The notes below the pieces were generated by a model, which was given only the letters and a program-made list of their open reading frames with translations, did no database searches and had not been told where the DNA came from. A DNA stretch of 64,000 nucleotides from Bacteriovoracaceae bacterium (GTDB lineage: Bacteria > Bdellovibrionota > Bacteriovoracia > Bacteriovoracales > Bacteriovoracaceae): assembly GCA_041546685.1 (NCBI GenBank), contig JBFEVX010000007.1, forward strand, positions 1,759 to 65,758. The letters run 5' to 3'. A program made the position numbers and the translations under genes. Positions 1 through 64,000 of the stretch are shown here, one piece after another; the stretch's first letter is position 1, and every line of letters begins with the position of its first letter.

Positions 1-769
1 TCCAGACTTTCAGCTGCTTGATCCAGTCCTTAACATCTTCACGAATCATCTTCGATATCTTTGGATCATTTTCATACTTGGAAAGAGAAGTAATGGCCTT
101 ATCAGGTCTAAAATAAACTTTGGTATAAGTCGTAAGAATTCTATTCAATGACTGACCTATTGAGCGATCAAGATATCCCTCGGCTCCACTGGCCCCAACC
201 TTGTCATTGATCTTTTTCAATTCTTCATTTTTCTCCATTCGCTTGGTTATTGCCCTGTCGAAATAGCGAATGGATTTATTGAAATTTCTCGTAACGAATA
301 AAAATTCAGCATACTCAAAATCGTTGTCAAAATTTCCTCTCCCTACAGCATTTACAGAAGTGATAAATCCTCGTTTCCCACCGCTCAATTGAGTGTGACA
401 GGAAATACAAAGGCTAGCGGTAGCTTTGAGTCTGGTTCTGGCAAATAGTTTATTGTTTGTATTAAAAGCATCTATTGTATGTTGAAGGTGATCTTTCACA
501 ACTTCGTAAGAAGGCTGAAAGCCCGGTGTTTTAAAAGTCTTTATATGTTCTGAGTTCTTGAAAGCATTCGAAATGTTTGTAAGATTTGAAATGATTACTC
601 CAGATGATTTCGGATCCTGAAACTTCATTTCGTTATTCATATAAGGAATCAGTTTAACGAACGAATTGAAGACCTCATTCATGACTTGCTTTGTGTTCTT
701 CGGCTTGGTCTGCGCCCAAGAAGAGCTGACCAATGTTATCAAAACCAGAGCACACAAAATTTTCTTCAT
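1..769 (-). CDS. Secreted protein with one CXXCH haem-binding motif (C-terminus lies outside the window)
   Basis: Hand translation from the ATG at 769 down to position 1 shows no stop. An AAGGA RBS lies just upstream. Signal peptide MKKILCALVLITLVSSSWAQ. A CISCH motif is encoded at 395-409. Missing from the ORF track because the stop is off-window. Confidence 0.5.
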   Translation of the reverse strand, partial: MKKILCALVLITLVSSSWAQTKPKNTKQVMNEVFNSFVKLIPYMNNEMKFQDPKSSGVIISNLTNISNAFKNSEHIKTFKTPGFQPSYEVVKDHLQHTIDAFNTNNKLFARTRLKATASLCISCHTQLSGGKRGFITSVNAVGRGNFDNDFEYAEFLFVTRNFNKSIRYFDRAITKRMEKNEELKKINDKVGASGAEGYLDRSIGQSLNRILTTYTKVYFRPDKAITSLSKYENDPKISKMIREDVKDWIKQLKVW

Positions 770-1007
770 CGTCTTTCCTTTTACGAATGTTTTCAAAGTA
801 TTATCCAATATTTTAAATGAATTTACATCTCTCTCACTGATTCAAATCAGTCTTCTTGGATACCAGTCAAAACTGATCAAATATTAATTTCAACTTTTGT
901 TATCCTTCGATTGAAAAATTCTCAGGAATGATTGATTTCCAGCCGAAAACAATTTATATTTACCCGTCTTCACGACTAAGAATTCTGAAGACAATTCGAG
1001 GGGCAAA

Positions 1008-1169
1008 ATGAAAACGACCAATTTTATTAACGACGAATCGCAATTGGTAGAGATCAACACTGAACTTCAAAAACTACTTGGAGAATCTGAAACAGAGGAC
1101 TTTCTAAGAGGCGTAGTCCAAGGACTTGAAGTACTGAAAAATCTCGGTATCGATCCTAATCAAGATTAG
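1008..1169 (+). CDS. Small hypothetical protein (53 aa)
   Basis: ATG at 1008 preceded by GAGGGG, TAG at 1167-1169. Product MKTTNFINDESQLVEINTELQKLLGESETEDFLRGVVQGLEVLKNLGIDPNQD. Lies in an otherwise empty 400-nt gap upstream of leuS. No recognisable family. Confidence 0.25.
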   Translation: MKTTNFINDESQLVEINTELQKLLGESETEDFLRGVVQGLEVLKNLGIDPNQD

Positions 1170-1289
1170 TCTTTAAAATCAAATAGTTGACTAAAAACCA
1201 AGAGTCAAACTCTATTAATTTCCCATATTTACGGATTCTCGCTTCTATGCCATATTGATTGGTCTGAAACTCCCTTAAATAAAGGCCGA

Positions 1290-4055
1290 ATGACCATGAA
1301 GTATGAATTTCATCAAATTGAAGAAAAGTGGCAAAAAACCTGGAAAGACAACCAGACCTACAAAGTAAGTGAAGACAAAAATAAGCCTAAGTTTTATGTC
1401 CTCGACATGTTCCCATACCCATCAGGAGCAGGGCTTCACGTTGGTCATCCACTTGGATACATCGCTTCAGATATCTTTGCCAGATACAAAAGACTTAAGG
1501 GTTTCAACGTACTTCACCCGATGGGCTACGATGCTTTTGGTTTGCCAGCTGAGCAATATGCAATTCAAACCGGGCAGCATCCAGCAGACTCAACAAGAAA
1601 AAATATCAAACGTTATAGAGAGCAGCTCGATAAAATCGGCTTCTGCTTTGACTGGGACCGCGAAGTTATTACCTGTGAGCCAGAATACTATCACTGGACC
1701 CAGTGGGCGTTCCTTAAAATGTTCAATTGTTGGTACGACAATAAAACCAATAAGGCGGCAAGCATAGATGACTTGATCGCGGCATTTAAGACCGACGGAA
1801 ATCAAAATGTTGATGCTGCGACAGATATGGAAGAAAAATTCACTGCAGATGAATGGAATTCATGGGATGAAGCCAAGCAAGAAGAAATTCTACAGAAATA
1901 TCGTATTGCATTTCTCTCAGACACAATGGTGAATTGGTGTCCGGCACTCGGGACAGTTCTGGCCAATGACGAAGTCAAAGATGGAGTTTCAGAGCGTGGT
2001 GGTCATCCGGTCGAACAGAAAAAAATGAAGCAATGGTGTTTGCGAGTAACTGCTTACGCACAAAGATTACTAGACTCTCTTGAAGATCTCGGCTGGACTG
2101 ATTCTTTGAAAGAAATGCAAAGAAACTGGATTGGACGAAGTGAAGGTGCCACTGTTTATTTTCCGATCAAGGATTCACAAGACAGAATGGAAATCTTCAC
2201 CACCAGACCGGACACAATCTATGGTGTCACATTCATGGTGCTGGCCCCAGAGTCAGAATTGATCGATCAAGTTACGACAGCAGATCAAAAGGCTGCCGTC
2301 GATGCTTATCTCGACAAAGCAAAAAGAAGAACAGAAAGAGAGAGAATGCAGGACAAAACCATCAGTGGTGTCTTCACAGGTGGATATTGTAAACATCCAT
2401 TCACCAACGAAGATATACCTATTTGGATTGGAGATTATGTTCTTGGAAGTTATGGGACAGGTGCCATCATGGCCGTTCCCGCCCACGATGAAAGAGACTG
2501 GGCCTTTGCCAAGCACTTCAATATTCCTATCGTTGAAGTTGTTGCCGGTGGGAATGTTCAAGAAGCCAGTCACGATGCCAAGTCAGGAAAACTTGTAAAC
2601 AGTGAACTGATCAATGGCCTTGAGGTTAAGGACGCTATTCCAAAGATTATTGAAGAAATCGACAAAAGAGGATTGGGTTCAAGAAAAGTGAACTTCAGAC
2701 TTCGCGATGCGATTTTTGCCAGACAAAGATACTGGGGTGAACCATTCCCAATTTATTTCAAAGATGGTGTTCCGAAACCACTTGATGAAAGTGATCTTCC
2801 ATTGAAACTTCCAGAGGTTGATGCTTTCAAACCTACTGAAACAGGTGAGCCACCTCTTGGCAGGGCAAAGAATTGGACGACAAAAGATGGCTACCCGCTT
2901 GAGCTTTCAACAATGCCAGGGTTTGCCGGATCAAGTGCATACTACTTGAGATACATGGACCCACATAACAACACGGGACTTGTTTCAAAAGAGGCCAATG
3001 AATACTGGCAAGACGTAGATCTATATATCGGTGGAACAGAGCATGCAACTGGGCATTTGATCTACTCAAGATTTTGGAACAAATTCCTCTATGATTTGGG
3101 ATATGTCTGCAAAGATGAGCCATTTAAAAAATTGGTCAACCAAGGAATGATTCAAGGTCGTTCAAACCTTGTCTACAGAGTTAAAGGAACAAACCAATTT
3201 GTATCACTTGGACTTAAAGACAAATATGAAACTTCAACTCTTCACGTAGATGTGAACATTGTAGATAACGATGTTTTAGATACTGAAGCCTTCAAGAGCT
3301 GGAGACCAGACTTTAAAGATGCAGAGTTCATTTTGGAGGATGGGAAATATGTTTGTGGTTACGCCAATGAAAAGATGTCAAAATCACTTTTCAATGTTGT
3401 CAATCCTGATGATGTGATTGGAAAGTACGGAACCGACACATTCAGACTTTATGAAATGTTTCTTGGACCAATTCAACAATCCAAACCATGGAACACTTCT
3501 GGTATTGAAGGTGTTTACAGGTTCCTTCTAAAAGTCTGGAAGCTATACAACAAAGATGACAACTTCAGTGTCAGTGATGAACCTGCCACTCCTGAAGAAT
3601 TGAAATCTCTTCATAAATGTATCAAGAAGGTTGATGGAGATATTCAAAATTTTGATTTCAACACGGCCATCTCTGCGATGATGATCTGTGTAAATGAGCT
3701 GACTGACCTGAAATGCAACAAGAAGGAAATTCTTGAAAAATTCATCGTCATGCTATGTCCATTTGCTCCGCATATCGCAGAAGAATTATGGAGCCTCATG
3801 GGGCACAAAGAAACTGTAACACTTGCGGAGTTTCCTACTCATGACGACAAGTATCTTGTTGAATCCACTTGGAAATGTCCTGTTTCAGTCAATGGGAAAC
3901 TCAAGTTTGTACTCGACCTTCCTGTAGACTTCGACAAAGCTGCAATCGAAAAAGCAGTAATGGATGACGAGAGAACTCAAGGACTACTTGATGGAAAAGC
4001 ATTGGCCAAACTTATTGTTGTTCCAAAGAAAATCGTCAACTTGGTGATTAAGTAA
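1290..4055 (+). CDS. leuS: Leucine--tRNA ligase
   Basis: 921 aa. Class I aaRS HIGH-type motif ([10 protein letters not shown]) and KMSKS motif (EKMSKS). Length and domain order are typical of bacterial LeuRS. Confidence 0.95.
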
Positions 4056-4057
4056 GA

Positions 4058-4846
4058 CTAAAAAATTCTAGGTTTCATATCCTTATCCTGTCCCGATACC
4101 AGGGGCAGGATTTTATCATAGATAAATATAGGCATAAATTTATTGAATAGGCTCAAGAAGCCCATAATCCATGGAAAAGCATAGCGCTTTTTATTCTTAA
4201 TTATTGCTTTAAGTACTTGTTGTGCAGACTTCTCTACAGTTACTTTAAATGGCATATCAAACTCATCATGATTGGCCATTGGAGTCTCTAAAAATCCCGG
4301 AAGAACTGTAATAACTTTGACTCCATATGGAGCCAGATCTAAACGTAAACTCTCCAAAAAGTTGTTCAATGCTGCCTTTGATGCTGAATAACTGCATGCC
4401 CCTGGCAGACCTCTAATACTTGCCAAAGATGAAATTCCTACTATTGAACCACTTCCTCTTTCGGCCATTTCTTTCAAATATGGTGACACCGTTCTAACGA
4501 CACCAAAGTAGTTGATCCCCATGATTCTCGAATCAATTCCTTCATCAAAAAAACGTGCAGGATTCACGCCTCCGACACCTGCATTAGCAATTATCACATC
4601 TGGACAATTTTCCCTCTCAACTACTTCGGCAAGTGGATTTTCTTGCAAAAGATCAGCCTGATAAATTGCGATGTAGCTCCCCTTTGCTCGACATAAGTCT
4701 GCAGTATCCGAGAGGCCTTCTTTATTCAAATCCAAAAGAATCAACTTCTCAGCATAAGGACAGAGTTGCTTTGCAAGCTCCCTTCCTAGCCCTGAAGCTG
4801 CTCCAGTTATCAAAACAGTCTTTCCTGTGAAAAAATTCAGATTCAT
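4058..4846 (-). CDS. Short-chain dehydrogenase/reductase (SDR) family oxidoreductase
   Basis: TGAASGLG Rossmann motif near the N-terminus and a YSASK catalytic Tyr-x3-Lys. 262 aa. Confidence 0.85.
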   Translation of the reverse strand: MNLNFFTGKTVLITGAASGLGRELAKQLCPYAEKLILLDLNKEGLSDTADLCRAKGSYIAIYQADLLQENPLAEVVERENCPDVIIANAGVGGVNPARFFDEGIDSRIMGINYFGVVRTVSPYLKEMAERGSGSIVGISSLASIRGLPGACSYSASKAALNNFLESLRLDLAPYGVKVITVLPGFLETPMANHDEFDMPFKVTVEKSAQQVLKAIIKNKKRYAFPWIMGFLSLFNKFMPIFIYDKILPLVSGQDKDMKPRIF

Positions 4847-4848
4847 AA

Positions 4849-5661
4849 CTACTTCTTAAGTCCCAATTCGAGACGGTCTCCAGTGATCTTTTTGAACAGT
4901 TTATATGTGAATTTATCCTCTTTTCTAATCGAACATTCAAGAGACAAAGGAGAATATTCAGAGTGCTCAATGGTTTTTTTACCAGTAGATGGGTCCACAA
5001 ATCCATAACTAATTACAAATCGAGAAGAGGAGTTATCGAGTACCTTTACTTCATTCACTTTTAGCAAAGTTCCAGAAAAAATTTGTATATCCTTATTCAC
5101 CTTGATTCCTATCGTGAATGCACAATGATTTTTGTCCTCTTCTCTGGGAGTATCTGCTGTATAGACATTTCCATACTGAAAGATAATAGGTCTCATCCCT
5201 TGCTGAACAGCTTTTTGATTATAAACAAAAGTCAAAGTTCTATTTACCTTGATGGCCATTCTCGTTGTGTAATCCTTAAGTTCCGCCTCTTCAGATATTT
5301 GAGAATCAAACTTATTTTCTTTTTGATTACTACTCATCATCGAAAATCTGGAATCTGAATAACAATTGAGTTGAAAGTGAGGAGTCAGATGTAAGGAGAG
5401 ATGATCCTGCTTGAGTGAATATTGGCTAGTAACCTTTATATCTCTTTTGGAGTCTTTGACCACAAGATAGAGGTAACCGTTTCTTGAGAAAAACATGATC
5501 AGAAAGTTTTTGAAAACCGTTTGCCCACCTTTATCAGTACCAAAACTGAATTGATGTTCAACTTCGTTTGAAACTGAAATGTCCTGATTTTTGATCTGAC
5601 AAACGCGGTTTTCAGCATAAACAGAAAAAGAAAATAGCATAAAAATAGCAATTAATTTCAC
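4849..5661 (-). CDS. Secreted hypothetical protein
   Basis: 270-aa ORF with signal peptide MKLIAIFMLFSFSVYA. Its stop lies 2 nt from the SDR start, so co-transcription is likely. No recognisable domain. Confidence 0.6.
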   Translation of the reverse strand: MKLIAIFMLFSFSVYAENRVCQIKNQDISVSNEVEHQFSFGTDKGGQTVFKNFLIMFFSRNGYLYLVVKDSKRDIKVTSQYSLKQDHLSLHLTPHFQLNCYSDSRFSMMSSNQKENKFDSQISEEAELKDYTTRMAIKVNRTLTFVYNQKAVQQGMRPIIFQYGNVYTADTPREEDKNHCAFTIGIKVNKDIQIFSGTLLKVNEVKVLDNSSSRFVISYGFVDPSTGKKTIEHSEYSPLSLECSIRKEDKFTYKLFKKITGDRLELGLKK

Positions 5662-5722
5662 TCAACTAACCTTGATGGATTAGTCTCCATTATAAAGAAA
5701 AAGCGCGGATTAAAAAAAAGGG

Positions 5723-5751
5723 AAAAAAAAAGCGCCCTGGCGGTGGGCGCT
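5723..5751 (-). terminator. Rho-independent terminator downstream of 5766-6233
   Basis: Stem AGCGCCC (5731-5737) / GGGCGCT (5745-5751) with a 7-nt loop. The A-run at 5723-5730 gives a U-run on the minus strand. Confidence 0.7.
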
Positions 5752-5765
5752 TTCTCTTTAGCAGT

Positions 5766-6233
5766 TTAGCGACAGGTGATTCCAGTAGTGGAACCTAGGG
5801 AAACGAGAGATATATCTTGATAGTTCATGACGAAGTCGTCTTCCTGAACTATAGACATATTAATTACGTCGTGGTCTTTCTTCAGTTCAGCCTTCCACTT
5901 GACTTCAATCCCTACTCTCACAAGAGTAGAAAGAGTCTCTGGGTTAGTTGAATGAGAATCAACCATCACTCCACGAACAGTGAAAGACTCTACATCTTTG
6001 AACTGTCCCTTGCAGCTACTGAAGACCATTGAAGAAATGAAATTTTTCATGTCTTCATGAACAAGCTCAATGTTTTCTACATTTGTTGGGTAGTAAACAA
6101 CCTGAGTGTCTTTGTCACCGATGATTCCGGCTCTGGCGTAAGCCGCAGCATATGCATGAGCTTGAGAGGCAGTTCCCAACGTCAGCACCATCATGAAAAT
6201 CATCGTTAACTTCTTGAACATTTTGTTCTCCAA
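5766..6233 (-). CDS. Secreted hypothetical protein
   Basis: 155-aa ORF with a hydrophobic signal peptide ending ASQAHA. A terminator follows directly. Divergent from the TIGR02147-type regulator gene. Confidence 0.6.
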   Translation of the reverse strand: MENKMFKKLTMIFMMVLTLGTASQAHAYAAAYARAGIIGDKDTQVVYYPTNVENIELVHEDMKNFISSMVFSSCKGQFKDVESFTVRGVMVDSHSTNPETLSTLVRVGIEVKWKAELKKDHDVINMSIVQEDDFVMNYQDISLVSLGSTTGITCR

Positions 6234-6304
6234 TTTGATGAACCACTTTTAGAAAATCCCGGCCTAAACTTCAAGGTGTTTCCGACTATTACAGTCAGTT
6301 TTCC

Positions 6305-6390
6305 TTCACGCCTTTTGTGAACACCCATTCACAAAATATGTGAACACTCTTCACGGCAATAGTGAACACCCCTTCACAGAATTTGTGAAG
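6305..6390. promoter_or_regulatory. Array of three tandem GTGAACAC-N3/4-TTCAC inverted-repeat sites plus flanking half-sites (candidate operator)
   Basis: GTGAACACCCATTCAC at 6317-6332, GTGAACACTCTTCAC at 6340-6354 and GTGAACACCCCTTCAC at 6362-6377, with a period of 22-23 bp. Extra TTCAC at 6305-6309 and GTGAA at 6385-6389. Lies in the divergent intergenic region between 6233 and 6402. Confidence 0.55.
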
Positions 6391-6401
6391 ATGTTAAGCT
6401 A

Positions 6402-7220
6402 TTGATAATGGTAAAGAATATGCCCGATATTCAAGAGTATAAGAACTACCGCGATTTTCTTCGCGACTTCATTCTGTATAAGAAAACACAAAATCCCTAT
6501 TGGTCGTATGGGATGTGGGCCAAGGACCTCGATTTAAATGGGGCCTCAACACTCTCGATGATCATGAAAGGAAAAAGGCATCCTTCAAAAAAATTAGCTG
6601 ATACCTTTTGTGACTATTTCAAATTTGATGACAGCCAGGCTTCCTATTTTCATGAATTAATCAAAATCCAAAAACAAACGAAGGATGATCCAACACTTAC
6701 TATTCTTCTTTTAGAGCAGAAAGGATTGGATAAACCAGACGAAGACAAACCTCTTTTCTTCGACTGGAGAGCATTTGCCATCAGAGAACTTACTCAAATG
6801 AAAGGCTTCAGAGAAGACACTTTCTGGATAAGTGAAAGACTTGGAAACAAGATTACTCCTCAAGAAGCAGGAGCAATCCTGGATAAGTTAATCAAGTTTG
6901 GAATTCTTGAAAGAGGAAATAATCAAAACCTTCGAGCGACAAGCCAAGTTATCAAACCTAGTGATGGATTCACAAAATCTCAAGCGAGAACATTTCACGA
7001 AGAAGTTACAGACCTCACCAAAGCGGCTTTTGAACTTCCAATTGCTCAGCGAGCCTTCACTTCAACAACTTTGAGTGTGAAGAAAGAAAAAGTAGAAGAA
7101 GCAAAGAAGCTTATTCGTGAGTTTCAGATCAATTTCTCAAAGTTGATAGAGGGAAATCCCGGAGAAGAGGTCTACCAGTTCAATATGCAATTTTTCCCTT
7201 TAACTAAAGTTGATGAATAA
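6402..7220 (+). CDS. TIGR02147-family putative DNA-binding protein
   Basis: The N-terminal pattern YKNYRDFLRDFILYKK...WSYGMWAKDL...STLSMIMKGKR matches my memory of the TIGR02147 (Fibrobacter/Bdellovibrio paralogous) family. The start is uncertain: TTG 6402, ATG 6408 or ATG 6420. Confidence 0.6.
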   Translation: MIMVKNMPDIQEYKNYRDFLRDFILYKKTQNPYWSYGMWAKDLDLNGASTLSMIMKGKRHPSKKLADTFCDYFKFDDSQASYFHELIKIQKQTKDDPTLTILLLEQKGLDKPDEDKPLFFDWRAFAIRELTQMKGFREDTFWISERLGNKITPQEAGAILDKLIKFGILERGNNQNLRATSQVIKPSDGFTKSQARTFHEEVTDLTKAAFELPIAQRAFTSTTLSVKKEKVEEAKKLIREFQINFSKLIEGNPGEEVYQFNMQFFPLTKVDE

Positions 7221-7221
7221 A

Positions 7222-7656
7222 TCAGGCTGATTTTTTCAGATAATCTTCGAGAGAGATTACCTCACCTTCCTCGGCCTCTTCGTTGACCTCAGCAAGGACC
7301 TTGACTCTCTCTCGATGCATTTCCATATAGAAATCATTGGATAGTGAATGACCGAAGTTCTCTTCAAAAGAATCAATGTCAGACTTGATGATTCTTGCCG
7401 TTTCAAGACTGATCACTTTTGCAGATTTGATATCATGTCCTTCAGCATGGACCGTCACCAAACATTCCGAAATGGGATCAGTAACCACAGTGAATTCTTT
7501 CCAGCGGTAAATGATATAGCCGTCTTCATTCTCACTGGGTGAGCCTTTCTTTAAGGCATCAGTAATCTGTTTGTCCGTTACATTACGTTGACCCTGCCTT
7601 TCTAAAAAATGCTTGGTCTTTGTGTATCCCTGAATCTTCAATTTCTGCTTGGCCAT
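7222..7656 (-). CDS. Hypothetical protein with DUF4258-like (toxin-fold) N-terminal domain and acidic C-terminal extension
   Basis: 144 aa. HFLERQGQRNVTDKQITDALKKG...FTVVTDPISECLVTVH resembles the DUF4258 pattern (H-x2-ER-x2-R-x-I/V ... V-I/T-V-Y/H). The C-terminal ~65 aa are E/D-rich. Confidence 0.4.
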   Translation of the reverse strand: MAKQKLKIQGYTKTKHFLERQGQRNVTDKQITDALKKGSPSENEDGYIIYRWKEFTVVTDPISECLVTVHAEGHDIKSAKVISLETARIIKSDIDSFEENFGHSLSNDFYMEMHRERVKVLAEVNEEAEEGEVISLEDYLKKSA

Positions 7657-7804
7657 AGGGGATTAGAATGCCACCAAGGGCCAAAGGATTAAAATTCAAT
7701 AAGTTGGCCTTGTAATCGAAAAATTCAAACCCTTGAATTTAGAAAAGCTGGCAAACACCCTGCCAACGAAAAGCGCCTGTTATTTCATGAGTTCCCAAAA
7801 AAAA

Positions 7805-7831
7805 AGCCAGTCATAAGACTGGCTTTTTTTA
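7805..7831 (-). terminator. Rho-independent (bidirectional-looking) terminator downstream of tRNA-Leu
   Basis: Perfect 8-bp stem AGCCAGTC (7805-7812) / GACTGGCT (7817-7824) with loop ATAA. An A-run lies before it and a T-run after, so it can terminate either strand. Confidence 0.75.
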
Positions 7832-7839
7832 TTTTTAAA

Positions 7840-7922
7840 TGGTGCCCAGGAGAGGACTTGAACCTCCACGCCGAAGCACTAGATCCTAAGTCTAGCGTGT
7901 CTACCAATTTCACCACCTGGGC
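7840..7922 (-). tRNA. tRNA-Leu (anticodon TAG)
   Basis: The reverse complement reads GCCCAGG-TG-GTGAAATTGGTAGACAC-G-CTAGA-CTTAGGA-TCTAG-(11-nt variable arm)-GGAGGTTCAAGTCCTCT-CCTGGGC-A-CCA. The acceptor stem pairs perfectly. It has the class II long variable arm and an encoded CCA. Confidence 0.9.
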
Positions 7923-7967
7923 ACAGATGTGACGCAATGTAAAATTACTTGGTCTGACGTGAGATGC

Positions 7968-7996
7968 AGTTTAAACAATCATGCGAGGGATGACAA
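7968..7996 (-). promoter_or_regulatory. Candidate sigma70 promoter for tRNA-Leu
   Basis: On the minus strand, TTGTCA (7996-7991), a 17-nt spacer, then TAAACT (7973-7968), about 45 nt upstream of the tRNA 5' end. Confidence 0.35.
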
Positions 7997-8002
7997 GAGG
8001 AT

Positions 8003-10810
8003 TTAAGAGGCTTTTTTGTTGGCCTTTCTCTCCATCTCTTCGAGCTTCAGTTTAGTGGCATTGAGTTCTTGCTTGAGTTGAACATTGTCCTTCTTGACGC
8101 CATTAAGATCCTCCAGCGCCTTTTTGGAAGCCTCTTCGGCCTTTGCTTTAAGGGTTTCAAGTTGCTTGATCTTTAGCTGAAACTTCTGATCGTTGGCCCC
8201 TGCTCCAGCTGCCTGAGCACGAGCACCACCCTTATTTTTACCTGCAGCTCCGCCGCCCTGCGCAGCATTAATCTGGGCCTGCATAAACTTGATTTTTTGT
8301 TCATAAGATTTGATCTTTAAACCAGCGGCCTTGAGTTTTTCGGTGAATTGTTTTTCTCTATCTTGAAGATCTTTAATCTTGGAAGCTTCTGCCACATTGG
8401 CGGTGGCCTTTTCTTTTTTATCTTCTTGTCTCTGATTCGCTTCAATTTTAAGAAGGCGTACTTCTTCCTCGTACATACTCGACTGTTGCTGGCTTTTCTT
8501 CAACATTCTATTGATTCGCTCTTTTTCTTCTCTAAGTTTATTTATAGTTGAAGTAGATTTTTGACTCTCTTGTCTAAGTTTTGCCATATCGCCTTCCATC
8601 TTCTGACTGATGGCCTTTGTTTTGGCTTCCATATTGTCATTCAGTTGACTCAATCTATTAGTCATCATCTCAAGCTGAGATTTGAGGTTATGATTCTCTT
8701 CTTGAAGTTCAATTGCATTTAATGAATCACCTTCTACTGACTTCCCTTCAGCTCCAGCAGCATTATGAGCGTTCGACAACATTGAAGGGCGATTCTTTAA
8801 TTTCTCAATTTCTTTATCTTTAAGTTCAACTATTTTTTCATTACTCATTCTGACTTTTTCAATCGTACTCTCACGATTTTTAGTTTCACGAATTTGCTTA
8901 TCTAAAGCATTTTTTAAGTAGAGAATCTGCTTATTAAGTTTCTCTTCGATATCATCACTTTCATTACCAACAGCTTCCAAAGTTTCTTCTATATCCTTGA
9001 CCTGCTCTTCAACTCCTGGTGATTCTTCATAGTCAACAGGTGCCTCTCCAGGGTTGACAGAAGTTGCTTCTGCCATTTTTCTAAGTTCAAGATCCTTAGC
9101 CTTCGATTCACTCAATGCATTTTTGAGTTGTACTTTGAGGTAATTAATCTGTTCTTGTGGATTTGCCTTATCAAGATTGCCTTCATCTCCAAGCCCTTTG
9201 AGCTTGGCCTCTACAGCGGCCATACTGGCGATCTGACCTTTCATGATATCGATGAGCTTTTTCATACGAAGAGCTCTTTCATTTGCAGATTGAACCTGAT
9301 TCTTCAATCCTTGAACTTCTCGTGAATGCTCCAGTGCCATAGCTTGTACATCACCACCAGACTGTTCAATTTTTTCTGCAATCATCTGCTCAGTAACTTT
9401 ATCTGCCAAGTCGTCAACCATTGGAGCACAATCATCTTCAATGGCTTCAAGCTCTCTCGCAACAAGTTTCAAAACTTCTGCATTCAGTTCAGTTCTTCCA
9501 CCACCTGACTTTCTAATTTCTTCACTATTTGTTTTGAAATCATCGACAATTTTTAGTTTCTTGACCTGCCAAGTCTCATCTGTAACTTTATCTTCTTCGT
9601 CTTCACTCTTTTTGAAATAACTATTAACCTCTTCAGCACTCATATCCTCAATGCTTTCAGAAAATTTATTCACATACTTTTCACCCTCAAAAGTATCGAG
9701 AACACGATCAATACCCGCATCAATCTTTTTAAGTTCTTTTGGATCTTTGACGGCATCAGCGATATAAGCTTTCTCATCTTCTGATAACGAATCTGCAATT
9801 TCAGGTCTCAGATTGTTGATCATCTGATCAATCTCATCCTGATCAACTTCTTCTGGATTAACGCCTTCAGATTTTTTAACTTTCTGGATAACCTCAACAA
9901 CTCTTTTAATTTTAACCAGATTTTTTTTGTTATCTTCAGATCCCCCAAGAATACTTGTAGACTTCCCAGGCAGTTCATCTGACTCCATTTTGACTGTCGT
10001 CTTGACGACTTTGACTCTCGGTCTTTCGAGTAGTTCTTCTTTTCTCTCTTCAAAGCTCTTGATGTCTTTCAAGCTCATCGAAGTGAACCAGTTTTCTTCT
10101 GGTAGCTTCTTGCTCCAGCTGGCCGTAAATATTACTTTGCTGGCGGACTGAAGATAGGTCACGCTTAAAAAATCTGTTTGTTTCAAAGAATCAGAAACCA
10201 ATGAAGAAAATGGAGCCTTATGACTTGCTGGTTCCAGTGCTTCCCAAAGATAATCTTTGACGAAGTTTTGAACATTCGCATGAATCTGAACCATCATATG
10301 AGAGTCATTCATTCCATATTCGATATCAACAGGAATAAATGCAATTTCACCTTTGTTTAGATAACTGAAGTAAGTCAGAATATTTGTCAGATAGTTTCTA
10401 ACTCGAACAAAATTGAATCCCAATTCAAATGCATCAGTCGCCACGATGTCAGAGTAATAACCAACACTCATATGATCGACCATCTTGATGTTTTCTGAAT
10501 CTGTAATTAATCCACCGGACATGCCATCAACATTAATAAAACCACCTTTTTTGATGGCGTTCTTAACCATTTCATTAAACAGAGGATCCTTCAGCGCTGA
10601 GGGACAGAGAACCATCTCTCCTGAGTTTTTGAAGAATTCAGGTAGACTTGTCGGCATTTCCAAAGATACGTGTGCACCATCTTCTGGTCCAATCAGAAGT
10701 ACATCTTCTCCTGCCTCTTCAGCTAATTCCATTCCGAGATCTTCGATCAAAGAAGTGAGTTCTTCAGGCAATGAATCGTAAATGTATTTATACTTTTTAC
10801 GAGACATCAA
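8003..10810 (-). CDS. Large coiled-coil protein with ~235-aa globular N-terminal domain
   Basis: 935 aa. After the N-terminal domain comes a long E/K/Q/L heptad-rich sequence with an A/G-rich segment near the C-terminus. A 4-nt ATGA overlap links it to the upstream gene. Confidence 0.7.
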   Translation of the reverse strand: MMSRKKYKYIYDSLPEELTSLIEDLGMELAEEAGEDVLLIGPEDGAHVSLEMPTSLPEFFKNSGEMVLCPSALKDPLFNEMVKNAIKKGGFINVDGMSGGLITDSENIKMVDHMSVGYYSDIVATDAFELGFNFVRVRNYLTNILTYFSYLNKGEIAFIPVDIEYGMNDSHMMVQIHANVQNFVKDYLWEALEPASHKAPFSSLVSDSLKQTDFLSVTYLQSASKVIFTASWSKKLPEENWFTSMSLKDIKSFEERKEELLERPRVKVVKTTVKMESDELPGKSTSILGGSEDNKKNLVKIKRVVEVIQKVKKSEGVNPEEVDQDEIDQMINNLRPEIADSLSEDEKAYIADAVKDPKELKKIDAGIDRVLDTFEGEKYVNKFSESIEDMSAEEVNSYFKKSEDEEDKVTDETWQVKKLKIVDDFKTNSEEIRKSGGGRTELNAEVLKLVARELEAIEDDCAPMVDDLADKVTEQMIAEKIEQSGGDVQAMALEHSREVQGLKNQVQSANERALRMKKLIDIMKGQIASMAAVEAKLKGLGDEGNLDKANPQEQINYLKVQLKNALSESKAKDLELRKMAEATSVNPGEAPVDYEESPGVEEQVKDIEETLEAVGNESDDIEEKLNKQILYLKNALDKQIRETKNRESTIEKVRMSNEKIVELKDKEIEKLKNRPSMLSNAHNAAGAEGKSVEGDSLNAIELQEENHNLKSQLEMMTNRLSQLNDNMEAKTKAISQKMEGDMAKLRQESQKSTSTINKLREEKERINRMLKKSQQQSSMYEEEVRLLKIEANQRQEDKKEKATANVAEASKIKDLQDREKQFTEKLKAAGLKIKSYEQKIKFMQAQINAAQGGGAAGKNKGGARAQAAGAGANDQKFQLKIKQLETLKAKAEEASKKALEDLNGVKKDNVQLKQELNATKLKLEEMERKANKKAS

Positions 10811-11856
10811 GCTCCAATAAGGTCTGCATCTCCAAGATGCTTGTCCAAGTTTTTAAATATTCCCACCAGCATTGATTCTAGTCTTGGTGAAAGGGTATTT
10901 TCATTGCATACTTCGCTATCAACTCTTCCATGCAGGAAGACACATGTATTCTCATTATCGAAATTGACCATTTCCAAACCGTAATTTTGAGATACGAAAA
11001 TGATCAATGTTTCGAGATCTGAAAGTTCCGACCATTTCACCCCATGAGGAAACCCGCTTCCATCAGTTTTTTCATGATGCCTTGAAATCAAAGGCATCAG
11101 ATTTTTCATATAAAAGAATTTCTCTTCAGCTTCAGGAAACAAAATGAATGGGTTTTCAGAGTGTTCTTCAAAGTTTTTCTTTTCCTCTGCATCGTTCAAC
11201 AACTGCAAAGGTCTCCCTTTATCTCTCCATTCTTCAGAAATGGCCGCTACCATGCTGTAATTCAAATTTTTAAGGAGGCCACTATCAAAGAAAAATGGAA
11301 GGTGATAAATGTCTTTAAGCACTCTGTAGTCGACATACCCTAAAGCAAGAGAGAAGCAGACCATCAGTGCTCCCTGCAAGGAGTACACTCGATAGAGATC
11401 AAGACTTTTTGTCTTCCACTCGTTCACCATTCTATCTGGTAAATCATTAAACGTGCGATGTGCAGCTTCCATAAGATCCAAAAGTGATCCTTCTGATTTT
11501 CCATTCCAAAAAACGTTTTTAAACCAATTAAGAAAATAAACTCTGACCTTTTCTCTAGCTGAATGACTCTTGGCCTCTCTGAGTTCATCCATAAAAGAAA
11601 CGAACTTATCAACATTCCATGAATACATTCTGTAATTACATGGCAGTGTGTTTTGAGCTTTGAAAAATTTAAGAACGTAATTGTGATCAATAACATCGCC
11701 GGCAGAGCAAAGAGTTACCTTCCCCTTCCAATTGATGTCACCGGGGGCAAAACAAAAATTTTCGAGTTGTTCAAAACTGATTTCAGTATTCAACTGTCCA
11801 GTCTGATGATCATCATCAGTCAAAAAACTCGCGTTCTTTGCACTATCTCGTTCCAT
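10807..11856 (-). CDS. Degenerate HD-GYP-like domain protein
   Basis: Keeps HHEKTDGSGFP (cf. HHE-x-DG-x-GYP). The positions of the HD metal ligands read YRVYSL and FFFDSGLL instead of H-x-RV and HDIGK. 349 aa. Confidence 0.55.
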   Translation of the reverse strand: MERDSAKNASFLTDDDHQTGQLNTEISFEQLENFCFAPGDINWKGKVTLCSAGDVIDHNYVLKFFKAQNTLPCNYRMYSWNVDKFVSFMDELREAKSHSAREKVRVYFLNWFKNVFWNGKSEGSLLDLMEAAHRTFNDLPDRMVNEWKTKSLDLYRVYSLQGALMVCFSLALGYVDYRVLKDIYHLPFFFDSGLLKNLNYSMVAAISEEWRDKGRPLQLLNDAEEKKNFEEHSENPFILFPEAEEKFFYMKNLMPLISRHHEKTDGSGFPHGVKWSELSDLETLIIFVSQNYGLEMVNFDNENTCVFLHGRVDSEVCNENTLSPRLESMLVGIFKNLDKHLGDADLIGA

Positions 11857-11950
11857 TAATATCCTTTTGGAGAATGCTCTTCTCCATATTGCTTATCGGG
11901 TAAAATATTAAAATTGTTAAATTTCGGGGACTTAACCAATTATTTTGGTC

Positions 11951-11979
11951 AAATAAAAAGGGCCGCTAAAAAGCGACCC
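11951..11979 (-). terminator. Rho-independent terminator downstream of oppF
   Basis: Stem GGGCCGCT (11960-11967) / AGCGACCC (11972-11979) with one mismatch and loop AAAA. The A-rich run at 11951-11959 gives a U-run on the minus strand. Confidence 0.6.
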
Positions 11980-12007
11980 TTATTCTTAAAGAAAATTTTA
12001 GAAATGA

Positions 12008-12985
12008 TTAAACTTGAATCGGATTGAAACACTTGTACTCATGTGTTTCCGACTGGTTAGTTATCCCAGGATAATTTTGCTTACACTCATCCTTGGCCAT
12101 CCAACATCTCGGATGAAAATGACAACCAGAAGGAGGATTCATTGGAGAAGGAATATCACCTTCAAGAATAATTCTCTCGTGACTTACATTTGGGTTTGGT
12201 TGAGGAATGGCCGAGAAAAGTGCTTTAGTATAGGGGTGTCTTGAACCACCATAAAGCTCATGTGACTCAGCAACTTCAACCATATTTCCAAGGTACATAA
12301 CTGCAACTCGGTTTGAAATGTACTCAACAACTTTCAAATCGTGAGCAATAAATAGATACGTTAGACCTAGATCCTTTTGAAGATCCATCAACAGGTTCAC
12401 GACCTGTGCCTGAACAGAAACGTCGAGAGCTGAAACCGGCTCATCACAAACGATGAATTCAGGTTCAACAGCTAGCGCTCTGGCAATACAAACCCTTTGT
12501 CTCTGACCACCTGAGAACTCGTGTGGGTATTTATTCAAAGCATCTTTTGGAAGCTGAACTTGATCAAGAAGTTCATAAAGTCTTTTCTTTCTTTCTTCTT
12601 TCCCAGTGTTCAGATTATGAATTTCCATTGGCTCAGAAAGGATCGCACCAACGGTCATTCTTGGATTCAAAGAAGCATAGGGGTCCTGGAAAATGATCTG
12701 CATCTTTCTTCTGACTGCTCTCATTCTCTCTGAATCGAATTTACAAACATCCTCACCATTGAAGAAAACTTCACCAGATGTTGGCTCGATAAGTCTCAAA
12801 ATAGATCTTCCAAGAGTTGTTTTTCCACATCCAGACTCACCAACCAGTCCAAGAGTTTCCCCTTTTTTGATCTTGAATGAGATGTTGTTTACAGCTCTAA
12901 CAGCTCCAACTTCTTTTCCAAAAAGACCACCTTTAATCGGGAATCTCTTTGTCAGGTTTTTTACTTCAATCAAATAATCACTCAT
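12008..12985 (-). CDS. oppF: Oligopeptide/dipeptide ABC transporter ATP-binding protein
   Basis: Walker A GESGCGKT, signature FSGGQRQR, Walker B FIVCDEP. The C-terminal Cys-containing oligopeptide-ABC extension is present. Confidence 0.9.
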   Translation of the reverse strand: MSDYLIEVKNLTKRFPIKGGLFGKEVGAVRAVNNISFKIKKGETLGLVGESGCGKTTLGRSILRLIEPTSGEVFFNGEDVCKFDSERMRAVRRKMQIIFQDPYASLNPRMTVGAILSEPMEIHNLNTGKEERKKRLYELLDQVQLPKDALNKYPHEFSGGQRQRVCIARALAVEPEFIVCDEPVSALDVSVQAQVVNLLMDLQKDLGLTYLFIAHDLKVVEYISNRVAVMYLGNMVEVAESHELYGGSRHPYTKALFSAIPQPNPNVSHERIILEGDIPSPMNPPSGCHFHPRCWMAKDECKQNYPGITNQSETHEYKCFNPIQV

Positions 12986-13002
12986 ATCTTATAAACCTTT
13001 TC

Positions 13003-13989
13003 CTACTTGAGTGGGTTAAAACAACTTACTTCGTGTTCGTTGGCAATAGGGCTCAATGAAGGCTCTTTTCTGCGACATTCATCAGTCACATATGCACATC
13101 TATCCTGGAAGTTACAACCAGCTGGTAGATCGAACAAAGACGGAACCATCCCCTCAATTGTAGCAAGTTTTTCTTTAGACTTACCGGAAGTTGAATCGAA
13201 ACTAGGAATCGATTCAATCAATCCTTTTGTGTATGGATGCTGTGGATGATTGAACAACGTTTTCACGTCAGCATGCTCTACAATTTGACCACAGTACATA
13301 ACAGCAACATCATCACAAGTTTCAGCAACAACTCCAAGGTCGTGGGTAATCATGATGATTCCCATTCCTAGTTCTTTTTGAAGCTTGTTCATCAGTTCGA
13401 GAATCTGAGCTTGAATGGTCACGTCAAGAGCAGTTGTAGGCTCATCCGCAATCAAAATATCTGGCTCACATGAAAGGGCCATGGCGATCATTACCCTTTG
13501 TCTCATCCCACCAGACATTTGGTGAGGGTATTCCGTCACTCTTTTTTCTGGAGAAGGGATACCAACAAGCCTGAGCATGTCGATGGCCTTTTCTCTTCTC
13601 TCTTTCGGAGAAAGGTGACTTTGGTGAAGCTCAAGCACCTCTTCAATCTGGTTTCCAACAGTGAAAACCGGATTCAATGAAGTCATTGGCTCCTGAAAAA
13701 TCATGGCAATTTTATTACCTCTGATTGTTCTCATATTTTCCATTGGAATATTCAAAAGGTTCTCACCCTTGAATAAAATCTCCCCACCAGAAATTCTTCC
13801 TGGAGGATTTGGAATCAGTCTCATAATTGAAAGTGCTGACACAGACTTTCCAGACCCTGACTCTCCCACGATCCCAATGGTTTTCCCTTTATAAACATCA
13901 AAATTCACACCATTAACGGCAGTGGCAACACCACGATCTGTGTTGAATTCAACTTTGAGGTTTTTAACTTCGAGTACTTTTTCGCTCAT
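13003..13989 (-). CDS. oppD: Oligopeptide/dipeptide ABC transporter ATP-binding protein
   Basis: Walker A GESGSGKS, signature MSGGMRQR, Walker B ILIADEP. Adjacent to oppF. Confidence 0.9.
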
Positions 13990-14017
13990 TTTCTATCCTG
14001 TTATATGGAACTAAATT

Positions 14018-14920
14018 CTACTTACCTTTAAGTTTTGGATCAAGTGCATCACGTAGAGCATCACCGAGGATGTTCAACGCAAGAACGATCACAAACATTG
14101 CAAATGTTGCAGCAGCCAACTGCCACCAAACACCTCTTGCCAACTCAAGCTTGGCATCATCAATCATGGTCCCCCATGAAGGACGTCCCTGAACTCCTAG
14201 CCCCAAATAAGAAAGAATAACTTCTGACTTGATGGCAACTTGGAATTGTAGAGAGAAGTTAATGATCACAATATGAAGAACGTTTGGAAGGATGTGCTTA
14301 AAAAGCTTTCTGAAGTCTTTCCCACCAATCGCCGTTGCAGCATGAACATATTCTCTATCTTTATGCCTGATCACTTCACCTCTGATCAAACGACACAAAC
14401 TCACCCAACTGGTCAAACCTAGTGCCAAGTATACAGCGACAAGACCTTTTCCAAGAATGAAAGTGATGGCAACCAAAAGCATGATTCCCGGAATTGAAGA
14501 GAAAGTTGTGTAAAACCAGACGATGATTTCATCGACCTTTCCACCGTAATAACCAGCAATCGACCCAAGAATGATCCCGATGACCGCTGATATTGAAGCC
14601 GTAAAGAGTCCGATAGACATGGCAACCTGAGTCCCTTTTAGGGTCTTGGCCACAACACTACGTCCAAAGATATCTGTACCAAACCAGTTTTCTGCAGAGG
14701 GAGGCGAATAACTCGCTCCAACTTCCTTGGCCCAGTCACCAGCAATGATATCCACACTGGTAAGAAGAGCAATGATGGAGTAGACAATAAAGATCACTAT
14801 TGCCATGACTGCCATCTTGTCTTTCATAAGAGTTTCAAAAGCATGTCTCCAAAGCGATTTGGACTTCTGCTCATTCTTCTCTTTAATATTATTCGCTGTT
14901 ACCACTTGGGCATTTTCCAT
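14018..14920 (-). CDS. oppC: Oligopeptide ABC transporter permease
   Basis: 300-aa polytopic protein with the binding-protein-dependent transport inner-membrane component pattern. Positioned between oppB and oppD. Confidence 0.85.
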   Translation of the reverse strand: MENAQVVTANNIKEKNEQKSKSLWRHAFETLMKDKMAVMAIVIFIVYSIIALLTSVDIIAGDWAKEVGASYSPPSAENWFGTDIFGRSVVAKTLKGTQVAMSIGLFTASISAVIGIILGSIAGYYGGKVDEIIVWFYTTFSSIPGIMLLVAITFILGKGLVAVYLALGLTSWVSLCRLIRGEVIRHKDREYVHAATAIGGKDFRKLFKHILPNVLHIVIINFSLQFQVAIKSEVILSYLGLGVQGRPSWGTMIDDAKLELARGVWWQLAAATFAMFVIVLALNILGDALRDALDPKLKGK

Positions 14921-14933
14921 CTTTTATCCTTGA

Positions 14934-15875
14934 TTATTTCAATCTCACTCGAGGATCAACAATTGTATAAAGAACATCTGTAATCACACTAAAAATAATG
15001 TAAGCCACTGCTGAAAGAACAGTCATGGCCCTGATCACAGGAAAATCCGAAGAGTTAATCGCATTAAGTGTAATCCCTCCAAGACCTGGAATTCCGAAGA
15101 ATGACTCAATCAAGAGTGCTCCAAGAATTAGAAAAGGAATCTGAATCACAACATATGTAATGATTGGAATCATTGCATTTTTAAGTACGTGTTTGAAAAG
15201 AATGACCTTCTCTCCCAAACCTTTTGAACGAGCTGTTCTCACATAATCCTGGTAAACCTCATCAAGCATAATGGTTCTGAAAAATCTCAGATCCGGCCCA
15301 ATAGAAAGTATGATCCAAATAAGAACCGGCAGCTGAACATAGGGAACCCAATTGGGAAAACCTGAATCATAACCGGAAATCTCGAACCACCCTAGGTAGT
15401 AAGCAAAAAACCATTGTCCAAAAAGAATGTAAGCCAGAGAAGAAATACTCATCAAACCTACACAGATAAAGACTGAAAAACGGTCAAAGAAAGAGCCACG
15501 ATAAAACGCAACCAACAAGCTCAAACTGACGGAGAAAACTGTCGTCAAAACAAACCCAGGAATCGTCAAAGTCAGTGAAGGAATAGCGCCTTCGCTGATC
15601 ATTGATGAAATAGTTTGCTTAGTCGACCACGATCTTCCGAAATCAAAAGTAAAAGCTGACTTGACCAAGTCGAGGTATTGGAAAAACCAAGGTCTATCCA
15701 ATCCCAATTCGTGGCGTAGTTCAGCCATTTGTTTGGCGGTAGCGTGTTTACCAAGAAGCAGGTGAGTTGGATCACCTGCTACGACATTAAAAAGAACGAA
15801 AATAATGAGGCAGACCCCTAGTAGTATGGGAACTACATAGAGGAGCCGCCTTAGGACATATACCCAAATATTCAC
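14934..15875 (-). CDS. oppB: Oligopeptide ABC transporter permease
   Basis: 313-aa polytopic protein with a typical OppB/DppB N-terminus (RRLLYVVPILLGV) and an EAA-like loop (YVRTARSKGL). Confidence 0.85.
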   Translation of the reverse strand: MNIWVYVLRRLLYVVPILLGVCLIIFVLFNVVAGDPTHLLLGKHATAKQMAELRHELGLDRPWFFQYLDLVKSAFTFDFGRSWSTKQTISSMISEGAIPSLTLTIPGFVLTTVFSVSLSLLVAFYRGSFFDRFSVFICVGLMSISSLAYILFGQWFFAYYLGWFEISGYDSGFPNWVPYVQLPVLIWIILSIGPDLRFFRTIMLDEVYQDYVRTARSKGLGEKVILFKHVLKNAMIPIITYVVIQIPFLILGALLIESFFGIPGLGGITLNAINSSDFPVIRAMTVLSAVAYIIFSVITDVLYTIVDPRVRLK

Positions 15876-15888
15876 TTAAAAGAACCTT

Positions 15889-17646
15889 TTAGAGCTTTTT
15901 AATCGCTTCCTGTTTAGCCGTGATATCAACGTTCAAGTACTGAGCCTGACCTGCATTGAAGTCAGCGTTGATGTAGTTCTTAACCCAGCTGTGGAAAAGA
16001 ACATAACTTTGTCTATGGACACCAAAGATCCAAGGCACTTTCTCAGCAGCGATTCTGTTCATCTTCTCATAAAGAGCAGTTCTTTCAGGACTGTCTTGAA
16101 GAACAGCAGCAGTCTTATAAAGTTTGTTGAATTCTTCATTATTATATCCAGAACCATTTGCTCCTGGAGATTTATTTGGTCCATAAAGAAGCTGAAGGAA
16201 GTTTTCTGCATCAGGATAGTCTGCACCCCAAGCAATTCCGTAAAGCATAACTGTTCTGTTCTTGATCTTCTTTTGAAGTTCTGGCCATGGGTTTTGAACA
16301 ACTTTGATGTTCACACCAATTTTAGCCATTTGCTGCTTGAAGAATTCACCAATCTGTCTAGAGATTGTTGAAGAAGGACAGTCATAAGTAATTTCAGGAA
16401 GACCTTTTCCATCTGCAAATCCGGCTTCAGCAAGAAGTTTCTTAGCTAGCTCAAGGTTAGGTCCAATGAATGGATTTTTGTATCCATCGATGTGACCAGC
16501 GATCCCAGGAGGAACAACCGACTGAGCAGGAAGAGCTGTATCGTTATAGAAAAGTTTGTTGGCTGTATACGGATCGAAAGCTGCAGACATTGCTTGTCTT
16601 AGTTTTTCATTCGCGAATAGCTTGTTGTCATGGTTGAAAGCTGTGTAAGTCACATCAAGAGATGGAGTAACAGTAAGGTTGATACCTTTAGCTTTCAAAT
16701 CATCAGTAATTCCTTTTCCTGGAATAACTGCTGAATCGAAGTTATCTTTTGGAATTCCAATGTAATCAATTTTACCTTTTTGAAAGTTCAACCATCTTGG
16801 CTGAGACTCAACTAGGATGTTTACGATAACTTTATCAACAAGTGGAAGTTGCTTTCCAGCATCAGTAAGCATTGACTTGAATTCTTCACTGGCCTCAGTT
16901 GGAAAAGTCTTCTTTCTGAAAGTTGGGTTCTTTGTATAAACAATCTTGTTTGTTTGTTTGAACTCAGGAAGAACAAATGGACCTGTACCAACTGGATGGT
17001 TGATAAATTCACTTCCATAATGTTCTACAACTTCTTTAGCTACAGCAAAAGTAAAAGGCATTGCAAGAGCGTAAAGGAATTGTGGGAAAGGCTTCGCAAG
17101 TGTGAACTGAAGAGTGTATCTATCAATTGCTTTCAAGCCTTCAACTTCTTCAGTGTAATCAACTTTAGGTTGATCACCATACTTGTCTCTCCACTCATTA
17201 AGACCTTTGATCTTTCCATCAAGTAGCCACCATCCAAGTGCTTGAAGCTTTGGATCAGCAAGTCTTTTGATTGAGTAAACAAAATCTTCAGCAGTAAGCT
17301 CTCTTCCCTTTGCATTTGGGAAAGCTTTGTCATCATGGAACTTTACACCTTGTTTGATTTTAAAAGTGTAAGTCATTCCATCGTCTGAAACTGTTGGAAG
17401 AGCTTCAGCCAGGTTTGGAACAAGAGTGTATGGTCTCTTCAAGTAGTGATACTCGAGAAGTCCTTCGTAAACTCTTGCTACTTCGTTAGAGGAGTAAAGG
17501 TCGTTGGCATAGATTGGATCCATACCCTTGATCTTTGCAGAGACTGCAAGGTTCAAGACCTTCTCATTGGACACTTCTTTTTTGGTACAGCTCGTGAGTC
17601 CGAGCACTAGACCAAAAGACAACAAAATCGTGATCATCTTTTTCAT
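15889..17646 (-). CDS. oppA: Peptide ABC transporter substrate-binding lipoprotein (family 5 SBP)
   Basis: 585 aa. Lipoprotein signal MKKMITILLSFGLVLGLTSC. Size and position at the head of the opp operon fit. Confidence 0.85.
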   Translation of the reverse strand: MKKMITILLSFGLVLGLTSCTKKEVSNEKVLNLAVSAKIKGMDPIYANDLYSSNEVARVYEGLLEYHYLKRPYTLVPNLAEALPTVSDDGMTYTFKIKQGVKFHDDKAFPNAKGRELTAEDFVYSIKRLADPKLQALGWWLLDGKIKGLNEWRDKYGDQPKVDYTEEVEGLKAIDRYTLQFTLAKPFPQFLYALAMPFTFAVAKEVVEHYGSEFINHPVGTGPFVLPEFKQTNKIVYTKNPTFRKKTFPTEASEEFKSMLTDAGKQLPLVDKVIVNILVESQPRWLNFQKGKIDYIGIPKDNFDSAVIPGKGITDDLKAKGINLTVTPSLDVTYTAFNHDNKLFANEKLRQAMSAAFDPYTANKLFYNDTALPAQSVVPPGIAGHIDGYKNPFIGPNLELAKKLLAEAGFADGKGLPEITYDCPSSTISRQIGEFFKQQMAKIGVNIKVVQNPWPELQKKIKNRTVMLYGIAWGADYPDAENFLQLLYGPNKSPGANGSGYNNEEFNKLYKTAAVLQDSPERTALYEKMNRIAAEKVPWIFGVHRQSYVLFHSWVKNYINADFNAGQAQYLNVDITAKQEAIKKL

Positions 17647-17796
17647 AGGATCATCCTTGTACTAATATTTGGTAATAATGGTTAAAACCAAAGCTCATGC
17701 AGGTTTAGCCGAAATTTATATATAAAAAGATGAGCTTTTTCCAATTATTCTCTATAAAGAATGGAGACTCGGGGCATCAAAAGAAAATTTCTTACA

Positions 17797-18567
17797 TCAT
17801 CGATCGCAACTGGTGGCAAATAAACTCAGTGCAAGACTCTTTGAGACAGTTTGAGCGTTTTCAGTATCTTCGACTGAAAAAGTCAACTTTCCGAAGTAAC
17901 TTTCCCCTGTTTCGTAACCCCTCGCGACAAGAATATGTCTGTCATTAAGTTTTCGCGTCACAGTAAATATGGAGTCCTTTTGACTCCATGCCCACTCATG
18001 ATCAAAGGCTCGACAAGATTTTTCATCGCATGTTACCTCGTCAACTTTTGCATTCGAAAGTTTTCCCATGTCCACTAAGAAATGCAGAAACTTTTTAAGA
18101 AGCGTCCTCTGCTCTTTCCCATTTTTCATTTGCCTGGTCTGAGTGAGTAATCTTCCATAGAACTTCCCATTGACCTTTAGCTCGTCACTCCAATCAAGCT
18201 CAATCAACTCTTCCCCGTGTACAGGGATATTGAAAGCAAGCTGCCAATTCTTCTTTTCTTGATCGAGTATGGATTCATAACGGAAGAGATACTTGTTGTT
18301 TCGAAGCTGGATTCTGCCCTTTCCCTCTCCGGAAAAACAGAATTTACTTACAGATTCATGAAACTGTTTGTTTGCTGATAAATTTTGGGATTTAAAATGA
18401 GAACAGGAGGAGAAGAGTACTGAAAGGAGAATTAATTGGAAGAAGGAGCGTCCGTTGTCCGGGGCTCCTTCACTACTTCTTTTTTGTCTTTTGAAGCTGG
18501 TAGTCTGACATTTTCCAAATCTTCCAACTCTTTCAGGACATCTTGTTTTTCGCTCTCTAGTTTGCAA
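17797..18567 (-). CDS. Putative lipoprotein, start codon uncertain
   Basis: The ORF contains a lipoprotein-like signal FFQLILLSVLFSSC. The only in-frame ATG/GTG/TTG upstream is a TTG at 18567, which adds 40+ basic residues and overlaps the TPR gene by 136 nt. Confidence 0.5.
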   Translation of the reverse strand: MQTRERKTRCPERVGRFGKCQTTSFKRQKRSSEGAPDNGRSFFQLILLSVLFSSCSHFKSQNLSANKQFHESVSKFCFSGEGKGRIQLRNNKYLFRYESILDQEKKNWQLAFNIPVHGEELIELDWSDELKVNGKFYGRLLTQTRQMKNGKEQRTLLKKFLHFLVDMGKLSNAKVDEVTCDEKSCRAFDHEWAWSQKDSIFTVTRKLNDRHILVARGYETGESYFGKLTFSVEDTENAQTVSKSLALSLFATSCDR

Positions 18568-20309
18568 TGCTTCAAAGCCTCCATATAAAATTTCTTGGCT
18601 TCGTCGTATTTTTCCATTTCCTTGTAGATAATGGCAAGGTGCTTCGTGATGACAACATCATCCTTAACTAACTCCCAAGCCTTTTTGATCTCTTTGAGAG
18701 CAAGATCAAGTTTTCCGACCTTATAGTAGTACCAACCAAGCGAGTCTCTGATGAAGCCATCTTCTGGCTTAAGATCAACAGCTTTCTTGATTAAGACATA
18801 GGCCTTGTCCAAATCTTCATTTCTCTCAAGCATTGAGTAACCAAGGAAGTTCAGCGCATGAGGATTCTCTGGGTTTTTCTCAATCATCTTTTCAATGATG
18901 TCTCTGGCTTCATCGAATTTCTTATCTTTTTCATACAAAGAAGCTCTGTAATACTCGTGGCCTTCAGTAAAACCTTCGTGTGACTTCAAATCATCGAGAG
19001 TATCAATGGCTTTACCAAATTGGCTTTTGCCTTCCCAGTAACCAGTCAACATAACTCCAAGTTCCAACTTGAGTTTGTCATCACTCTTAGATTTCTCAGT
19101 TACAAAATCAACGAATTTCGTTTCTTCATCCGGCTTGCTTTGTGCCATGGCCTGTAACATCTGAGCAATCTGAACATGCGAATCATGAAATAGCGTGCTC
19201 GCACTTTCGATTTTCGAGAAATAGTTTATAGCATCATGGAACTTATCAATCTGCTGATAAAGACTTCCAAGATAGTAGAGAATCTTGTCTGAAGCTGGAA
19301 CTGCTTCAAGGATTTCCTTGAAAACACCTATCGCATCAGAAAATCTCTTTTTGTCAGTATAAAGGATTCCAAGTCTGACTTTCAGATTGAGATCTGACTG
19401 ATCGAGGCTTGAAAGCTTCTCTGCATAACTAACAACCTTATCATACTTTCCTGTCGCAAAAAGAATCTGAACAAGTCTTGAAAGAACTGGAAAGTTTTCA
19501 GCCTCGACTTTGAGAAACTTCTCATAAACAGCGATGGCCTTGTCATACTGCTCTTTCTCTTCATGGAGGAGACCGATTGCAATGACTGACTGATGATAAT
19601 TCTTATCGACTTTCAATGAGTGCTTGAAATACTTCATCGCACTTTTCTTGTTACCTTCATCAACTGCCATCTTCCCTTTAAAGTAGCTGAAGATCGCTTT
19701 ACCTTTCATCTTTGCTTCACAACGATCAAGAAGTTTGTAAGCTTGCTTCTTGTCTTTATTTAGAGCATAGGACTTGGCGAGAAAGACACAGGCTTCTTCA
19801 CTCTTAGGGTGATCTTTCATCACTGACAAATAAGTGACTCTAGCTTCCTTGGTTTTATCAAGAGCTGTATAAACACCACCGAGAATAAGACCTACGTTTT
19901 CATCTTTCTCAGCTTTGTAGACATCATGAAGTAGTGGTTCACTGGCTTCGAGGTCACCTACTCTGATCAATTCAACGGCATACTTCTTTTTTATATAAAC
20001 TTCATTTGGAACAAGATTGTAGACATGCTTGTAAAGAAAAACTGCTGTTTGTGCATCACCCCTGATGGATGCATCTGTCGCTTTCAAATAAAGGTCGGTA
20101 GCGAGATAGCGTACGGCCTCTGGACCAGACTTCTTCGCTTCTTCTGCAAGCTTATCAAGTTTGGCCGAAGCCTGTTTCAAAGCTTCGCCAGGATCGATTT
20201 CTGCAACTGGAGTTTCGACTTTCTGAATGTCTTTTGATTTCGACCCAGTCGCACATGAAACCAAAAGCGTCATAGGCAACAAAAGAATCAGGATCGTAGC
20301 TTTATTCAT
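18432..20309 (-). CDS. TPR-repeat lipoprotein
   Basis: Signal MNKATILILLLPMTLLVSC when started at the ATG at 20309, which is preceded by GGAAAGGA; the track start is 20318. Multiple 34-aa TPR-like repeats run throughout. Confidence 0.8.
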   Translation of the reverse strand: MNKATILILLLPMTLLVSCATGSKSKDIQKVETPVAEIDPGEALKQASAKLDKLAEEAKKSGPEAVRYLATDLYLKATDASIRGDAQTAVFLYKHVYNLVPNEVYIKKKYAVELIRVGDLEASEPLLHDVYKAEKDENVGLILGGVYTALDKTKEARVTYLSVMKDHPKSEEACVFLAKSYALNKDKKQAYKLLDRCEAKMKGKAIFSYFKGKMAVDEGNKKSAMKYFKHSLKVDKNYHQSVIAIGLLHEEKEQYDKAIAVYEKFLKVEAENFPVLSRLVQILFATGKYDKVVSYAEKLSSLDQSDLNLKVRLGILYTDKKRFSDAIGVFKEILEAVPASDKILYYLGSLYQQIDKFHDAINYFSKIESASTLFHDSHVQIAQMLQAMAQSKPDEETKFVDFVTEKSKSDDKLKLELGVMLTGYWEGKSQFGKAIDTLDDLKSHEGFTEGHEYYRASLYEKDKKFDEARDIIEKMIEKNPENPHALNFLGYSMLERNEDLDKAYVLIKKAVDLKPEDGFIRDSLGWYYYKVGKLDLALKEIKKAWELVKDDVVITKHLAIIYKEMEKYDEAKKFYMEALKHCKLESEKQDVLKELEDLENVRLPASKDKKEVVKEPRTTDAPSSN

Positions 20310-20843
20310 CTGAATCATTCCTTTCCATAGGATTATACGGCTCCATACCTGAAGCCCCTATTTATCATCTTTTCGACCCTTTTTATAAAAGTCTTAGATA
20401 AAGCTGGTGCGTCCTTTAAACTGGTACCCGAGCGGAAAGAATTACCTTCAAATGCGAGTATTTGAGCTTTAAACACGGTTTTTGTACGAGATTCGGTCTT
20501 TTTAGTCATTTTTGTAAGTACTAAGAATCACATAGTTTTAAAAAAATTTGTGCAGTGTAGGCTGATTTTAAGCCGCTTTATGTTGACAGCATCATTTCGA
20601 AATTGCTAATTCATTGGGTCGTTAGCTTAAGCAAAGCATTAAGTGTGGTGCGTGGCCCACTTAGCAGTGTGTAAACTGTTGAAATCTTAAGGGTTTCTTA
20701 ACAGTGTCTTCACAAATGTCGCAAGGCAGTGAAAATTCTACACAACACGTTAAAATCCACGGATCGCATGCTATAAGCACAACGGATTTGAAATTTATAA
20801 GTTTGTAAGTAAACAAAACTTGCATCCAAAAATAGGGGAAAGA

Positions 20844-21242
20844 ATGATGAATGACGTTAGAATTATCAAAAGGTACCAAAACAGAAAGCTTTATGACACA
20901 CATCAAAGCTGTTACGTGACTCTTGAAGAGATCGCTCAGATCATCAGAGAAGGTCATGAGATTCAGGTTATCGACAACAAAACTAAGAACGACATCACAT
21001 ACATGACTCAAATTCAGCTTCTTTTTGATCAAGAAAGAAAATCAACTAAAGCTGGTGATGTTGAGCTTCTTAAAAGAGTTATCAGAAGCACTGAAGGTAC
21101 TTTCACTGGATATATCAGAAGCCTTGAAGGTGTTGAAGCTCCTGAAGCTACTACTGAGACAACTGCTACTGAAGGTTTCAAGCCTTTCATGCAGAACACA
21201 GATCTTAATACAACAATTGAAACTCCAAGCACTTTGAACTAA
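20844..21242 (+). CDS. phaR: PhaR-type (PHA synthesis repressor family) DNA-binding protein
   Basis: The N-terminus RIIKRYQNRKLYDTHQSCYVTLEEIAQIIREG matches the PHB/PHA accumulation regulator DNA-binding domain. The ATG at 20844 is preceded by GGGGAAAG; the track ORF begins at TTG 20820. Confidence 0.75.
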   Translation: MMNDVRIIKRYQNRKLYDTHQSCYVTLEEIAQIIREGHEIQVIDNKTKNDITYMTQIQLLFDQERKSTKAGDVELLKRVIRSTEGTFTGYIRSLEGVEAPEATTETTATEGFKPFMQNTDLNTTIETPSTLN

Positions 21243-21286
21243 GCTTAGAGAGGTTGTATTAATCCTTTTAAAGGGATCTGGTAAAA

Positions 21287-21937
21287 ATGCCTTTTACATT
21301 TAATCTCAATAGAAAGCTGGTTCCGATCATAGCATTTATGATTGGAACCAGTTTTGCTTTTGGCGCAGAACAAGCTCCATCCAAAGAAGAATCCAAAAAA
21401 CCTGAACCTCGTGCTGCCACTCCGGAACCTAGAGTTCCAGGCGGAGTCAAAGTACACTCTGTAGGTATAGGTGTCGGTCAGACATTTCTTAGAGGAAAGT
21501 TTGATGACTATGGTGAAGACAAAATCACTTGGGACCTTCTTTATACTTATTCTGCAAGCCACTCTTTTGATTTCATTGCCGACTTTCACTCAAACAAGCA
21601 CTCGTTCAGACAACAATGGGTCAGAACCACAGGGCTTGGGCTTGGGATCAAAGCTAAAGTTTATCAATTCGATGCTTTTGCTCCATTTGCTACCGGTGGT
21701 CTTGGTTTTTATCAACCTAAGGTCAGAAGGTACGTCAACGGAGTCCTTACAGATTCTGAAACCAAGACTTCTTTCGGCTGGCACGCAGGTGTTGGTGCAG
21801 AACTAAGACTCAACAGAAACTTCACAACAGGACTTTTAGCAAAGCTTCACAATCCCTTTGATGTCAAACAAGAATATGGGCCTGAAGTTGAAGGTTCTTA
21901 TGCCAAGTTGATGATCACTGGGATGTACTCTTTCTAA
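21287..21937 (+). CDS. Small outer-membrane beta-barrel protein
   Basis: Signal peptide ending SFAFGAEQ, alternating hydrophobic beta-strand pattern, aromatic girdle residues and a C-terminal ...GMYSF ending in Phe. Confidence 0.7.
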   Translation: MPFTFNLNRKLVPIIAFMIGTSFAFGAEQAPSKEESKKPEPRAATPEPRVPGGVKVHSVGIGVGQTFLRGKFDDYGEDKITWDLLYTYSASHSFDFIADFHSNKHSFRQQWVRTTGLGLGIKAKVYQFDAFAPFATGGLGFYQPKVRRYVNGVLTDSETKTSFGWHAGVGAELRLNRNFTTGLLAKLHNPFDVKQEYGPEVEGSYAKLMITGMYSF

Positions 21938-21940
21938 GAG

Positions 21941-22750
21941 ATGAACTCCCACGATGTTCCACGGCTTATTGTTGTCACAGGTAAGGGTGGTGTCGGTAAA
22001 ACGTCACTAGCACTTGCTATTACTAAACAACTCCACGAATCCGGAGTCAAAGTTCTCTATAATAGCTTTGACCAGATCACTAATGAAAAACTATCTGATC
22101 AGATGGAACTCCCGTATTGGGAAATGAGTACCGCCAAGTCTGCTGAAACCTACATTGCCAAAAAACTTGGAAGTGAGATGGTAGCTGGATGGATTATGAA
22201 AACTCCATTCTTCAAATCACTCTTCAATATGATTCCAGGACTTGGAATGATGATTCTTCTGGGCCACATCATTGAAAAACTTCAAAACGATCCAGACCTC
22301 CATATTGTAATGGACTCCCCTTCAAGTGGACATGCCATCACGATGTTCGAATCGTCTCACAACTTTAAAGAAATGTTCGGTAAAGGAATGATTGTCGACG
22401 ATATCAATCGCATGCATCAGTTCATCTATAATGAAAAGCGACTCAAGAGTATTGTTGTCACTCTCCCAACATTGATGGCAGTGAATGAAGGAATTGAGCT
22501 TCGAAAAAGCCTCAATGATCTTGAAATTACCGATGTCAGCTTGATTGTAAATGATGCAATCCATTTAGCGGAAGAACTAGTTGGACAGGAAGAAGAGCTC
22601 CCTGATTTTCTTTCAAAGAAAGTCGCTATGGAAAAAGAAGTCGTAAGTGAATTCGAAGGCGAATTTGCCAAAATTCTTCCTCACCTCTCTACTTCTAATG
22701 AAGTGGAAAATATCAAAGGTCTCACCAAACATTTGGAGGGACTATGGTAG
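21941..22750 (+). CDS. ArsA/Get3-family P-loop ATPase (divergent, short)
   Basis: Deviant Walker A VVTGKGGVGKTS and DSPSSGHA in place of the ArsA signature DTAPTGHT. Starts 3 nt after the OMP gene. Confidence 0.7.
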   Translation: MNSHDVPRLIVVTGKGGVGKTSLALAITKQLHESGVKVLYNSFDQITNEKLSDQMELPYWEMSTAKSAETYIAKKLGSEMVAGWIMKTPFFKSLFNMIPGLGMMILLGHIIEKLQNDPDLHIVMDSPSSGHAITMFESSHNFKEMFGKGMIVDDINRMHQFIYNEKRLKSIVVTLPTLMAVNEGIELRKSLNDLEITDVSLIVNDAIHLAEELVGQEEELPDFLSKKVAMEKEVVSEFEGEFAKILPHLSTSNEVENIKGLTKHLEGLW

Positions 22751-23799
22751 TAAATCCAAAGCCAATCGAAATCTTCTGCGGGACCGGAGGCGTTGGAAAA
22801 ACAACTCTAGCGACCTCTCGAGCACTGGAACTTGCAAGCCAAAACAAAAAAGTTCTCTTAATCACTATCGATCCGGCTAAAAGGCTCAAACAGATTCTCG
22901 GACTTGAAAATACAGAAGCTGGTGAAGTTCAAACTATCAGCTCAAATATTTTTCCAGGTTATGAACAAAATGAATTCTCTTTTGACGCTCTTTTAATGTC
23001 TCCAAGGGCCACACTTAGAAGAATGAAATGGGAAGCTGGGACAGAAAGAGAATTTGAAAATCCCATTATTGATATTTTGGCGCGTCCGAATGGTGGAATG
23101 AATGAAATCATGGCCATCATTGAAGTCCAGCATCATCTAGGTAAACAGAACTACGATACGATTGTTCTGGATACACCTCCAGGTAAACATTTCATCGACT
23201 TTTTACAGGCCTCGCTGAAGATCAAACAATTTTTCGACAAAAGCTTTATTGAGATCTTCAAGTTTCTTGGAAAGAAATTTCAACGAAGTTCAGAAAAAGA
23301 AGGTACTGGCTTTTTGGCCATGATTGTCTCTTCAGGGGTCAAAAAGCTTCTCAAATACCTACAAAAAGTAACTGGAGAAGAGTTTGTAGAGACCTTTGTC
23401 GACGCCGTTGTGGCCATTTATAAAAACCGCGACTCCTTTCTCGAAGCCCTTAAGTTTCAGGATCGTTTGAGACAAATCGAAAACTCCAACTGGTTCTTAG
23501 TGACTTCGGTTGAGCAGCATAAAATTGACGAAGCTAACACTCTGCACAGTCATGCCGTGGAGTTCATGCACGGCGACAGCTATCTCTGTATAAATAAATG
23601 TCTTAGAAGCCATCTCGAAGACTGGAATCCATCAAACTCACAATATCTACACGTTCGTAACTCTATGCTAGACAGAGAAAATAAGATAAAAGAGTTCGCA
23701 AGTAGAAACTTCGAAAAAGTCATCGATTTTCCAGAAGTTCTCGGTACTTCTCCCGCTCAACACGTGAGCGAGTTGGCCGAAGCCTGGAAGATGTCCTGA
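22744..23799 (+). CDS. ArsA/Get3-family P-loop ATPase (divergent)
   Basis: Walker A FCGTGGVGKTTLA and DTPPGKHFIDFL in place of DTAPTGHT. A 7-nt overlap links it to the preceding ATPase gene. Confidence 0.7.
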   Translation: MVVNPKPIEIFCGTGGVGKTTLATSRALELASQNKKVLLITIDPAKRLKQILGLENTEAGEVQTISSNIFPGYEQNEFSFDALLMSPRATLRRMKWEAGTEREFENPIIDILARPNGGMNEIMAIIEVQHHLGKQNYDTIVLDTPPGKHFIDFLQASLKIKQFFDKSFIEIFKFLGKKFQRSSEKEGTGFLAMIVSSGVKKLLKYLQKVTGEEFVETFVDAVVAIYKNRDSFLEALKFQDRLRQIENSNWFLVTSVEQHKIDEANTLHSHAVEFMHGDSYLCINKCLRSHLEDWNPSNSQYLHVRNSMLDRENKIKEFASRNFEKVIDFPEVLGTSPAQHVSELAEAWKMS

Positions 23800-23820
23800 T
23801 CCAAAAAACTCAAAAGGGAG

Positions 23821-25212
23821 TTGACCATGATGAAGGGAGCCAAGGCCAACGTACTTGAAGCGATTGGCGGAACACCTATTGTAAAACTTAACAAAGTCGC
23901 AGCTGACGTTGAGAGTGAAATCTACGTCAAGCTCGAATACATGAATCCAGGCGGGTCGACCAAAGATAGAATTGGTGCCTACATGCTTGACCAAGCAGTC
24001 AAAGACGGAAGGCTCAAGCCAGGCGGAACGATCATCGAGGGAACTTCGGGGAATACCGGTGTCGGTCTTGCTATGTGGGCCGTGGTCAATGGATACAAAT
24101 GTATTTTCGTTCTTGCTGACAAACAGTCTAAAGAGAAAATCGACAACCTTAGGGCATTCGGAGCAAAAGTAGTTGTTTGTCCGACAAATGTTGAGCCAGA
24201 TGATCCTAGATCTTACTATTCCGTTTCAAAAAGATTGAGTGAGACAATTCCAAATTCTTTTTACGTCAACCAATACGACAACTTGGACAACAGAATGACC
24301 CACTACACATGGACTGCTCCAGAAATATACGAGCAGACCGGTGGTGATTTTGATGTTTTCATGGCGGGAATTGGTACCGGTGGTACCATTTCCGGTTGTG
24401 GGAAATACTTCAAGGAAAAAATGGGCGACAAAGTTAAAGTCATCGGTGTCGACTGTGAAGGTTCTATTGTTTATCACTACGCCAGAACAGGTGAAATGAT
24501 TGAAGCCAAGTCCTATGTTCTCGAAGGGGTTGGAGAAGACTTCATTCCAGGTAACTATGATTTTGATTACATCGATGAGTATGAAGTTGTTGGCGACAAA
24601 GAAAGTTTTCTTATGACCAGAAGACTACTCAAACAAGAAGGTATTTATGCTGGTGGTTCCGCAGGAGCTGCTGTTCTTGGTGCCATCAAATATGCAAGAA
24701 AACTTAAAGAGCCTAAAAAGATCCTTATCCTACTTCACGATTCAGGAAACAGATACGCTTCCAAAATATTCAACGACGATTGGATGAGTGACAATGGCTA
24801 TCTGGATTCTTCATTCAACGTTCAGATCAGCGAAATTCTCAAATACCTCGGTAAAGAAGAAATCAACGTCTATACCATCCCTGACACTGCCACAATTGGT
24901 GATGCCATCAAGATGTTTGACGAAAAAGGTATTTCTCAATTACCTGTGATTGGAGAAGGAACCATTAAGGGTGTTGTTGCCGAGAAAGATCTTCTTAAAC
25001 CGGTATTCCAGGGAGCCTATAGTCTTTCAGACTCAATCTCTCTAGCGACATCAAATAAATTCACAACGATCGACTGCAACCAACTTCTCTCTGATGTGAC
25101 TGACAGTTTGATCAAAAAGGAGATTGTTCTTGTCACAAAAGAAGGAAAACTTTGCAACGTCCTTACTGACATCGACATTCTTCATTTCATCAACGACAAG
25201 GAAAGCAACTAA
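23821..25212 (+). CDS. Cystathionine beta-synthase (PLP domain + C-terminal CBS pair)
   Basis: PLP fold-type II N-terminal domain (NPGGSTKDR, GTSGNTG) followed by a CBS-domain pair (ATIGDAIKMFDEKGISQLPVI...). The start may be ATG 23827. Confidence 0.85.
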   Translation: MTMMKGAKANVLEAIGGTPIVKLNKVAADVESEIYVKLEYMNPGGSTKDRIGAYMLDQAVKDGRLKPGGTIIEGTSGNTGVGLAMWAVVNGYKCIFVLADKQSKEKIDNLRAFGAKVVVCPTNVEPDDPRSYYSVSKRLSETIPNSFYVNQYDNLDNRMTHYTWTAPEIYEQTGGDFDVFMAGIGTGGTISGCGKYFKEKMGDKVKVIGVDCEGSIVYHYARTGEMIEAKSYVLEGVGEDFIPGNYDFDYIDEYEVVGDKESFLMTRRLLKQEGIYAGGSAGAAVLGAIKYARKLKEPKKILILLHDSGNRYASKIFNDDWMSDNGYLDSSFNVQISEILKYLGKEEINVYTIPDTATIGDAIKMFDEKGISQLPVIGEGTIKGVVAEKDLLKPVFQGAYSLSDSISLATSNKFTTIDCNQLLSDVTDSLIKKEIVLVTKEGKLCNVLTDIDILHFINDKESN

Positions 25213-26378
25213 TGGCCGGAAAAAATAAAGAATTGCATTTTTCAAGCAAAGTGATTCATGTTGGTGGTGAGCCTGACAAAGAAACTGGCGCCATCATGCC
25301 TCCGATCTATCAAACATCTACTTATGTACAAAGCTCACCTGGAGTTCATAAGGGATATGAGTATTCACGTTCGCACAATCCGACTAGAACCAGACTTGAA
25401 GAATGTCTTGCCTCTTTGGAAAACGGAAAATATGCATTGGTTACATCATCAGGTCTTTCAGCGGCCATGCTTGTCATGCACATGCTTGGTGCTGGTGAAA
25501 AGGTTCTCTGTGGAGATGACCTTTATGGTGGGACTTATAGAAAGTTCACTACTATCTTCCATGAACTTCATAACTTTGATTTCATCGACATGACTGATCT
25601 TAAAGCTCTTGAAGCAAGAATCAAGGAATTCAAGCCTGGTTTGATCTGGCTGGAAAGCCCTACTAATCCAATGTTGAAAATTACTGATATTCAGGCAGTA
25701 TGCAAATTGGCGAAAAAATATAACTGCAAGACATTAGTCGACAATACTTTCATGAGCCCGTACTTCCAAAAGCCATTGGATCTGGGTGCAGACATTGTTC
25801 TTCACTCAATGACAAAATATATTAATGGTCACTCAGATGTTGTTGGTGGTTGTTTAATCACTAGTAACAAGAAAATGTATGACAAACTTTGGTATCTTCA
25901 AAACTCTATTGGTCCATCACAAAGTCCATTTGACAGTTGGTTGGTACTAAGAGGAATCAAGACACTTGCACTGAGGATGAAGGCCCATGAAGAAAATGCA
26001 AAGAAGATCGCGGCATGGCTTGAAAAACATCCTCAGGTCGAAAAAGTCATCTACCCTGGACTTAAGTCTCATCCACAGCACAAGATTGCAAAGAAGCAAC
26101 AATCTGGTTTTGGTGGGATGATCACTTTCTTTTTGAAAGGAAATCTAGCGAAGAGTAAGAAGTTCTTATCAAAAGTACACTTGTTTGCCTTGGCAGAAAG
26201 TCTTGGTGGTGTTGAAAGTTTGATTGAGCACCCAGCGATCATGACCCACGCTTCAGTTCCTAAAGCAAACAGAGAAGCTCTGGGGATTCATGACAATTTG
26301 ATCCGACTTTCAGTTGGTGTGGAAGACGTCGATGACTTGATTGCAGATCTCGACGCCGCCTTTAAAGCCGTTAAATAA
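25212..26378 (+). CDS. Cystathionine gamma-lyase / Cys-Met metabolism PLP enzyme
   Basis: 388 aa. PLP-lysine motif HSMTKYINGHSDVVGG. A TAATG overlap links it to the CBS gene, which fits reverse transsulfuration. Confidence 0.85.
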   Translation: MAGKNKELHFSSKVIHVGGEPDKETGAIMPPIYQTSTYVQSSPGVHKGYEYSRSHNPTRTRLEECLASLENGKYALVTSSGLSAAMLVMHMLGAGEKVLCGDDLYGGTYRKFTTIFHELHNFDFIDMTDLKALEARIKEFKPGLIWLESPTNPMLKITDIQAVCKLAKKYNCKTLVDNTFMSPYFQKPLDLGADIVLHSMTKYINGHSDVVGGCLITSNKKMYDKLWYLQNSIGPSQSPFDSWLVLRGIKTLALRMKAHEENAKKIAAWLEKHPQVEKVIYPGLKSHPQHKIAKKQQSGFGGMITFFLKGNLAKSKKFLSKVHLFALAESLGGVESLIEHPAIMTHASVPKANREALGIHDNLIRLSVGVEDVDDLIADLDAAFKAVK

Positions 26379-26379
26379 T

Positions 26380-27039
26380 TTAGAAATCAGCTCCCTGATT
26401 TGATGTAGATTGGGGAGTTGCTTCAGCTTCTGGAGTAACAGAAGTTTCTTCAGCCGCTTTCGTAGATTCGGCAACACCGTCACCTGGATTCGACTTGAGC
26501 TCAGATGGAGCAATCAACGGAATACCATTCATTTTGAAACCACCTGAATGTCTTGAGAGAACTCTTCCTGAATCCAAATAGGCCTTTAAGAGTAAATACG
26601 AACAATAGATTCGTCCGTGATCAGTAGAAATATCCTCTTTCTCACCTTTGGCAAAAATCAACCCATCATCCTGAATCACATCTTCAATAAATCGAAGTTC
26701 CTTGCAGAATTCTCCCTTGGATTTTTTTTCGCACTCACCTTCACGCTTGAGAACTTCAACGGCCCCCACTCCTGATTTGATATGAACAGGAGCACGACAA
26801 ACATCAATAACATACTTCTTCTTCATGAATTTAAGTTTTTCATGTTCAATTGTAATGACACAATTTTCTTTACCAATCTTTATGATATTTTTAGTCAAGC
26901 CAAACGGTTTCCCTTTATGACTTACAGATGTAGAAAAATTGCTATTAAGACATTCCATTTCATCAAATGCAGAGAATGCAGTGGAGGTCGCAAAGAACAA
27001 AAGCAAAGTTATAATCACATTAGACTTGGACAATGACAT
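26380..27039 (-). CDS. Secreted Cys-containing hypothetical protein
   Basis: 219 aa. Signal peptide ...TSTAFSA, eight Cys, and a C-terminal low-complexity T/E/A tail. Confidence 0.6.
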   Translation of the reverse strand: MSLSKSNVIITLLLFFATSTAFSAFDEMECLNSNFSTSVSHKGKPFGLTKNIIKIGKENCVITIEHEKLKFMKKKYVIDVCRAPVHIKSGVGAVEVLKREGECEKKSKGEFCKELRFIEDVIQDDGLIFAKGEKEDISTDHGRIYCSYLLLKAYLDSGRVLSRHSGGFKMNGIPLIAPSELKSNPGDGVAESTKAAEETSVTPEAEATPQSTSNQGADF

Positions 27040-28198
27040 TTGGATTAACCTCCAGATAAATTACAGTTGCATCGTGATCAAGAAAGTCACCTTTCACTTC
27101 TTTTTTCATCTGAAAAAAGATTTCATTGATCATTTGATTAGGTACTTGTTCAAATAAATCATTATAGAAAGAGGAGGGTAATTCCTCTTTTCTTGAATGG
27201 AAGTTTCTCAGGACTCCCGGAGACAAAATCAAAAGTTTTTCACCACGATCCAATCTGGATACAAAATGACTTTTTTCGAAAAACATATCATCAAGAGGAA
27301 GTTCATTTGACTTTGTATGAACCCCTTTTAAAGACTTTAGTTCAAATTCTCCAAATTGATGTCCTTCAACCTGAAGAGAATTCAAATCTATTCTCATTAG
27401 GAAAATTTCAACAACCCTTTCATCAGCGTCATCAAAGCCTCTATCCCGAATATCGTGAGACAAATCGGTGAGAAATTTCTCCATTTCTTCATTACTGAAT
27501 GAAACCTTATCTCTGAAGTACTCAAAATGAGTCAGAACCATAGATGAAACGACATATGACGATGAAGAAGTAACAAGAACCAAAAATTGTTTGTCACCTT
27601 TGATGATGTCAAAAAACTCCCCACCACTACTTTCTCCTGCACCAAACTTCGAGACGATGTTGAGTCCCTTGAAATTCTCTTTTCTCATGGGAACAATCTT
27701 TTCATGAAGTCTTTTCAATCTTTGTAATTCGGCCAAGCTTCTACCGACAATCTTATTCATCTGCTGGCTGACATCTCCCAGATCAATTTTGTCTTCAAAA
27801 TTTTTTCTAAATGATGAAGCTAACAAAGGTAGGTGATACTCAAGAGACTTGTCCATATCGATCAAACCTGTCACTTGAGGATGGGTTGTATAAAACAGCT
27901 TGATTCTCTCCTGAAGTCCCTCATCGAGACTGCTCCAATTCAAACAAACAAAAAAGTCTCTGACTTTTCCATCAAAAGACTCGATGGTTTGAATGTCCTT
28001 TTTATCTCTTAGATGAAAAAGAATCGTTTCGTTTCCGCCAAACTTGACTCCTTCAAGTCCTGCCAGTTCCTGGGTATTGAATTTCATTATTGGGAAACGA
28101 CTTTCAACTGGCCTGAAATAGCCGAATGGCGCCGGTTCCTTGGAGCAAATGAAAAGTTTAATCACATCCATTGATTTCCTACTCTCCTGTAATTTCAC
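27020..28198 (-). CDS. SpoIIE/PP2C-like domain protein, apparently degenerate
   Basis: GGEFFDI...LVLVTSSSSYVVSS...LLILSPGVLRN parallels the SpoIIE pattern GGDFYD...igDvsGkG..AA...lllyTDGl.E. Both metal-binding Asp positions are replaced. Confidence 0.4.
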   Translation of the reverse strand: MKLQESRKSMDVIKLFICSKEPAPFGYFRPVESRFPIMKFNTQELAGLEGVKFGGNETILFHLRDKKDIQTIESFDGKVRDFFVCLNWSSLDEGLQERIKLFYTTHPQVTGLIDMDKSLEYHLPLLASSFRKNFEDKIDLGDVSQQMNKIVGRSLAELQRLKRLHEKIVPMRKENFKGLNIVSKFGAGESSGGEFFDIIKGDKQFLVLVTSSSSYVVSSMVLTHFEYFRDKVSFSNEEMEKFLTDLSHDIRDRGFDDADERVVEIFLMRIDLNSLQVEGHQFGEFELKSLKGVHTKSNELPLDDMFFEKSHFVSRLDRGEKLLILSPGVLRNFHSRKEELPSSFYNDLFEQVPNQMINEIFFQMKKEVKGDFLDHDATVIYLEVNPNVIVQV

Positions 28199-28447
28199 TA
28201 TTTTAACTGTAATTGGTGGACTTTGGTATTGAAGTTTCTATTTTCAATAAATTCAGCCAGTTGCCAGAGTTTTGTAAAGTACTGCCCAATCGGATTGGCT
28301 AATTCTGAGTTTTCTAAACAAGAACTAACCTACCGAAAGTATTAAAAGTCTATTTATCCACTAAAGTTTCCCCTTGGATATTCCGAAATTTATCTAGATT
28401 GACGATAAAATAATACCAAGCGTTAATTGTTTTACAGGCTAAATTTA

Positions 28448-29173
28448 ATGGCAAAAAAAGACAACGTTATTTCTCTTCCTCACTTGGTCAGCGGTCTGGC
28501 CATGTTGAACCTATCAAAAGAGGTAGAGGATCTTAAATCAGTTAAGAAGGACATCCTTGAGATGTCTGTTCGTGCTTTGCTCAAGGCCCTTGAGTGCAAG
28601 GACGACTACACGTTTGGTCACAGCATGCGAGTTGCCTTCTACAGTTTACAACTTGGAAAGGAATACGGTCTAAGTGACGACGAGCTTTACGACCTGGAAC
28701 TAGCCGCCCTTTTTCATGACATAGGAAAAATAGGAGTTCCTGATAGCGTTCTACTCAAGCCAGCAAGACTTGATGAGGACGAATTCCTAAAGATGAAAAA
28801 ACATCCTGAGCTTTCGGCCGAGATCCTCAAAGGGTTCACTCACTTTGAAGAAGCTGCCAAGTTCGCCAAGCACCATCATGAAAGATATGACGGTCGTGGA
28901 TATCCAGATGGAATGGCAGGAGAAGATATTCCTCTTTATTCAAGAATCATACTCATTGCAGATACTTTCGACGCTATGACTTCAACCAGACCTTATAGAA
29001 AAGGTCTACCTTACGAAGTTGCTTTCGAAGAACTCAGAGAATTTGCAGGATCGCAATTTGATCCCAACTTGGTTGAATTCTTCATCAAGGCCATGGAAAG
29101 AGATCAAGCACAAAACCAACCAACTTTCGCCCTTGGTATCATCGATGGCGAATTCAAAAAAGACGCCGCTTAA
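28448..29173 (+). CDS. HD-GYP domain cyclic-di-GMP phosphodiesterase
   Basis: Canonical HSMRV, LFHDIGKIGVP, HHERYDGRGYPDG and ADTFDAMTSTRPYRKG motifs. The ORF-track start is TTG 28427; ATG 28448 is an alternative. Confidence 0.85.
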   Translation: MAKKDNVISLPHLVSGLAMLNLSKEVEDLKSVKKDILEMSVRALLKALECKDDYTFGHSMRVAFYSLQLGKEYGLSDDELYDLELAALFHDIGKIGVPDSVLLKPARLDEDEFLKMKKHPELSAEILKGFTHFEEAAKFAKHHHERYDGRGYPDGMAGEDIPLYSRIILIADTFDAMTSTRPYRKGLPYEVAFEELREFAGSQFDPNLVEFFIKAMERDQAQNQPTFALGIIDGEFKKDAA

Positions 29174-29230
29174 TTTCAATTGAAATTTGTCTCTTCTTTC
29201 CAAACTTTGCTTTGGGAATTCATTTTTATT

Positions 29231-30202
29231 TTATTCGCAAAAATCTACTTTAAAGCTGGTATTGACGTAGTACTTCTGAATAGTACGACAGTCTTCATAT
29301 GAAGCATAAACAGGACGTGTTACACACTCTGGTGCTTTTGTATTTTCTTTAGACCACTTTTGATTATCACGGCATTTGAAATAGGAACGCTTGTCCACAC
29401 AGGCCCAATGTTTACCTTTACAGTTGTAAACAAGCCCACGTCCCAAGCTTTCATAATCAGGTGGTTCAACATACTCCATTTTAGGAGGAGCGATTTTATC
29501 TTCTAGGTTTTGATCTTTAACGTTATCAACCAAATTATTGAGAGCATTGTCTACTGGTTGAGCACCAGTATCTCCATCAACAAAACCACCCATTGGATTT
29601 GCACCAGTATCAGTTTCTCCGCCAGCAGTCGGAGTCTCTGGTGTTAAATCCAATTCAACTGTTGCAACCGGCTCAGGTGTCTCTTCAGGAGTAGCTTCAG
29701 GAGTGAATTCAGCGACAGGAGTTTCCATCATTTCAGGAGTCATTTGAGGCTCTGGAGTTTGAACAACCTCAGGAGTCTCGGTAATCTCTGGAGTCGACTC
29801 TGCCATTGGTGTTTCCGATGGAGCCTCTGCTGCTGGAGTTGCTACAGTTTTAGCAGGTTTCTTTCTTTGAGGTCTTTTTCGAACAACTGGTGCAGGCGGT
29901 GGAGGCTCTTCTTTTAGAACAAATTCATCAATTGCAACCCATGCAACGACGAGACCTGCGACACCTTTGATAATTTTGGATCTTTTTTGGGCAGCCTCAT
30001 CAACTTCCCCTTCTTCTTCATCATCCTCATCATCTTCTGCGCCATCTCCTTTGGCCTTCTTTTTTTTGGGCGCATCTTCCTCTTCGTCATCATCGATGTC
30101 GACTTCGTGCTCACCTGTCACTTCATCATCATCGTCTTCCTCTCCCTTGTTCAGAAAAGGAAGTGATGCTTTGATTTTTTCAATAATCTCTTTGACGTCC
30201 AT
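29231..30202 (-). CDS. Bitopic membrane protein: poly-acidic N-terminus, one TM, TPE-repeat linker, Cys-rich C-terminal domain
   Basis: 323 aa. D/E tract at residues ~21-69, TM segment GVAGLVVAWVAI, T-P-E-rich residues ~121-192, and 6 Cys in the last ~70 aa. Confidence 0.65.
   Translation of the reverse strand: MDVKEIIEKIKASLPFLNKGEEDDDDEVTGEHEVDIDDDEEEDAPKKKKAKGDGAEDDEDDEEEGEVDEAAQKRSKIIKGVAGLVVAWVAIDEFVLKEEPPPPAPVVRKRPQRKKPAKTVATPAAEAPSETPMAESTPEITETPEVVQTPEPQMTPEMMETPVAEFTPEATPEETPEPVATVELDLTPETPTAGGETDTGANPMGGFVDGDTGAQPVDNALNNLVDNVKDQNLEDKIAPPKMEYVEPPDYESLGRGLVYNCKGKHWACVDKRSYFKCRDNQKWSKENTKAPECVTRPVYASYEDCRTIQKYYVNTSFKVDFCE
29627..29842 (-). repeat. Imperfect tandem coding repeats (ETPE/TPE units)
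   Basis: On the + strand the TTCAGGAGT/CTCAGGAGT/CTCTGGAGT units recur. They translate to ...SETPMAESTPEITETPEVVQTPEPQMTPEMMETPVAEFTPEATPEETPEP... Confidence 0.6.
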
Positions 30203-30308
30203 TTAACCTCAAAAGATTCAGGAATCTGCGTTACACTTTAATTATAAGGACTTATCGACAAGTTGGGCAGGTTATTTAATTGAAATCTCTTTTCTCCGAG
30301 TAGAATAC

Positions 30309-31235
30309 TCAGTTTAAAAGTTCTCTTAGGTAACTCTCTGAAACATCCTCTACTACGTAACATTGGAAGAAGTTATTTTCAGGTGAAAGTCTGGTAAAGC
30401 TCGTAAAGGTTTTTTCAAAGCTCTTCTGCTCCTTCTTATTCAGAAAAAGTATAGAATGTCCTTTTGATGAAACTGTGGAAATGAAGTCCCCCATTGTTCT
30501 TCTATGGTTGGCCTCTACAAGGTATCGATGACCTTTTTTGGTTTGATAACAATCCAATTGAATCGAGTCTGATACACCCAGGTTACGATACTCTTCGTAA
30601 ATCATCTTCAATAACTCATGATCAAATTCATTTTCCATGAATTGAATATCACGCCCACCTCGGAACTGCCCTTTTTTATCATTGTAATTTTCAATGATCT
30701 TCAAATCTTTCTTTTGATAATCATATCGAAGACCGAAATCCATCAATCTTTCTTCCCAAGGCTCAATAATGACCGGGTATGAAATCTCACCTTCGGCAGT
30801 TTTTTTAAAACCTCTTCCTGAAAATTCAAATGGTGATTTTATCACCATCCCCTCTTTGAATTTTTTGTTCAATTCAGCTTCAGAATGAACTATTGAAGAA
30901 TCATCAGGATTGAGTCCCAATTTGGAACCAATTTCAAAAGATGTAATTTTGCTATTCCACTGCTTTTCTTTTTCATTTGAAGTATCCCCCCACCAAGGAG
31001 TGGCCTTTTCAGACAAAGGGGATATTTCGATTTTCTTCCCTGAATAATTTTGGACATTTTCAAGATAATCTTTCTCGTATTTCACATCAGTAGACAAACA
31101 AGTGCCATCATCTCCCATGAAAAAATACACCCACTCAAGCTCGCGACACATCGTACGGTACTTTTTCCCTGAGAAAGTCCATGTTGAATCAAAGAGCTCA
31201 TATTCGAAGTCTATGTTGACTCTAAATGGATTCAT
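30309..31235 (-). CDS. ATP-grasp-like hypothetical protein
   Basis: VIKSPFEFSGRGF..., ...VIIEPWEERLMDFGLRYDY... and ...YLVEANHRRTMG resemble the ATP-grasp core strands. The ATG at 31235 forms an ATGA overlap with the upstream stop; the track start is GTG 31241. Confidence 0.4.
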   Translation of the reverse strand: MNPFRVNIDFEYELFDSTWTFSGKKYRTMCRELEWVYFFMGDDGTCLSTDVKYEKDYLENVQNYSGKKIEISPLSEKATPWWGDTSNEKEKQWNSKITSFEIGSKLGLNPDDSSIVHSEAELNKKFKEGMVIKSPFEFSGRGFKKTAEGEISYPVIIEPWEERLMDFGLRYDYQKKDLKIIENYNDKKGQFRGGRDIQFMENEFDHELLKMIYEEYRNLGVSDSIQLDCYQTKKGHRYLVEANHRRTMGDFISTVSSKGHSILFLNKKEQKSFEKTFTSFTRLSPENNFFQCYVVEDVSESYLRELLN

Positions 31236-32041
31236 TCCCACTCTTTCCTTTTTGTCACTTTGAATTCATCTCTATAATCCTTCTGACTTTGTATAAATTG
31301 CTCAGAAAGACCAGCCTTCAATCGAGGCTCTTCATAAAAATGTATTCCTTTGGACCTCGCCGGAGTGATTTTTTCTGGAAGAAGACTTTGATAATAAGAC
31401 CAAAGTTCTTTGGGATCGACTTGTGACTCAAGATGACTTCTTCCTCTAGCCACGTGTTTAATCTCATCTTCAAGTACAATAGACATGATTCTTTCACATT
31501 CCTCGTCTTCAACTTCCTTGAAAACATCTCTGTAATAGATCGCAAAGTCCAGATTTGCTGATTCAAAAGTCAATGCGACCAGTGCATAAAACTCTTCTGG
31601 ATTTTTGATACTTGCGAATTGTCTCCAGAAAAAATCATTAAGTGGATAATCTCCAAATTCCACTCCAAGTTGATTCATTCTTTTTCTATAGAGAAGAAAA
31701 TGCTTTTGTTCATCCTTAATTGTAGAAATAAGATTACGTTTAAAAGACTCAGAGAGTTCTGGAAACATTAAAAGAGCTGCGGCCATCATTTCAATTGCCA
31801 AAAGTTCATGATTAGCAAAGAAATGCAAAGCAAGTGCACGTTTTTCTTTTAAGTGAAAGCTCCCCGCTCTTGGAAATTTAATCTGTTCTTTAGAGAATTG
31901 AATTGAGCTATCTCTGCCAGGAATAATTTCATTTGAAGTCTTGAGAAGGGGCGATTTTAGATCATACTCCGAAAGATCGAGAAGTTTGTCCTCGATAGCT
32001 CCCCCAAATAAGATCTGTTCAGCAGCTTTTTGAAGGTTCAT
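31232..32041 (-). CDS. DUF455-like ferritin-like superfamily protein
   Basis: RALALHFFANHELLAIEMMAAALLMFPE...DEQKHFLLY...DEIKHV is the helical E-x-x-H pattern I associate with DUF455. ATGA overlaps occur at both ends. Confidence 0.5.
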   Translation of the reverse strand: MNLQKAAEQILFGGAIEDKLLDLSEYDLKSPLLKTSNEIIPGRDSSIQFSKEQIKFPRAGSFHLKEKRALALHFFANHELLAIEMMAAALLMFPELSESFKRNLISTIKDEQKHFLLYRKRMNQLGVEFGDYPLNDFFWRQFASIKNPEEFYALVALTFESANLDFAIYYRDVFKEVEDEECERIMSIVLEDEIKHVARGRSHLESQVDPKELWSYYQSLLPEKITPARSKGIHFYEEPRLKAGLSEQFIQSQKDYRDEFKVTKRKEWE

Positions 32042-34716
32042 CCTTTTCGTTTTCTTTTAACCCCGAATTTTTTCTTGCCGGAAAATTTTTTTCCGCCCTT
32101 TCCACCACTACTACCGCTTCCTCCGCCGGGCTTGCCGCGATATCCACCTTTTCCACCACCGGATTTCCCCTTTCCATTTTTAGAATTTCCTGAGGGTCGT
32201 CTACCTTTGAAACGTCTCTGCTTGAAACACTCTTCGCAAATCGGAAACTTGAAATCATCATCAAGCTTCACGCCACAACTAGAGCACTTGTTAATCAACT
32301 TTTCAGAGAGAAGACCATTGAGTTGCTCAATGGCCATGGACTTATTCTCCAACAGCTCTCCTTCGTTATAGAAGAAGTTTTTATTGTTGAAGTGTCTTGA
32401 AAGCCACTGATAGAGTTCGACACATTTGATGGAAGTTTCAAGATAATCTATATCATCAGATTGATGAACAATTGGTTCATTCTTTATTTCTTGTGCCTGA
32501 ACATATTTATTAAGAATCCAAATGTAATATTGAACGTGTTCCATCAAGCCAAGGTTGACTGGAGCACAGGCAAATCCAAATATCTCAGCATTGGAAAGAT
32601 TATTGTCCATATCTGCTTCTTCAACCATCTCTGCCAATTCAATCATTTCCTTGAGATCAACACAGTAAAATGGCTTCTGGAAAGTCATGGTGTTGAAGAG
32701 TCTCAAAAATTCAGAAAGTTTCAGCTCCGGAAGGTTATGTGAGGACAAAGCTCCATTCACCTGATTGAAGATATCCAAATCTGGCCCAACCATACATTGC
32801 TTTTGCTGCTCAAGATCTGTTTGAAGTGCAGCTTGAATCTGATCCAACCCATCTTCAACTTTCTGAAGACAATTAACGAAGCCTGTTGGAAATCTTTTAA
32901 AACGTCCAGCACGGCCTGCGATTTGCTTGATTTCACTTTCAGAAATTACATACTCCTTGCTGTTGATAAATTTTGACAGCGTGGAGAATACAATTCTCTT
33001 GATTGGGAGGTTCATTCCCATTGAAATCGCATCAGTTGAAACTATGATGTCCGTTTCCATTTCATCAAATTTTCTTGCCTGTTCCCGACGTACCTCAGGA
33101 GACAAACGTCCATAGACGATCGAGACTCTGAATCCTAACCTTTCAAGATCCGATTTATATCTCAAGGCATTTCTTCTAGAGAAAACAATTAGTGCATCGT
33201 GCTTTTGAAGGTTACCAAGAGTCGTTGGCTGGCGTTCAACAACCAATTCAGTCATACGACTATAATTTCTTACTTCTATTTCATCGCCACAAAGGTCAGC
33301 GATATTTTTCACCAGATCATATACAGAAGGGTCTCCGCAGACATGTACCTCTGGAGAAAACACATTTACCAAGGCCCTAGTCCAGGCCCAACCTCTTTGG
33401 CTATCAGTGATCATTTGAATTTCATCGATAACTACACAATCGAAGATTTCCTGGAAACGTGCCATCTCAATGGTCGAGCTGAAGTGTGTGGAACCTTCAA
33501 CTTCAATAACTTCTTCACCCGTCAAAAGTGTTGTGACAACACCTTTTGAATTGAGAGTATCGTAAAGTTCTCCGGCAAGTAATCTGAGAGGTGCCAAGTA
33601 GCAACCTCTTTCAGCTTCTGCCAGCCTTTGAATGGCGTGATAAGTTTTCCCGGAGTTTGTAGGACCCATATGATAGATGATTTTTCTTTTGATCTGCCTA
33701 GCTGATGAATGGACCCAAAACTCCCCAAGATATTCATTAAGAATGGTGGATGAAATATCTTTACGCTTCAATAACATGATGGACTTCACCATCTTTCTGA
33801 ATTCACGCGAGATATATTTTTCATTTCTCCAGATATTGCTGGAGATCTGGGCATAAAATCTTTGGAACTCGTCATCTGTAATGAAATCATCACTGAGGTC
33901 GAGTTCTATCAATATTCCAAGTAAATATGGTCTGAGTGTCTTGGCATACTTCGAAGCCAATGGAGAAGGATAATGGAAAGTCTCCTTCAAGTAAGACTTA
34001 ACCTGGTTTTCAAGTCTGTTCAATGTCGATCTTTTCAGTCGATGACGTACATCGTGGAACTTCTTATCCAGTTTTTTCTGGAGTCCATAAAAAAGATCCG
34101 AAAGCTCTTGTGGTCTCGTATCAACTAACGCTTCCATTTCTGAATGCGTATTCTCAATCATGACGATACATTCATCATAGATGAATTCACGCAGTCGCGT
34201 TCTAAAGTCGGCAATACACGAAATACAACTGCATTCCAGTTGATCAGTTTTCAGATTAAGATTGAAGTTTGATTTTACAAGTTCTTGAGTTGATTTGTGA
34301 TTCTCAAGTGCAACTTCACACCACTTTTCAAAGCCGACCTTGTGAAGACCTAGAATTTTTTCATCCAGACCTCCATCCTGACCAAAAAAGAACATTTCCT
34401 TTTCAGGCATGAGACAGTCATAGAGAAAAATTGTTTCGATCACATTATTACGGTCTACGAATTCATGGAAGGGAACATATTCTTTTTTGAAGCGACCAGT
34501 AAGACTAGGGTTTTGTTTAAAGAAAGCGTGTAACTGCTTATGTATGTCCTGTAAAAAACTCAGAACTGATTTTGCATCTTCAACACTTCTGACATAGCCA
34601 TCATCTTCAGCAAAACCATTAGTTTTGATGATCGTTTTTCTTTCTGTGGAAATGAGCGTCCGAATGCTTTCGTAATCTGGAAGTTCTGGAATCAGGGCCT
34701 GAACCACTGTGTTCAA
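32038..34716 (-). CDS. SUV3-type ATP-dependent RNA helicase with N-terminal extension, C-terminal zinc ribbon and Gly/Lys/Arg-rich tail
   Basis: HMGPTNSGKTYHAIQRL (Walker A), VIDEIQM (motif II) and a TDAISMGMNLPIKRIVF / IAGRAGR core match SUV3. CSSC...CEEC zinc ribbon. The last 59 aa are G/K/R/S-rich. Confidence 0.75.
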   Translation of the reverse strand: MNTVVQALIPELPDYESIRTLISTERKTIIKTNGFAEDDGYVRSVEDAKSVLSFLQDIHKQLHAFFKQNPSLTGRFKKEYVPFHEFVDRNNVIETIFLYDCLMPEKEMFFFGQDGGLDEKILGLHKVGFEKWCEVALENHKSTQELVKSNFNLNLKTDQLECSCISCIADFRTRLREFIYDECIVMIENTHSEMEALVDTRPQELSDLFYGLQKKLDKKFHDVRHRLKRSTLNRLENQVKSYLKETFHYPSPLASKYAKTLRPYLLGILIELDLSDDFITDDEFQRFYAQISSNIWRNEKYISREFRKMVKSIMLLKRKDISSTILNEYLGEFWVHSSARQIKRKIIYHMGPTNSGKTYHAIQRLAEAERGCYLAPLRLLAGELYDTLNSKGVVTTLLTGEEVIEVEGSTHFSSTIEMARFQEIFDCVVIDEIQMITDSQRGWAWTRALVNVFSPEVHVCGDPSVYDLVKNIADLCGDEIEVRNYSRMTELVVERQPTTLGNLQKHDALIVFSRRNALRYKSDLERLGFRVSIVYGRLSPEVRREQARKFDEMETDIIVSTDAISMGMNLPIKRIVFSTLSKFINSKEYVISESEIKQIAGRAGRFKRFPTGFVNCLQKVEDGLDQIQAALQTDLEQQKQCMVGPDLDIFNQVNGALSSHNLPELKLSEFLRLFNTMTFQKPFYCVDLKEMIELAEMVEEADMDNNLSNAEIFGFACAPVNLGLMEHVQYYIWILNKYVQAQEIKNEPIVHQSDDIDYLETSIKCVELYQWLSRHFNNKNFFYNEGELLENKSMAIEQLNGLLSEKLINKCSSCGVKLDDDFKFPICEECFKQRRFKGRRPSGNSKNGKGKSGGGKGGYRGKPGGGSGSSGGKGGKKFSGKKKFGVKRKRKG

Positions 34717-34788
34717 CCTTTGAAAAAGTATAAGAGCATCCTACCAAAACTGATTGTTTTGGTAAAATGCCCTGTTGATACAATGGAA

Positions 34789-35988
34789 TTATCTGTCGAG
34801 TTCAATAACGAAGGCCAAGGCCATTTTGGCGAACTTGGCAGCGTGAGTGGCGTTGTTTCTTGAAACACTGATTGTGTCTCTAGCTGTGTGGATATTGCTG
34901 TTCATATCACGCTTCTTGGATTCGAATGGCATGGAAGCCGGGAACCCTGCATTGTGCCATGACGCGTGATCACTACAAGCATAACCACACTTGTCGTAAC
35001 CCCATGAGACCCCAGTCACATACTCATCAATCAAATTGCCGATAAATGCATTTTGTGTAGAATTCGTGTAGTCAGTCATCATGACAATATCAAGGTCTGA
35101 ACCATTGAAGTTTGTCATATCTAGTTGCATGACACCAACGACATTGGCACCATCAGTCTTCATCTTCTGAGCAATCTCTTTTGACCCTCTAAGACCAACT
35201 TCTTCAGCTGCATAACCCATGAACTTGATAGTCTTCTTAGGTTGGTAATTGCTGTCAGCTAGTACTCTGATCACTTCAGTCACTGTTGAGATCCCTGAAG
35301 CATTATCGTCTGCACCTGGAGCTCTACTGTTGGCACCACCAAAGAATCCGGCGATTGAATCGGCGTGACCACCGATAACGATGACATCGTCAGGTGACTC
35401 AGAACCTTTAATCGTTAAGATTACTGAAGGTTGCTTCCAAGAGTGTGAGAAAAATTCAACTTTGGCATCATTTCTTTTAGCTACAAGTCCTTCCCACAAT
35501 CCTTTTACGTAATTTTGAGAATCAACACCTGTCTGTGATTGGTAGTATCTGTTTTTAAAGCTTGAAAGCTTCTCAATCACTTTTGAAATATTTGTGTCTT
35601 TCACCATTTCAACAGCAGGTCTTACTAGATCTTGCTGATTGATGTTGTAATCAGCAAAAAGTCCTTTTTGAGCGTAAACTCTTTTGCTTTCACCTGTAAT
35701 GGTCGCCAATGCTTCTTCTTCTGATTCATGAAATACAAAGCCACCACATCTTTTGAAATCGTGGTGCATTTCATGAGAAAGATTTGGAATATCGTCTTCA
35801 TGAATTTGCATCATCGTGATTCCATTCATTGACTTATGAATTTTGGCTGATTTTCCCAAATGGGCTTTGGCGTGTTCGGCTGCATCGTTGTCGATTGTAA
35901 TCCAACGAGCTTTTCCTTCTTCTATTGATGCCTGCGAATTTCCTATTTGCAAGGCCAGAGAAAAAATGGCAAAGAACTTAAGTGTCAT
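34789..35988 (-). CDS. Secreted M28-family aminopeptidase
   Basis: Signal peptide, then GGHADSIAG, GADDNASG and YAAEEVGLRGS zinc-ligand motifs typical of Vibrio-type leucyl aminopeptidases. Confidence 0.8.
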   Translation of the reverse strand: MTLKFFAIFSLALQIGNSQASIEEGKARWITIDNDAAEHAKAHLGKSAKIHKSMNGITMMQIHEDDIPNLSHEMHHDFKRCGGFVFHESEEEALATITGESKRVYAQKGLFADYNINQQDLVRPAVEMVKDTNISKVIEKLSSFKNRYYQSQTGVDSQNYVKGLWEGLVAKRNDAKVEFFSHSWKQPSVILTIKGSESPDDVIVIGGHADSIAGFFGGANSRAPGADDNASGISTVTEVIRVLADSNYQPKKTIKFMGYAAEEVGLRGSKEIAQKMKTDGANVVGVMQLDMTNFNGSDLDIVMMTDYTNSTQNAFIGNLIDEYVTGVSWGYDKCGYACSDHASWHNAGFPASMPFESKKRDMNSNIHTARDTISVSRNNATHAAKFAKMALAFVIELDR

Positions 35989-36234
35989 GTACCCTCCAGT
36001 GGTTTCGACGCTTTTGATCGTCCTGATCTAAGTATTAACTGAAAATTAGTCTATCCAATTCAATTCTGACAGTATCCTGATATGTTCTTACAATCGGTTA
36101 TGTAAGTTATTGTTGGTAATTAACAGACTCCTGCAGTCGGATACAACTTACTTATTCAAAAACGCTCAACAATGCCTTAAAATCACATGACGAACACAAG
36201 TCATAATTCCGACTAAAAACATCTGGATTTACCT

Positions 36235-37224
36235 ATGATCAACACCTGGCTTACTAAAACTTTTGATGTGAAATACCCAATCATCCTTGCTCCCATGTTT
36301 CTTGTTTCAAACAAAGAGATGATGATCGCTGCTGCTGATGCTGGCATTTTGGGATGCGTTCCCGCTCTAAACTGGAGAACGCCTGAAGAGTTTGATAAAG
36401 CGATGGGTGAAATGAAAGATCAATGTAAAGGACCTTTTGGTGTCAACTTGATTGCCAACAAATCTAATGTGCACCTGAATAGGCAACTTGAAATCTGTGA
36501 AGACAAACTTCCTGACTTTGTCATCACCTCGCTTGGAAGTCCAAAAGAAATTATTGAAAGACTGGGCAAGAAGGGCTGCAAAGTCATTTGTGATGTAGTC
36601 GATATTGAATATACAAAAAAAGTTGAAGATCAAGGTGCTGACGCCGTGATTGCCGTGAACAGTGGTGCGGGTGGACACGCAGGGAAGATTCCTGCAAGTA
36701 TACTTGTTCCAATGCTACAAGATGCAGCCAATATTCCTGTGATCTCAGCAGGTGGTGTTGGAACTGGTGCAGGCCTACTCTCCACTCTTTCACTTGGCGC
36801 AGAAGGCGTTTCAATTGGTTCACCATTCATTGCCTCCAAAGAAAGTGGAGTCAATGATGATTACAAGAAAGCCATCATCGATTATGGTGCCAAGGATATT
36901 GTACTAACATCCAAGATTTCCGGTACTCCATGCACTGTTATCAAAACTCCTTATCTTGAGAAGATCGGAACTGACCAAAATATAGTTGAGAAAGTTTTGA
37001 ACTCTAACAAGCAGATCAAAAAATATGCAAAAATGCTTACTTTCTATAAAGGTATGAAACTTCTTGAACAAGCTGCTTTCGGAGCCACCTATAAATCAGT
37101 TTGGTGTGCTGGACCTTCAATTGAATTCGTCGACAAAGAAGAAACTGTTAAAGAGATTGTAGATCGAATCGCAAAAGAATTTGATGAGGCACTAGCTGCA
37201 TTCAATGCCAAACTGACAAAATAA
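36235..37224 (+). CDS. Nitronate monooxygenase / FabK-like FMN oxidoreductase
   Basis: 329 aa. The P-M-x-x-V-S N-terminus, GVNLI, GAGGHAG and AGGVGTG motifs are characteristic of the NMO/2-nitropropane dioxygenase family. Confidence 0.75.
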   Translation: MINTWLTKTFDVKYPIILAPMFLVSNKEMMIAAADAGILGCVPALNWRTPEEFDKAMGEMKDQCKGPFGVNLIANKSNVHLNRQLEICEDKLPDFVITSLGSPKEIIERLGKKGCKVICDVVDIEYTKKVEDQGADAVIAVNSGAGGHAGKIPASILVPMLQDAANIPVISAGGVGTGAGLLSTLSLGAEGVSIGSPFIASKESGVNDDYKKAIIDYGAKDIVLTSKISGTPCTVIKTPYLEKIGTDQNIVEKVLNSNKQIKKYAKMLTFYKGMKLLEQAAFGATYKSVWCAGPSIEFVDKEETVKEIVDRIAKEFDEALAAFNAKLTK

Positions 37225-38480
37225 TGATTAAAGTCCCATTCGTTTTTAAATTTCCCAACTTCAGAAAAATCTACGCCGCTAGCTTTTTTTCCGAAATGGG
37301 GAGTTTCATAACAGAGACTGCACTTATGCTTTTCGTTTTCAACTTAAGTGGTGAAAACAAAGCTTACCTTGGAATCACAAGAGCATCGTTTCTTCTTTGT
37401 TTGACGTTGGGAAGCATCTTTGGTGGGCCCATCGGCCAACGCTTCAATCGAAAGCACGTCATGATTTTCAGTAATATCATGAGAATCCCGCTGATAATCG
37501 GATTGATTTTTTCAGATAATATCTACTTCGTCATTACCATCAATAGTTTGGTCGCTCTTTTCACAGGAATTTACAACCCTGCGAGACAAGCGATGATCAA
37601 TGATATTGTTCCCCATGAACATATCAATACTGCCAATTCAATCACCAGCTCAAGCATGGCCTTCCTTCATCTGGTTGGTCCCTTCGTCGGTTCGTGGGCC
37701 TATGCGTATTTCAGTGGTATCAAGCAAGTTTTGAGCTTCGATCTTTTCACCTATTTTCTGGGAGTCATGCTCCTTAGCGCGACATCATACAAAGCTCCCC
37801 AAAAATCTGAAGATGAGGAAGAGCATGGTTTCATGAAAGAAATTGCAGATGGTCTTGGCCTCGTGAAATCTCGACTTGACCTGATCTCACTCTACTTGAA
37901 CTGCATTCTCGGTGGTCTCTGCATTGGGATATTGGTTCCGCTACTTCTACCTTTTGTTACAGAAATTCTCGGTAAAGATGAAAGAACTTACGGAATTATT
38001 CTCTCAGCTTTTGGTCTAGGGGGATTTGCCGGAGGCGTTCTTTCAGCCAAGCTCTCCAACAAGTTTCCTCCAGGGAAGATGATCGTTACCAGTATTTGTA
38101 TTGAATCCATCATGATGAATATCTGGGTTCGATGTCATGACTACACCTGGAACTTGGTGGTAATTTTCATTTGGGGAATGGTGGTTTTCACTCGCCTACC
38201 GAGTCAGCTGAACTATATCAGCAGAACTGTCGAAACCAAATATCTTACAAGAACGCACAGTCTCCTCGATCTTTCATTCGTAATCCCGAATATTACAGGG
38301 GGAGTCATTGTGGCCCTGATAGGAAACCATTATTCAACTCTTACCATCCTCAAGGTTGTAGCAGCTTGCTTTTTGGTCTTCATCATCCCGAGAATGTTCT
38401 TCAAGGAAATGAAATCCCTTTACAACAGCACAGCAAAAACTGTTCAAAGAGATCAAAGTTCATTTGATACGCTGTCATAA
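37224..38480 (+). CDS. MFS transporter
   Basis: 418 aa with ~12 predicted hydrophobic segments. A TAATG overlap links it to the preceding gene. Confidence 0.7.
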   Translation: MIKVPFVFKFPNFRKIYAASFFSEMGSFITETALMLFVFNLSGENKAYLGITRASFLLCLTLGSIFGGPIGQRFNRKHVMIFSNIMRIPLIIGLIFSDNIYFVITINSLVALFTGIYNPARQAMINDIVPHEHINTANSITSSSMAFLHLVGPFVGSWAYAYFSGIKQVLSFDLFTYFLGVMLLSATSYKAPQKSEDEEEHGFMKEIADGLGLVKSRLDLISLYLNCILGGLCIGILVPLLLPFVTEILGKDERTYGIILSAFGLGGFAGGVLSAKLSNKFPPGKMIVTSICIESIMMNIWVRCHDYTWNLVVIFIWGMVVFTRLPSQLNYISRTVETKYLTRTHSLLDLSFVIPNITGGVIVALIGNHYSTLTILKVVAACFLVFIIPRMFFKEMKSLYNSTAKTVQRDQSSFDTLS

Positions 38481-38520
38481 AACTTGAATCCCAATCCGCT
38501 CTCCCTATAATGGTAGATAT

Positions 38521-39582
38521 ATGATGTTTTGGTTAAGAGAAGAAACAAAAGACAACGAAAGAAGAACGGCGCTTACTCCCGATAATGCGAAAAAACTTAT
38601 CGCTGAGACAGGTTGTTCTATTCATGTGGGCTCTTCCAAGGAGCGAATCTTCAGTGATGATGAATATCTCGCTGTAGGATGTAAAATTGTCGAGCCGGGT
38701 AGCTGGAAAAGTGCACCGGAGCAGGATTACATCCTAGGGTTGAAAGAACTGCCTGAGGAAACGGCACCTTTAGTCCATAATCACATATTTTTCGCCCACA
38801 TTTTCAAAGGTCAGGAAGGTTCAAAAGAAATTTTTCAAAGATTCAAAGAAGGCGGTGGTCGCCTGTTCGATCTAGAATTTCTAATGGATGAAAATAGACG
38901 AAGGGTTGCCGCTTTTGGGAAATGGGCCGGATTTGTAGGCGCTGCTGTCGCTGTAGATAGATATTATCAGCGACTAAGTGGAGTTGACCAGGCCAATCCA
39001 CTTACACATTTTGAAAACAAAGATCTCTTAATAAACCAGATCAAAGAAAAACAGGCAAAACATACATCTCGCCCCAAATCGATCATCATTGGAGCCAAAG
39101 GAAGATGTGGCTCTGGTGCGAGAGAGGCCCTGTCTATGTTGGGACTTGAGTCAACCGATTGGGACTTTGAAGAAACCAAGAGAGGTGGTCCCTTTAAAGA
39201 AATCATGGAGCACGAAATTTTCATCAATACAGTTCTCATGATGACGAAGATTCCTCCTTTTCTGGATAAATCGACTCTCGATATTGGAGGTAAACTTGAA
39301 ATCATCTCAGACGTCAGTTGTGACCCCAATAGTGAACTCAATCCAATCCCTCTTTATGATAGATTAGGATCGTGGGAAAACCCATTCATCAAAGCTGAGA
39401 ATAGTGAAGTAGAGATACTGGCGGTTGATAATCTTCCTTCAGTTTTGCCAAGAGAAAGCTCTGAAGACTTCTCTTCTCAACTTCTTCCTCATTTAATCAT
39501 GTTAGCTAGGTCTGGATATGACGCCCTTCCGGTCTGGAAAGGCGCCTTAGAAATTTTTAAAGAAAATTCGAAAAAATACTAA
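38521..39582 (+). CDS. Saccharopine dehydrogenase (NAD+, L-lysine-forming), fungal LYS1 type
   Basis: LREETKDNERRTALTP, SWKSAP...ILGLKELPE, FAHIFKGQ, LFDLEFL...RRVAAFG, IIGAKGRCGSGA, RGGPF and VDNLPSVLPRESSE are collinear with my memory of S. cerevisiae Lys1. Confidence 0.75.
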   Translation: MMFWLREETKDNERRTALTPDNAKKLIAETGCSIHVGSSKERIFSDDEYLAVGCKIVEPGSWKSAPEQDYILGLKELPEETAPLVHNHIFFAHIFKGQEGSKEIFQRFKEGGGRLFDLEFLMDENRRRVAAFGKWAGFVGAAVAVDRYYQRLSGVDQANPLTHFENKDLLINQIKEKQAKHTSRPKSIIIGAKGRCGSGAREALSMLGLESTDWDFEETKRGGPFKEIMEHEIFINTVLMMTKIPPFLDKSTLDIGGKLEIISDVSCDPNSELNPIPLYDRLGSWENPFIKAENSEVEILAVDNLPSVLPRESSEDFSSQLLPHLIMLARSGYDALPVWKGALEIFKENSKKY

Positions 39583-41612
39583 ACCAATCCCGCTCTTTCT
39601 AGAAGAGCTTCAGGTGAAGGTTCTTTCCCTCTAAATTTTTTATAAAGAACCATCGGGTCATCCGAATCCCCTCTAGAGAGAACATTCTCTTTGAATCTTG
39701 TCGCGACGGCCTGATCAAAAATTCCTTCTTCTTTGAAAGCTGCAAATGCATCTGCATCAAGCACTTCGGCCCATTTGTAGCTGTAATATCCAGCTGAGTA
39801 ACCACCACTGAAGATATGCCCAAAGGCGCAAGTTGAACCAGTTCCTTCTACTCGTGGAAGAACTTCTGTTTCTGCTGTTGCCTCTCTTTCAAAATCAGAA
39901 ATATTATTCACGTTTCTCGGATCACCTGAGTGCCATGCCATATCAAGAAGAGCAAAACTCAATTGTCTCAAAGTTGCTCTCCCTTCCTGAAAGGTTCTTG
40001 TTTTAAGTAGCCTTTCAACCAATTCAGTTGGAATTTTTTCCCCAGTTTCATGATGAACAGCAAATGTATCAAGACATTCTTTTTCATAGGCCCAGTTTTC
40101 AAAAATCTGACTTGGAAGTTCTACAAAGTCCCAAGAAACATTTGCACCAGAGAGAGACTCATACTTACATTCAGACAGTAGTCCATGAAGAGCATGGCCA
40201 AACTCATGGAACAATGTTGTCAATTCATTGAAAGTCAAAAGACTCGGACGTGTCTCTGTTGGCTTTGTGAAATTACAAACTATCGCAACATGCGGTCTGA
40301 TATCTTTTTCTTTCGTTCTGTACTGACCTCTAAAATTGGTCATCCAAGCCCCATTTTGTTTACTTGGACGTGAGAAAAGATCTGTATAAAAAACACCAAC
40401 ATGTTTTCCATCGTTTGTCTTAACTTCAAATGTTTTCACATCATCATGGTATACAGGGATGTCTTTTCTTTCCTTGAATTTGATCCCGTAGAGCTTGCTG
40501 GCAACTGTGAAAACACCATCAACACACTTATCGACACTGAAGAAAGGCTTCAATAGTTCATCATCAAGATCATACTTGGCCTTCTTAAGCTTCTCTGACC
40601 AAAAAGTATAATCCCATGGCATGATATCTTCAGGACCACCATTCTCTTTAGAAAAGTCTGTGACTTCTTTCACATCTCTTACTCCAGCTTCTTTCGAGTG
40701 ATTTAAAAGGTCTTTCAAAAAATCAAATACCTGTGCTGGGTTTTTCGCCATTCTTTCTTCTAGTACAAAATCAGCATGTGAATCATAGCCAAGCAGTCTT
40801 GCTCTCTCGAATCTCAATGAAGCTATTTCTTTGACGATAGCTTCATTATTTTGTTCATTTTGCTTCATGCCTCTACTTGTGTAAGCACGATACATTTCCT
40901 CTCTTCTTTTTCTGTTCTCAGAATAAGTCATGAAAGGAATATAGCTTGGAAAATGCAAAGTGAAGATCCACTTACCTTCCATTTCTTTTTCTTTCGCAAG
41001 TTCTGCTGCAGCTTCTCTTACATCTTCAGGAAGTCCTGCCAATTCTGCTTCATCTTCAATCACAAGTTGAAAGTTATTTGTTTCTTTCAAAACATTTTCG
41101 CTGAACTTGACTGTCAGTTTCGATAACTTGTTATCAATCTCTCTCAGTTGATCTTTTTGTGCTTCATTGAGAAGAGCTCCATTTCTGACAAACTCCTTGT
41201 ACTTCTTCTCAAGCAACCTCATCTCTTCACTATCGAGATTGAGATTGTTCTTTTCATCATGAATCTTTCTCACCTTGGCGAATAATTCACTATCAAGAAG
41301 AATGTCATTGGAAAGTTCCGCCAACATTGGAGAAAGTTCACTGGCAATCTTCGCCATCTCATCATTTGTATGAGCGTAATGAAGGTTGAAAAACGTTGAA
41401 GAAACCAGATCAAGAACCTTGCCACAGTTTTCACTGGCTTCAATAACATTGTAGAAAGTTTCTCTTTCAGTTGATGATTTGATTTTTTCCAAATCAGATT
41501 TGACCTCAGCAATCGCGCCTTTAACAGCAGGTAGGAAGTCATCAACTTTAACTTGATGGAATGGTACTGTTTCAAATGGTGTTTCGAATTTCGTAAAAAA
41601 TATATTGTTCAT
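39579..41612 (-). CDS. dcp: M3-family peptidyl-dipeptidase / oligopeptidase
   Basis: 677 aa. HEFGH zinc motif with downstream E (LFHEFGHALHGLL...VELPSQ). Overall length is typical of Dcp/OpdA. Confidence 0.85.
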   Translation of the reverse strand: MNNIFFTKFETPFETVPFHQVKVDDFLPAVKGAIAEVKSDLEKIKSSTERETFYNVIEASENCGKVLDLVSSTFFNLHYAHTNDEMAKIASELSPMLAELSNDILLDSELFAKVRKIHDEKNNLNLDSEEMRLLEKKYKEFVRNGALLNEAQKDQLREIDNKLSKLTVKFSENVLKETNNFQLVIEDEAELAGLPEDVREAAAELAKEKEMEGKWIFTLHFPSYIPFMTYSENRKRREEMYRAYTSRGMKQNEQNNEAIVKEIASLRFERARLLGYDSHADFVLEERMAKNPAQVFDFLKDLLNHSKEAGVRDVKEVTDFSKENGGPEDIMPWDYTFWSEKLKKAKYDLDDELLKPFFSVDKCVDGVFTVASKLYGIKFKERKDIPVYHDDVKTFEVKTNDGKHVGVFYTDLFSRPSKQNGAWMTNFRGQYRTKEKDIRPHVAIVCNFTKPTETRPSLLTFNELTTLFHEFGHALHGLLSECKYESLSGANVSWDFVELPSQIFENWAYEKECLDTFAVHHETGEKIPTELVERLLKTRTFQEGRATLRQLSFALLDMAWHSGDPRNVNNISDFEREATAETEVLPRVEGTGSTCAFGHIFSGGYSAGYYSYKWAEVLDADAFAAFKEEGIFDQAVATRFKENVLSRGDSDDPMVLYKKFRGKEPSPEALLERAGLV

Positions 41613-42862
41613 TCAGAACTCTCCTTAAGTGCAACAATTTGATTCCCCTTTTTAAATAGAGGAACAATGAATCCCAGCCATAATAACAGGGAGATGAATA
41701 AGAGAGTATTAACAAATTTCGGTGATTGAAAAAAGATCAAAATGATCGAGATTAGGCCTTTTCCAAAACGGTAGACAAACATATCCACCACATATTTGGC
41801 CCCATATTTTTGCCTTGCTTCCAAAGGGAAGTACAAGAGCTCTTTAGCTGTTGAAAATATTGAATAATCCAAACCTTTGAACAGAACAAATGTGGCCGCC
41901 ACTGCGATCAGGGAAGACCCAGAGATCACAAATCCGACCAGCGCGATCAGTAAATAAAAGCTCGGGATAAACATGTGAACTGTGCGCTTTTTCACCAGCT
42001 GAAATATAAAAGGGATGACCAACAATTGCACGGCGAGACTTACCGCGTTAATGCTCGAATAAATCAAATTCAGATTTTTAGTTTTCTCCCTCTTAGTTTC
42101 AACAAGGACATCAAATAGTAGGTTGAACTTGAAATTGGCCAAGTTGATGACAAACTGTGAAAGCATAACCACGAGCGCCATTAATATAACGTATTCCTTC
42201 ACTTCTAAGATTGCATGAAGAGGTTTTTCATTGCCTCGTTTGTCTTTATTTTTAGAAAGGCAAAATTCTGACGAAGATAAACCAAAAAAGATCATACTCA
42301 CTATAAGAACCAATGCTCCAGTCATGAGAATCTGATCAGTGTTTATGGTTTGTGTGAGCCGAGAGCCAAGAATCCCTCCTAGCATCCCACCGAAACTACC
42401 TATCGCTCCAAGGGGTCCATAGAAAATTTTCGCCTGTTCTTCTCTAACAGTATTGTTGAGATAACCAATACTCATATGAACTAGAAGAACAATATAGATC
42501 TCCTTCCAAATATAGAGCGGGTATATCAAAAATTTAGAAACCTGGGACATCCAAGGTCCTGCGAGAAAAAAAAGAACCGAAAGTGAACAAGTCCAGTAAT
42601 ATAATTTGTGAGCTGTCAGACGAACTTGAAAATAATTATAGATGGTGATGCACAAACTCAATCCGACAATGGAGTACAACCATACGACAGGAGTGTTCTT
42701 CGCCCCGAAAGCATCAAGAAACATACTTGTGGTAGTCGATCTGATCAGTGGGTAAGTAAAAAGAACAGTGAACATCACCATGCATATTGAGATGACTGTC
42801 TTTTTTGCTTCCGGGTCCAGATTCGCTTGAGTTTTAAAGTCTGCTATAAATTTTTTCAACAT
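41609..42862 (-). CDS. Polytopic transporter, Npt1/Npt2 (TLC ATP:ADP antiporter)-like or MFS
   Basis: 417 aa with ~11-12 TM segments. The N-terminal FTVLFTYPLIRSTTTSMFLDAFGAKNTPVVWLY resembles the TLC-family pattern F-x-ilf-x-Y-x-ilR-x-x-Kd...ga-e-x-ip-x-lk. An ATGA overlap links it to dcp. Confidence 0.4.
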   Translation of the reverse strand: MLKKFIADFKTQANLDPEAKKTVISICMVMFTVLFTYPLIRSTTTSMFLDAFGAKNTPVVWLYSIVGLSLCITIYNYFQVRLTAHKLYYWTCSLSVLFFLAGPWMSQVSKFLIYPLYIWKEIYIVLLVHMSIGYLNNTVREEQAKIFYGPLGAIGSFGGMLGGILGSRLTQTINTDQILMTGALVLIVSMIFFGLSSSEFCLSKNKDKRGNEKPLHAILEVKEYVILMALVVMLSQFVINLANFKFNLLFDVLVETKREKTKNLNLIYSSINAVSLAVQLLVIPFIFQLVKKRTVHMFIPSFYLLIALVGFVISGSSLIAVAATFVLFKGLDYSIFSTAKELLYFPLEARQKYGAKYVVDMFVYRFGKGLISIILIFFQSPKFVNTLLFISLLLWLGFIVPLFKKGNQIVALKESSE

Positions 42863-42942
42863 GAGTCTTCCTTTCCCTTGTGCAAACTCTTGATTATTTA
42901 AGAGTATAATGAAATCACTACATCTTAATCAAAGGACAAATT

Positions 42943-43701
42943 CTGACAGTAGTAAATCCAGAACTCATTGTTGTCATTCCGGCTTACAATGAAGAAGGAT
43001 GTCTCGAAAAAGTCATCGCCGAATGGATCAACGGACTTAGAGGTCTAGGACCTTCGTTTTTAGTTCTTGTAGTCAATGATGGCTCCTCTGACAACACTCC
43101 TGAGATTTTAAGAAATCTTTCGGACACTTATCCAGAACTCAAGTACCAAACACAGGTAAACCAAGGGCACGGAGCTGCTCTTAGAAATGGTTACGACTGG
43201 GCCATGGAATCAAGGCCCAAGTGGATCTTTCATGTGGATAGTGATGATCAATTCAAATATGAAGATTTCCCAAAACTATGGGAGTCAAGAAATCTAGCTC
43301 CAGCTATTTATGGAATTAGAAGCAATCGAAATGATCCCTACCATAGGATAATCATTTCCAGAATTCTTCGTATCATCATCTTCTTGAGTTTTGGAGTTTG
43401 GATTCCTGATGCAAATGTACCCTATCGACTATTATCGAGGGGTTTTTTGGAGTCAGCTCTTAAAAATATTCCAAAAGATTTTTTTGCCCCCAATATCTTT
43501 ATCAGTCTCTTTGCCTTCTCTTTTGAGAGAAAAATCCCGGTATTTCCCGTATCTCACATTGAACGTCAAACTGGACAAATTAGTTTACCAAGCTCAAGAC
43601 TGATCAAGGCCTGTCTTAAATCTCTCTGGGAACTAATCAAATTTAGAATGCAATTCAGAAAGTTTCTAAAGACTATTGATTGGAGGAGTGAGCTTGTCTG
43701 A
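42943..43701 (+). CDS. Family 2 glycosyltransferase (Dpm1/GtrB-like, soluble), non-canonical start codon
   Basis: The frame is open from 42913. It encodes ELIVVIPAYNEEG, VVNDGSSDNT and HVDSDDQ, the GT2 DxD region. There is no in-frame ATG/GTG/TTG before 43204. CTG 42943 and ATT 42940 follow AAAGGA at 42931-42936. Confidence 0.7.
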   Translation: MTVVNPELIVVIPAYNEEGCLEKVIAEWINGLRGLGPSFLVLVVNDGSSDNTPEILRNLSDTYPELKYQTQVNQGHGAALRNGYDWAMESRPKWIFHVDSDDQFKYEDFPKLWESRNLAPAIYGIRSNRNDPYHRIIISRILRIIIFLSFGVWIPDANVPYRLLSRGFLESALKNIPKDFFAPNIFISLFAFSFERKIPVFPVSHIERQTGQISLPSSRLIKACLKSLWELIKFRMQFRKFLKTIDWRSELV

Positions 43702-45061
43702 TCGATTGAATTCCAAATATCTCATCATCGGAGCTGGACCTTGCGGTCTTGGAGCTGCTTGGCATTTCAGCAAGCAGAATGAAGCTGATTGGATGATCTT
43801 TGAAAAAGAAAATCACGCAGGAGGGCTTGCGACCAGTTTTGTCGATGACAAGGGATTTACTTGGGATATTGGTGGCCACGTTCAATTTAGTCACTATGAT
43901 TATTTTGATCAGGTCATGGACGATGCTCTCGGGAAAGAAGGATGGCTCCATCACATGAGGTCATCATGGGTTTGGATTAAAGATAGATTTGTTCCGTATC
44001 CGTTTCAAAACAATATTCACAGACTACCTGAAGTTGAAAGAAATGAATGTCTTGAAGGACTTGAAAACCTTCCCAAGCAAGTTGAATTAAATAACTTCAA
44101 AGACTGGTTAACAGCTTCCTTTGGAACCGGAATATGCAAGCACTTCCTCTACCCTTATAACTTCAAAGTTTGGGCCTACGATCCTTCAATTATGAATTAC
44201 AAGTGGATAGGTGAAAGAGTCAGTGTAGTAGATATAGATCGCATTAAAGAAAATATCAAACTAGATCGCGATGATGTTTCGTGGGGTCCCAACAATACTT
44301 TCAAATTTCCAAAGAATGGTGGTACTGGAGCCATATGGAATTCGGTTGCTTCTAAAATGGATCAAAGTCGAATTCAATATAATGAAGAACTACTCAATGT
44401 CGATGTGGATAGCAAACTTGCGTATTTCAAGAGTGGAAAAGTCGTCAAATATGAGAAGTTAATTTCCACAATGCCATTGGATCAACTCTGTAAAAAGATT
44501 TCCAATGATGAGTACAAAAATCTTGCAAAAGTTTCAGCCGGTCTCAAATATTCATCTACCCATGTGATAGGACTCGGCTTGAAGGGACAAGCTCCTGAAA
44601 GTCTTTCAGACAAATGCTGGATGTACTTTCCTGAAAGCGATTCCCCTTTTTATAGAGTGACAGTATTTTCAAACTACTCACCAAATAATGTTCCTGACTC
44701 AAAAAAATATTTTTCTTTGATGGCGGAAGTTAGTGAATCTTCAGAAAAACCTGTCGATTCGTCGAAAATCATTGAAGAAACTGTTAAAGGTGCAATTAGT
44801 TCTAAATTGATGGAAGCGAATACTGAAATAACATCCGCCTGGCATTTAAGGATGGAGTATGGATACCCAACCCCATCTCTTGAAAGAGACTCCATATTGA
44901 ATCAGGTTATCCCAAAATTGGATGCTGTAGATGTCTATTCAAGAGGTCGCTTCGGCGGATGGAAATATGAAGTCAGTAATCAGGACCATACTTTCATGCA
45001 AGGAGTGGAATGGGCTGAATATATGCTGACGGGAAAGGATGAGGATACGTACCAGCTATGA
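43694..45061 (+). CDS. glf: UDP-galactopyranose mutase, eukaryote-type
   Basis: IIGAGPCGLGAA, YPFQNN, IGERV, WGPNNTFKFPKNGGTG, YSSTHVIGLG, DKCWMYFPE, PFYRVTVFSNYSP, EVSESS, GYPTPSLER and SRGRFGGWKYEVSNQDHTFMQGVE are collinear with my memory of Aspergillus fumigatus UGM. TTG 43694 follows GGAGGAG; the track start is TTG 43676. Confidence 0.8.
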   Translation: MSDRLNSKYLIIGAGPCGLGAAWHFSKQNEADWMIFEKENHAGGLATSFVDDKGFTWDIGGHVQFSHYDYFDQVMDDALGKEGWLHHMRSSWVWIKDRFVPYPFQNNIHRLPEVERNECLEGLENLPKQVELNNFKDWLTASFGTGICKHFLYPYNFKVWAYDPSIMNYKWIGERVSVVDIDRIKENIKLDRDDVSWGPNNTFKFPKNGGTGAIWNSVASKMDQSRIQYNEELLNVDVDSKLAYFKSGKVVKYEKLISTMPLDQLCKKISNDEYKNLAKVSAGLKYSSTHVIGLGLKGQAPESLSDKCWMYFPESDSPFYRVTVFSNYSPNNVPDSKKYFSLMAEVSESSEKPVDSSKIIEETVKGAISSKLMEANTEITSAWHLRMEYGYPTPSLERDSILNQVIPKLDAVDVYSRGRFGGWKYEVSNQDHTFMQGVEWAEYMLTGKDEDTYQL

Positions 45062-46815
45062 ACGAGAGTAAACAAAGCCGGAACCAAATTTACTGGGTTT
45101 TACTTGGAGTCATCATCTTCCTTGGCATTTTTGCACGCTTTTTCATGCTTGCAGATCGGCCTTTTCACCATGATGAATCTTTGAACGCTATTTACGGCAG
45201 ATATTTTTATAATCATCCCACCACACAATTTTATAAATATGATCCAATGTTACACGGACCATTTCTTTATAATCTGTATCCATTTTTTTATCAGATCTTT
45301 GATGAGTCCAAGGCTACAGCAAGACTTGTAATGGCCCTAATGGGAAGTTTTCTGATCTTTGTTCCTTTTATACTTAGAAGGTATTTAAATCGTACCACCT
45401 TGTTTCTGGCGACACTCTTTATAGCCTTCAGTCCGACTTTAGTTTACTGGTCACGCTTTGTCCGTCATGACCCTCCTGTATTAATCTGTCTGGCACTTCT
45501 GATAATTGGATGGTTCAGCAACTCATCATGGAAAAAGTCCTTTCTTTGGACATGGGGTCTTATCCTCCCCTTTACCATGAAAGAGAATGCCTACGTTCAC
45601 GTAGCGATCTTCATGGGATATCTGATCTATGAATTGATTCTCAACTCTCTTTTAAAACTTGAAATCGACACTCTCACTTCCAAGACCATTAAATTCTGTA
45701 AAGAAAATACTTTCAAAGTTCTCATCGGAATTTTCTCTGCTTCATTCATTTATGTAATTCTCTATTCAGCATGGTTTAGTCACCCTGAAGGAATTCTTGA
45801 TGGAATTTATCGCAAAAGTCTTGCCTACTGGCTGAACCAGCATCACAAAGACAGAATTGCTGGACCATTTATTTTCCAGTTTTTAATGCTTAGCTGGTAT
45901 GAACAAGTTTTTATACTCATGATCTTTGTTCAAACCGCTCATTTTTATTTAAGAAGAAGTTTTCAAGTCAGAGGAACTTTTGTAGCTTTGATTCTTCTTT
46001 CAATCATAGCCAAGTATCTAAGTCCCACTGATATACCAAATACCAGTTTCCTCTCAGGTATCTTGAAAATCAAAATTTCATTGGATTTCTATCCATTCAT
46101 TTTATTGCTTGGTCACTCAGTATTGATGACCACTGTATTTTTAATTGAAAGAAAACGTGACTTGGCACTGACAGGATATCTCTTCACCTCATTCTTTTTC
46201 ACATACAGCCTGGTAGGAGAAAAGGTTCCTTGGCTCTCAGTATATCCTCTCTTCATGGGAATTCTTTTTTTGTGTGTTTATATTTCTAAAGAATGTCAGC
46301 TTTCTTTTGATCGAAACAAAACATTAAAATTGGCAGTTGTTGTTCTTACCATTTTTCAAGTAAGAATGATGATCATTACAAATTACTCACGCGCGGGAGC
46401 AGATACAGAATTTATCAGTCAAGTTCATACTTCAAGAGATTATGAAAATGTCGCTTATCAGATAAAGAAAGAGATTCAGTCACCTCTTGGCAGGAAGCCT
46501 CTTGTGATGGCAATGGAGCATAATACCTGGCCTCTCACTTGGTACTTATACGGACTCGAGCAATACAATTACATCAAGGGCAATAGAGAACTCCGTGACT
46601 TTGATTATGTTCTGACTTCTACAACTGATTCAGCGACAGGTGCCGAACTCAAAATGACACATACAAGAACAGATGTATCACTCAGACATTGGTGGCTTCC
46701 AGATTATAAAAGAATGACATTTAGAAATTATATGAACTATGCACTTCATCACAATCCCTGGACAGTTCCTGGAAAAATGGACATCAGTGTCTACAAGAAA
46801 GTGGCTATTGAATAA
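45058..46815 (+). CDS. TIGR03663/Agl23-like GT-C-fold polytopic membrane protein (PMT_2-like)
   Basis: 585 aa with >12 hydrophobic segments. N-terminal RPFHHDESLNAIYG...YDPMLHGPFLY is the motif I associate with TIGR03663. An ATGA overlap links it to the mutase gene. Confidence 0.55.
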   Translation: MNESKQSRNQIYWVLLGVIIFLGIFARFFMLADRPFHHDESLNAIYGRYFYNHPTTQFYKYDPMLHGPFLYNLYPFFYQIFDESKATARLVMALMGSFLIFVPFILRRYLNRTTLFLATLFIAFSPTLVYWSRFVRHDPPVLICLALLIIGWFSNSSWKKSFLWTWGLILPFTMKENAYVHVAIFMGYLIYELILNSLLKLEIDTLTSKTIKFCKENTFKVLIGIFSASFIYVILYSAWFSHPEGILDGIYRKSLAYWLNQHHKDRIAGPFIFQFLMLSWYEQVFILMIFVQTAHFYLRRSFQVRGTFVALILLSIIAKYLSPTDIPNTSFLSGILKIKISLDFYPFILLLGHSVLMTTVFLIERKRDLALTGYLFTSFFFTYSLVGEKVPWLSVYPLFMGILFLCVYISKECQLSFDRNKTLKLAVVVLTIFQVRMMIITNYSRAGADTEFISQVHTSRDYENVAYQIKKEIQSPLGRKPLVMAMEHNTWPLTWYLYGLEQYNYIKGNRELRDFDYVLTSTTDSATGAELKMTHTRTDVSLRHWWLPDYKRMTFRNYMNYALHHNPWTVPGKMDISVYKKVAIE

Positions 46816-47563
46816 TCAGATAAAAATCAGAAACAGTACTACCTTTTTCTCTTACAATACCTGCACCTTTATTGATATCAAGACTTCTTGATCTATTGTT
46901 CAAGTCTTGAACCATCTGGCCAATATTGATTTTCATTCCTTTAGAAGTATTGACTGAAGTCGATAGAGCGGAAGCCCCAGATTCCAAAGAAAGTTCAATT
47001 CGATGTGTACTTCCTAGAACATGACAAGTAACAAATATTTCTTGATCATCCATCCGAAGCCTTCCCTGAACCCCAGAAGTCAGAAGCAGAGAAGATCGAC
47101 TAACACCACCAGATTTGGATCTGGTTCTTTTTAATCTGTTTTTTGAACCTACTGAAGCTTCATCATTGGTTGCATCCGATTTACTGACTCGCTCAACGGT
47201 CATTCGACACATCGGCATCTGACCCATTGCTTGATTTTTCTCTACAACTCCATCTGTTCGATAAATCCTTATGGGTTTGTACTTTTTATAGATCCAAGTT
47301 TCGAAAAGCTCTTCTCGAACATCACTGACAGTCACTTCAATACAATTCATACTTGGTCGCTCGTAGATCTTGTCGTTTCGAGAAAGTATCGGACTCAAAT
47401 GTGACTTAACTGCCCTCAGTGAAACATTGTTTTCAAAACAATAGCCCTTGAGAGATTGAGCTTTGGCAGTAAATGAAAAGAAAATAATAAGTAAAAGTTG
47501 AAGACTATTCTTCAAGATACTTGTCACCTTTTTGATCTTCCATAAAGGACTCTGCATTTTCAT
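46805..47563 (-). CDS. Secreted hypothetical protein
   Basis: 252 aa with signal peptide ...LLLIIFFSFTAKAQS. It overlaps the upstream regulator gene's 3' end by ~59 nt and the convergent GT-C gene by 11 nt. Confidence 0.55.
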   Translation of the reverse strand: MKMQSPLWKIKKVTSILKNSLQLLLIIFFSFTAKAQSLKGYCFENNVSLRAVKSHLSPILSRNDKIYERPSMNCIEVTVSDVREELFETWIYKKYKPIRIYRTDGVVEKNQAMGQMPMCRMTVERVSKSDATNDEASVGSKNRLKRTRSKSGGVSRSSLLLTSGVQGRLRMDDQEIFVTCHVLGSTHRIELSLESGASALSTSVNTSKGMKINIGQMVQDLNNRSRSLDINKGAGIVREKGSTVSDFYLIIQ

Positions 47564-48029
47564 ATGAACAAAGATCCAATGTTGTTTGGAATTTGAATTC
47601 AGGTGGAAGTTTTCCCACCTTGCTCAGGTCCTCACAAGTACAGGCGAGCTTTTTCATAAAGTTGAAAAATTTATGACTTGTCTCTGGACTCATCAAATGT
47701 TCCATCTGACAGCTGTCTTTTTCTGCAACTTCTTCTTCGACTCCAACAAAGTCACGAAGGAAGTAAAAAAGCAGCGTTCTTGAACTCAAAATTCTATGAA
47801 CTTCATCATGCCCAAGATCTGTCAGAACGAGGAATTTCGAATCCTCTTCTTCCATCACCAGGCCTTTTTTCTTGAGATTATTGATCGCTGTAGAGACACT
47901 TCCCTTGGTCAAATCAAGATCCTTGGCGATATCAGTAACCCGGGCATAACCTCTCCCTTCCTTCAATTTATGGATGGTAAGTAGGTAGTGAACCATTGAG
48001 TGAGATAGGTCAGTATCTTTAGCAGTCAT
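47505..48029 (-). CDS. DtxR/MntR-family metal-dependent transcriptional regulator
   Basis: SMVHYLLTIHKLKEGRGYARVTDIAKDLDLTKGSVSTAINNLKKKGLV is a DtxR-type winged HTH. The ATG at 48029 is preceded by GGAGAG with a 5-nt spacer; the track start at 48122 adds an implausible N-terminus. Confidence 0.7.
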   Translation of the reverse strand: MTAKDTDLSHSMVHYLLTIHKLKEGRGYARVTDIAKDLDLTKGSVSTAINNLKKKGLVMEEEDSKFLVLTDLGHDEVHRILSSRTLLFYFLRDFVGVEEEVAEKDSCQMEHLMSPETSHKFFNFMKKLACTCEDLSKVGKLPPEFKFQTTLDLCSYENAESFMEDQKGDKYLEE

Positions 48030-48120
48030 ATGCTCTCCAAGGGGAAAAACGCTCAAATGCCTGTATTCAGGCCCCGATTGCCACATTATGTTGCCTGCAC
48101 ATCCTACCAAAAAGTGACGC

Positions 48121-48145
48121 AAAATTGAACTAAATGCTCAATTTT
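48121..48145. promoter_or_regulatory. 25-bp palindrome in divergent promoter region (candidate operator of the DtxR-family regulator)
   Basis: AAAATTGAAC-TAAAT-GCTCAATTTT: 10-nt arms with one mismatch. It lies ~92 nt upstream of the regulator start and ~85 nt upstream of the 48230 gene. Confidence 0.4.
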
Positions 48146-48229
48146 AGGAGGGCGTTGTCTAGGCTGTTTTTTCACTGTCAGAGATCTAGCTTCAGGGTGG
48201 TAAAATAAGGGCAACCAAGGGTAATCACT

Positions 48230-49798
48230 ATGAAAGCACCGAAAACAAAAATTATTTACGCGGTTTTATCCCTTCTTATTGCCACTTCAGTCTCAGCGCA
48301 GATTGTAGGTGTCGTTCGAGGTGGTCAGGACAACAATCCTGAAAATCTCAATGACAAGGATAAATACGTTTCTGAAAACTACATTCACGAGGGCTATCTT
48401 CAAAGAGAAAAAGAAGAAGCTTGTGCTGGAGATAAAAAGGCCTGTGCTGGTACGGACGTCGGAAACCAAAGTGTAAAGATGATCGCCAAAGCTTTCGGGA
48501 TGATCGTTGGTATGCTTCCAGGTGATGGTGCTTTCAAAGAAGGTGTCAAAGGAGCTGATGGAAAACCTAAAATGGACAGCGAAGGAAAGGCCGAAGAAAA
48601 AGAGAAACAAGATTACTGCCGATATATTGCTGTCGGTACTGAAATGGTTGCCCAATTTCAACAACAAGCAGCTCAAACGGAAATGAGCTCGATTCCAGTT
48701 AAGAAAGAAACTGCTCAAAAAGAAAGTTTGGATCGTGCCGCTCGTTCACACGAGTCTAGAGCGAAGAACGCAGAATATCAGGTAGTCGGCTGGGGTGCTA
48801 CGACAGTCTGTTATGGATACATGGCCGCTACGGCTAGTTCAATCGGAACTATGGGTTGGGTGAAACTTGGTATGGCCGGACTTATGACTGGCTTTTACAT
48901 GTCAGAAGTAAAGAAACACAAAGACGCAGCTTCAAAAGTAAGAGGTATCGCCGACAAGCTAGCAGGTGCCGGAGATTGTAACCCAGTAACACAGAAAAAC
49001 TGTTACTGTGCACAGCCTGAAACAATGAATGATGTGACTGTTTGTATGCCACAAATCAGAAAGCGCCAGATTGCGGCCAATGCTGTTCAAGTCGCTTGTA
49101 TGGATAATAAAATGAATCCTGATCCAAAATGTAATTGTGTGACTACAGATACATGTTTCGACAAGGAATTCATCAACAACATTGATGGGCTGAACTTTGG
49201 AGAAGGTTTCAATCAAGGCGTAACTGGACCTCTAAGAAAAATCGCTCGTGGTGAGCTTACTCAAGGAAACCTCTCAGGAAGTGCGACAAGACAAGCTGCT
49301 CTTGCGAAACAGGCCATGAGAAAAATCAAACCTATTCCTTTCGATCAAGAACTTAATAAAGATCAAAAACAGGAAGCATTGGCCCTAACAAAAATGGGTC
49401 TTCCCGCATCCATTGCAGGGAAAGTTGCAGCGACAAGAGTTTCTTCAAGCTCTCTACAAGGAGTTAGAAGCAGACTTGGGAATGTTCAGTATTCTGCTGT
49501 TGGGAAGAGTGCCTACAGAGGCAGCAGAAGAGGAAGAGATAAAGTACTCACTTTCAGTGGAAGTGGCTCAGGACTTACCGGATCTAGAAAAAGCGGTTCT
49601 TCATCTGGGGTCAACTTCAATAAGTTCCTTAAGCGTGGAAAAAAGCGTGGACCAAAAGGTGGGAAAGTTCTCTCTTTCAGAGACAAAGCTTCAAGAAGTG
49701 GTTCTGCTCAAATCTCAAAAGACAGCGACAGAAGCGTATTTGATATCGTATCAAGAAGATACATGATTTCAGGATGGGGACGACTCGAACTGGATTAA
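48230..49798 (+). CDS. Secreted Cys-rich hypothetical protein with basic G/S/R/K-rich C-terminal region
   Basis: 522 aa. Signal peptide ...IATSVSAQ, a central hydrophobic segment, and a cluster of Cys (CNPVTQKNCYCAQ...CMPQ...CMDN...CNCVTTDTC). Confidence 0.6.
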   Translation: MKAPKTKIIYAVLSLLIATSVSAQIVGVVRGGQDNNPENLNDKDKYVSENYIHEGYLQREKEEACAGDKKACAGTDVGNQSVKMIAKAFGMIVGMLPGDGAFKEGVKGADGKPKMDSEGKAEEKEKQDYCRYIAVGTEMVAQFQQQAAQTEMSSIPVKKETAQKESLDRAARSHESRAKNAEYQVVGWGATTVCYGYMAATASSIGTMGWVKLGMAGLMTGFYMSEVKKHKDAASKVRGIADKLAGAGDCNPVTQKNCYCAQPETMNDVTVCMPQIRKRQIAANAVQVACMDNKMNPDPKCNCVTTDTCFDKEFINNIDGLNFGEGFNQGVTGPLRKIARGELTQGNLSGSATRQAALAKQAMRKIKPIPFDQELNKDQKQEALALTKMGLPASIAGKVAATRVSSSSLQGVRSRLGNVQYSAVGKSAYRGSRRGRDKVLTFSGSGSGLTGSRKSGSSSGVNFNKFLKRGKKRGPKGGKVLSFRDKASRSGSAQISKDSDRSVFDIVSRRYMISGWGRLELD

Positions 49799-49813
49799 TT
49801 TCAAAAGGAAGTC

Positions 49814-50218
49814 ATGGAAGACTCAACCAAACAGACAACATTTCATGCGACATTTCATCCGACTCTTTTTTACGATTCTGAATGTGGCCTGTGTCTGAGA
49901 TTCAAACAGGCACTTGATCGTTTACCAGGCACAGATAAAATCAAAAAGGTCAGCATTCACGAGCCAGAAGCATTCAAGTCATTCCCTGAGCTTTCTAAAG
50001 AAAAGTGTGAAAAAGAAGTCCATCTAGTTGATGAGAACGGCAAGATTCTCGTTGGCGAAGAAGTCGTTGAATATCTCATTTCCAAGTTTCCAGGAGTCGA
50101 GAAATTCTCATGGTTGCTTGAAAGTGGCATGGGCCAAAAAGCCGTTGAGTACTTCAATACCATCGCTAAATTGACCAGAGAAACGTTGCGAAAGCGTTGT
50201 AGCACATGTAAAAATTAG
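49814..50218 (+). CDS. DCC-family thiol-disulfide oxidoreductase (DUF393)
   Basis: 134 aa. LFYDSECGLCLRF matches the DCC1-like C-x-x-C N-terminal motif. Confidence 0.65.
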   Translation: MEDSTKQTTFHATFHPTLFYDSECGLCLRFKQALDRLPGTDKIKKVSIHEPEAFKSFPELSKEKCEKEVHLVDENGKILVGEEVVEYLISKFPGVEKFSWLLESGMGQKAVEYFNTIAKLTRETLRKRCSTCKN

Positions 50219-50236
50219 CCATACATTTGGAGAATT

Positions 50237-50971
50237 ATGCTGCCCTTCGACAAAACACTGGTTATTATCCCGACCTATAATGAAATCGATAATATCGAGC
50301 GCATGATCACAACTATGTTGACCATGCACCAAGGAATCTCTCTTCTCATTATCGAAGACGGATCTCCAGATGGAACTGCCGATGTCGTTAAGCGACTACA
50401 AAAAGAATACCCTGACAATCTCCATATGATCCAAAGAACCGGTAAGCTTGGTCTTGGAACTGCTTATGTCACAGGATTCAAATGGGCACTCGAAAGAGAG
50501 TATGAGTTTGTTTTCGAAATGGACTGTGACTTTTCACATGATCCCAAGCAAGTTCCTGATCTCTTAGAAGCAGCACAGAGCAACGACCTCGTTATTGGCT
50601 CTAGATATATCGATGGCATTAGAATCATCAATTGGCCGTTCAGAAGACTTCTCCTCTCCTATCTGGCCAGTATCTATACTCGTTTTGTCACAGGTATTCC
50701 TGTACAAGATACGACAGGTGGATTCAAGTGCTTCACCAGAAAAGCTCTTAGCTCACTCAATCTAGATAACATCGTTTCTACCGGGTACATTTTCCAACTC
50801 GAGCTCAACTATAAGATTTGGTCACTCGGTATGAATGTCAAAGAAGTTCCAATCATTTTTTATGAAAGACGTGATGGGCAATCCAAAATGGCCGGTGGGA
50901 TCATTTTTGAAGCTCTATTCGCTGTGCTTCGTCTTCGAGTCATGAAGAGCCTAGGCACACTTCTGAAATAG
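50237..50971 (+). CDS. Polyprenol/dolichol-phosphate mannose synthase-like GT2 (Dpm1/Ppm1 type)
   Basis: LVIIPTYNEIDNI, IIEDGSPDGT, GKLGLGTAY and FEMDCDFSHDP are classic Dpm1-type motifs. 244 aa, soluble form. Confidence 0.8.
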   Translation: MLPFDKTLVIIPTYNEIDNIERMITTMLTMHQGISLLIIEDGSPDGTADVVKRLQKEYPDNLHMIQRTGKLGLGTAYVTGFKWALEREYEFVFEMDCDFSHDPKQVPDLLEAAQSNDLVIGSRYIDGIRIINWPFRRLLLSYLASIYTRFVTGIPVQDTTGGFKCFTRKALSSLNLDNIVSTGYIFQLELNYKIWSLGMNVKEVPIIFYERRDGQSKMAGGIIFEALFAVLRLRVMKSLGTLLK

Positions 50972-51009
50972 CAGTCTGACGACTTCAAAAGCAAAAGATC
51001 AAAGCCTGA

Positions 51010-51711
51010 TTATCTTTCGAAAGATTTACGTGAAAATAGCTGTCTATTCAGTGGTCCAAAACACATGAGAAGAAAGATCCAACAACCACCAAACTCTAGA
51101 ATCTCACCTTTTCTTCCTGAGTCGATAAATTTAACGATAATCGCTAGAAGTATATAGGCAACAATATGAAAAAGTTTAGGGACGGGAATTGCAAATTTAT
51201 CAACAAAGTTTCTGACTCTCCCGGCCTGCACATATAGAAATGGCATGACTAGAAAATAGAGAACAACCAAAATTCCAAGGAATGTTCCGAAGATATATCT
51301 GTTTACCTTGAAGTCTCCGAACTTCAGGTTGTGAATATTAAATTCACCTTGAGTGTTATGAATTTTGAACCATTCAGGAGTTTCAAAGCCAATGATTCGT
51401 TGACCATAACTGATTTCTTCAAGAGCACCGAATAGAAAAACAAAACCCATCATCACAAGGCAGAAAGCAAAGAACTTTCCCCTGAAAGGTTTTAAGATAT
51501 TTGCCCTGTGCCAACATAGAATTGATCCAAGCAAGAGAGCGAGGAAAGTCAGATATTCTATCCAACCATCTTCAGTCACATAGACATGCTCATAAAAATG
51601 CTTATTGGTGTAACTTAAAATCATCCCCACGATGGCCACAAGAAAGACCAGAATGAACATGACCAGTTCGTTCTTTTTGATATTTGTAAGGCTGGCGAGC
51701 ATTTCTTTCAA
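51010..51711 (-). CDS. Polytopic membrane protein, unknown function
   Basis: 233 aa with ~6 hydrophobic segments. A 4-nt overlap links it to rpiB. Confidence 0.6.
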   Translation of the reverse strand: MKEMLASLTNIKKNELVMFILVFLVAIVGMILSYTNKHFYEHVYVTEDGWIEYLTFLALLLGSILCWHRANILKPFRGKFFAFCLVMMGFVFLFGALEEISYGQRIIGFETPEWFKIHNTQGEFNIHNLKFGDFKVNRYIFGTFLGILVVLYFLVMPFLYVQAGRVRNFVDKFAIPVPKLFHIVAYILLAIIVKFIDSGRKGEILEFGGCWIFLLMCFGPLNRQLFSRKSFER

Positions 51712-52145
51712 AACACTTCTCCGAGATTTTCAAACTTGGCTAGTCTGTCAGTATGTCTTCCACCTTCGAACTCTGCTTCAAACCAGGCATCAACCATCGC
51801 CCTGATTTCTTCTGCGGAATTGATTCTGGCACCAAGACAAAGAACATTGGCGTCATTGTGTTGCCTAGAAAGTCTGGCCTCTTCAGGGGTTCTAACTAGT
51901 GCTGCTCTAATTCCCTTGTAGCGGTTTGCTACAATCGAAACACCGATTCCTGATCCACAAAGAAGAATCCCTGGGATCTTCTCTTCAACAACCCTTTTGG
52001 CAACCTTGCTGGCATAGTCGGGATAATCACATCTCTCATCTGAGTATGTTCCTTCATCAAGAACTTCAAACTTTGATTCGAGATATTTCTTAAGCTCTTC
52101 TTTGCCTTCAAAGGCAGCGTGATCACATCCGAGGGCTACTTTCAC
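51708..52145 (-). CDS. rpiB: Ribose-5-phosphate isomerase B
   Basis: ALGCDHAAF, CGSGIGVSIVANR and NDANVLCLGAR motifs of the RpiB/LacAB family. GTG start preceded by GGAG. Confidence 0.9.
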   Translation of the reverse strand: MKVALGCDHAAFEGKEELKKYLESKFEVLDEGTYSDERCDYPDYASKVAKRVVEEKIPGILLCGSGIGVSIVANRYKGIRAALVRTPEEARLSRQHNDANVLCLGARINSAEEIRAMVDAWFEAEFEGGRHTDRLAKFENLGEVF

Positions 52146-52157
52146 AATAACTCCACT

Positions 52158-52191
52158 AAAAAACCCCGGCCACGTACAACGTGAACCGGGG
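52158..52191 (-). terminator. Rho-independent terminator downstream of ahcY
   Basis: Stem CCCCGG-c-CACGT (52164-52175) / ACGTG-aa-CCGGGG (52179-52191). The A-run at 52158-52163 gives a U-run on the minus strand. Confidence 0.7.
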
Positions 52192-52201
52192 CGATTTCAA
52201 A

Positions 52202-53497
52202 TTAGTATCTGTAATGTTCTGGCTTGAAAGGACCTTCAGGGTTAATACCTAGGTATTCAGCTTGTCCTGAAGTAAGAACGTCGATCTCAACACCAATTTT
52301 TGCAAGGTGAAGTCTCGCTACTTTTTCATCTAGATGCTTTGGAAGCATGTAAACTTTGTTTTCGTATTTGTCACAGTTCTCCCAAAGCTCAAGTTGAGCA
52401 ATCACCTGGTTGGTGAATGAGTTACTCATAACAAATGAAGGGTGACCTGTAGCACATCCAAGGTTCACCAGACGACCTTGAGCAAGAAGGATGATTCTTC
52501 TTCCATCTTTTGAAGTGTACTGATCAACTTGTGGTTTGATGTTGTCTTCAGTGTAGTTTTCATGAAGATGCTTGATGTGGATTTCAGAGTCAAAGTGACC
52601 GATGTTACAAACGATCGCTCCGTCCTTCATGGCATCAAGATGCTTAGGCGCGATAACATCGTAACAACCAGTTGTTGTAACGAAGATGTCTCCAAGCTTG
52701 GCAGCATCGTCCATTTTCATTACTTCGTAACCTTCCATCGCTGCTTGTAGAGCACAGATAGGATCGATTTCAGTAATGATAACACGTCCACCTTGTCCTC
52801 TTAGAGACTGAGCAGAACCCTTACCAACGTCACCGTAACCAGCAACAACACAAACTTTACCAGCAACCATTACGTCAGTTGCTCTCTTGATACCGTCAAT
52901 CAAAGACTCTCTACATCCGTAAAGGTTGTCGAACTTTGACTTGGTAACAGAGTCATTGATGTTGATAGCTGGAATTGGAAGAGTACCTTTTTGAACTCTT
53001 TCATAAAGTCTATGAACACCTGTTGTTGTTTCTTCAGAAAGTCCTCTGATTCCTTCAACGTATTGTGGGAATCTGTCGAGAACCATGTTTGTCAGGTCTC
53101 CACCATCATCAAGAATCATGTTAAGTGGTGATCCGTCTGCCCATGTAAGAGTTTTCTCAATACACCAGTCGAACTCCTCTTCGTTCATACCTTTCCAGGC
53201 AAAAACAGGAATTCCTGCAGCAGCGATGGCCGCAGCAGCGTGATCTTGAGTTGAATAGATATTACATGAAGACCATCTTACTTCAGCTCCAAGAGCAGTA
53301 AGTGTCTCAATAAGGACAGCTGTTTGGATTGTCATGTGAAGACAACCAGCAATCTTGGCACCTTTAAGAGGTTGGCTTGGACCAAATTCTTCTCTAAGAG
53401 ACATTAGTCCTGGCATTTCGCTTTCTGCGATTGTGATTTCTTTTCTACCCCATTCGGCCAAAGAAATATCGGCTACTTTGTAATCTGTAAAAGTCAT
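52202..53497 (-). CDS. ahcY: Adenosylhomocysteinase
   Basis: [17 protein letters not shown], the NAD-binding GYGDVGKG and a C-terminal ...PFKPEHYRY are characteristic. The ATG at 53497 is preceded by GGAGGA; the track start at 53542 adds a T-rich extension. Confidence 0.92.
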
Positions 53498-53639
53498 GTT
53501 TCCTCCAACCGTTGTTGTCCCGGTTTCTGTCGTAGTTTGCATTTTACTATCCTTAATATACTGATTATTTGTCCCGCCACTATAACAAATAAAAACGCCG
53601 ATCTACAAGCTTCCAGCAGTATTCTAGCCGCAATTTCCC

Positions 53640-54650
53640 TTGCTTCTAAGGAGCATTGAAGGTACCTATGTCGCAGAACTCAAAAAGGTTTTCACATTGG
53701 GTAGTTACACCAAGATTGACAAGCAACTTGCTCAGCGCATTATCGGACTTTACCAGCTTGGTGATGTCGTGAAGCTTCGCCCTCTTTCTCTTGGAATATC
53801 CAATTCAAATTATCGAGTTGAAACCCAAGAAGGGACCTATCTTCTTAAAATCAGTAATGACAAGAACAGTACTGAGCTTGAAGAAGAGATGGATATTCTT
53901 AAACGCCTCTCAGAAAAGGGTTTCAACTATTCTCTGACTCCCCATGAAACCTCTGATGGCCAGCTGGTGTACCATTGTGACGAATATTTTGGTGTCGTTT
54001 TTCCATTCGTCGAAGGAATCCCACCTGGACCAGCTGACATGACCTGTCGAATGATTGGAGAAGGCCTAGCGAAGCTCCATATCCAAAAATGGTCAGATAA
54101 AGAACTGAAAGAAATAAGAAACTATGAATCTGTCGGCTATGGAGTTCAAAAGCTTCTTGCCTACGTTAAGGAAGCAGGCTGCCCAGAAGACTTCAAAGTC
54201 GAGTTTAAAAAAAATTTCGATGACGATCTCAAAGAGTGGATGGACGCTGATCTTGAAAAAGGCCTAATTCATGGGGATCTCTATTACGATAATACCCTTT
54301 TTCACAATGACGTATTGAAAGTCATTTTGGATTTTGAACAAGCTGGAGTTGGTGAATTTCTCTTTGACCTAGGTGTTTGTATCTCAGGAACCTGTTTGGA
54401 AAAAGGACATATTATCACTCCACTGATAGACAGTTTGCTTTCAGGATATGAGTCGATTCGCCCACTGCCTGCAATTGAGAGAAAACTTCTCGATCAGGCG
54501 ATTGTCCTTGGGCTCTTTTCCATATCGTTGTGGAGAATCAAAAGATTTACGGAAGGCTCGCTCAATACTTTGATGGCCGATAGCTATAAAGAACTGATAC
54601 AAAGGGCCAATAATTACCGGAAGGAATCCGGAGGAGATAGTCGTTCATGA
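53640..54650 (+). CDS. APH-fold phosphotransferase (homoserine kinase type II-like)
   Basis: GISNSNYRVET..GTYLLKI, IHGDLYYDNTLF and LDFEQAG motifs of the aminoglycoside/choline/homoserine kinase II fold. The start is uncertain; TTG 53697 would give MGSYTKI. Confidence 0.6.
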   Translation: MLLRSIEGTYVAELKKVFTLGSYTKIDKQLAQRIIGLYQLGDVVKLRPLSLGISNSNYRVETQEGTYLLKISNDKNSTELEEEMDILKRLSEKGFNYSLTPHETSDGQLVYHCDEYFGVVFPFVEGIPPGPADMTCRMIGEGLAKLHIQKWSDKELKEIRNYESVGYGVQKLLAYVKEAGCPEDFKVEFKKNFDDDLKEWMDADLEKGLIHGDLYYDNTLFHNDVLKVILDFEQAGVGEFLFDLGVCISGTCLEKGHIITPLIDSLLSGYESIRPLPAIERKLLDQAIVLGLFSISLWRIKRFTEGSLNTLMADSYKELIQRANNYRKESGGDSRS

Positions 54651-55840
54651 AAACTTATTTTGCCTCTTGCCCCAAACGTTCTGAAGAATGGTTGATGGAA
54701 GAATTGAAAACTCTTGGTGCTTCTCAACTTGAGAAGAAGAACGGAGGAGTCCAATTCAAGGCAGAAAATCAGGCGGCTCTCAAAATCTTATTCGAAACCA
54801 GACTAGCATCGAGAATGTATCAACTCCTCGACGTCTATCCCATCATGAATGAAAAAGATGTTTACGCCAAGGTAAACGCCAAGTGGTGGCACAAGGTTTT
54901 CGATAATAATCAAACTTTCAAAATCCAGACTCTTTTTGATACGGATGCTCATAACTTCTTCAAAAACAGCATGCACTTTTCCATGATGGTCAAAGATGCC
55001 ATTGTCGATCAGTTTCGTGCCGAGACAGGAAGAAGACCAAATGTTGATACCTCCAATCCGGACGTCTCACTGTTAGTAAGAGTTGAAAGTCGAGGCAGAG
55101 AACCTGGATTTAATGCCAAATTCTATCTTGATTTGACCAATGTCCCTTTGAGTGATCGTGGCTACAGAAGAGGAAAGCACAAAGCCCCTCTTAGAGAAAA
55201 CCTAGCAGCAATTTTGATTCACATCGCAAAATGGGATCCAAAAAAGAATGCTCTTGCTGATATGTTCTGTGGCTCTGGGACAATCCTGATTGAAGCGGCG
55301 ATGAGGCAACTTGATCTTCCTCCTACTTATATAAAAATCAAAAAGGCCAGAAGAGGCAGAACTACTGACTTTGCCTTTTTGAACCACAAATGGTTTTTGG
55401 CAGACAAGGACCTTCAAAAATGGGTTTCCGAGTATTTTGAGAAGGCCATGGAAAAAGCAGACAAGGCCAAATCATCCAAATCAGAAAACATAATTGGTGG
55501 GGATCGAGATATCTCTTTTGCACTTGAAAATATAAGAGCTGCTGGCCTTGAAGGGCACATCAAATTAATTGAGACTGATTTCAAATCTTTCAAGCCAGAT
55601 GTTGATACACATGGACTTACTCTCATAACCAACCCTCCATACGGTGAAAGACTTGAAGGAGGAGAGGAACTTTATTATCAGATTGGTGAGGCGTTGAAGA
55701 ACAACTTTAAACGTTCAGATGCCTTTGTTCTAACTTCAGATGATGAATACAGAAAAAAGATCTTTTTAAAATCTACTCGAAAATATCCACTCTTCAATGG
55801 ACCGATTGATTGTAGATTGATGCATTATGAGGTCAACTGA
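54647..55840 (+). CDS. THUMP-domain class I SAM-dependent RNA methyltransferase (RlmL/YpsC-like)
   Basis: N-terminal THUMP-like region, SAM-binding DMFCGSGTILIEA and the catalytic NPPYGERL motif. An ATGA overlap links it to the kinase gene. Confidence 0.75.
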   Translation: MKTYFASCPKRSEEWLMEELKTLGASQLEKKNGGVQFKAENQAALKILFETRLASRMYQLLDVYPIMNEKDVYAKVNAKWWHKVFDNNQTFKIQTLFDTDAHNFFKNSMHFSMMVKDAIVDQFRAETGRRPNVDTSNPDVSLLVRVESRGREPGFNAKFYLDLTNVPLSDRGYRRGKHKAPLRENLAAILIHIAKWDPKKNALADMFCGSGTILIEAAMRQLDLPPTYIKIKKARRGRTTDFAFLNHKWFLADKDLQKWVSEYFEKAMEKADKAKSSKSENIIGGDRDISFALENIRAAGLEGHIKLIETDFKSFKPDVDTHGLTLITNPPYGERLEGGEELYYQIGEALKNNFKRSDAFVLTSDDEYRKKIFLKSTRKYPLFNGPIDCRLMHYEVN

Positions 55841-55849
55841 ACAGTTGAC

Positions 55850-56308
55850 CTACTTTTCTGAAACTTTGACGATATGATCGAACTCTTTTTTCGAAACGGG
55901 AGTGATCGAAAGCCTATTTCCCTTTTGAAGAATTTTCATCTCAGAAAGAGGCTTCATATCCTTCATTTCCTGTAAGGAAACTGTACGAGGGAATTTTGCA
56001 ACATATTTGACTTCAATCATAAACCAACGAGGATTCTCTTCTGTTGATTTAGGATCGTAGTATTTGGAATTTTTGTCCCAGCTAGTGTGGTCAGGAAAGG
56101 CCTCCTTTGAGACTTCCATGATTCCGACGACACCTGGTACATCTGTATTTGAATGATAGAAGAGAATTCTATCCCCTTTTTTCATTTCATCGCGCATGAA
56201 GTTTCTGGCTTGATAGTTTCGAACTCCGTCCCAAGGTTCTTTTTTGACTCTCTTTAGATCATCAATTCCAAAAACATCGGGTTCAGATTTCATCAACCAG
56301 TAATTCAT
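55850..56308 (-). CDS. EVE (PUA-like) domain protein
   Basis: MNYWLMKSEPDVF...WDGVRNYQARNFMRDEMKKGDRILFYHS is the canonical EVE-domain N-terminus. 152 aa. Confidence 0.8.
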   Translation of the reverse strand: MNYWLMKSEPDVFGIDDLKRVKKEPWDGVRNYQARNFMRDEMKKGDRILFYHSNTDVPGVVGIMEVSKEAFPDHTSWDKNSKYYDPKSTEENPRWFMIEVKYVAKFPRTVSLQEMKDMKPLSEMKILQKGNRLSITPVSKKEFDHIVKVSEK

Positions 56309-56316
56309 TATCTCTC

Positions 56317-57174
56317 CTAATCTTTGAGTAATCCCTCAAGATTATTGCGCTGGTAAGATGGAATGGCAAAACATCCAGTATGGAGTTCCTTATTGTAGTA
56401 TTGAAATTCAATCTTTGATCCATCAACTCTTTCAGGACTAAAATCACGAATTGGATGCAATCCCTTAGAGGCAAAAGTGAATGACCACAATCCTCCTGGA
56501 TAAGTAAGATTGTTAAAGTTGTAGATTTTTACGACTTCAAATTGATCATGAAGAACTTTCAACATGGATTTTTGAACATCTGCCATCAGAAATGGTGACT
56601 CTCCCTGAGAAACGACAATACCGTCATCAGAAAGAATTTTGTAAATATTGGAGTAGAATTCCGGCCCAAAAAGAGGAGCGGCCGGTCCAATTGGATCTGT
56701 GGAATCAACCATGATCACATCAAATTTTTCTTTGGTTTCCTCAACAAACTTAACCCCATCACCAATGATAAGTTCCATTCTCGGATTGTCATAGGCGCAA
56801 GCTGTTTGCGGAATATGTTCCTTACAGGCATCTACCACCATAGCATCGATTTCAACCTGTACAATTCTCTCAAGAGACTGGTGCTTGAGTACTTCTCTAG
56901 CAGTTCCTCCGTCTCCGCCACCAATAATCAATACCGATTTTGGATTCGGATGAACGAAAAGTGGAACATGAGAAATCATGTCGTGGTAAACAAATTCATC
57001 TCTCTCAGTAACCATGATGAGACCATCATTAAGAAGCATTTTTCCATGCCCTTTGGTTTCAACGACATCTACTGTTTGAAATTCACTTTTTCCGGAGAAT
57101 AAAGTTCTTTCAACCTTGAACTTCACTCCACAAAAACCGTCATAAATTTCTTCAATCCACAATGAACTTTTCAT
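56317..57174 (-). CDS. speE: Spermidine synthase
   Basis: VLIIGGGDGGTAREVLKH, VEID, VDSTDPIGPA and a G-E-S-P-type motif. 285 aa. Confidence 0.9.
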   Translation of the reverse strand: MKSSLWIEEIYDGFCGVKFKVERTLFSGKSEFQTVDVVETKGHGKMLLNDGLIMVTERDEFVYHDMISHVPLFVHPNPKSVLIIGGGDGGTAREVLKHQSLERIVQVEIDAMVVDACKEHIPQTACAYDNPRMELIIGDGVKFVEETKEKFDVIMVDSTDPIGPAAPLFGPEFYSNIYKILSDDGIVVSQGESPFLMADVQKSMLKVLHDQFEVVKIYNFNNLTYPGGLWSFTFASKGLHPIRDFSPERVDGSKIEFQYYNKELHTGCFAIPSYQRNNLEGLLKD

Positions 57175-57183
57175 AACTCAATC

Positions 57184-58098
57184 CTATAATTTTCGAGGAG
57201 CCTTCACTCCCGCATCTCTTCGATAAAAATGGCCAAAATCTACACGGTACCCACAATCAATCTTTTCTGAAAAGAGCATACGACTGTCGTAATTATCAGG
57301 AGTCAGGCCGGCAATATTTTGTTCAAAAGCAACCATATCAAATGAGTCTGGCTTCAAAACATCCAGAATCGTCGACATAAAATTACTTTCCATTGAAATA
57401 TTTGTTTCAAAGCTCACGTAAGAGCAATGCTTTTGAGGAGTCACATGAATTGTACAATATTTGTCATCTTTCAATGCGTTCATGCTGTATCCATATGGAT
57501 CAAAAACAAAATCATCTATTTCAAAACCAGGAAGAACCTTGTCAAATTTAAAGAAATCTCTGATTGCATCCTTGGTATGACCTTCGGTCGTTAGGAAATC
57601 AGATTTATTTTCACAGATGTCATACATCAAAAGTTCAAATGTCTTGTCATCTTCTGCTGGTGTAAATGGCTTGTTGTAATGAAAGAGACAGTTATGATGT
57701 TCATGCTCATGTCCAAACAATAAGAAGGTACCGTCCACAGTTTCTCTGAGAATCTTAAGATCATCCTCAAAAGTAGTATGTTGGAGATGAGAATAATACT
57801 CGTTTTTGCGTTGAAAGATCAGTGACTCGAGTTTGTCCTTACCAACTTTGTTGATGAGATGCAAACAAGCATGAATCAATGTCGTCCTTCCACAAGTGAT
57901 CATCAGTACTCTATCTGACCAGACAAAAAGACTGGATTCAGACAAGAGATAGGCATCACACACATCATTGGAAATACTGGAGAGAATTTCTGCCTGAGAC
58001 TTGGCCACCAATTCTTTGAAAAAATCCACACCCAAAGAGCGAAGATCTACTCCGGAGAATACGGCCTCAAATTTCTTTTCACTACCTTCAAAAAACAT
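57184..58098 (-). CDS. S-adenosylmethionine decarboxylase proenzyme, class 2 (eukaryote-type)
   Basis: FFEGSEKKFEAVF, YLLSESSLFVW (the E-S self-cleavage site), ITCGRTT, FDPYGYSMN and IHVTPQKHCSYVSFETN are collinear with my memory of human AMD1. 304 aa. Confidence 0.8.
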   Translation of the reverse strand: MFFEGSEKKFEAVFSGVDLRSLGVDFFKELVAKSQAEILSSISNDVCDAYLLSESSLFVWSDRVLMITCGRTTLIHACLHLINKVGKDKLESLIFQRKNEYYSHLQHTTFEDDLKILRETVDGTFLLFGHEHEHHNCLFHYNKPFTPAEDDKTFELLMYDICENKSDFLTTEGHTKDAIRDFFKFDKVLPGFEIDDFVFDPYGYSMNALKDDKYCTIHVTPQKHCSYVSFETNISMESNFMSTILDVLKPDSFDMVAFEQNIAGLTPDNYDSRMLFSEKIDCGYRVDFGHFYRRDAGVKAPRKL

Positions 58099-58139
58099 AG
58101 GTTTTATTACTCCAGAACGGGAGTTTGCGCAATGCCCGT

Positions 58140-58961
58140 TTAAAATTTATCTGCAAGCTTCATCGCCCAATTTGGGGATGCAAACTTGAGGAGCGCAGAG
58201 GAGTTCACCACTTTATCCAAATGCTTGGACGAGTTGGAGAAAAAATAAGGAGATACGTCCGGATCCTTTAGGAAGATCGTATGACCTTTACTGGCAAACT
58301 TTCTCATCACGAAATCTGAATCAAGAAAACAGATTTCGCGAAGCATGAAGTTCTTAGCGATATATATCACAATACAGCAGTCCGATAATTCAACCATCGA
58401 CTTCCTGATTTTTACACCTTTGGGAGAAGAGGTATCTGCCCAATGGACTTTGACCTCTGCCCTTTTGTCGCCAAGATAGAAATCAAAGCCTCTTTGAGAT
58501 GCTGATTTTTTCTGATGGAGACCAAAGATACATTTGGCATACCACTCACCAAGTTGAGTCGGGAGATTCTTCCCATTCATCAAAATCTGATGGCCTCTAA
58601 GCAATTGATAGGCCTCATTGACCTTCTCAATAGCATTGAAGATGATTTTATTGTCTGGAATCTGCAATAAGCTGATTTCTTTGGATATAGAACGCTTCAG
58701 TTTTTTACCAAACTGATGTTCGTACCATTTCGGAAAATCATCGTTGGGATGAAGGTCCAAAGAATCACAAACAAAGCTCAACGAAAGCAAATCCTGAATC
58801 GACTTGCACCAATCAAGTTTCTTTTGAAGATACTTCAAGGGTGCATATTCTTTTGGATTTAAACCTACAACAAATACATCGTCTTTATCGTAGTTTGTGC
58901 TTCCGTGAGTCTCCTTGTTGAATTCTGTGATCTCGTCTAGAAGTTGTTCTTTTTTGTCCAT
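58140..58961 (-). CDS. Hypothetical protein with possible PD-(D/E)xK nuclease-like core
   Basis: 273 aa. LGEWYAKCIFGL...RGFDFYLGDKRAEVKVH fits an E...D...E-x-K arrangement. No other recognisable motif. Confidence 0.35.
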   Translation of the reverse strand: MDKKEQLLDEITEFNKETHGSTNYDKDDVFVVGLNPKEYAPLKYLQKKLDWCKSIQDLLSLSFVCDSLDLHPNDDFPKWYEHQFGKKLKRSISKEISLLQIPDNKIIFNAIEKVNEAYQLLRGHQILMNGKNLPTQLGEWYAKCIFGLHQKKSASQRGFDFYLGDKRAEVKVHWADTSSPKGVKIRKSMVELSDCCIVIYIAKNFMLREICFLDSDFVMRKFASKGHTIFLKDPDVSPYFFSNSSKHLDKVVNSSALLKFASPNWAMKLADKF

Positions 58962-59012
58962 TAAATCTTTAAGTTTAAGTGTTATTCACGGAGCAGTTTA
59001 ACACTTTTTCTC

Positions 59013-60713
59013 TTAAAGCTCTACGGTAGAGAGATCTTCCTTGAATCCAATCAACGTTTTGTGAAGCCCCTTGTTAGCAGTCAAGTAATGCTGGCAAAAA
59101 GTCCTGAAATCAATAATCTTTGATTGGTAATAAGCATCATCTTTGCCTTTCGCAACAAGAGCACTATCAAGAAGCAACCAAGCTAGACATAAATTACCGC
59201 AATAGGTCAGGAAGTCGGAGGAGTTAAAGAGTATGGAATCCATCTTTTTCTCTTGGGCCTGTTTTCCAAAAGCGCCCATGATTTCCTGAAGTCCGGCCAG
59301 ACCTTCCTGAATTAGAGCACATTCTTCGCTCCAATCCCCACCAGCTTTGGCCACACTTTCACCGATCAAAGTTGCGAATTTGGTCAGAGTTTTTCCTCCA
59401 TCTTTTAGTACCTTCCTGGTTGAAAAATCCAGGGCCTGAATGGCATTGGTCCCTTCATAGATGGTGGCAATCTTTGTATCTCTAGAGAACTGCTCAATTC
59501 CATATTCACTACAGTATCCATAACCTCCATGAACCTGGATGGCGTCAACACATATCTGAAAGCCTGCTTCTGATCCTACTGATTTACAGATCGGGGTCAA
59601 GAATGCGATCAAGTCTTCAACTGCTGGGTCTGAGTGGGCCTTGTCAAAAAGATCAGCAGTATAAAGACTCATGGCCCTAAGCCCACGAGACATCGCTCGC
59701 ATCTTGAGCATCATTCTTTTTACATCGTGAAGCTTGTTGATTTCAGTTCCAAACTGAACCCGCTCACCTGCATATTGCTCAGTCATCATATAAGCGAGAT
59801 TCGCCTGAGACTCCCCTTGCATTCCACAAAGAAGTCTCGCCTCGTTCATCATGATGAACATATTAACGATTCCTTCATGCTCTTTCCCGATCAACTCACC
59901 AATACATTCCCCTTCAGCGCCGAAAGTGAGCTCGCAAGTTGCCTGAGCATGCAGTCCCATCTTCTCTTCAATCTTGGTACAACGAACATTATTGAAATCA
60001 CCAGTTGAACCATCCGCATTGATCTTATTCTTAGGAACGATAAATAGAGAAAGTCCCTTTGTTCCCTCTGGCGATCCAGGAGTACGAGCAAGAACCAAAT
60101 GAACAATATTTTCATAAAGATCGTTGTCTCCAGAAGAGATGAAGATCTTCACGCCTTTGATTTTAAATGTACCATCACCAACTGGTTCAGCCGTAGTCTT
60201 GGCTGCCCCAACGTCAGATCCAGCTCCGGCCTCGGTCAAACACATAGTTCCACCCCAAGCGCCTTCCATCATCTTTGGAATATATTTGTTTTTCTGGTCT
60301 TCGGTTCCAACCTCATAAATCACATTCATGGCGGCTCGGGACAAACCGTAGTACATGGTCCATGCCACGTTCGCACCATTAGCAATTGAAGAGCAGGCAA
60401 CACTTAATGCATGAGGAACCGGCATCCCTCCAATCTCTTCAGGATAACCAAGAGCAAACCATCCATTCTCATAGAACTGTTGGTTGGCACGATGAAAACA
60501 TTCAGGAACTTTGACTTGACCATTTTCAAGCTTCACACCTTCAACATCGCCCTTCTCTCTTGTTGGGAAAATTTCGTTGCCAATGAATTTATCATATTGA
60601 TTGAGAATGTCTTTGAGATCGTTCTCGCCCATATCTGAACTATGTTCGTGAATCTTAAGCCATTCAAAAAGTGTGAATTCGAGATCTCTGAGGTCTGTCT
60701 TGAAGCCGGCCAT
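59013..60713 (-). CDS. Acyl-CoA dehydrogenase (long form)
   Basis: 566 aa. GGTMCLTEAGAGSDVG, the FISSGD-type motif and a C-terminal IYEGTNAIQALD motif. Confidence 0.85.
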   Translation of the reverse strand: MAGFKTDLRDLEFTLFEWLKIHEHSSDMGENDLKDILNQYDKFIGNEIFPTREKGDVEGVKLENGQVKVPECFHRANQQFYENGWFALGYPEEIGGMPVPHALSVACSSIANGANVAWTMYYGLSRAAMNVIYEVGTEDQKNKYIPKMMEGAWGGTMCLTEAGAGSDVGAAKTTAEPVGDGTFKIKGVKIFISSGDNDLYENIVHLVLARTPGSPEGTKGLSLFIVPKNKINADGSTGDFNNVRCTKIEEKMGLHAQATCELTFGAEGECIGELIGKEHEGIVNMFIMMNEARLLCGMQGESQANLAYMMTEQYAGERVQFGTEINKLHDVKRMMLKMRAMSRGLRAMSLYTADLFDKAHSDPAVEDLIAFLTPICKSVGSEAGFQICVDAIQVHGGYGYCSEYGIEQFSRDTKIATIYEGTNAIQALDFSTRKVLKDGGKTLTKFATLIGESVAKAGGDWSEECALIQEGLAGLQEIMGAFGKQAQEKKMDSILFNSSDFLTYCGNLCLAWLLLDSALVAKGKDDAYYQSKIIDFRTFCQHYLTANKGLHKTLIGFKEDLSTVEL

Positions 60714-60769
60714 ATTTCCCTTCCTGTAAAATAGGTTTGACCTATTTATTATAAGGGAGGCTGGAAATT

Positions 60770-60803
60770 AAAAAAAGACAAGACGCTGTTGCAGCGCCTT
60801 GTC
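60770..60803 (-). terminator. Rho-independent terminator downstream of 60838-61503
   Basis: Stem GACAAGACGCTG (60777-60788) / CAGCGCCTTGTC (60792-60803) with one mismatch and a 3-nt loop. The A-run at 60770-60776 gives a U-run on the minus strand. Confidence 0.7.
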
Positions 60804-60837
60804 CGATATATATTCTTGGTTATTTTTGCAAGAATTC

Positions 60838-61503
60838 TTATTGAATAGCGAAACCTTCGTTTGTGTCTTTCTTCAAGATAGCTACTGGGTTAGCGGCCAA
60901 TGGCAGTCTTGAATCAATGATATAAGCTCTGTTACCGTACTCGAAGTACCACTTTTGAGAAGGCATTCCACCTACAGTAAAGTCATTCTCAGCAGCACAG
61001 TATCCATTGATACACTTCTTAACGTTAGTAGCAGATCTCATTCTGGATACTAGGTTAGATAGAAGTTGTTGAAGGTTGCTTCCAAGTTCAGCATCAAATG
61101 CAAATGTTGAACTTCTATAGACTGGAAGTCCTTGAGCATTTGGCCCAATTCTTCTAGCACCATAGTTAGAGTTCCACTGGTCGAAACAGTCATTCCAACA
61201 GAAGTTGAAATCGAATCCACCACCTGAAAAGTTTAATAGATCAGATACACCTGTGTATCTTCTCCAGTTAACTACGATACCTTCGCTTGAAGCACCACCG
61301 AATTGGTTGTTAGCGACTTGGTTAGTAAAAGTACCCCAATCAACTGCATTAGCTGCAGATCCGTTAGGTGCACCATTGTTTTGTAGAAGAGTTACACCAC
61401 CACCACCTGGAGCAGTCTCTCCCTTCTTGTTGTCTCCTCCACAGGAAGACAATCCTAGTGCCAAAAAGAGCACAAGAAATTTAAAAAAGGTTTTCGCTTT
61501 CAT
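60838..61503 (-). CDS. Putative lipoprotein
   Basis: The ATG at 61503 is preceded by GGAGGAAACG. Signal MKAKTFFKFLVLFLALGLSSC has a lipobox. The track start at 61587 is unlikely. Confidence 0.65.
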   Translation of the reverse strand: MKAKTFFKFLVLFLALGLSSCGGDNKKGETAPGGGGVTLLQNNGAPNGSAANAVDWGTFTNQVANNQFGGASSEGIVVNWRRYTGVSDLLNFSGGGFDFNFCWNDCFDQWNSNYGARRIGPNAQGLPVYRSSTFAFDAELGSNLQQLLSNLVSRMRSATNVKKCINGYCAAENDFTVGGMPSQKWYFEYGNRAYIIDSRLPLAANPVAILKKDTNEGFAIQ

Positions 61504-61654
61504 CGTTTCCTCCAAAAAAACTAAATAAACAAACGAGTTTGGTCTACCCTCTGAAAAGCAAAGAGTGTGCCAAAACCGGCTTCCCAAAAAACAGTTAGTT
61601 GGAGGTGATTTGGAGTGTCCAAAGTTTTAACACTTGGACATGTGTCAAAAGTTT

Positions 61655-62077
61655 TTACATTTTCATAGTCATTTTTCGACAGTTAAAAACAGCAAAATAA
61701 CCTGTGAAATCAGCTATCCAGGGAGTCCTCATCAGCCATTTTGGTTGGTTGGACCAGCCAAATTCACAGAATTTAGGAAAGGCCTTTTCAAAGGCCATGG
61801 CCTCTTCAGCAGAGGTGGCAATGAAATGTACTTTAGGCATGAAGAAAAGGTATCTTCTGAAATCCTGAAGATTTTTGACTTGAGTGATCTTTTCCTGAGG
61901 AACCTTCACATCCTCTAAAGCATACTGATGAAAAACATCAGTGATATTCCCTTTTTCTTTATGAAGATAATTTGAGAGTTTTTCAGGGCTTCTAGACCCT
62001 CCAAGAAAAACATAAGTGGTGAAAATAGTAATAGGAATCAACAAACCCAATAGGATGATGATGATTTTTTTATTCAT
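61655..62077 (-). CDS. Membrane-anchored hypothetical protein
   Basis: The ATG at 62077 is preceded by GGAGGG and overlaps the aminotransferase stop by 8 nt. N-terminal TM MNKKIIIILLGLLIPITIF. Confidence 0.55.
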   Translation of the reverse strand: MNKKIIIILLGLLIPITIFTTYVFLGGSRSPEKLSNYLHKEKGNITDVFHQYALEDVKVPQEKITQVKNLQDFRRYLFFMPKVHFIATSAEEAMAFEKAFPKFCEFGWSNQPKWLMRTPWIADFTGYFAVFNCRKMTMKM

Positions 62078-63386
62078 CCAATCCCTCCAAAAAGGCAGCC
62101 ATTTGATCTGCACCCCATTTAAGGTTTGGACAATGTTTCTCTACAAAATGATCATCAAGCGGGTGCTCTTTAAGGTCTGGATTATGAAGAGGCTCCAAAG
62201 ATTTCTGATAAACCCAATCACCATCGTAGTCAACAGAGGCCACTCGGCACCCCAAGGCATCTTCAGGGTAATAGAAATCAGAACCAGGAAGCAAAGCAAC
62301 TCCAGCCTGATTTAACAACTCTGTTGCCAAACTTGAGCACCCTAGAATTCCCTTTGCCGAAAGCTTTTCTTTGAAATTTTCAAAATCAGGAAAGAGGTAA
62401 AAGGCCCCTTCAGGCTTTGGACAGTTGAGCCCCATTCCTACAAATCTATTAAAAAGATATTCTCCACAGGCCTTATGTATCTTTGTACATTGTTTGACGT
62501 AAGACATCAGGTCGTAATCACCACAATAAGCTTCAAGTGCAGCATATTGAATAGGAGCACTCACTGCAGAAAAAGTTTCAGAGATCATGGCGCTCAAACC
62601 TTTACAGACAGACTCCATTCCCTCGGGTAGCGCAAGAAAGCCCAAACGATAACCACCAGCTGCATGTGATTTGGACAAACCTGATGTCAGAATTGTCCCT
62701 TCTGGGTAATACTTGGGAAAGCCAACATATTCCCGTCCTGAAAAGTTGATCAAAGAATATATCTCATCAGAGATAACGATGACTTTGTTCTTTCTCGCCA
62801 CTTCAGAAAGCTCTTTGACTTCTCTATCCGTATACACAGCGCCAGTAGGATTACTCGGGTTATTGAGAATCAAAATTTTTTGACCTGAGCTCAACCCCTT
62901 ACAGGTCTCTTCGAGTTCGTCAGCCTGTAACTTATAGGAGTTCTCTCTTTTGGTCACAATCGCTTCGATCTGCTTGCCTCTAAGATTAATTTGTGGACCA
63001 TAACTTACCCAACTTGGAGCAGGAACTAGTACCGGTCCCTCAAGAACATAAAGGGCCTGGAAAATCATCTCCTTACTTCCCGGTCCAACGAGGATTAAAT
63101 CTTTATTTATTTCATAATTAAAAAATTGTTTGTAATAACTGGAAATAGCATCACATAAGGCCGGTAGTCCTCGTGTTGGAAGATAGTCTTTTTGATGAGC
63201 ATTGTTAGCCAAGGCTATCTGAATCTTAGGGTGAACAGGAAAAGGTGATTGTCCAAAACCAAAATGGGCCACAGACTTTCCAGTGGCCCTCAATCCTCTT
63301 GCTGTGAGATTGATTGCCAATGTCGCCGATTCTTTGAGATTGACGACATTGGGGTTGAGTTCGACAGCAAATTCCTTTTTGCTCAT
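62070..63386 (-). CDS. Class I/II PLP-dependent aminotransferase
   Basis: 438 aa. NPSNPTG motif and PLP-lysine motif SGLSKSHAAGGYRLG. Confidence 0.85.
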   Translation of the reverse strand: MSKKEFAVELNPNVVNLKESATLAINLTARGLRATGKSVAHFGFGQSPFPVHPKIQIALANNAHQKDYLPTRGLPALCDAISSYYKQFFNYEINKDLILVGPGSKEMIFQALYVLEGPVLVPAPSWVSYGPQINLRGKQIEAIVTKRENSYKLQADELEETCKGLSSGQKILILNNPSNPTGAVYTDREVKELSEVARKNKVIVISDEIYSLINFSGREYVGFPKYYPEGTILTSGLSKSHAAGGYRLGFLALPEGMESVCKGLSAMISETFSAVSAPIQYAALEAYCGDYDLMSYVKQCTKIHKACGEYLFNRFVGMGLNCPKPEGAFYLFPDFENFKEKLSAKGILGCSSLATELLNQAGVALLPGSDFYYPEDALGCRVASVDYDGDWVYQKSLEPLHNPDLKEHPLDDHFVEKHCPNLKWGADQMAAFLEGLDE

Positions 63387-63405
63387 TTCCTATTCCTTCA
63401 GTTAT

Positions 63406-64000
63406 TTAAAAAGTACAAGCAGCGGGTTTAATCCTACAGAAAAGTTCCGGAGTAATTGTATCAACTCCAAACTTTTGTCTAATTTCATAAGCCTGTTGTC
63501 TAGTAAGAGAATCATGCCATTGAGTGAATCTACCAAAGATGATCTTTTTGATTTCCTCTTGTCTGATTCTAGCAAGCTCTTCTTGTCGACGTCGAATCAT
63601 TTCTTCACGACGCATTCGAGCTTGTTTCTTTCGCTCTTCCATTTGCTTGTTTTTCATCATTCGTTGACGCTCTTTCATTTCTTTTTTACGTCGTTCTTCC
63701 TGGCTTTTCTTTTTCTTTTGCGGAGAAGCTGAGTTATCAAGTTCATCTCTTGATACTCCAACTCTTGATTTTGATCCTGATTGACCTGGTTCTACTCTAT
63801 CCTTGATAACAACAGGTGGTTTTACACCAATAGGAAGCTGTCTATCTTTAGCGACTTCAATACCTTTTCCTGGTGCTCCATTATTAAGTCCTTGACCTCT
63901 TTTGAGATCTTGAACCTTTCCTGGCTCCACCTTTGGCCCTTTCATCTCTGGACCTTTTCTTTCGTCATTCTTTTCAGGAGCTTTGATCTCGTTTCCATTT
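63406..64000 (-). CDS. Basic K/E/R-rich low-complexity protein (N-terminus outside window)
   Basis: The frame stays open upstream of the track ATG (63945) to the window edge (...NGNEIKAPEKNDERKGPE-MKGPK...). It has a charged EERRKKEMKERQRMM... tract and a C-terminal globular-looking ~45 aa. Confidence 0.5.
   Translation of the reverse strand, partial: NGNEIKAPEKNDERKGPEMKGPKVEPGKVQDLKRGQGLNNGAPGKGIEVAKDRQLPIGVKPPVVIKDRVEPGQSGSKSRVGVSRDELDNSASPQKKKKSQEERRKKEMKERQRMMKNKQMEERKKQARMRREEMIRRRQEELARIRQEEIKKIIFGRFTQWHDSLTRQQAYEIRQKFGVDTITPELFCRIKPAACTF

Follow-up and report, generated by a model that had tools for sequence, protein, structure and literature searches.

Three adjacent plus-strand genes in a 64,000-nucleotide stretch of DNA from a predatory bacterium of the Bacteriovoracaceae (the window) encode a soluble family-2 glycosyltransferase, a UDP-galactopyranose mutase, and a polytopic membrane protein, which raises the question of how the galactofuranose (Galf) implied by the mutase would be used. 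In mycobacteria, GlfT1 and GlfT2 work in the cytoplasm and take Galf straight from UDP-Galf. A sequence-only reading of the window had proposed that Galf passes from UDP-Galf to a lipid carrier, which then serves a GT-C glycosyltransferase. On the basis of comparative genomics and predicted folds, we consider it rather probable that the operon specifies such an extracytoplasmic galactofuranosylation pathway with a lipid-linked monosaccharide donor.

Layout of the operon and its neighborhood

The plus-strand reading frames of all three genes were confirmed, as were the two gene overlaps that the sequence-only reading had reported. The gene for the glycosyltransferase GT2a (252 aa; 42943..43701) ends with TGA at 43699-43701, and the mutase gene (UGM, 455 aa; 43694..45061) starts with a TTG at 43694, preceded by GGAGG at 43682-86, giving an overlap of 8 nt (43694-43701). 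GTG 43688 and TTG 43676 are other in-frame start candidates for UGM; a count from 43694 gives a product as long as P0121, a database entry with 100% identity, and as the relatives of that protein. Gene 3, for a TIGR03663/Agl23-family membrane protein (585 aa; 45058..46815), overlaps the mutase gene in an exact ATGA at 45058-45061, with ATG at 45058-60 and TGA at 45059-61. Upstream, the intergenic region (42863..42942, without strand) is common to the operon and a divergently transcribed TLC-like transporter gene. It is 93% identical to that of the relative L005, the AAAGGACAAATTCTGACAGT stretch included, and an AAAGGA Shine-Dalgarno-like box at 42931-36 is present in both; no promoter-like site above chance expectation was found in this region.

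The sequence-only reading placed the beginning of the GT2a gene at 42943. The frame was correct, being open from 42913 and encoding the full N-terminal strand and the motif VVIPAYNEE, but position 42943 is a CTG, and no ATG, GTG, or TTG occurs in frame from the in-frame stop at 42910-12 to the ATG at 43204 (42913-43203), so that the open reading frame listing gives only a 165-aa ORF for GT2a. Accordingly, either ATT 42940 or CTG 42943 serves as a non-canonical start, or the assembly is in error, or the gene is damaged. The last of these, a lost start codon and a decaying gene that leaves the module inactive in this genome, would fit the finding that the sole 100%-identical GT2a record is the 165-aa fragment P0247, on a 67,003-bp NCBI contig, and that the closest relative, L005, starts with GTG where the window has GTA (42949-51). 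We nevertheless regard decay as highly improbable: the frame is intact across all conserved N-terminal motifs, with neither frameshift nor stop, the conserved Shine-Dalgarno-like box stands ahead of ATT and CTG codons in the same frame, the genes downstream overlap and are intact, and the missing start could equally well reflect one wrong consensus base in a metagenome-assembled genome.

Downstream of the trio, at 50237..50971 on the plus strand, lies the second soluble family-2 enzyme noticed in the sequence-only reading, GT2b (244 aa), of the Dpm1/Ppm1-like polyprenyl-P-mannose-synthase type, which matches dolichol-P-mannose synthase (PDB 5mlz) with an E value of 1.9e-31 over residues 6-234. 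GT2b shares 78-96% identity among syntenic relatives, in which it is kept within the same chromosomal block, and only 26% identity with GT2a. We treat it as a neighbor by position and only a possible member of the module.

Enzyme classes of the three products

GT2a scores 72 bits against Pfam PF00535 and is without a transmembrane anchor. Searched against the PDB, its family profile matches ArnC (4e-22) over positions 5-229, GtrB (6e-15), and dolichol-P-mannose synthase (5e-10), whereas non-lipid GT2 enzymes are matched at the N-terminal 100-125 positions only. The top 23 Foldseek matches of its AlphaFold model (pLDDT 94.1) are all ArnC, GtrB, or dolichol-P-mannose synthase, with TMq values of up to 0.79. 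Profile and predicted fold thus agree with the earlier assignment to the Dpm1/GtrB-like, lipid-charging polyprenyl-phosphate glycosyltransferases. Known Galf transferases do exist within family 2, and in Mycobacterium tuberculosis glf adjoins glfT2, itself a GT2 gene; one could therefore envisage that GT2a is an ordinary galactofuranosyltransferase of the GlfT1/GlfT2 or WbbI kind, which transfers from UDP-Galf to a cytoplasmic or lipid-linked oligosaccharide, and that the GT-C protein acts on the finished glycan. This is very doubtful, however, since GT2a is only about 250 aa long and aligns with ArnC over its whole length, including segments past the catalytic core. GlfT2, which has a solved structure, appears neither among the 27 profile matches nor among the top 50 Foldseek matches, both of which are led by ArnC, GtrB, and dolichol-P-mannose synthase, and no genes for an initiating phosphoglycosyl transferase, Wzx, Wzy, or an ABC exporter were found near the trio in the window. 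From its fold class, genomic partners, and fusions (see below), we propose that GT2a is a polyprenyl-P-galactofuranose synthase.

UGM is of the trypanosomatid/fungal structural type. It matches the Trypanosoma cruzi enzyme (PDB 4dsg) with an E value of 2.5e-145 over residues 1-451 and the Aspergillus fumigatus enzyme (3uka) with 8e-131, the latter match being broken into two stretches, but reaches only 25.6 bits against the classical bacterial model TIGR00031 (cut-off 303.75). In a pairwise alignment, UGM has the identical residue at 20/20 positions of the A. fumigatus active-site table (PMC3322874); across 20 bacterial homologues, 15 of these positions are invariant and P154 is nearly so. Unlike the eukaryotic enzymes, with which it shares full-length homology, the protein of about 455 aa is bacterial, has no fungal insertion, and shares an operon with a lipid-carrier GT2. 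The identification as a mutase in the sequence-only reading is therefore upheld, whereas its label "eukaryote-type" is not, as this type is widespread in bacteria. With family and active site established, the window enzyme is predicted to make UDP-Galf.

The gene 3 protein scores 228.8 bits against TIGR03663 (cut-off 126.25) and 27.1 bits against PMT_2. Its AlphaFold model (pLDDT 94.4, pTM 0.93) has about 13 transmembrane helices followed by a C-terminal alpha/beta domain, and the top 29 Foldseek matches in the PDB are all GT-C glycosyltransferases; ALG9, STT3, Pmt4, ArnT, PglB, AglB, AftA, EmbC, AftB, and PimE are among its fold matches. This bears out its earlier placement in the TIGR03663/Agl23 GT-C group. 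In 93 homologues, H38, D39, E40, G67, P68, R89, K175, R266, E388, and W392 are invariant. H38-D39-E40 sit in the first periplasmic loop, so that the first-loop acidic residues on which the sequence-only reading had made its assignment depend are present.

That reading had also taken the Agl23-like group to act on lipid-linked sugars, which the GT-C fold supports, although the activity reported for Agl23 is flipping rather than transfer: the Haloarcula hispanica protein is described as a putative hexose-P-dolichol flippase and, when purified, translocates lipid-linked oligosaccharide in proteoliposomes (PMC11182771). NCBIfam names TIGR03663 "flippase activity-associated protein Agl23", and no GtrA- or Wzx-type flippase gene was found near the operon in the window. 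Polyprenyl-P-Galf might thus be made as proposed, with the gene 3 protein serving solely as a flippase or scramblase and the Galf transferase encoded elsewhere. We find this quite unlikely, given that the predicted fold matches GT-C glycosyltransferases only, MurJ and other transporters appearing at noise level, that many loop and C-terminal residues are invariant in addition to the first-loop triad, and that in other phyla the GT2a-UGM pair instead adjoins GT-C enzymes of the PMT_2 or GT87 type. On its modeled fold, we propose the gene 3 protein as the periplasmic Galf transferase; possibly it is also the flippase.

Recurrence of the GT2a-mutase pair

The trio is syntenic in other Bdellovibrionota-type genomes, as the sequence-only reading had anticipated, and is kept there down to 35-39% GT-C identity. 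Within Bacteriovoracia the whole 15-kb neighborhood is syntenic, so that synteny alone says little on functional linkage. Among the 80 best UGM loci of species-representative genomes, GT2a lies directly upstream of UGM in 38, spanning Bdellovibrionota, Bacteroidota, Verrucomicrobia, Planctomycetota, Gammaproteobacteria, and Gemmatimonadota. With GT2a as the starting point, a mutase lies directly downstream in 20 of the 29 determinable lineages (70%-identity clusters). The slot downstream of GT2a holds a classical Glf in four loci (441, 339, 312, and 312 bits against TIGR00031, cut-off 303.75); the GT2a of one of these, L146, is 85% identical to that of L048, where the slot is occupied by the other UGM type. 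In P0499, GT2a (residues 11-232 by phmmer; Pfam Glycos_transf_2, 14-171) and Glf (Pfam GLF, 436-637) are fused in one protein, whose gene adjoins two PMT_2 genes and a UbiA gene (locus L165). Outside Bdellovibrionota, GT2a neighbors include PMT_2 proteins, a GT87+PMT_2 fusion, and DUF2298. Furthermore, 16 of the best 150 GT2a representatives are proteins of 610-745 aa in which the GT2a domain is followed by a polytopic region (15/16 by a crude hydropathy count), one with a weak PMT_2 match. Where the same UGM type occurs without GT2a, no GT-C gene was found at the locus, and the membrane genes are those of conventional cytoplasmic pathways: Wzx-type flippases, Bac_transf initiating transferases, and ABC-2 exporters. 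The pairing with several GT-C families in many phyla, the exchange of mutase types, and the fusions all lend support to a route in which UDP-Galf charges a lipid carrier that serves a GT-C enzyme.

The co-occurrence is not universal, in that some relatives have the same operon without UGM. GT2a abuts the GT-C gene in mutase-less operons in L103 and L123, in the same Bacteriovoracia synteny, and likewise in L091 and L145; in 9/29 lineages, those with these operons among them, there is no mutase within 8 kb of GT2a, and we found no residue pattern that tells GT2a with an adjacent mutase from GT2a without. Thus, GT2a may act on a different UDP-hexose, or these genomes may carry the mutase gene at another locus. 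Together with the occurrence of the UGM family in conventional Wzx or ABC-transporter clusters, this could be taken to mean that the sugar handled by GT2a and the GT-C protein is an ordinary hexose (Galp, Glc, or Man) on polyprenyl phosphate, in a system like Agl22/Agl23, and that the mutase is merely co-located and feeds cytoplasmic galactofuranosyltransferases elsewhere. We judge this unlikely: in many phyla the mutase, where adjacent, always comes next after GT2a, often with an overlap, two distantly related mutase types fill one slot, the GT2a-Glf fusion exists, and no cytoplasmic glycosyltransferase gene was found near the trio in the window.

Proposed pathway and related systems

In the lipid-carrier route that we favor, the mutase would convert UDP-galactopyranose to UDP-Galf in the cytoplasm, and GT2a, as a peripheral-membrane enzyme of the ArnC/GtrB/dolichol-P-mannose-synthase class, would move Galf to a polyprenyl phosphate, probably undecaprenyl phosphate, yielding polyprenyl-P-Galf. 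More speculatively, the lipid-linked Galf would then be flipped to the periplasmic face, perhaps by the TIGR03663 protein itself, since no GtrA- or Wzx-type flippase is encoded nearby; in vitro flipping has been reported for its archaeal homologue (PMC11182771). In the last step, suggested by the GT-C fold and the invariant first-loop Asp-Glu, the TIGR03663 protein would pass Galf to a periplasmic acceptor, for which lipid A or LPS core, another glycan, and protein are candidates. Characterized members of both transferase families invert configuration; if both enzymes do so here, GT2a would yield beta-D-Galf-P-polyprenol as the donor, and transfer from it would create an alpha-D-Galf linkage. 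We found no description of lipid-linked galactofuranose in the literature, and the route is apparently present in many bacterial phyla.

The ArnC/ArnT aminoarabinose pathway of lipid A offers a close parallel. There, dedicated enzymes (ArnA and ArnB) likewise make an unusual UDP-sugar, a GT2 loads it on undecaprenyl phosphate, and its periplasmic transfer is carried out by a GT-C enzyme with 13 helices. By both sequence and fold GT2a matches ArnC best, and the best fold matches of the gene 3 protein include ArnT. In contrast, the sugar here would be mutase-made Galf, GT2a lacks the C-terminal transmembrane helices of ArnC, the trio locus has no ArnE/F-like flippase, and the gene 3 protein is a member of TIGR03663 and not of the ArnT family. 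The three-component GtrA/GtrB/GtrC-type systems, including CsbB/YfhO and GacI/GacL (PMC10821137), also combine a GT2 polyprenyl-P-monosaccharide synthase with a GT-C transferase outside the cytoplasm, and GT2a has GtrB among its top fold matches. These systems carry Glc, GlcNAc, or Galp and have a small GtrA- or Wzx-type flippase, whereas no flippase gene of that kind was found beside the trio operon, in which a nucleotide-sugar mutase is embedded.

In H. hispanica, Agl22 has a reported role in hexose-P-dolichol synthesis, and Agl23 in the use or flipping of those intermediates (PMC11182771). Gene 3 lies above the curated cut-off of the Agl23 model, but the Agl22/Agl23 system is archaeal and dolichol-based, handles Glc or Gal, is described as a flippase system, and has no mutase; the haloarchaeal dolichyl-P-hexose transferase model matches GT2a only weakly (E 3e-4) and GT2b more closely (E 4e-11). 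In the mycobacterial decaprenyl-P-arabinofuranose pathway (Emb/Aft), a furanose borne on a polyprenyl phosphate is likewise delivered to GT-C enzymes outside the cytoplasm. There, no GT2 draws on a UDP-furanose: the donor is assembled on the lipid from PRPP by UbiA together with the DprE1/E2 epimerase. AftA, AftB, EmbC, and EmbB are among the fold matches of the gene 3 protein, and the fusion locus L165 carries a UbiA gene alongside its two PMT_2 GT-C genes.

The three genes and their products

The operon consists of three plus-strand genes, which encode, in order, the 252-aa soluble family-2 glycosyltransferase GT2a (42943-43701), the UDP-galactopyranose mutase UGM (43694-45061) and a 585-aa TIGR03663/Agl23-family protein (gene 3; 45058-46815). 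Both gene overlaps proposed in the sequence-only reading hold. UGM begins with a TTG at 43694, with a GGAGG seven bases before it, and overlaps the end of GT2a, whose TGA stop codon lies at 43699-43701, at 43694-43701; at the second junction, the ATG of gene 3 (45058-45060) and the TGA of UGM (45059-45061) form an exact ATGA overlap. Read from 43694, the UGM product has 455 aa, just as P0121, a database entry 100% identical to it, and the relatives of P0121 do. A promoter and terminator scan of 42500-48300, in a window with a G+C content of about 40%, returned no more sites than shuffled sequence.

The start of GT2a is anomalous. Position 42943 is a CTG codon, and ATG, GTG and TTG are absent from the in-frame stop at 42910 up to the ATG at 43204; the mechanical ORF listing contains only a 165-aa product, and a single database record is 100% identical, P0247, a C-terminal fragment of that same length on a 67,003-bp NCBI contig. 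The closest relatives of the window are metagenome-assembled genomes labelled Bacteriovoracaceae or 'Deltaproteobacteria'. In the closest of these, locus L005, a GTG stands where the window has GTA at 42949-42951, near the 5' end of the gene, and both share an AAAGGA box (42931-42936), after which the window has an in-frame ATT (42940) and the CTG (42943). Such a start could mark the window's copy as a pseudogene, but the frame is open despite it and encodes the complete N-terminal motif VVIPAYNEE, and we consider a pseudogene extremely unlikely.

GT2a had been proposed to be a GtrB/Dpm1-like polyprenyl-phosphate glycosyltransferase, and profile searches and Foldseek agree with this. It matches Pfam PF00535 with 72 bits (GT-A domain, family-2 signature), and 97 homologues all share the D99-S100-D101 metal site (D-x-D), N16-E17 and D46-G47-S48. 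A profile built from these homologues gives 4e-22 against ArnC (positions 5-229 to ArnC 8-226), 6e-15 against GtrB and 5e-10 against archaeal dolichol-P-mannose synthase, while non-polyprenyl family-2 enzymes match it over the first 100-125 positions only. The ArnC alignment takes in R-x-x-R-x-D-x-x-x-R and H-x-E-R-x-x-G; we take the former and the C-terminal H/Y-x-E-R-x-x-G-x-S loop to be hallmarks of polyprenyl-phosphate family-2 enzymes. Neither homology nor fold similarity stops at the catalytic core; both take in the membrane-interface helices and this C-terminal loop. With an AlphaFold model of GT2a (pLDDT 94.1), ArnC, GtrB and dolichol-P-mannose synthase account for all of the top 23 Foldseek matches (TMq 0.70-0.79 to ArnC/GtrB and 0.73 to dolichol-P-mannose synthase; rmsd 2.4-3.8 Å among the best); RmlT, chondroitin polymerase and TarS come next with TMq ≤0.59. 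ArnC, GtrB and archaeal dolichol-P-mannose synthase carry C-terminal transmembrane helices, whereas GT2a has none: in its model, no hydrophobic helix follows H217-242 at the C-terminus. Such an anchor is also missing from human DPM1 and M. tuberculosis Ppm1, so its absence does not exclude GT2a from the class. Alternatively, GT2a could transfer galactofuranose (Galf) directly from UDP-Galf, as to our knowledge every characterised galactofuranosyltransferase does, either at the cytoplasmic face or, after transport, in the Golgi lumen; set against the near full-length likeness to lipid-sugar synthases, this is very unlikely.

Gene 2 was confirmed as a UDP-galactopyranose mutase by full-length PDB homology and by its active-site residues. 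It matches the mutases of Trypanosoma cruzi (4dsg; E 2.5e-145, residues 1-451) and Aspergillus fumigatus (3uka; E 8e-131), and contains the N-terminal FAD-binding GxGxxG motif, with G13, G15, P16 and G18 invariant in bacterial homologues. The published active-site table of the A. fumigatus enzyme lists 20 positions: H63, F66, R91, F158, M159, Y162, N163, W167, R182, P206, N207, W315, Y317, R327, E373, Y419, R447, Y453, N457 and Q458 (PMC3322874). In a pairwise alignment, the window's UGM is identical at 20/20 of these; its residues include H62, F65, R89, F151, Y155, N156, W160, R175 and N200, and further W309, Y311, R321, E345, Y391, R419, Y425, N429 and Q430. Fifteen of the 20 positions are invariant across 20 bacterial homologues (among them H62, F65, R89, R175, N200, W309, Y311, R321, Y391, R419, Y425 and N429), and P154, the residue listed under M159 in the alignment, is close to invariant.

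The score of UGM against TIGR00031, the model for the classical bacterial mutase Glf, is 25.6 bits with a cut-off of 303.75, and Pfam GLF gives no match; judged by sequence, gene 2 is thus a UGM outside the classical Glf subfamily. Its earlier description as eukaryote-type is misleading, since this trypanosomatid/fungal structural type is widespread in bacteria of many phyla: E was ≤ 1e-10 for each of the 8000 candidate clusters that were scored. Horizontal acquisition of a eukaryotic gene was rejected, given thousands of bacterial relatives with 52-60% identity in many phyla. In the source databases, bacterial members are labelled 'FAD-dependent oxidoreductase', 'protoporphyrinogen oxidase' or 'amine oxidase', and the NCBIfam models all stay below cut-off, which makes this a gap in annotation; thousands of bacterial mutases of this supposedly eukaryotic type now carry only FAD-dependent or protoporphyrinogen oxidase labels.

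For gene 3, the family score, the structural model and Foldseek agree with membership in the TIGR03663/Agl23 group and with a GT-C fold. The protein scores 228.8 bits (cut-off 126.25; residues 16-502) against TIGR03663, 'flippase activity-associated protein Agl23', and barely exceeds the threshold of PMT_2; a sequence search of the PDB gave no match. In the model (pLDDT 94.4, pTM 0.93), about 13 helices span the membrane, and residues 445-585 form a C-terminal alpha/beta domain. Its top 29 Foldseek matches (E 5.9e-7 to 0.16) are exclusively GT-C glycosyltransferases, including ALG9, STT3, Pmt4, ArnT, PglB, AglB, AftA, EmbC, AftB and PimE; with TMq of 0.36-0.46 for full-length and 0.27-0.33 for weaker or partial matches, the scores are moderate and thus do not single out a GT-C subfamily. 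The first-loop acidic residues expected of such an enzyme are present: H38, D39 and E40 come directly after the first helix, and all 93 homologues keep them, along with G67-P68, R89, K175, R266, E388-W392 and more. The positive-inside rule, with K5 and R8 at the N-terminus, predicts that this loop is periplasmic.

Flippase activity on a lipid-linked glycan is reported for archaeal Agl23 alone, in vitro (PMC11182771). Gene 3 may therefore be both flippase and transferase. That it is a flippase only would fit the archaeal activity, but with MurJ and other transporters at noise level in a Foldseek list headed by GT-C enzymes, and with the first-loop residues invariant, we think this quite improbable.

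GT2a, mutases and GT-C proteins beyond the clade

A first scan, in which a UGM alignment was run against one genome per species, yielded at least 594 relatives from many phyla, and we retained the best 80 loci. In 38 of these, a GT2a homologue (30-85% identity, mostly 38-53%) lies directly upstream of UGM, among others in Chitinophagales, Aquirufa, Cytophagales, Verrucomicrobia, Planctomycetota, Halieaceae and Gemmatimonadota. A TIGR03663 protein stands beside the pair in 10 of the 80 loci, mostly in Bdellovibrionota-type genomes; the remaining such trios are L041 ('Pseudomonadota'), where a DUF2298 protein also adjoins the pair, and L059 ('Deltaproteobacteria'). DUF2298 is one of several other GT-C families met beside GT2a-UGM elsewhere: L015, L038 and L064 each have a PMT_2 protein there, L021 has two and L079 has one with a weak match, and in the planctomycetotal locus L054 the pair is directly followed by a 1016-aa fusion of GT87 (66-320) and a PMT_2-like domain (560-707), encoded at 9389-12439.

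A second scan, with a GT2a alignment, was run on metagenomes. In both scans together, 123 polytopic neighbours were found at 118 GT2a loci versus 12 at 38 loci with UGM only. The dereplicated GT2a neighbours include 14 TIGR03663 proteins and, by Pfam, 8 PMT_2, 3 DUF2298, 1 GT87, 11 Acyl_transf_3 and 6 MauE proteins. Among the 12 polytopic neighbours of UGM-only loci, Pfam detected no GT-C protein; the neighbours matched at these loci are Wzx-type Polysacc_synt, Bac_transf and ABC-2 exporters, as in conventional cytoplasmic pathways.

The lineages selected through GT2a were dereplicated at 70% identity, leaving 29 that could be scored: 14 carry the window-type UGM and 3 a classical Glf, a further 3 are of mixed type, and the other 9 lack both. 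The evidence on a link between GT2a and the mutase points in both directions. Against it, the same conserved clusters occur with and without UGM in Bacteriovoracia (L103, L123), Aquirufa-like genomes and Cytophagales; operons of the L103, L123, L095 and L133 types have no adjacent mutase. GT2a directly abuts the TIGR03663 gene in L103, L123, L091 and L145, the first two of which retain the window's own synteny; these are either mutase-less variants of the operon or cases in which the mutase has moved elsewhere in the genome. No alignment column separates GT2a proteins with an adjacent mutase from those without, and in a neighbour-joining tree the two groups are intermixed and follow taxonomy.

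In favour of the link, a classical Glf directly follows GT2a in four loci (L120, L130, L146 and L149), with TIGR00031 scores of 441, 339, 312 and 312 bits, respectively, all above the cut-off of 303.75; the pair examined with Pfam, L146 and L120, both match GLF. The 8-kb flanks of mutase-less GT2a loci hold no classical Glf beyond these four adjacent cases. GT2a of L146, with Glf in the slot, is 85% identical to that of L048, which has the other mutase type in the same slot, and two very distantly related mutases are thus interchangeable after GT2a. When 1.84 billion representative proteins were searched exhaustively with a profile, 1159 GT2a relatives came up at E ≤ 1e-30, the best 150 of which were inspected. 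One of these, the 664-aa P0499 (gene at 6089-8083 of L165), is a fusion of GT2a to classical Glf; around it lie genes for a UbiA prenyltransferase, a methyltransferase and four polytopic proteins, two of which are PMT_2 GT-C proteins, a combination reminiscent of the mycobacterial arabinogalactan locus.

The operons that combine GT2a and a GT-C gene without a mutase would also fit a pair that handles an ordinary hexose, with the mutase serving other enzymes. The constant position of the mutase, the use of two mutase types and the GT2a-Glf fusion argue against this, and it seems unlikely.

Further fusions were seen among the top 150 relatives. Sixteen are 610-745 aa long (including P0438, P0457, P0465, P0466, P0470, P0476, P0478, P0480-P0482, P0492 and P0506) and consist of a GT2a domain followed by a region that, by a crude hydropathy count, is polytopic in 15 of the 16, usually with 7-12 hydrophobic segments; P0438 has a weak PMT_2 match. 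These may be fusions of a lipid-sugar synthase to a GT-C protein. In others, GT2a is fused to LPG_synthase_TM (P0496), UbiA (P0376) or a methyltransferase (P0405). From the GT-C partners and the fusions, we predict that GT2a charges polyprenyl phosphate with the sugar of a nucleotide-sugar donor.

A cluster in Cytophagales is kept in L048 (4338-13764), L067, L073, L076, L133, L146, L152 and L155-L162. It comprises, in order, a 540-590-aa polytopic protein, Acyl_transf_3, GT2a, a mutase of either type or none, and a protein of about 900 aa without a Pfam match, and it ends with an MBOAT-family protein in L048, L067 and L073. The polytopic protein, of about 550 aa, has no Pfam match and contains the invariant motifs P-x-x-D-D and N-E-H-R-I. 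As a divergent TIGR03663 or GT-C protein it received a probability of 1.2% in a profile-profile comparison, and its profile found no meaningful match in the PDB; it could still be an unrecognised GT-C protein.

A predicted lipid-linked galactofuranose pathway

Three-component glycosylation through a lipid-linked monosaccharide is well known from Arn, Gtr, CsbB/YfhO, GacI/GacL, Dpm1/PMT and Agl22/Agl23, and a furanose lipid donor is known for arabinose. In the pathway that we propose, the mutase would make UDP-Galf, from which GT2a would form polyprenyl-P-Galf at the inner face of the membrane; the lipid-linked Galf would then be flipped to the periplasmic face, where the GT-C protein would move Galf to a periplasmic acceptor. 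Both transferase families invert configuration, and two inverting steps would yield an alpha-D-Galf linkage. A lipid-linked Galf pathway is a prediction that is computationally well supported. For the broader proposal, that GT2a represents a widespread unrecognised family of polyprenyl-P-Galf synthases that, with an adjacent mutase of either type, feeds TIGR03663, PMT_2 or GT87 GT-C proteins in several phyla, we judge the chances evenly balanced.

Our literature search found no description of Und-P-Galf, C55-P-Galf or lipid-linked galactofuranose, and no link of either TIGR03663 or Bdellovibrio-like organisms to Galf. A polyprenyl-P-Galf donor would be a new intermediate, parallel to decaprenyl-P-arabinofuranose and undecaprenyl-P-aminoarabinose, and would explain how Galf could reach periplasmic or surface acceptors. 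If the broader proposal is true, extracytoplasmic galactofuranosylation is a general bacterial process, and Agl23-type proteins are glycosyltransferases instead of, or besides, flippases; the result thus bears on the question of which of the two the Agl23 family is. The signature extends beyond a single lineage of predatory bacteria, to Bacteroidota, Verrucomicrobia, Planctomycetota, Gammaproteobacteria and others. Because cultivated strains of Aquirufa and Pseudarcicella are among its carriers (Aquirufa aurantiipilula 15D-MOB, L058; A. beregesia 50C-KIRBA, L077; Pseudarcicella hirudinis E92, L048), the hypothesis is directly testable. Galf is absent from mammals, which makes Galf pathways of interest as drug or diagnostic targets.

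The conserved block in Bacteriovoracia

As expected if the three genes belong together, their order and tight spacing are kept in relatives from Bacteriovoracia and Oligoflexia, down to 35-39% identity of the GT-C protein. Across Bacteriovoracia (L001, L002, L003, L005, L009 and L036), however, a whole block of about 15 kb (window 39579-53542) is syntenic: it holds an M3 peptidase, a TLC-like transporter, the trio, a secreted protein of 230-250 aa, MntR, a secreted Lys/Ser/Gly-rich protein of 520-640 aa, a DCC1-like thiol oxidoreductase, a second soluble family-2 glycosyltransferase (GT2b), RpiB and AdoHcy hydrolase. Since the entire block is conserved, synteny inside the clade is weak evidence for a functional linkage of the trio.

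GT2b (50237-50971, plus strand, 244 aa) is Dpm1/Ppm1-like, as the sequence-only reading had it, by its match to dolichol-P-mannose synthase (5mlz; E 1.9e-31), and its conservation in the block is unusually high (78-96% identity). Although it is the most dolichol-P-mannose-synthase-like of the candidates, we rejected it as the lipid-sugar synthase of the operon, because 3.4 kb and divergently oriented genes separate the two and because it does not accompany the mutase outside Bacteriovoracia. In Bdellovibrio, mannose replaces phosphate on lipid A; speculatively, the acceptor could then plausibly be lipid A or the LPS core, and GT2b could plausibly be the synthase of a mannose lipid.

Gtr-type three-component systems encode a dedicated small flippase together with the family-2 and GT-C enzymes, whereas no small GtrA-like or Wzx-like flippase gene was found among the window's flanking ORFs or in the syntenic loci. 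Divergent from the operon and 80 bp from it lies the gene for the TLC-like transporter (41609-42862, minus strand; 417 aa, about 9 hydrophobic segments), which scores 43.7 bits against the TLC ATP/ADP-transporter family and more weakly against MFS; its position is kept in Bacteriovoracia. At the other end, gene 3 overlaps a convergent gene by 11 nt (46805-46815). This gene encodes a 252-aa protein with a signal peptide and no family match, which is kept in most Bacteriovoracia loci.
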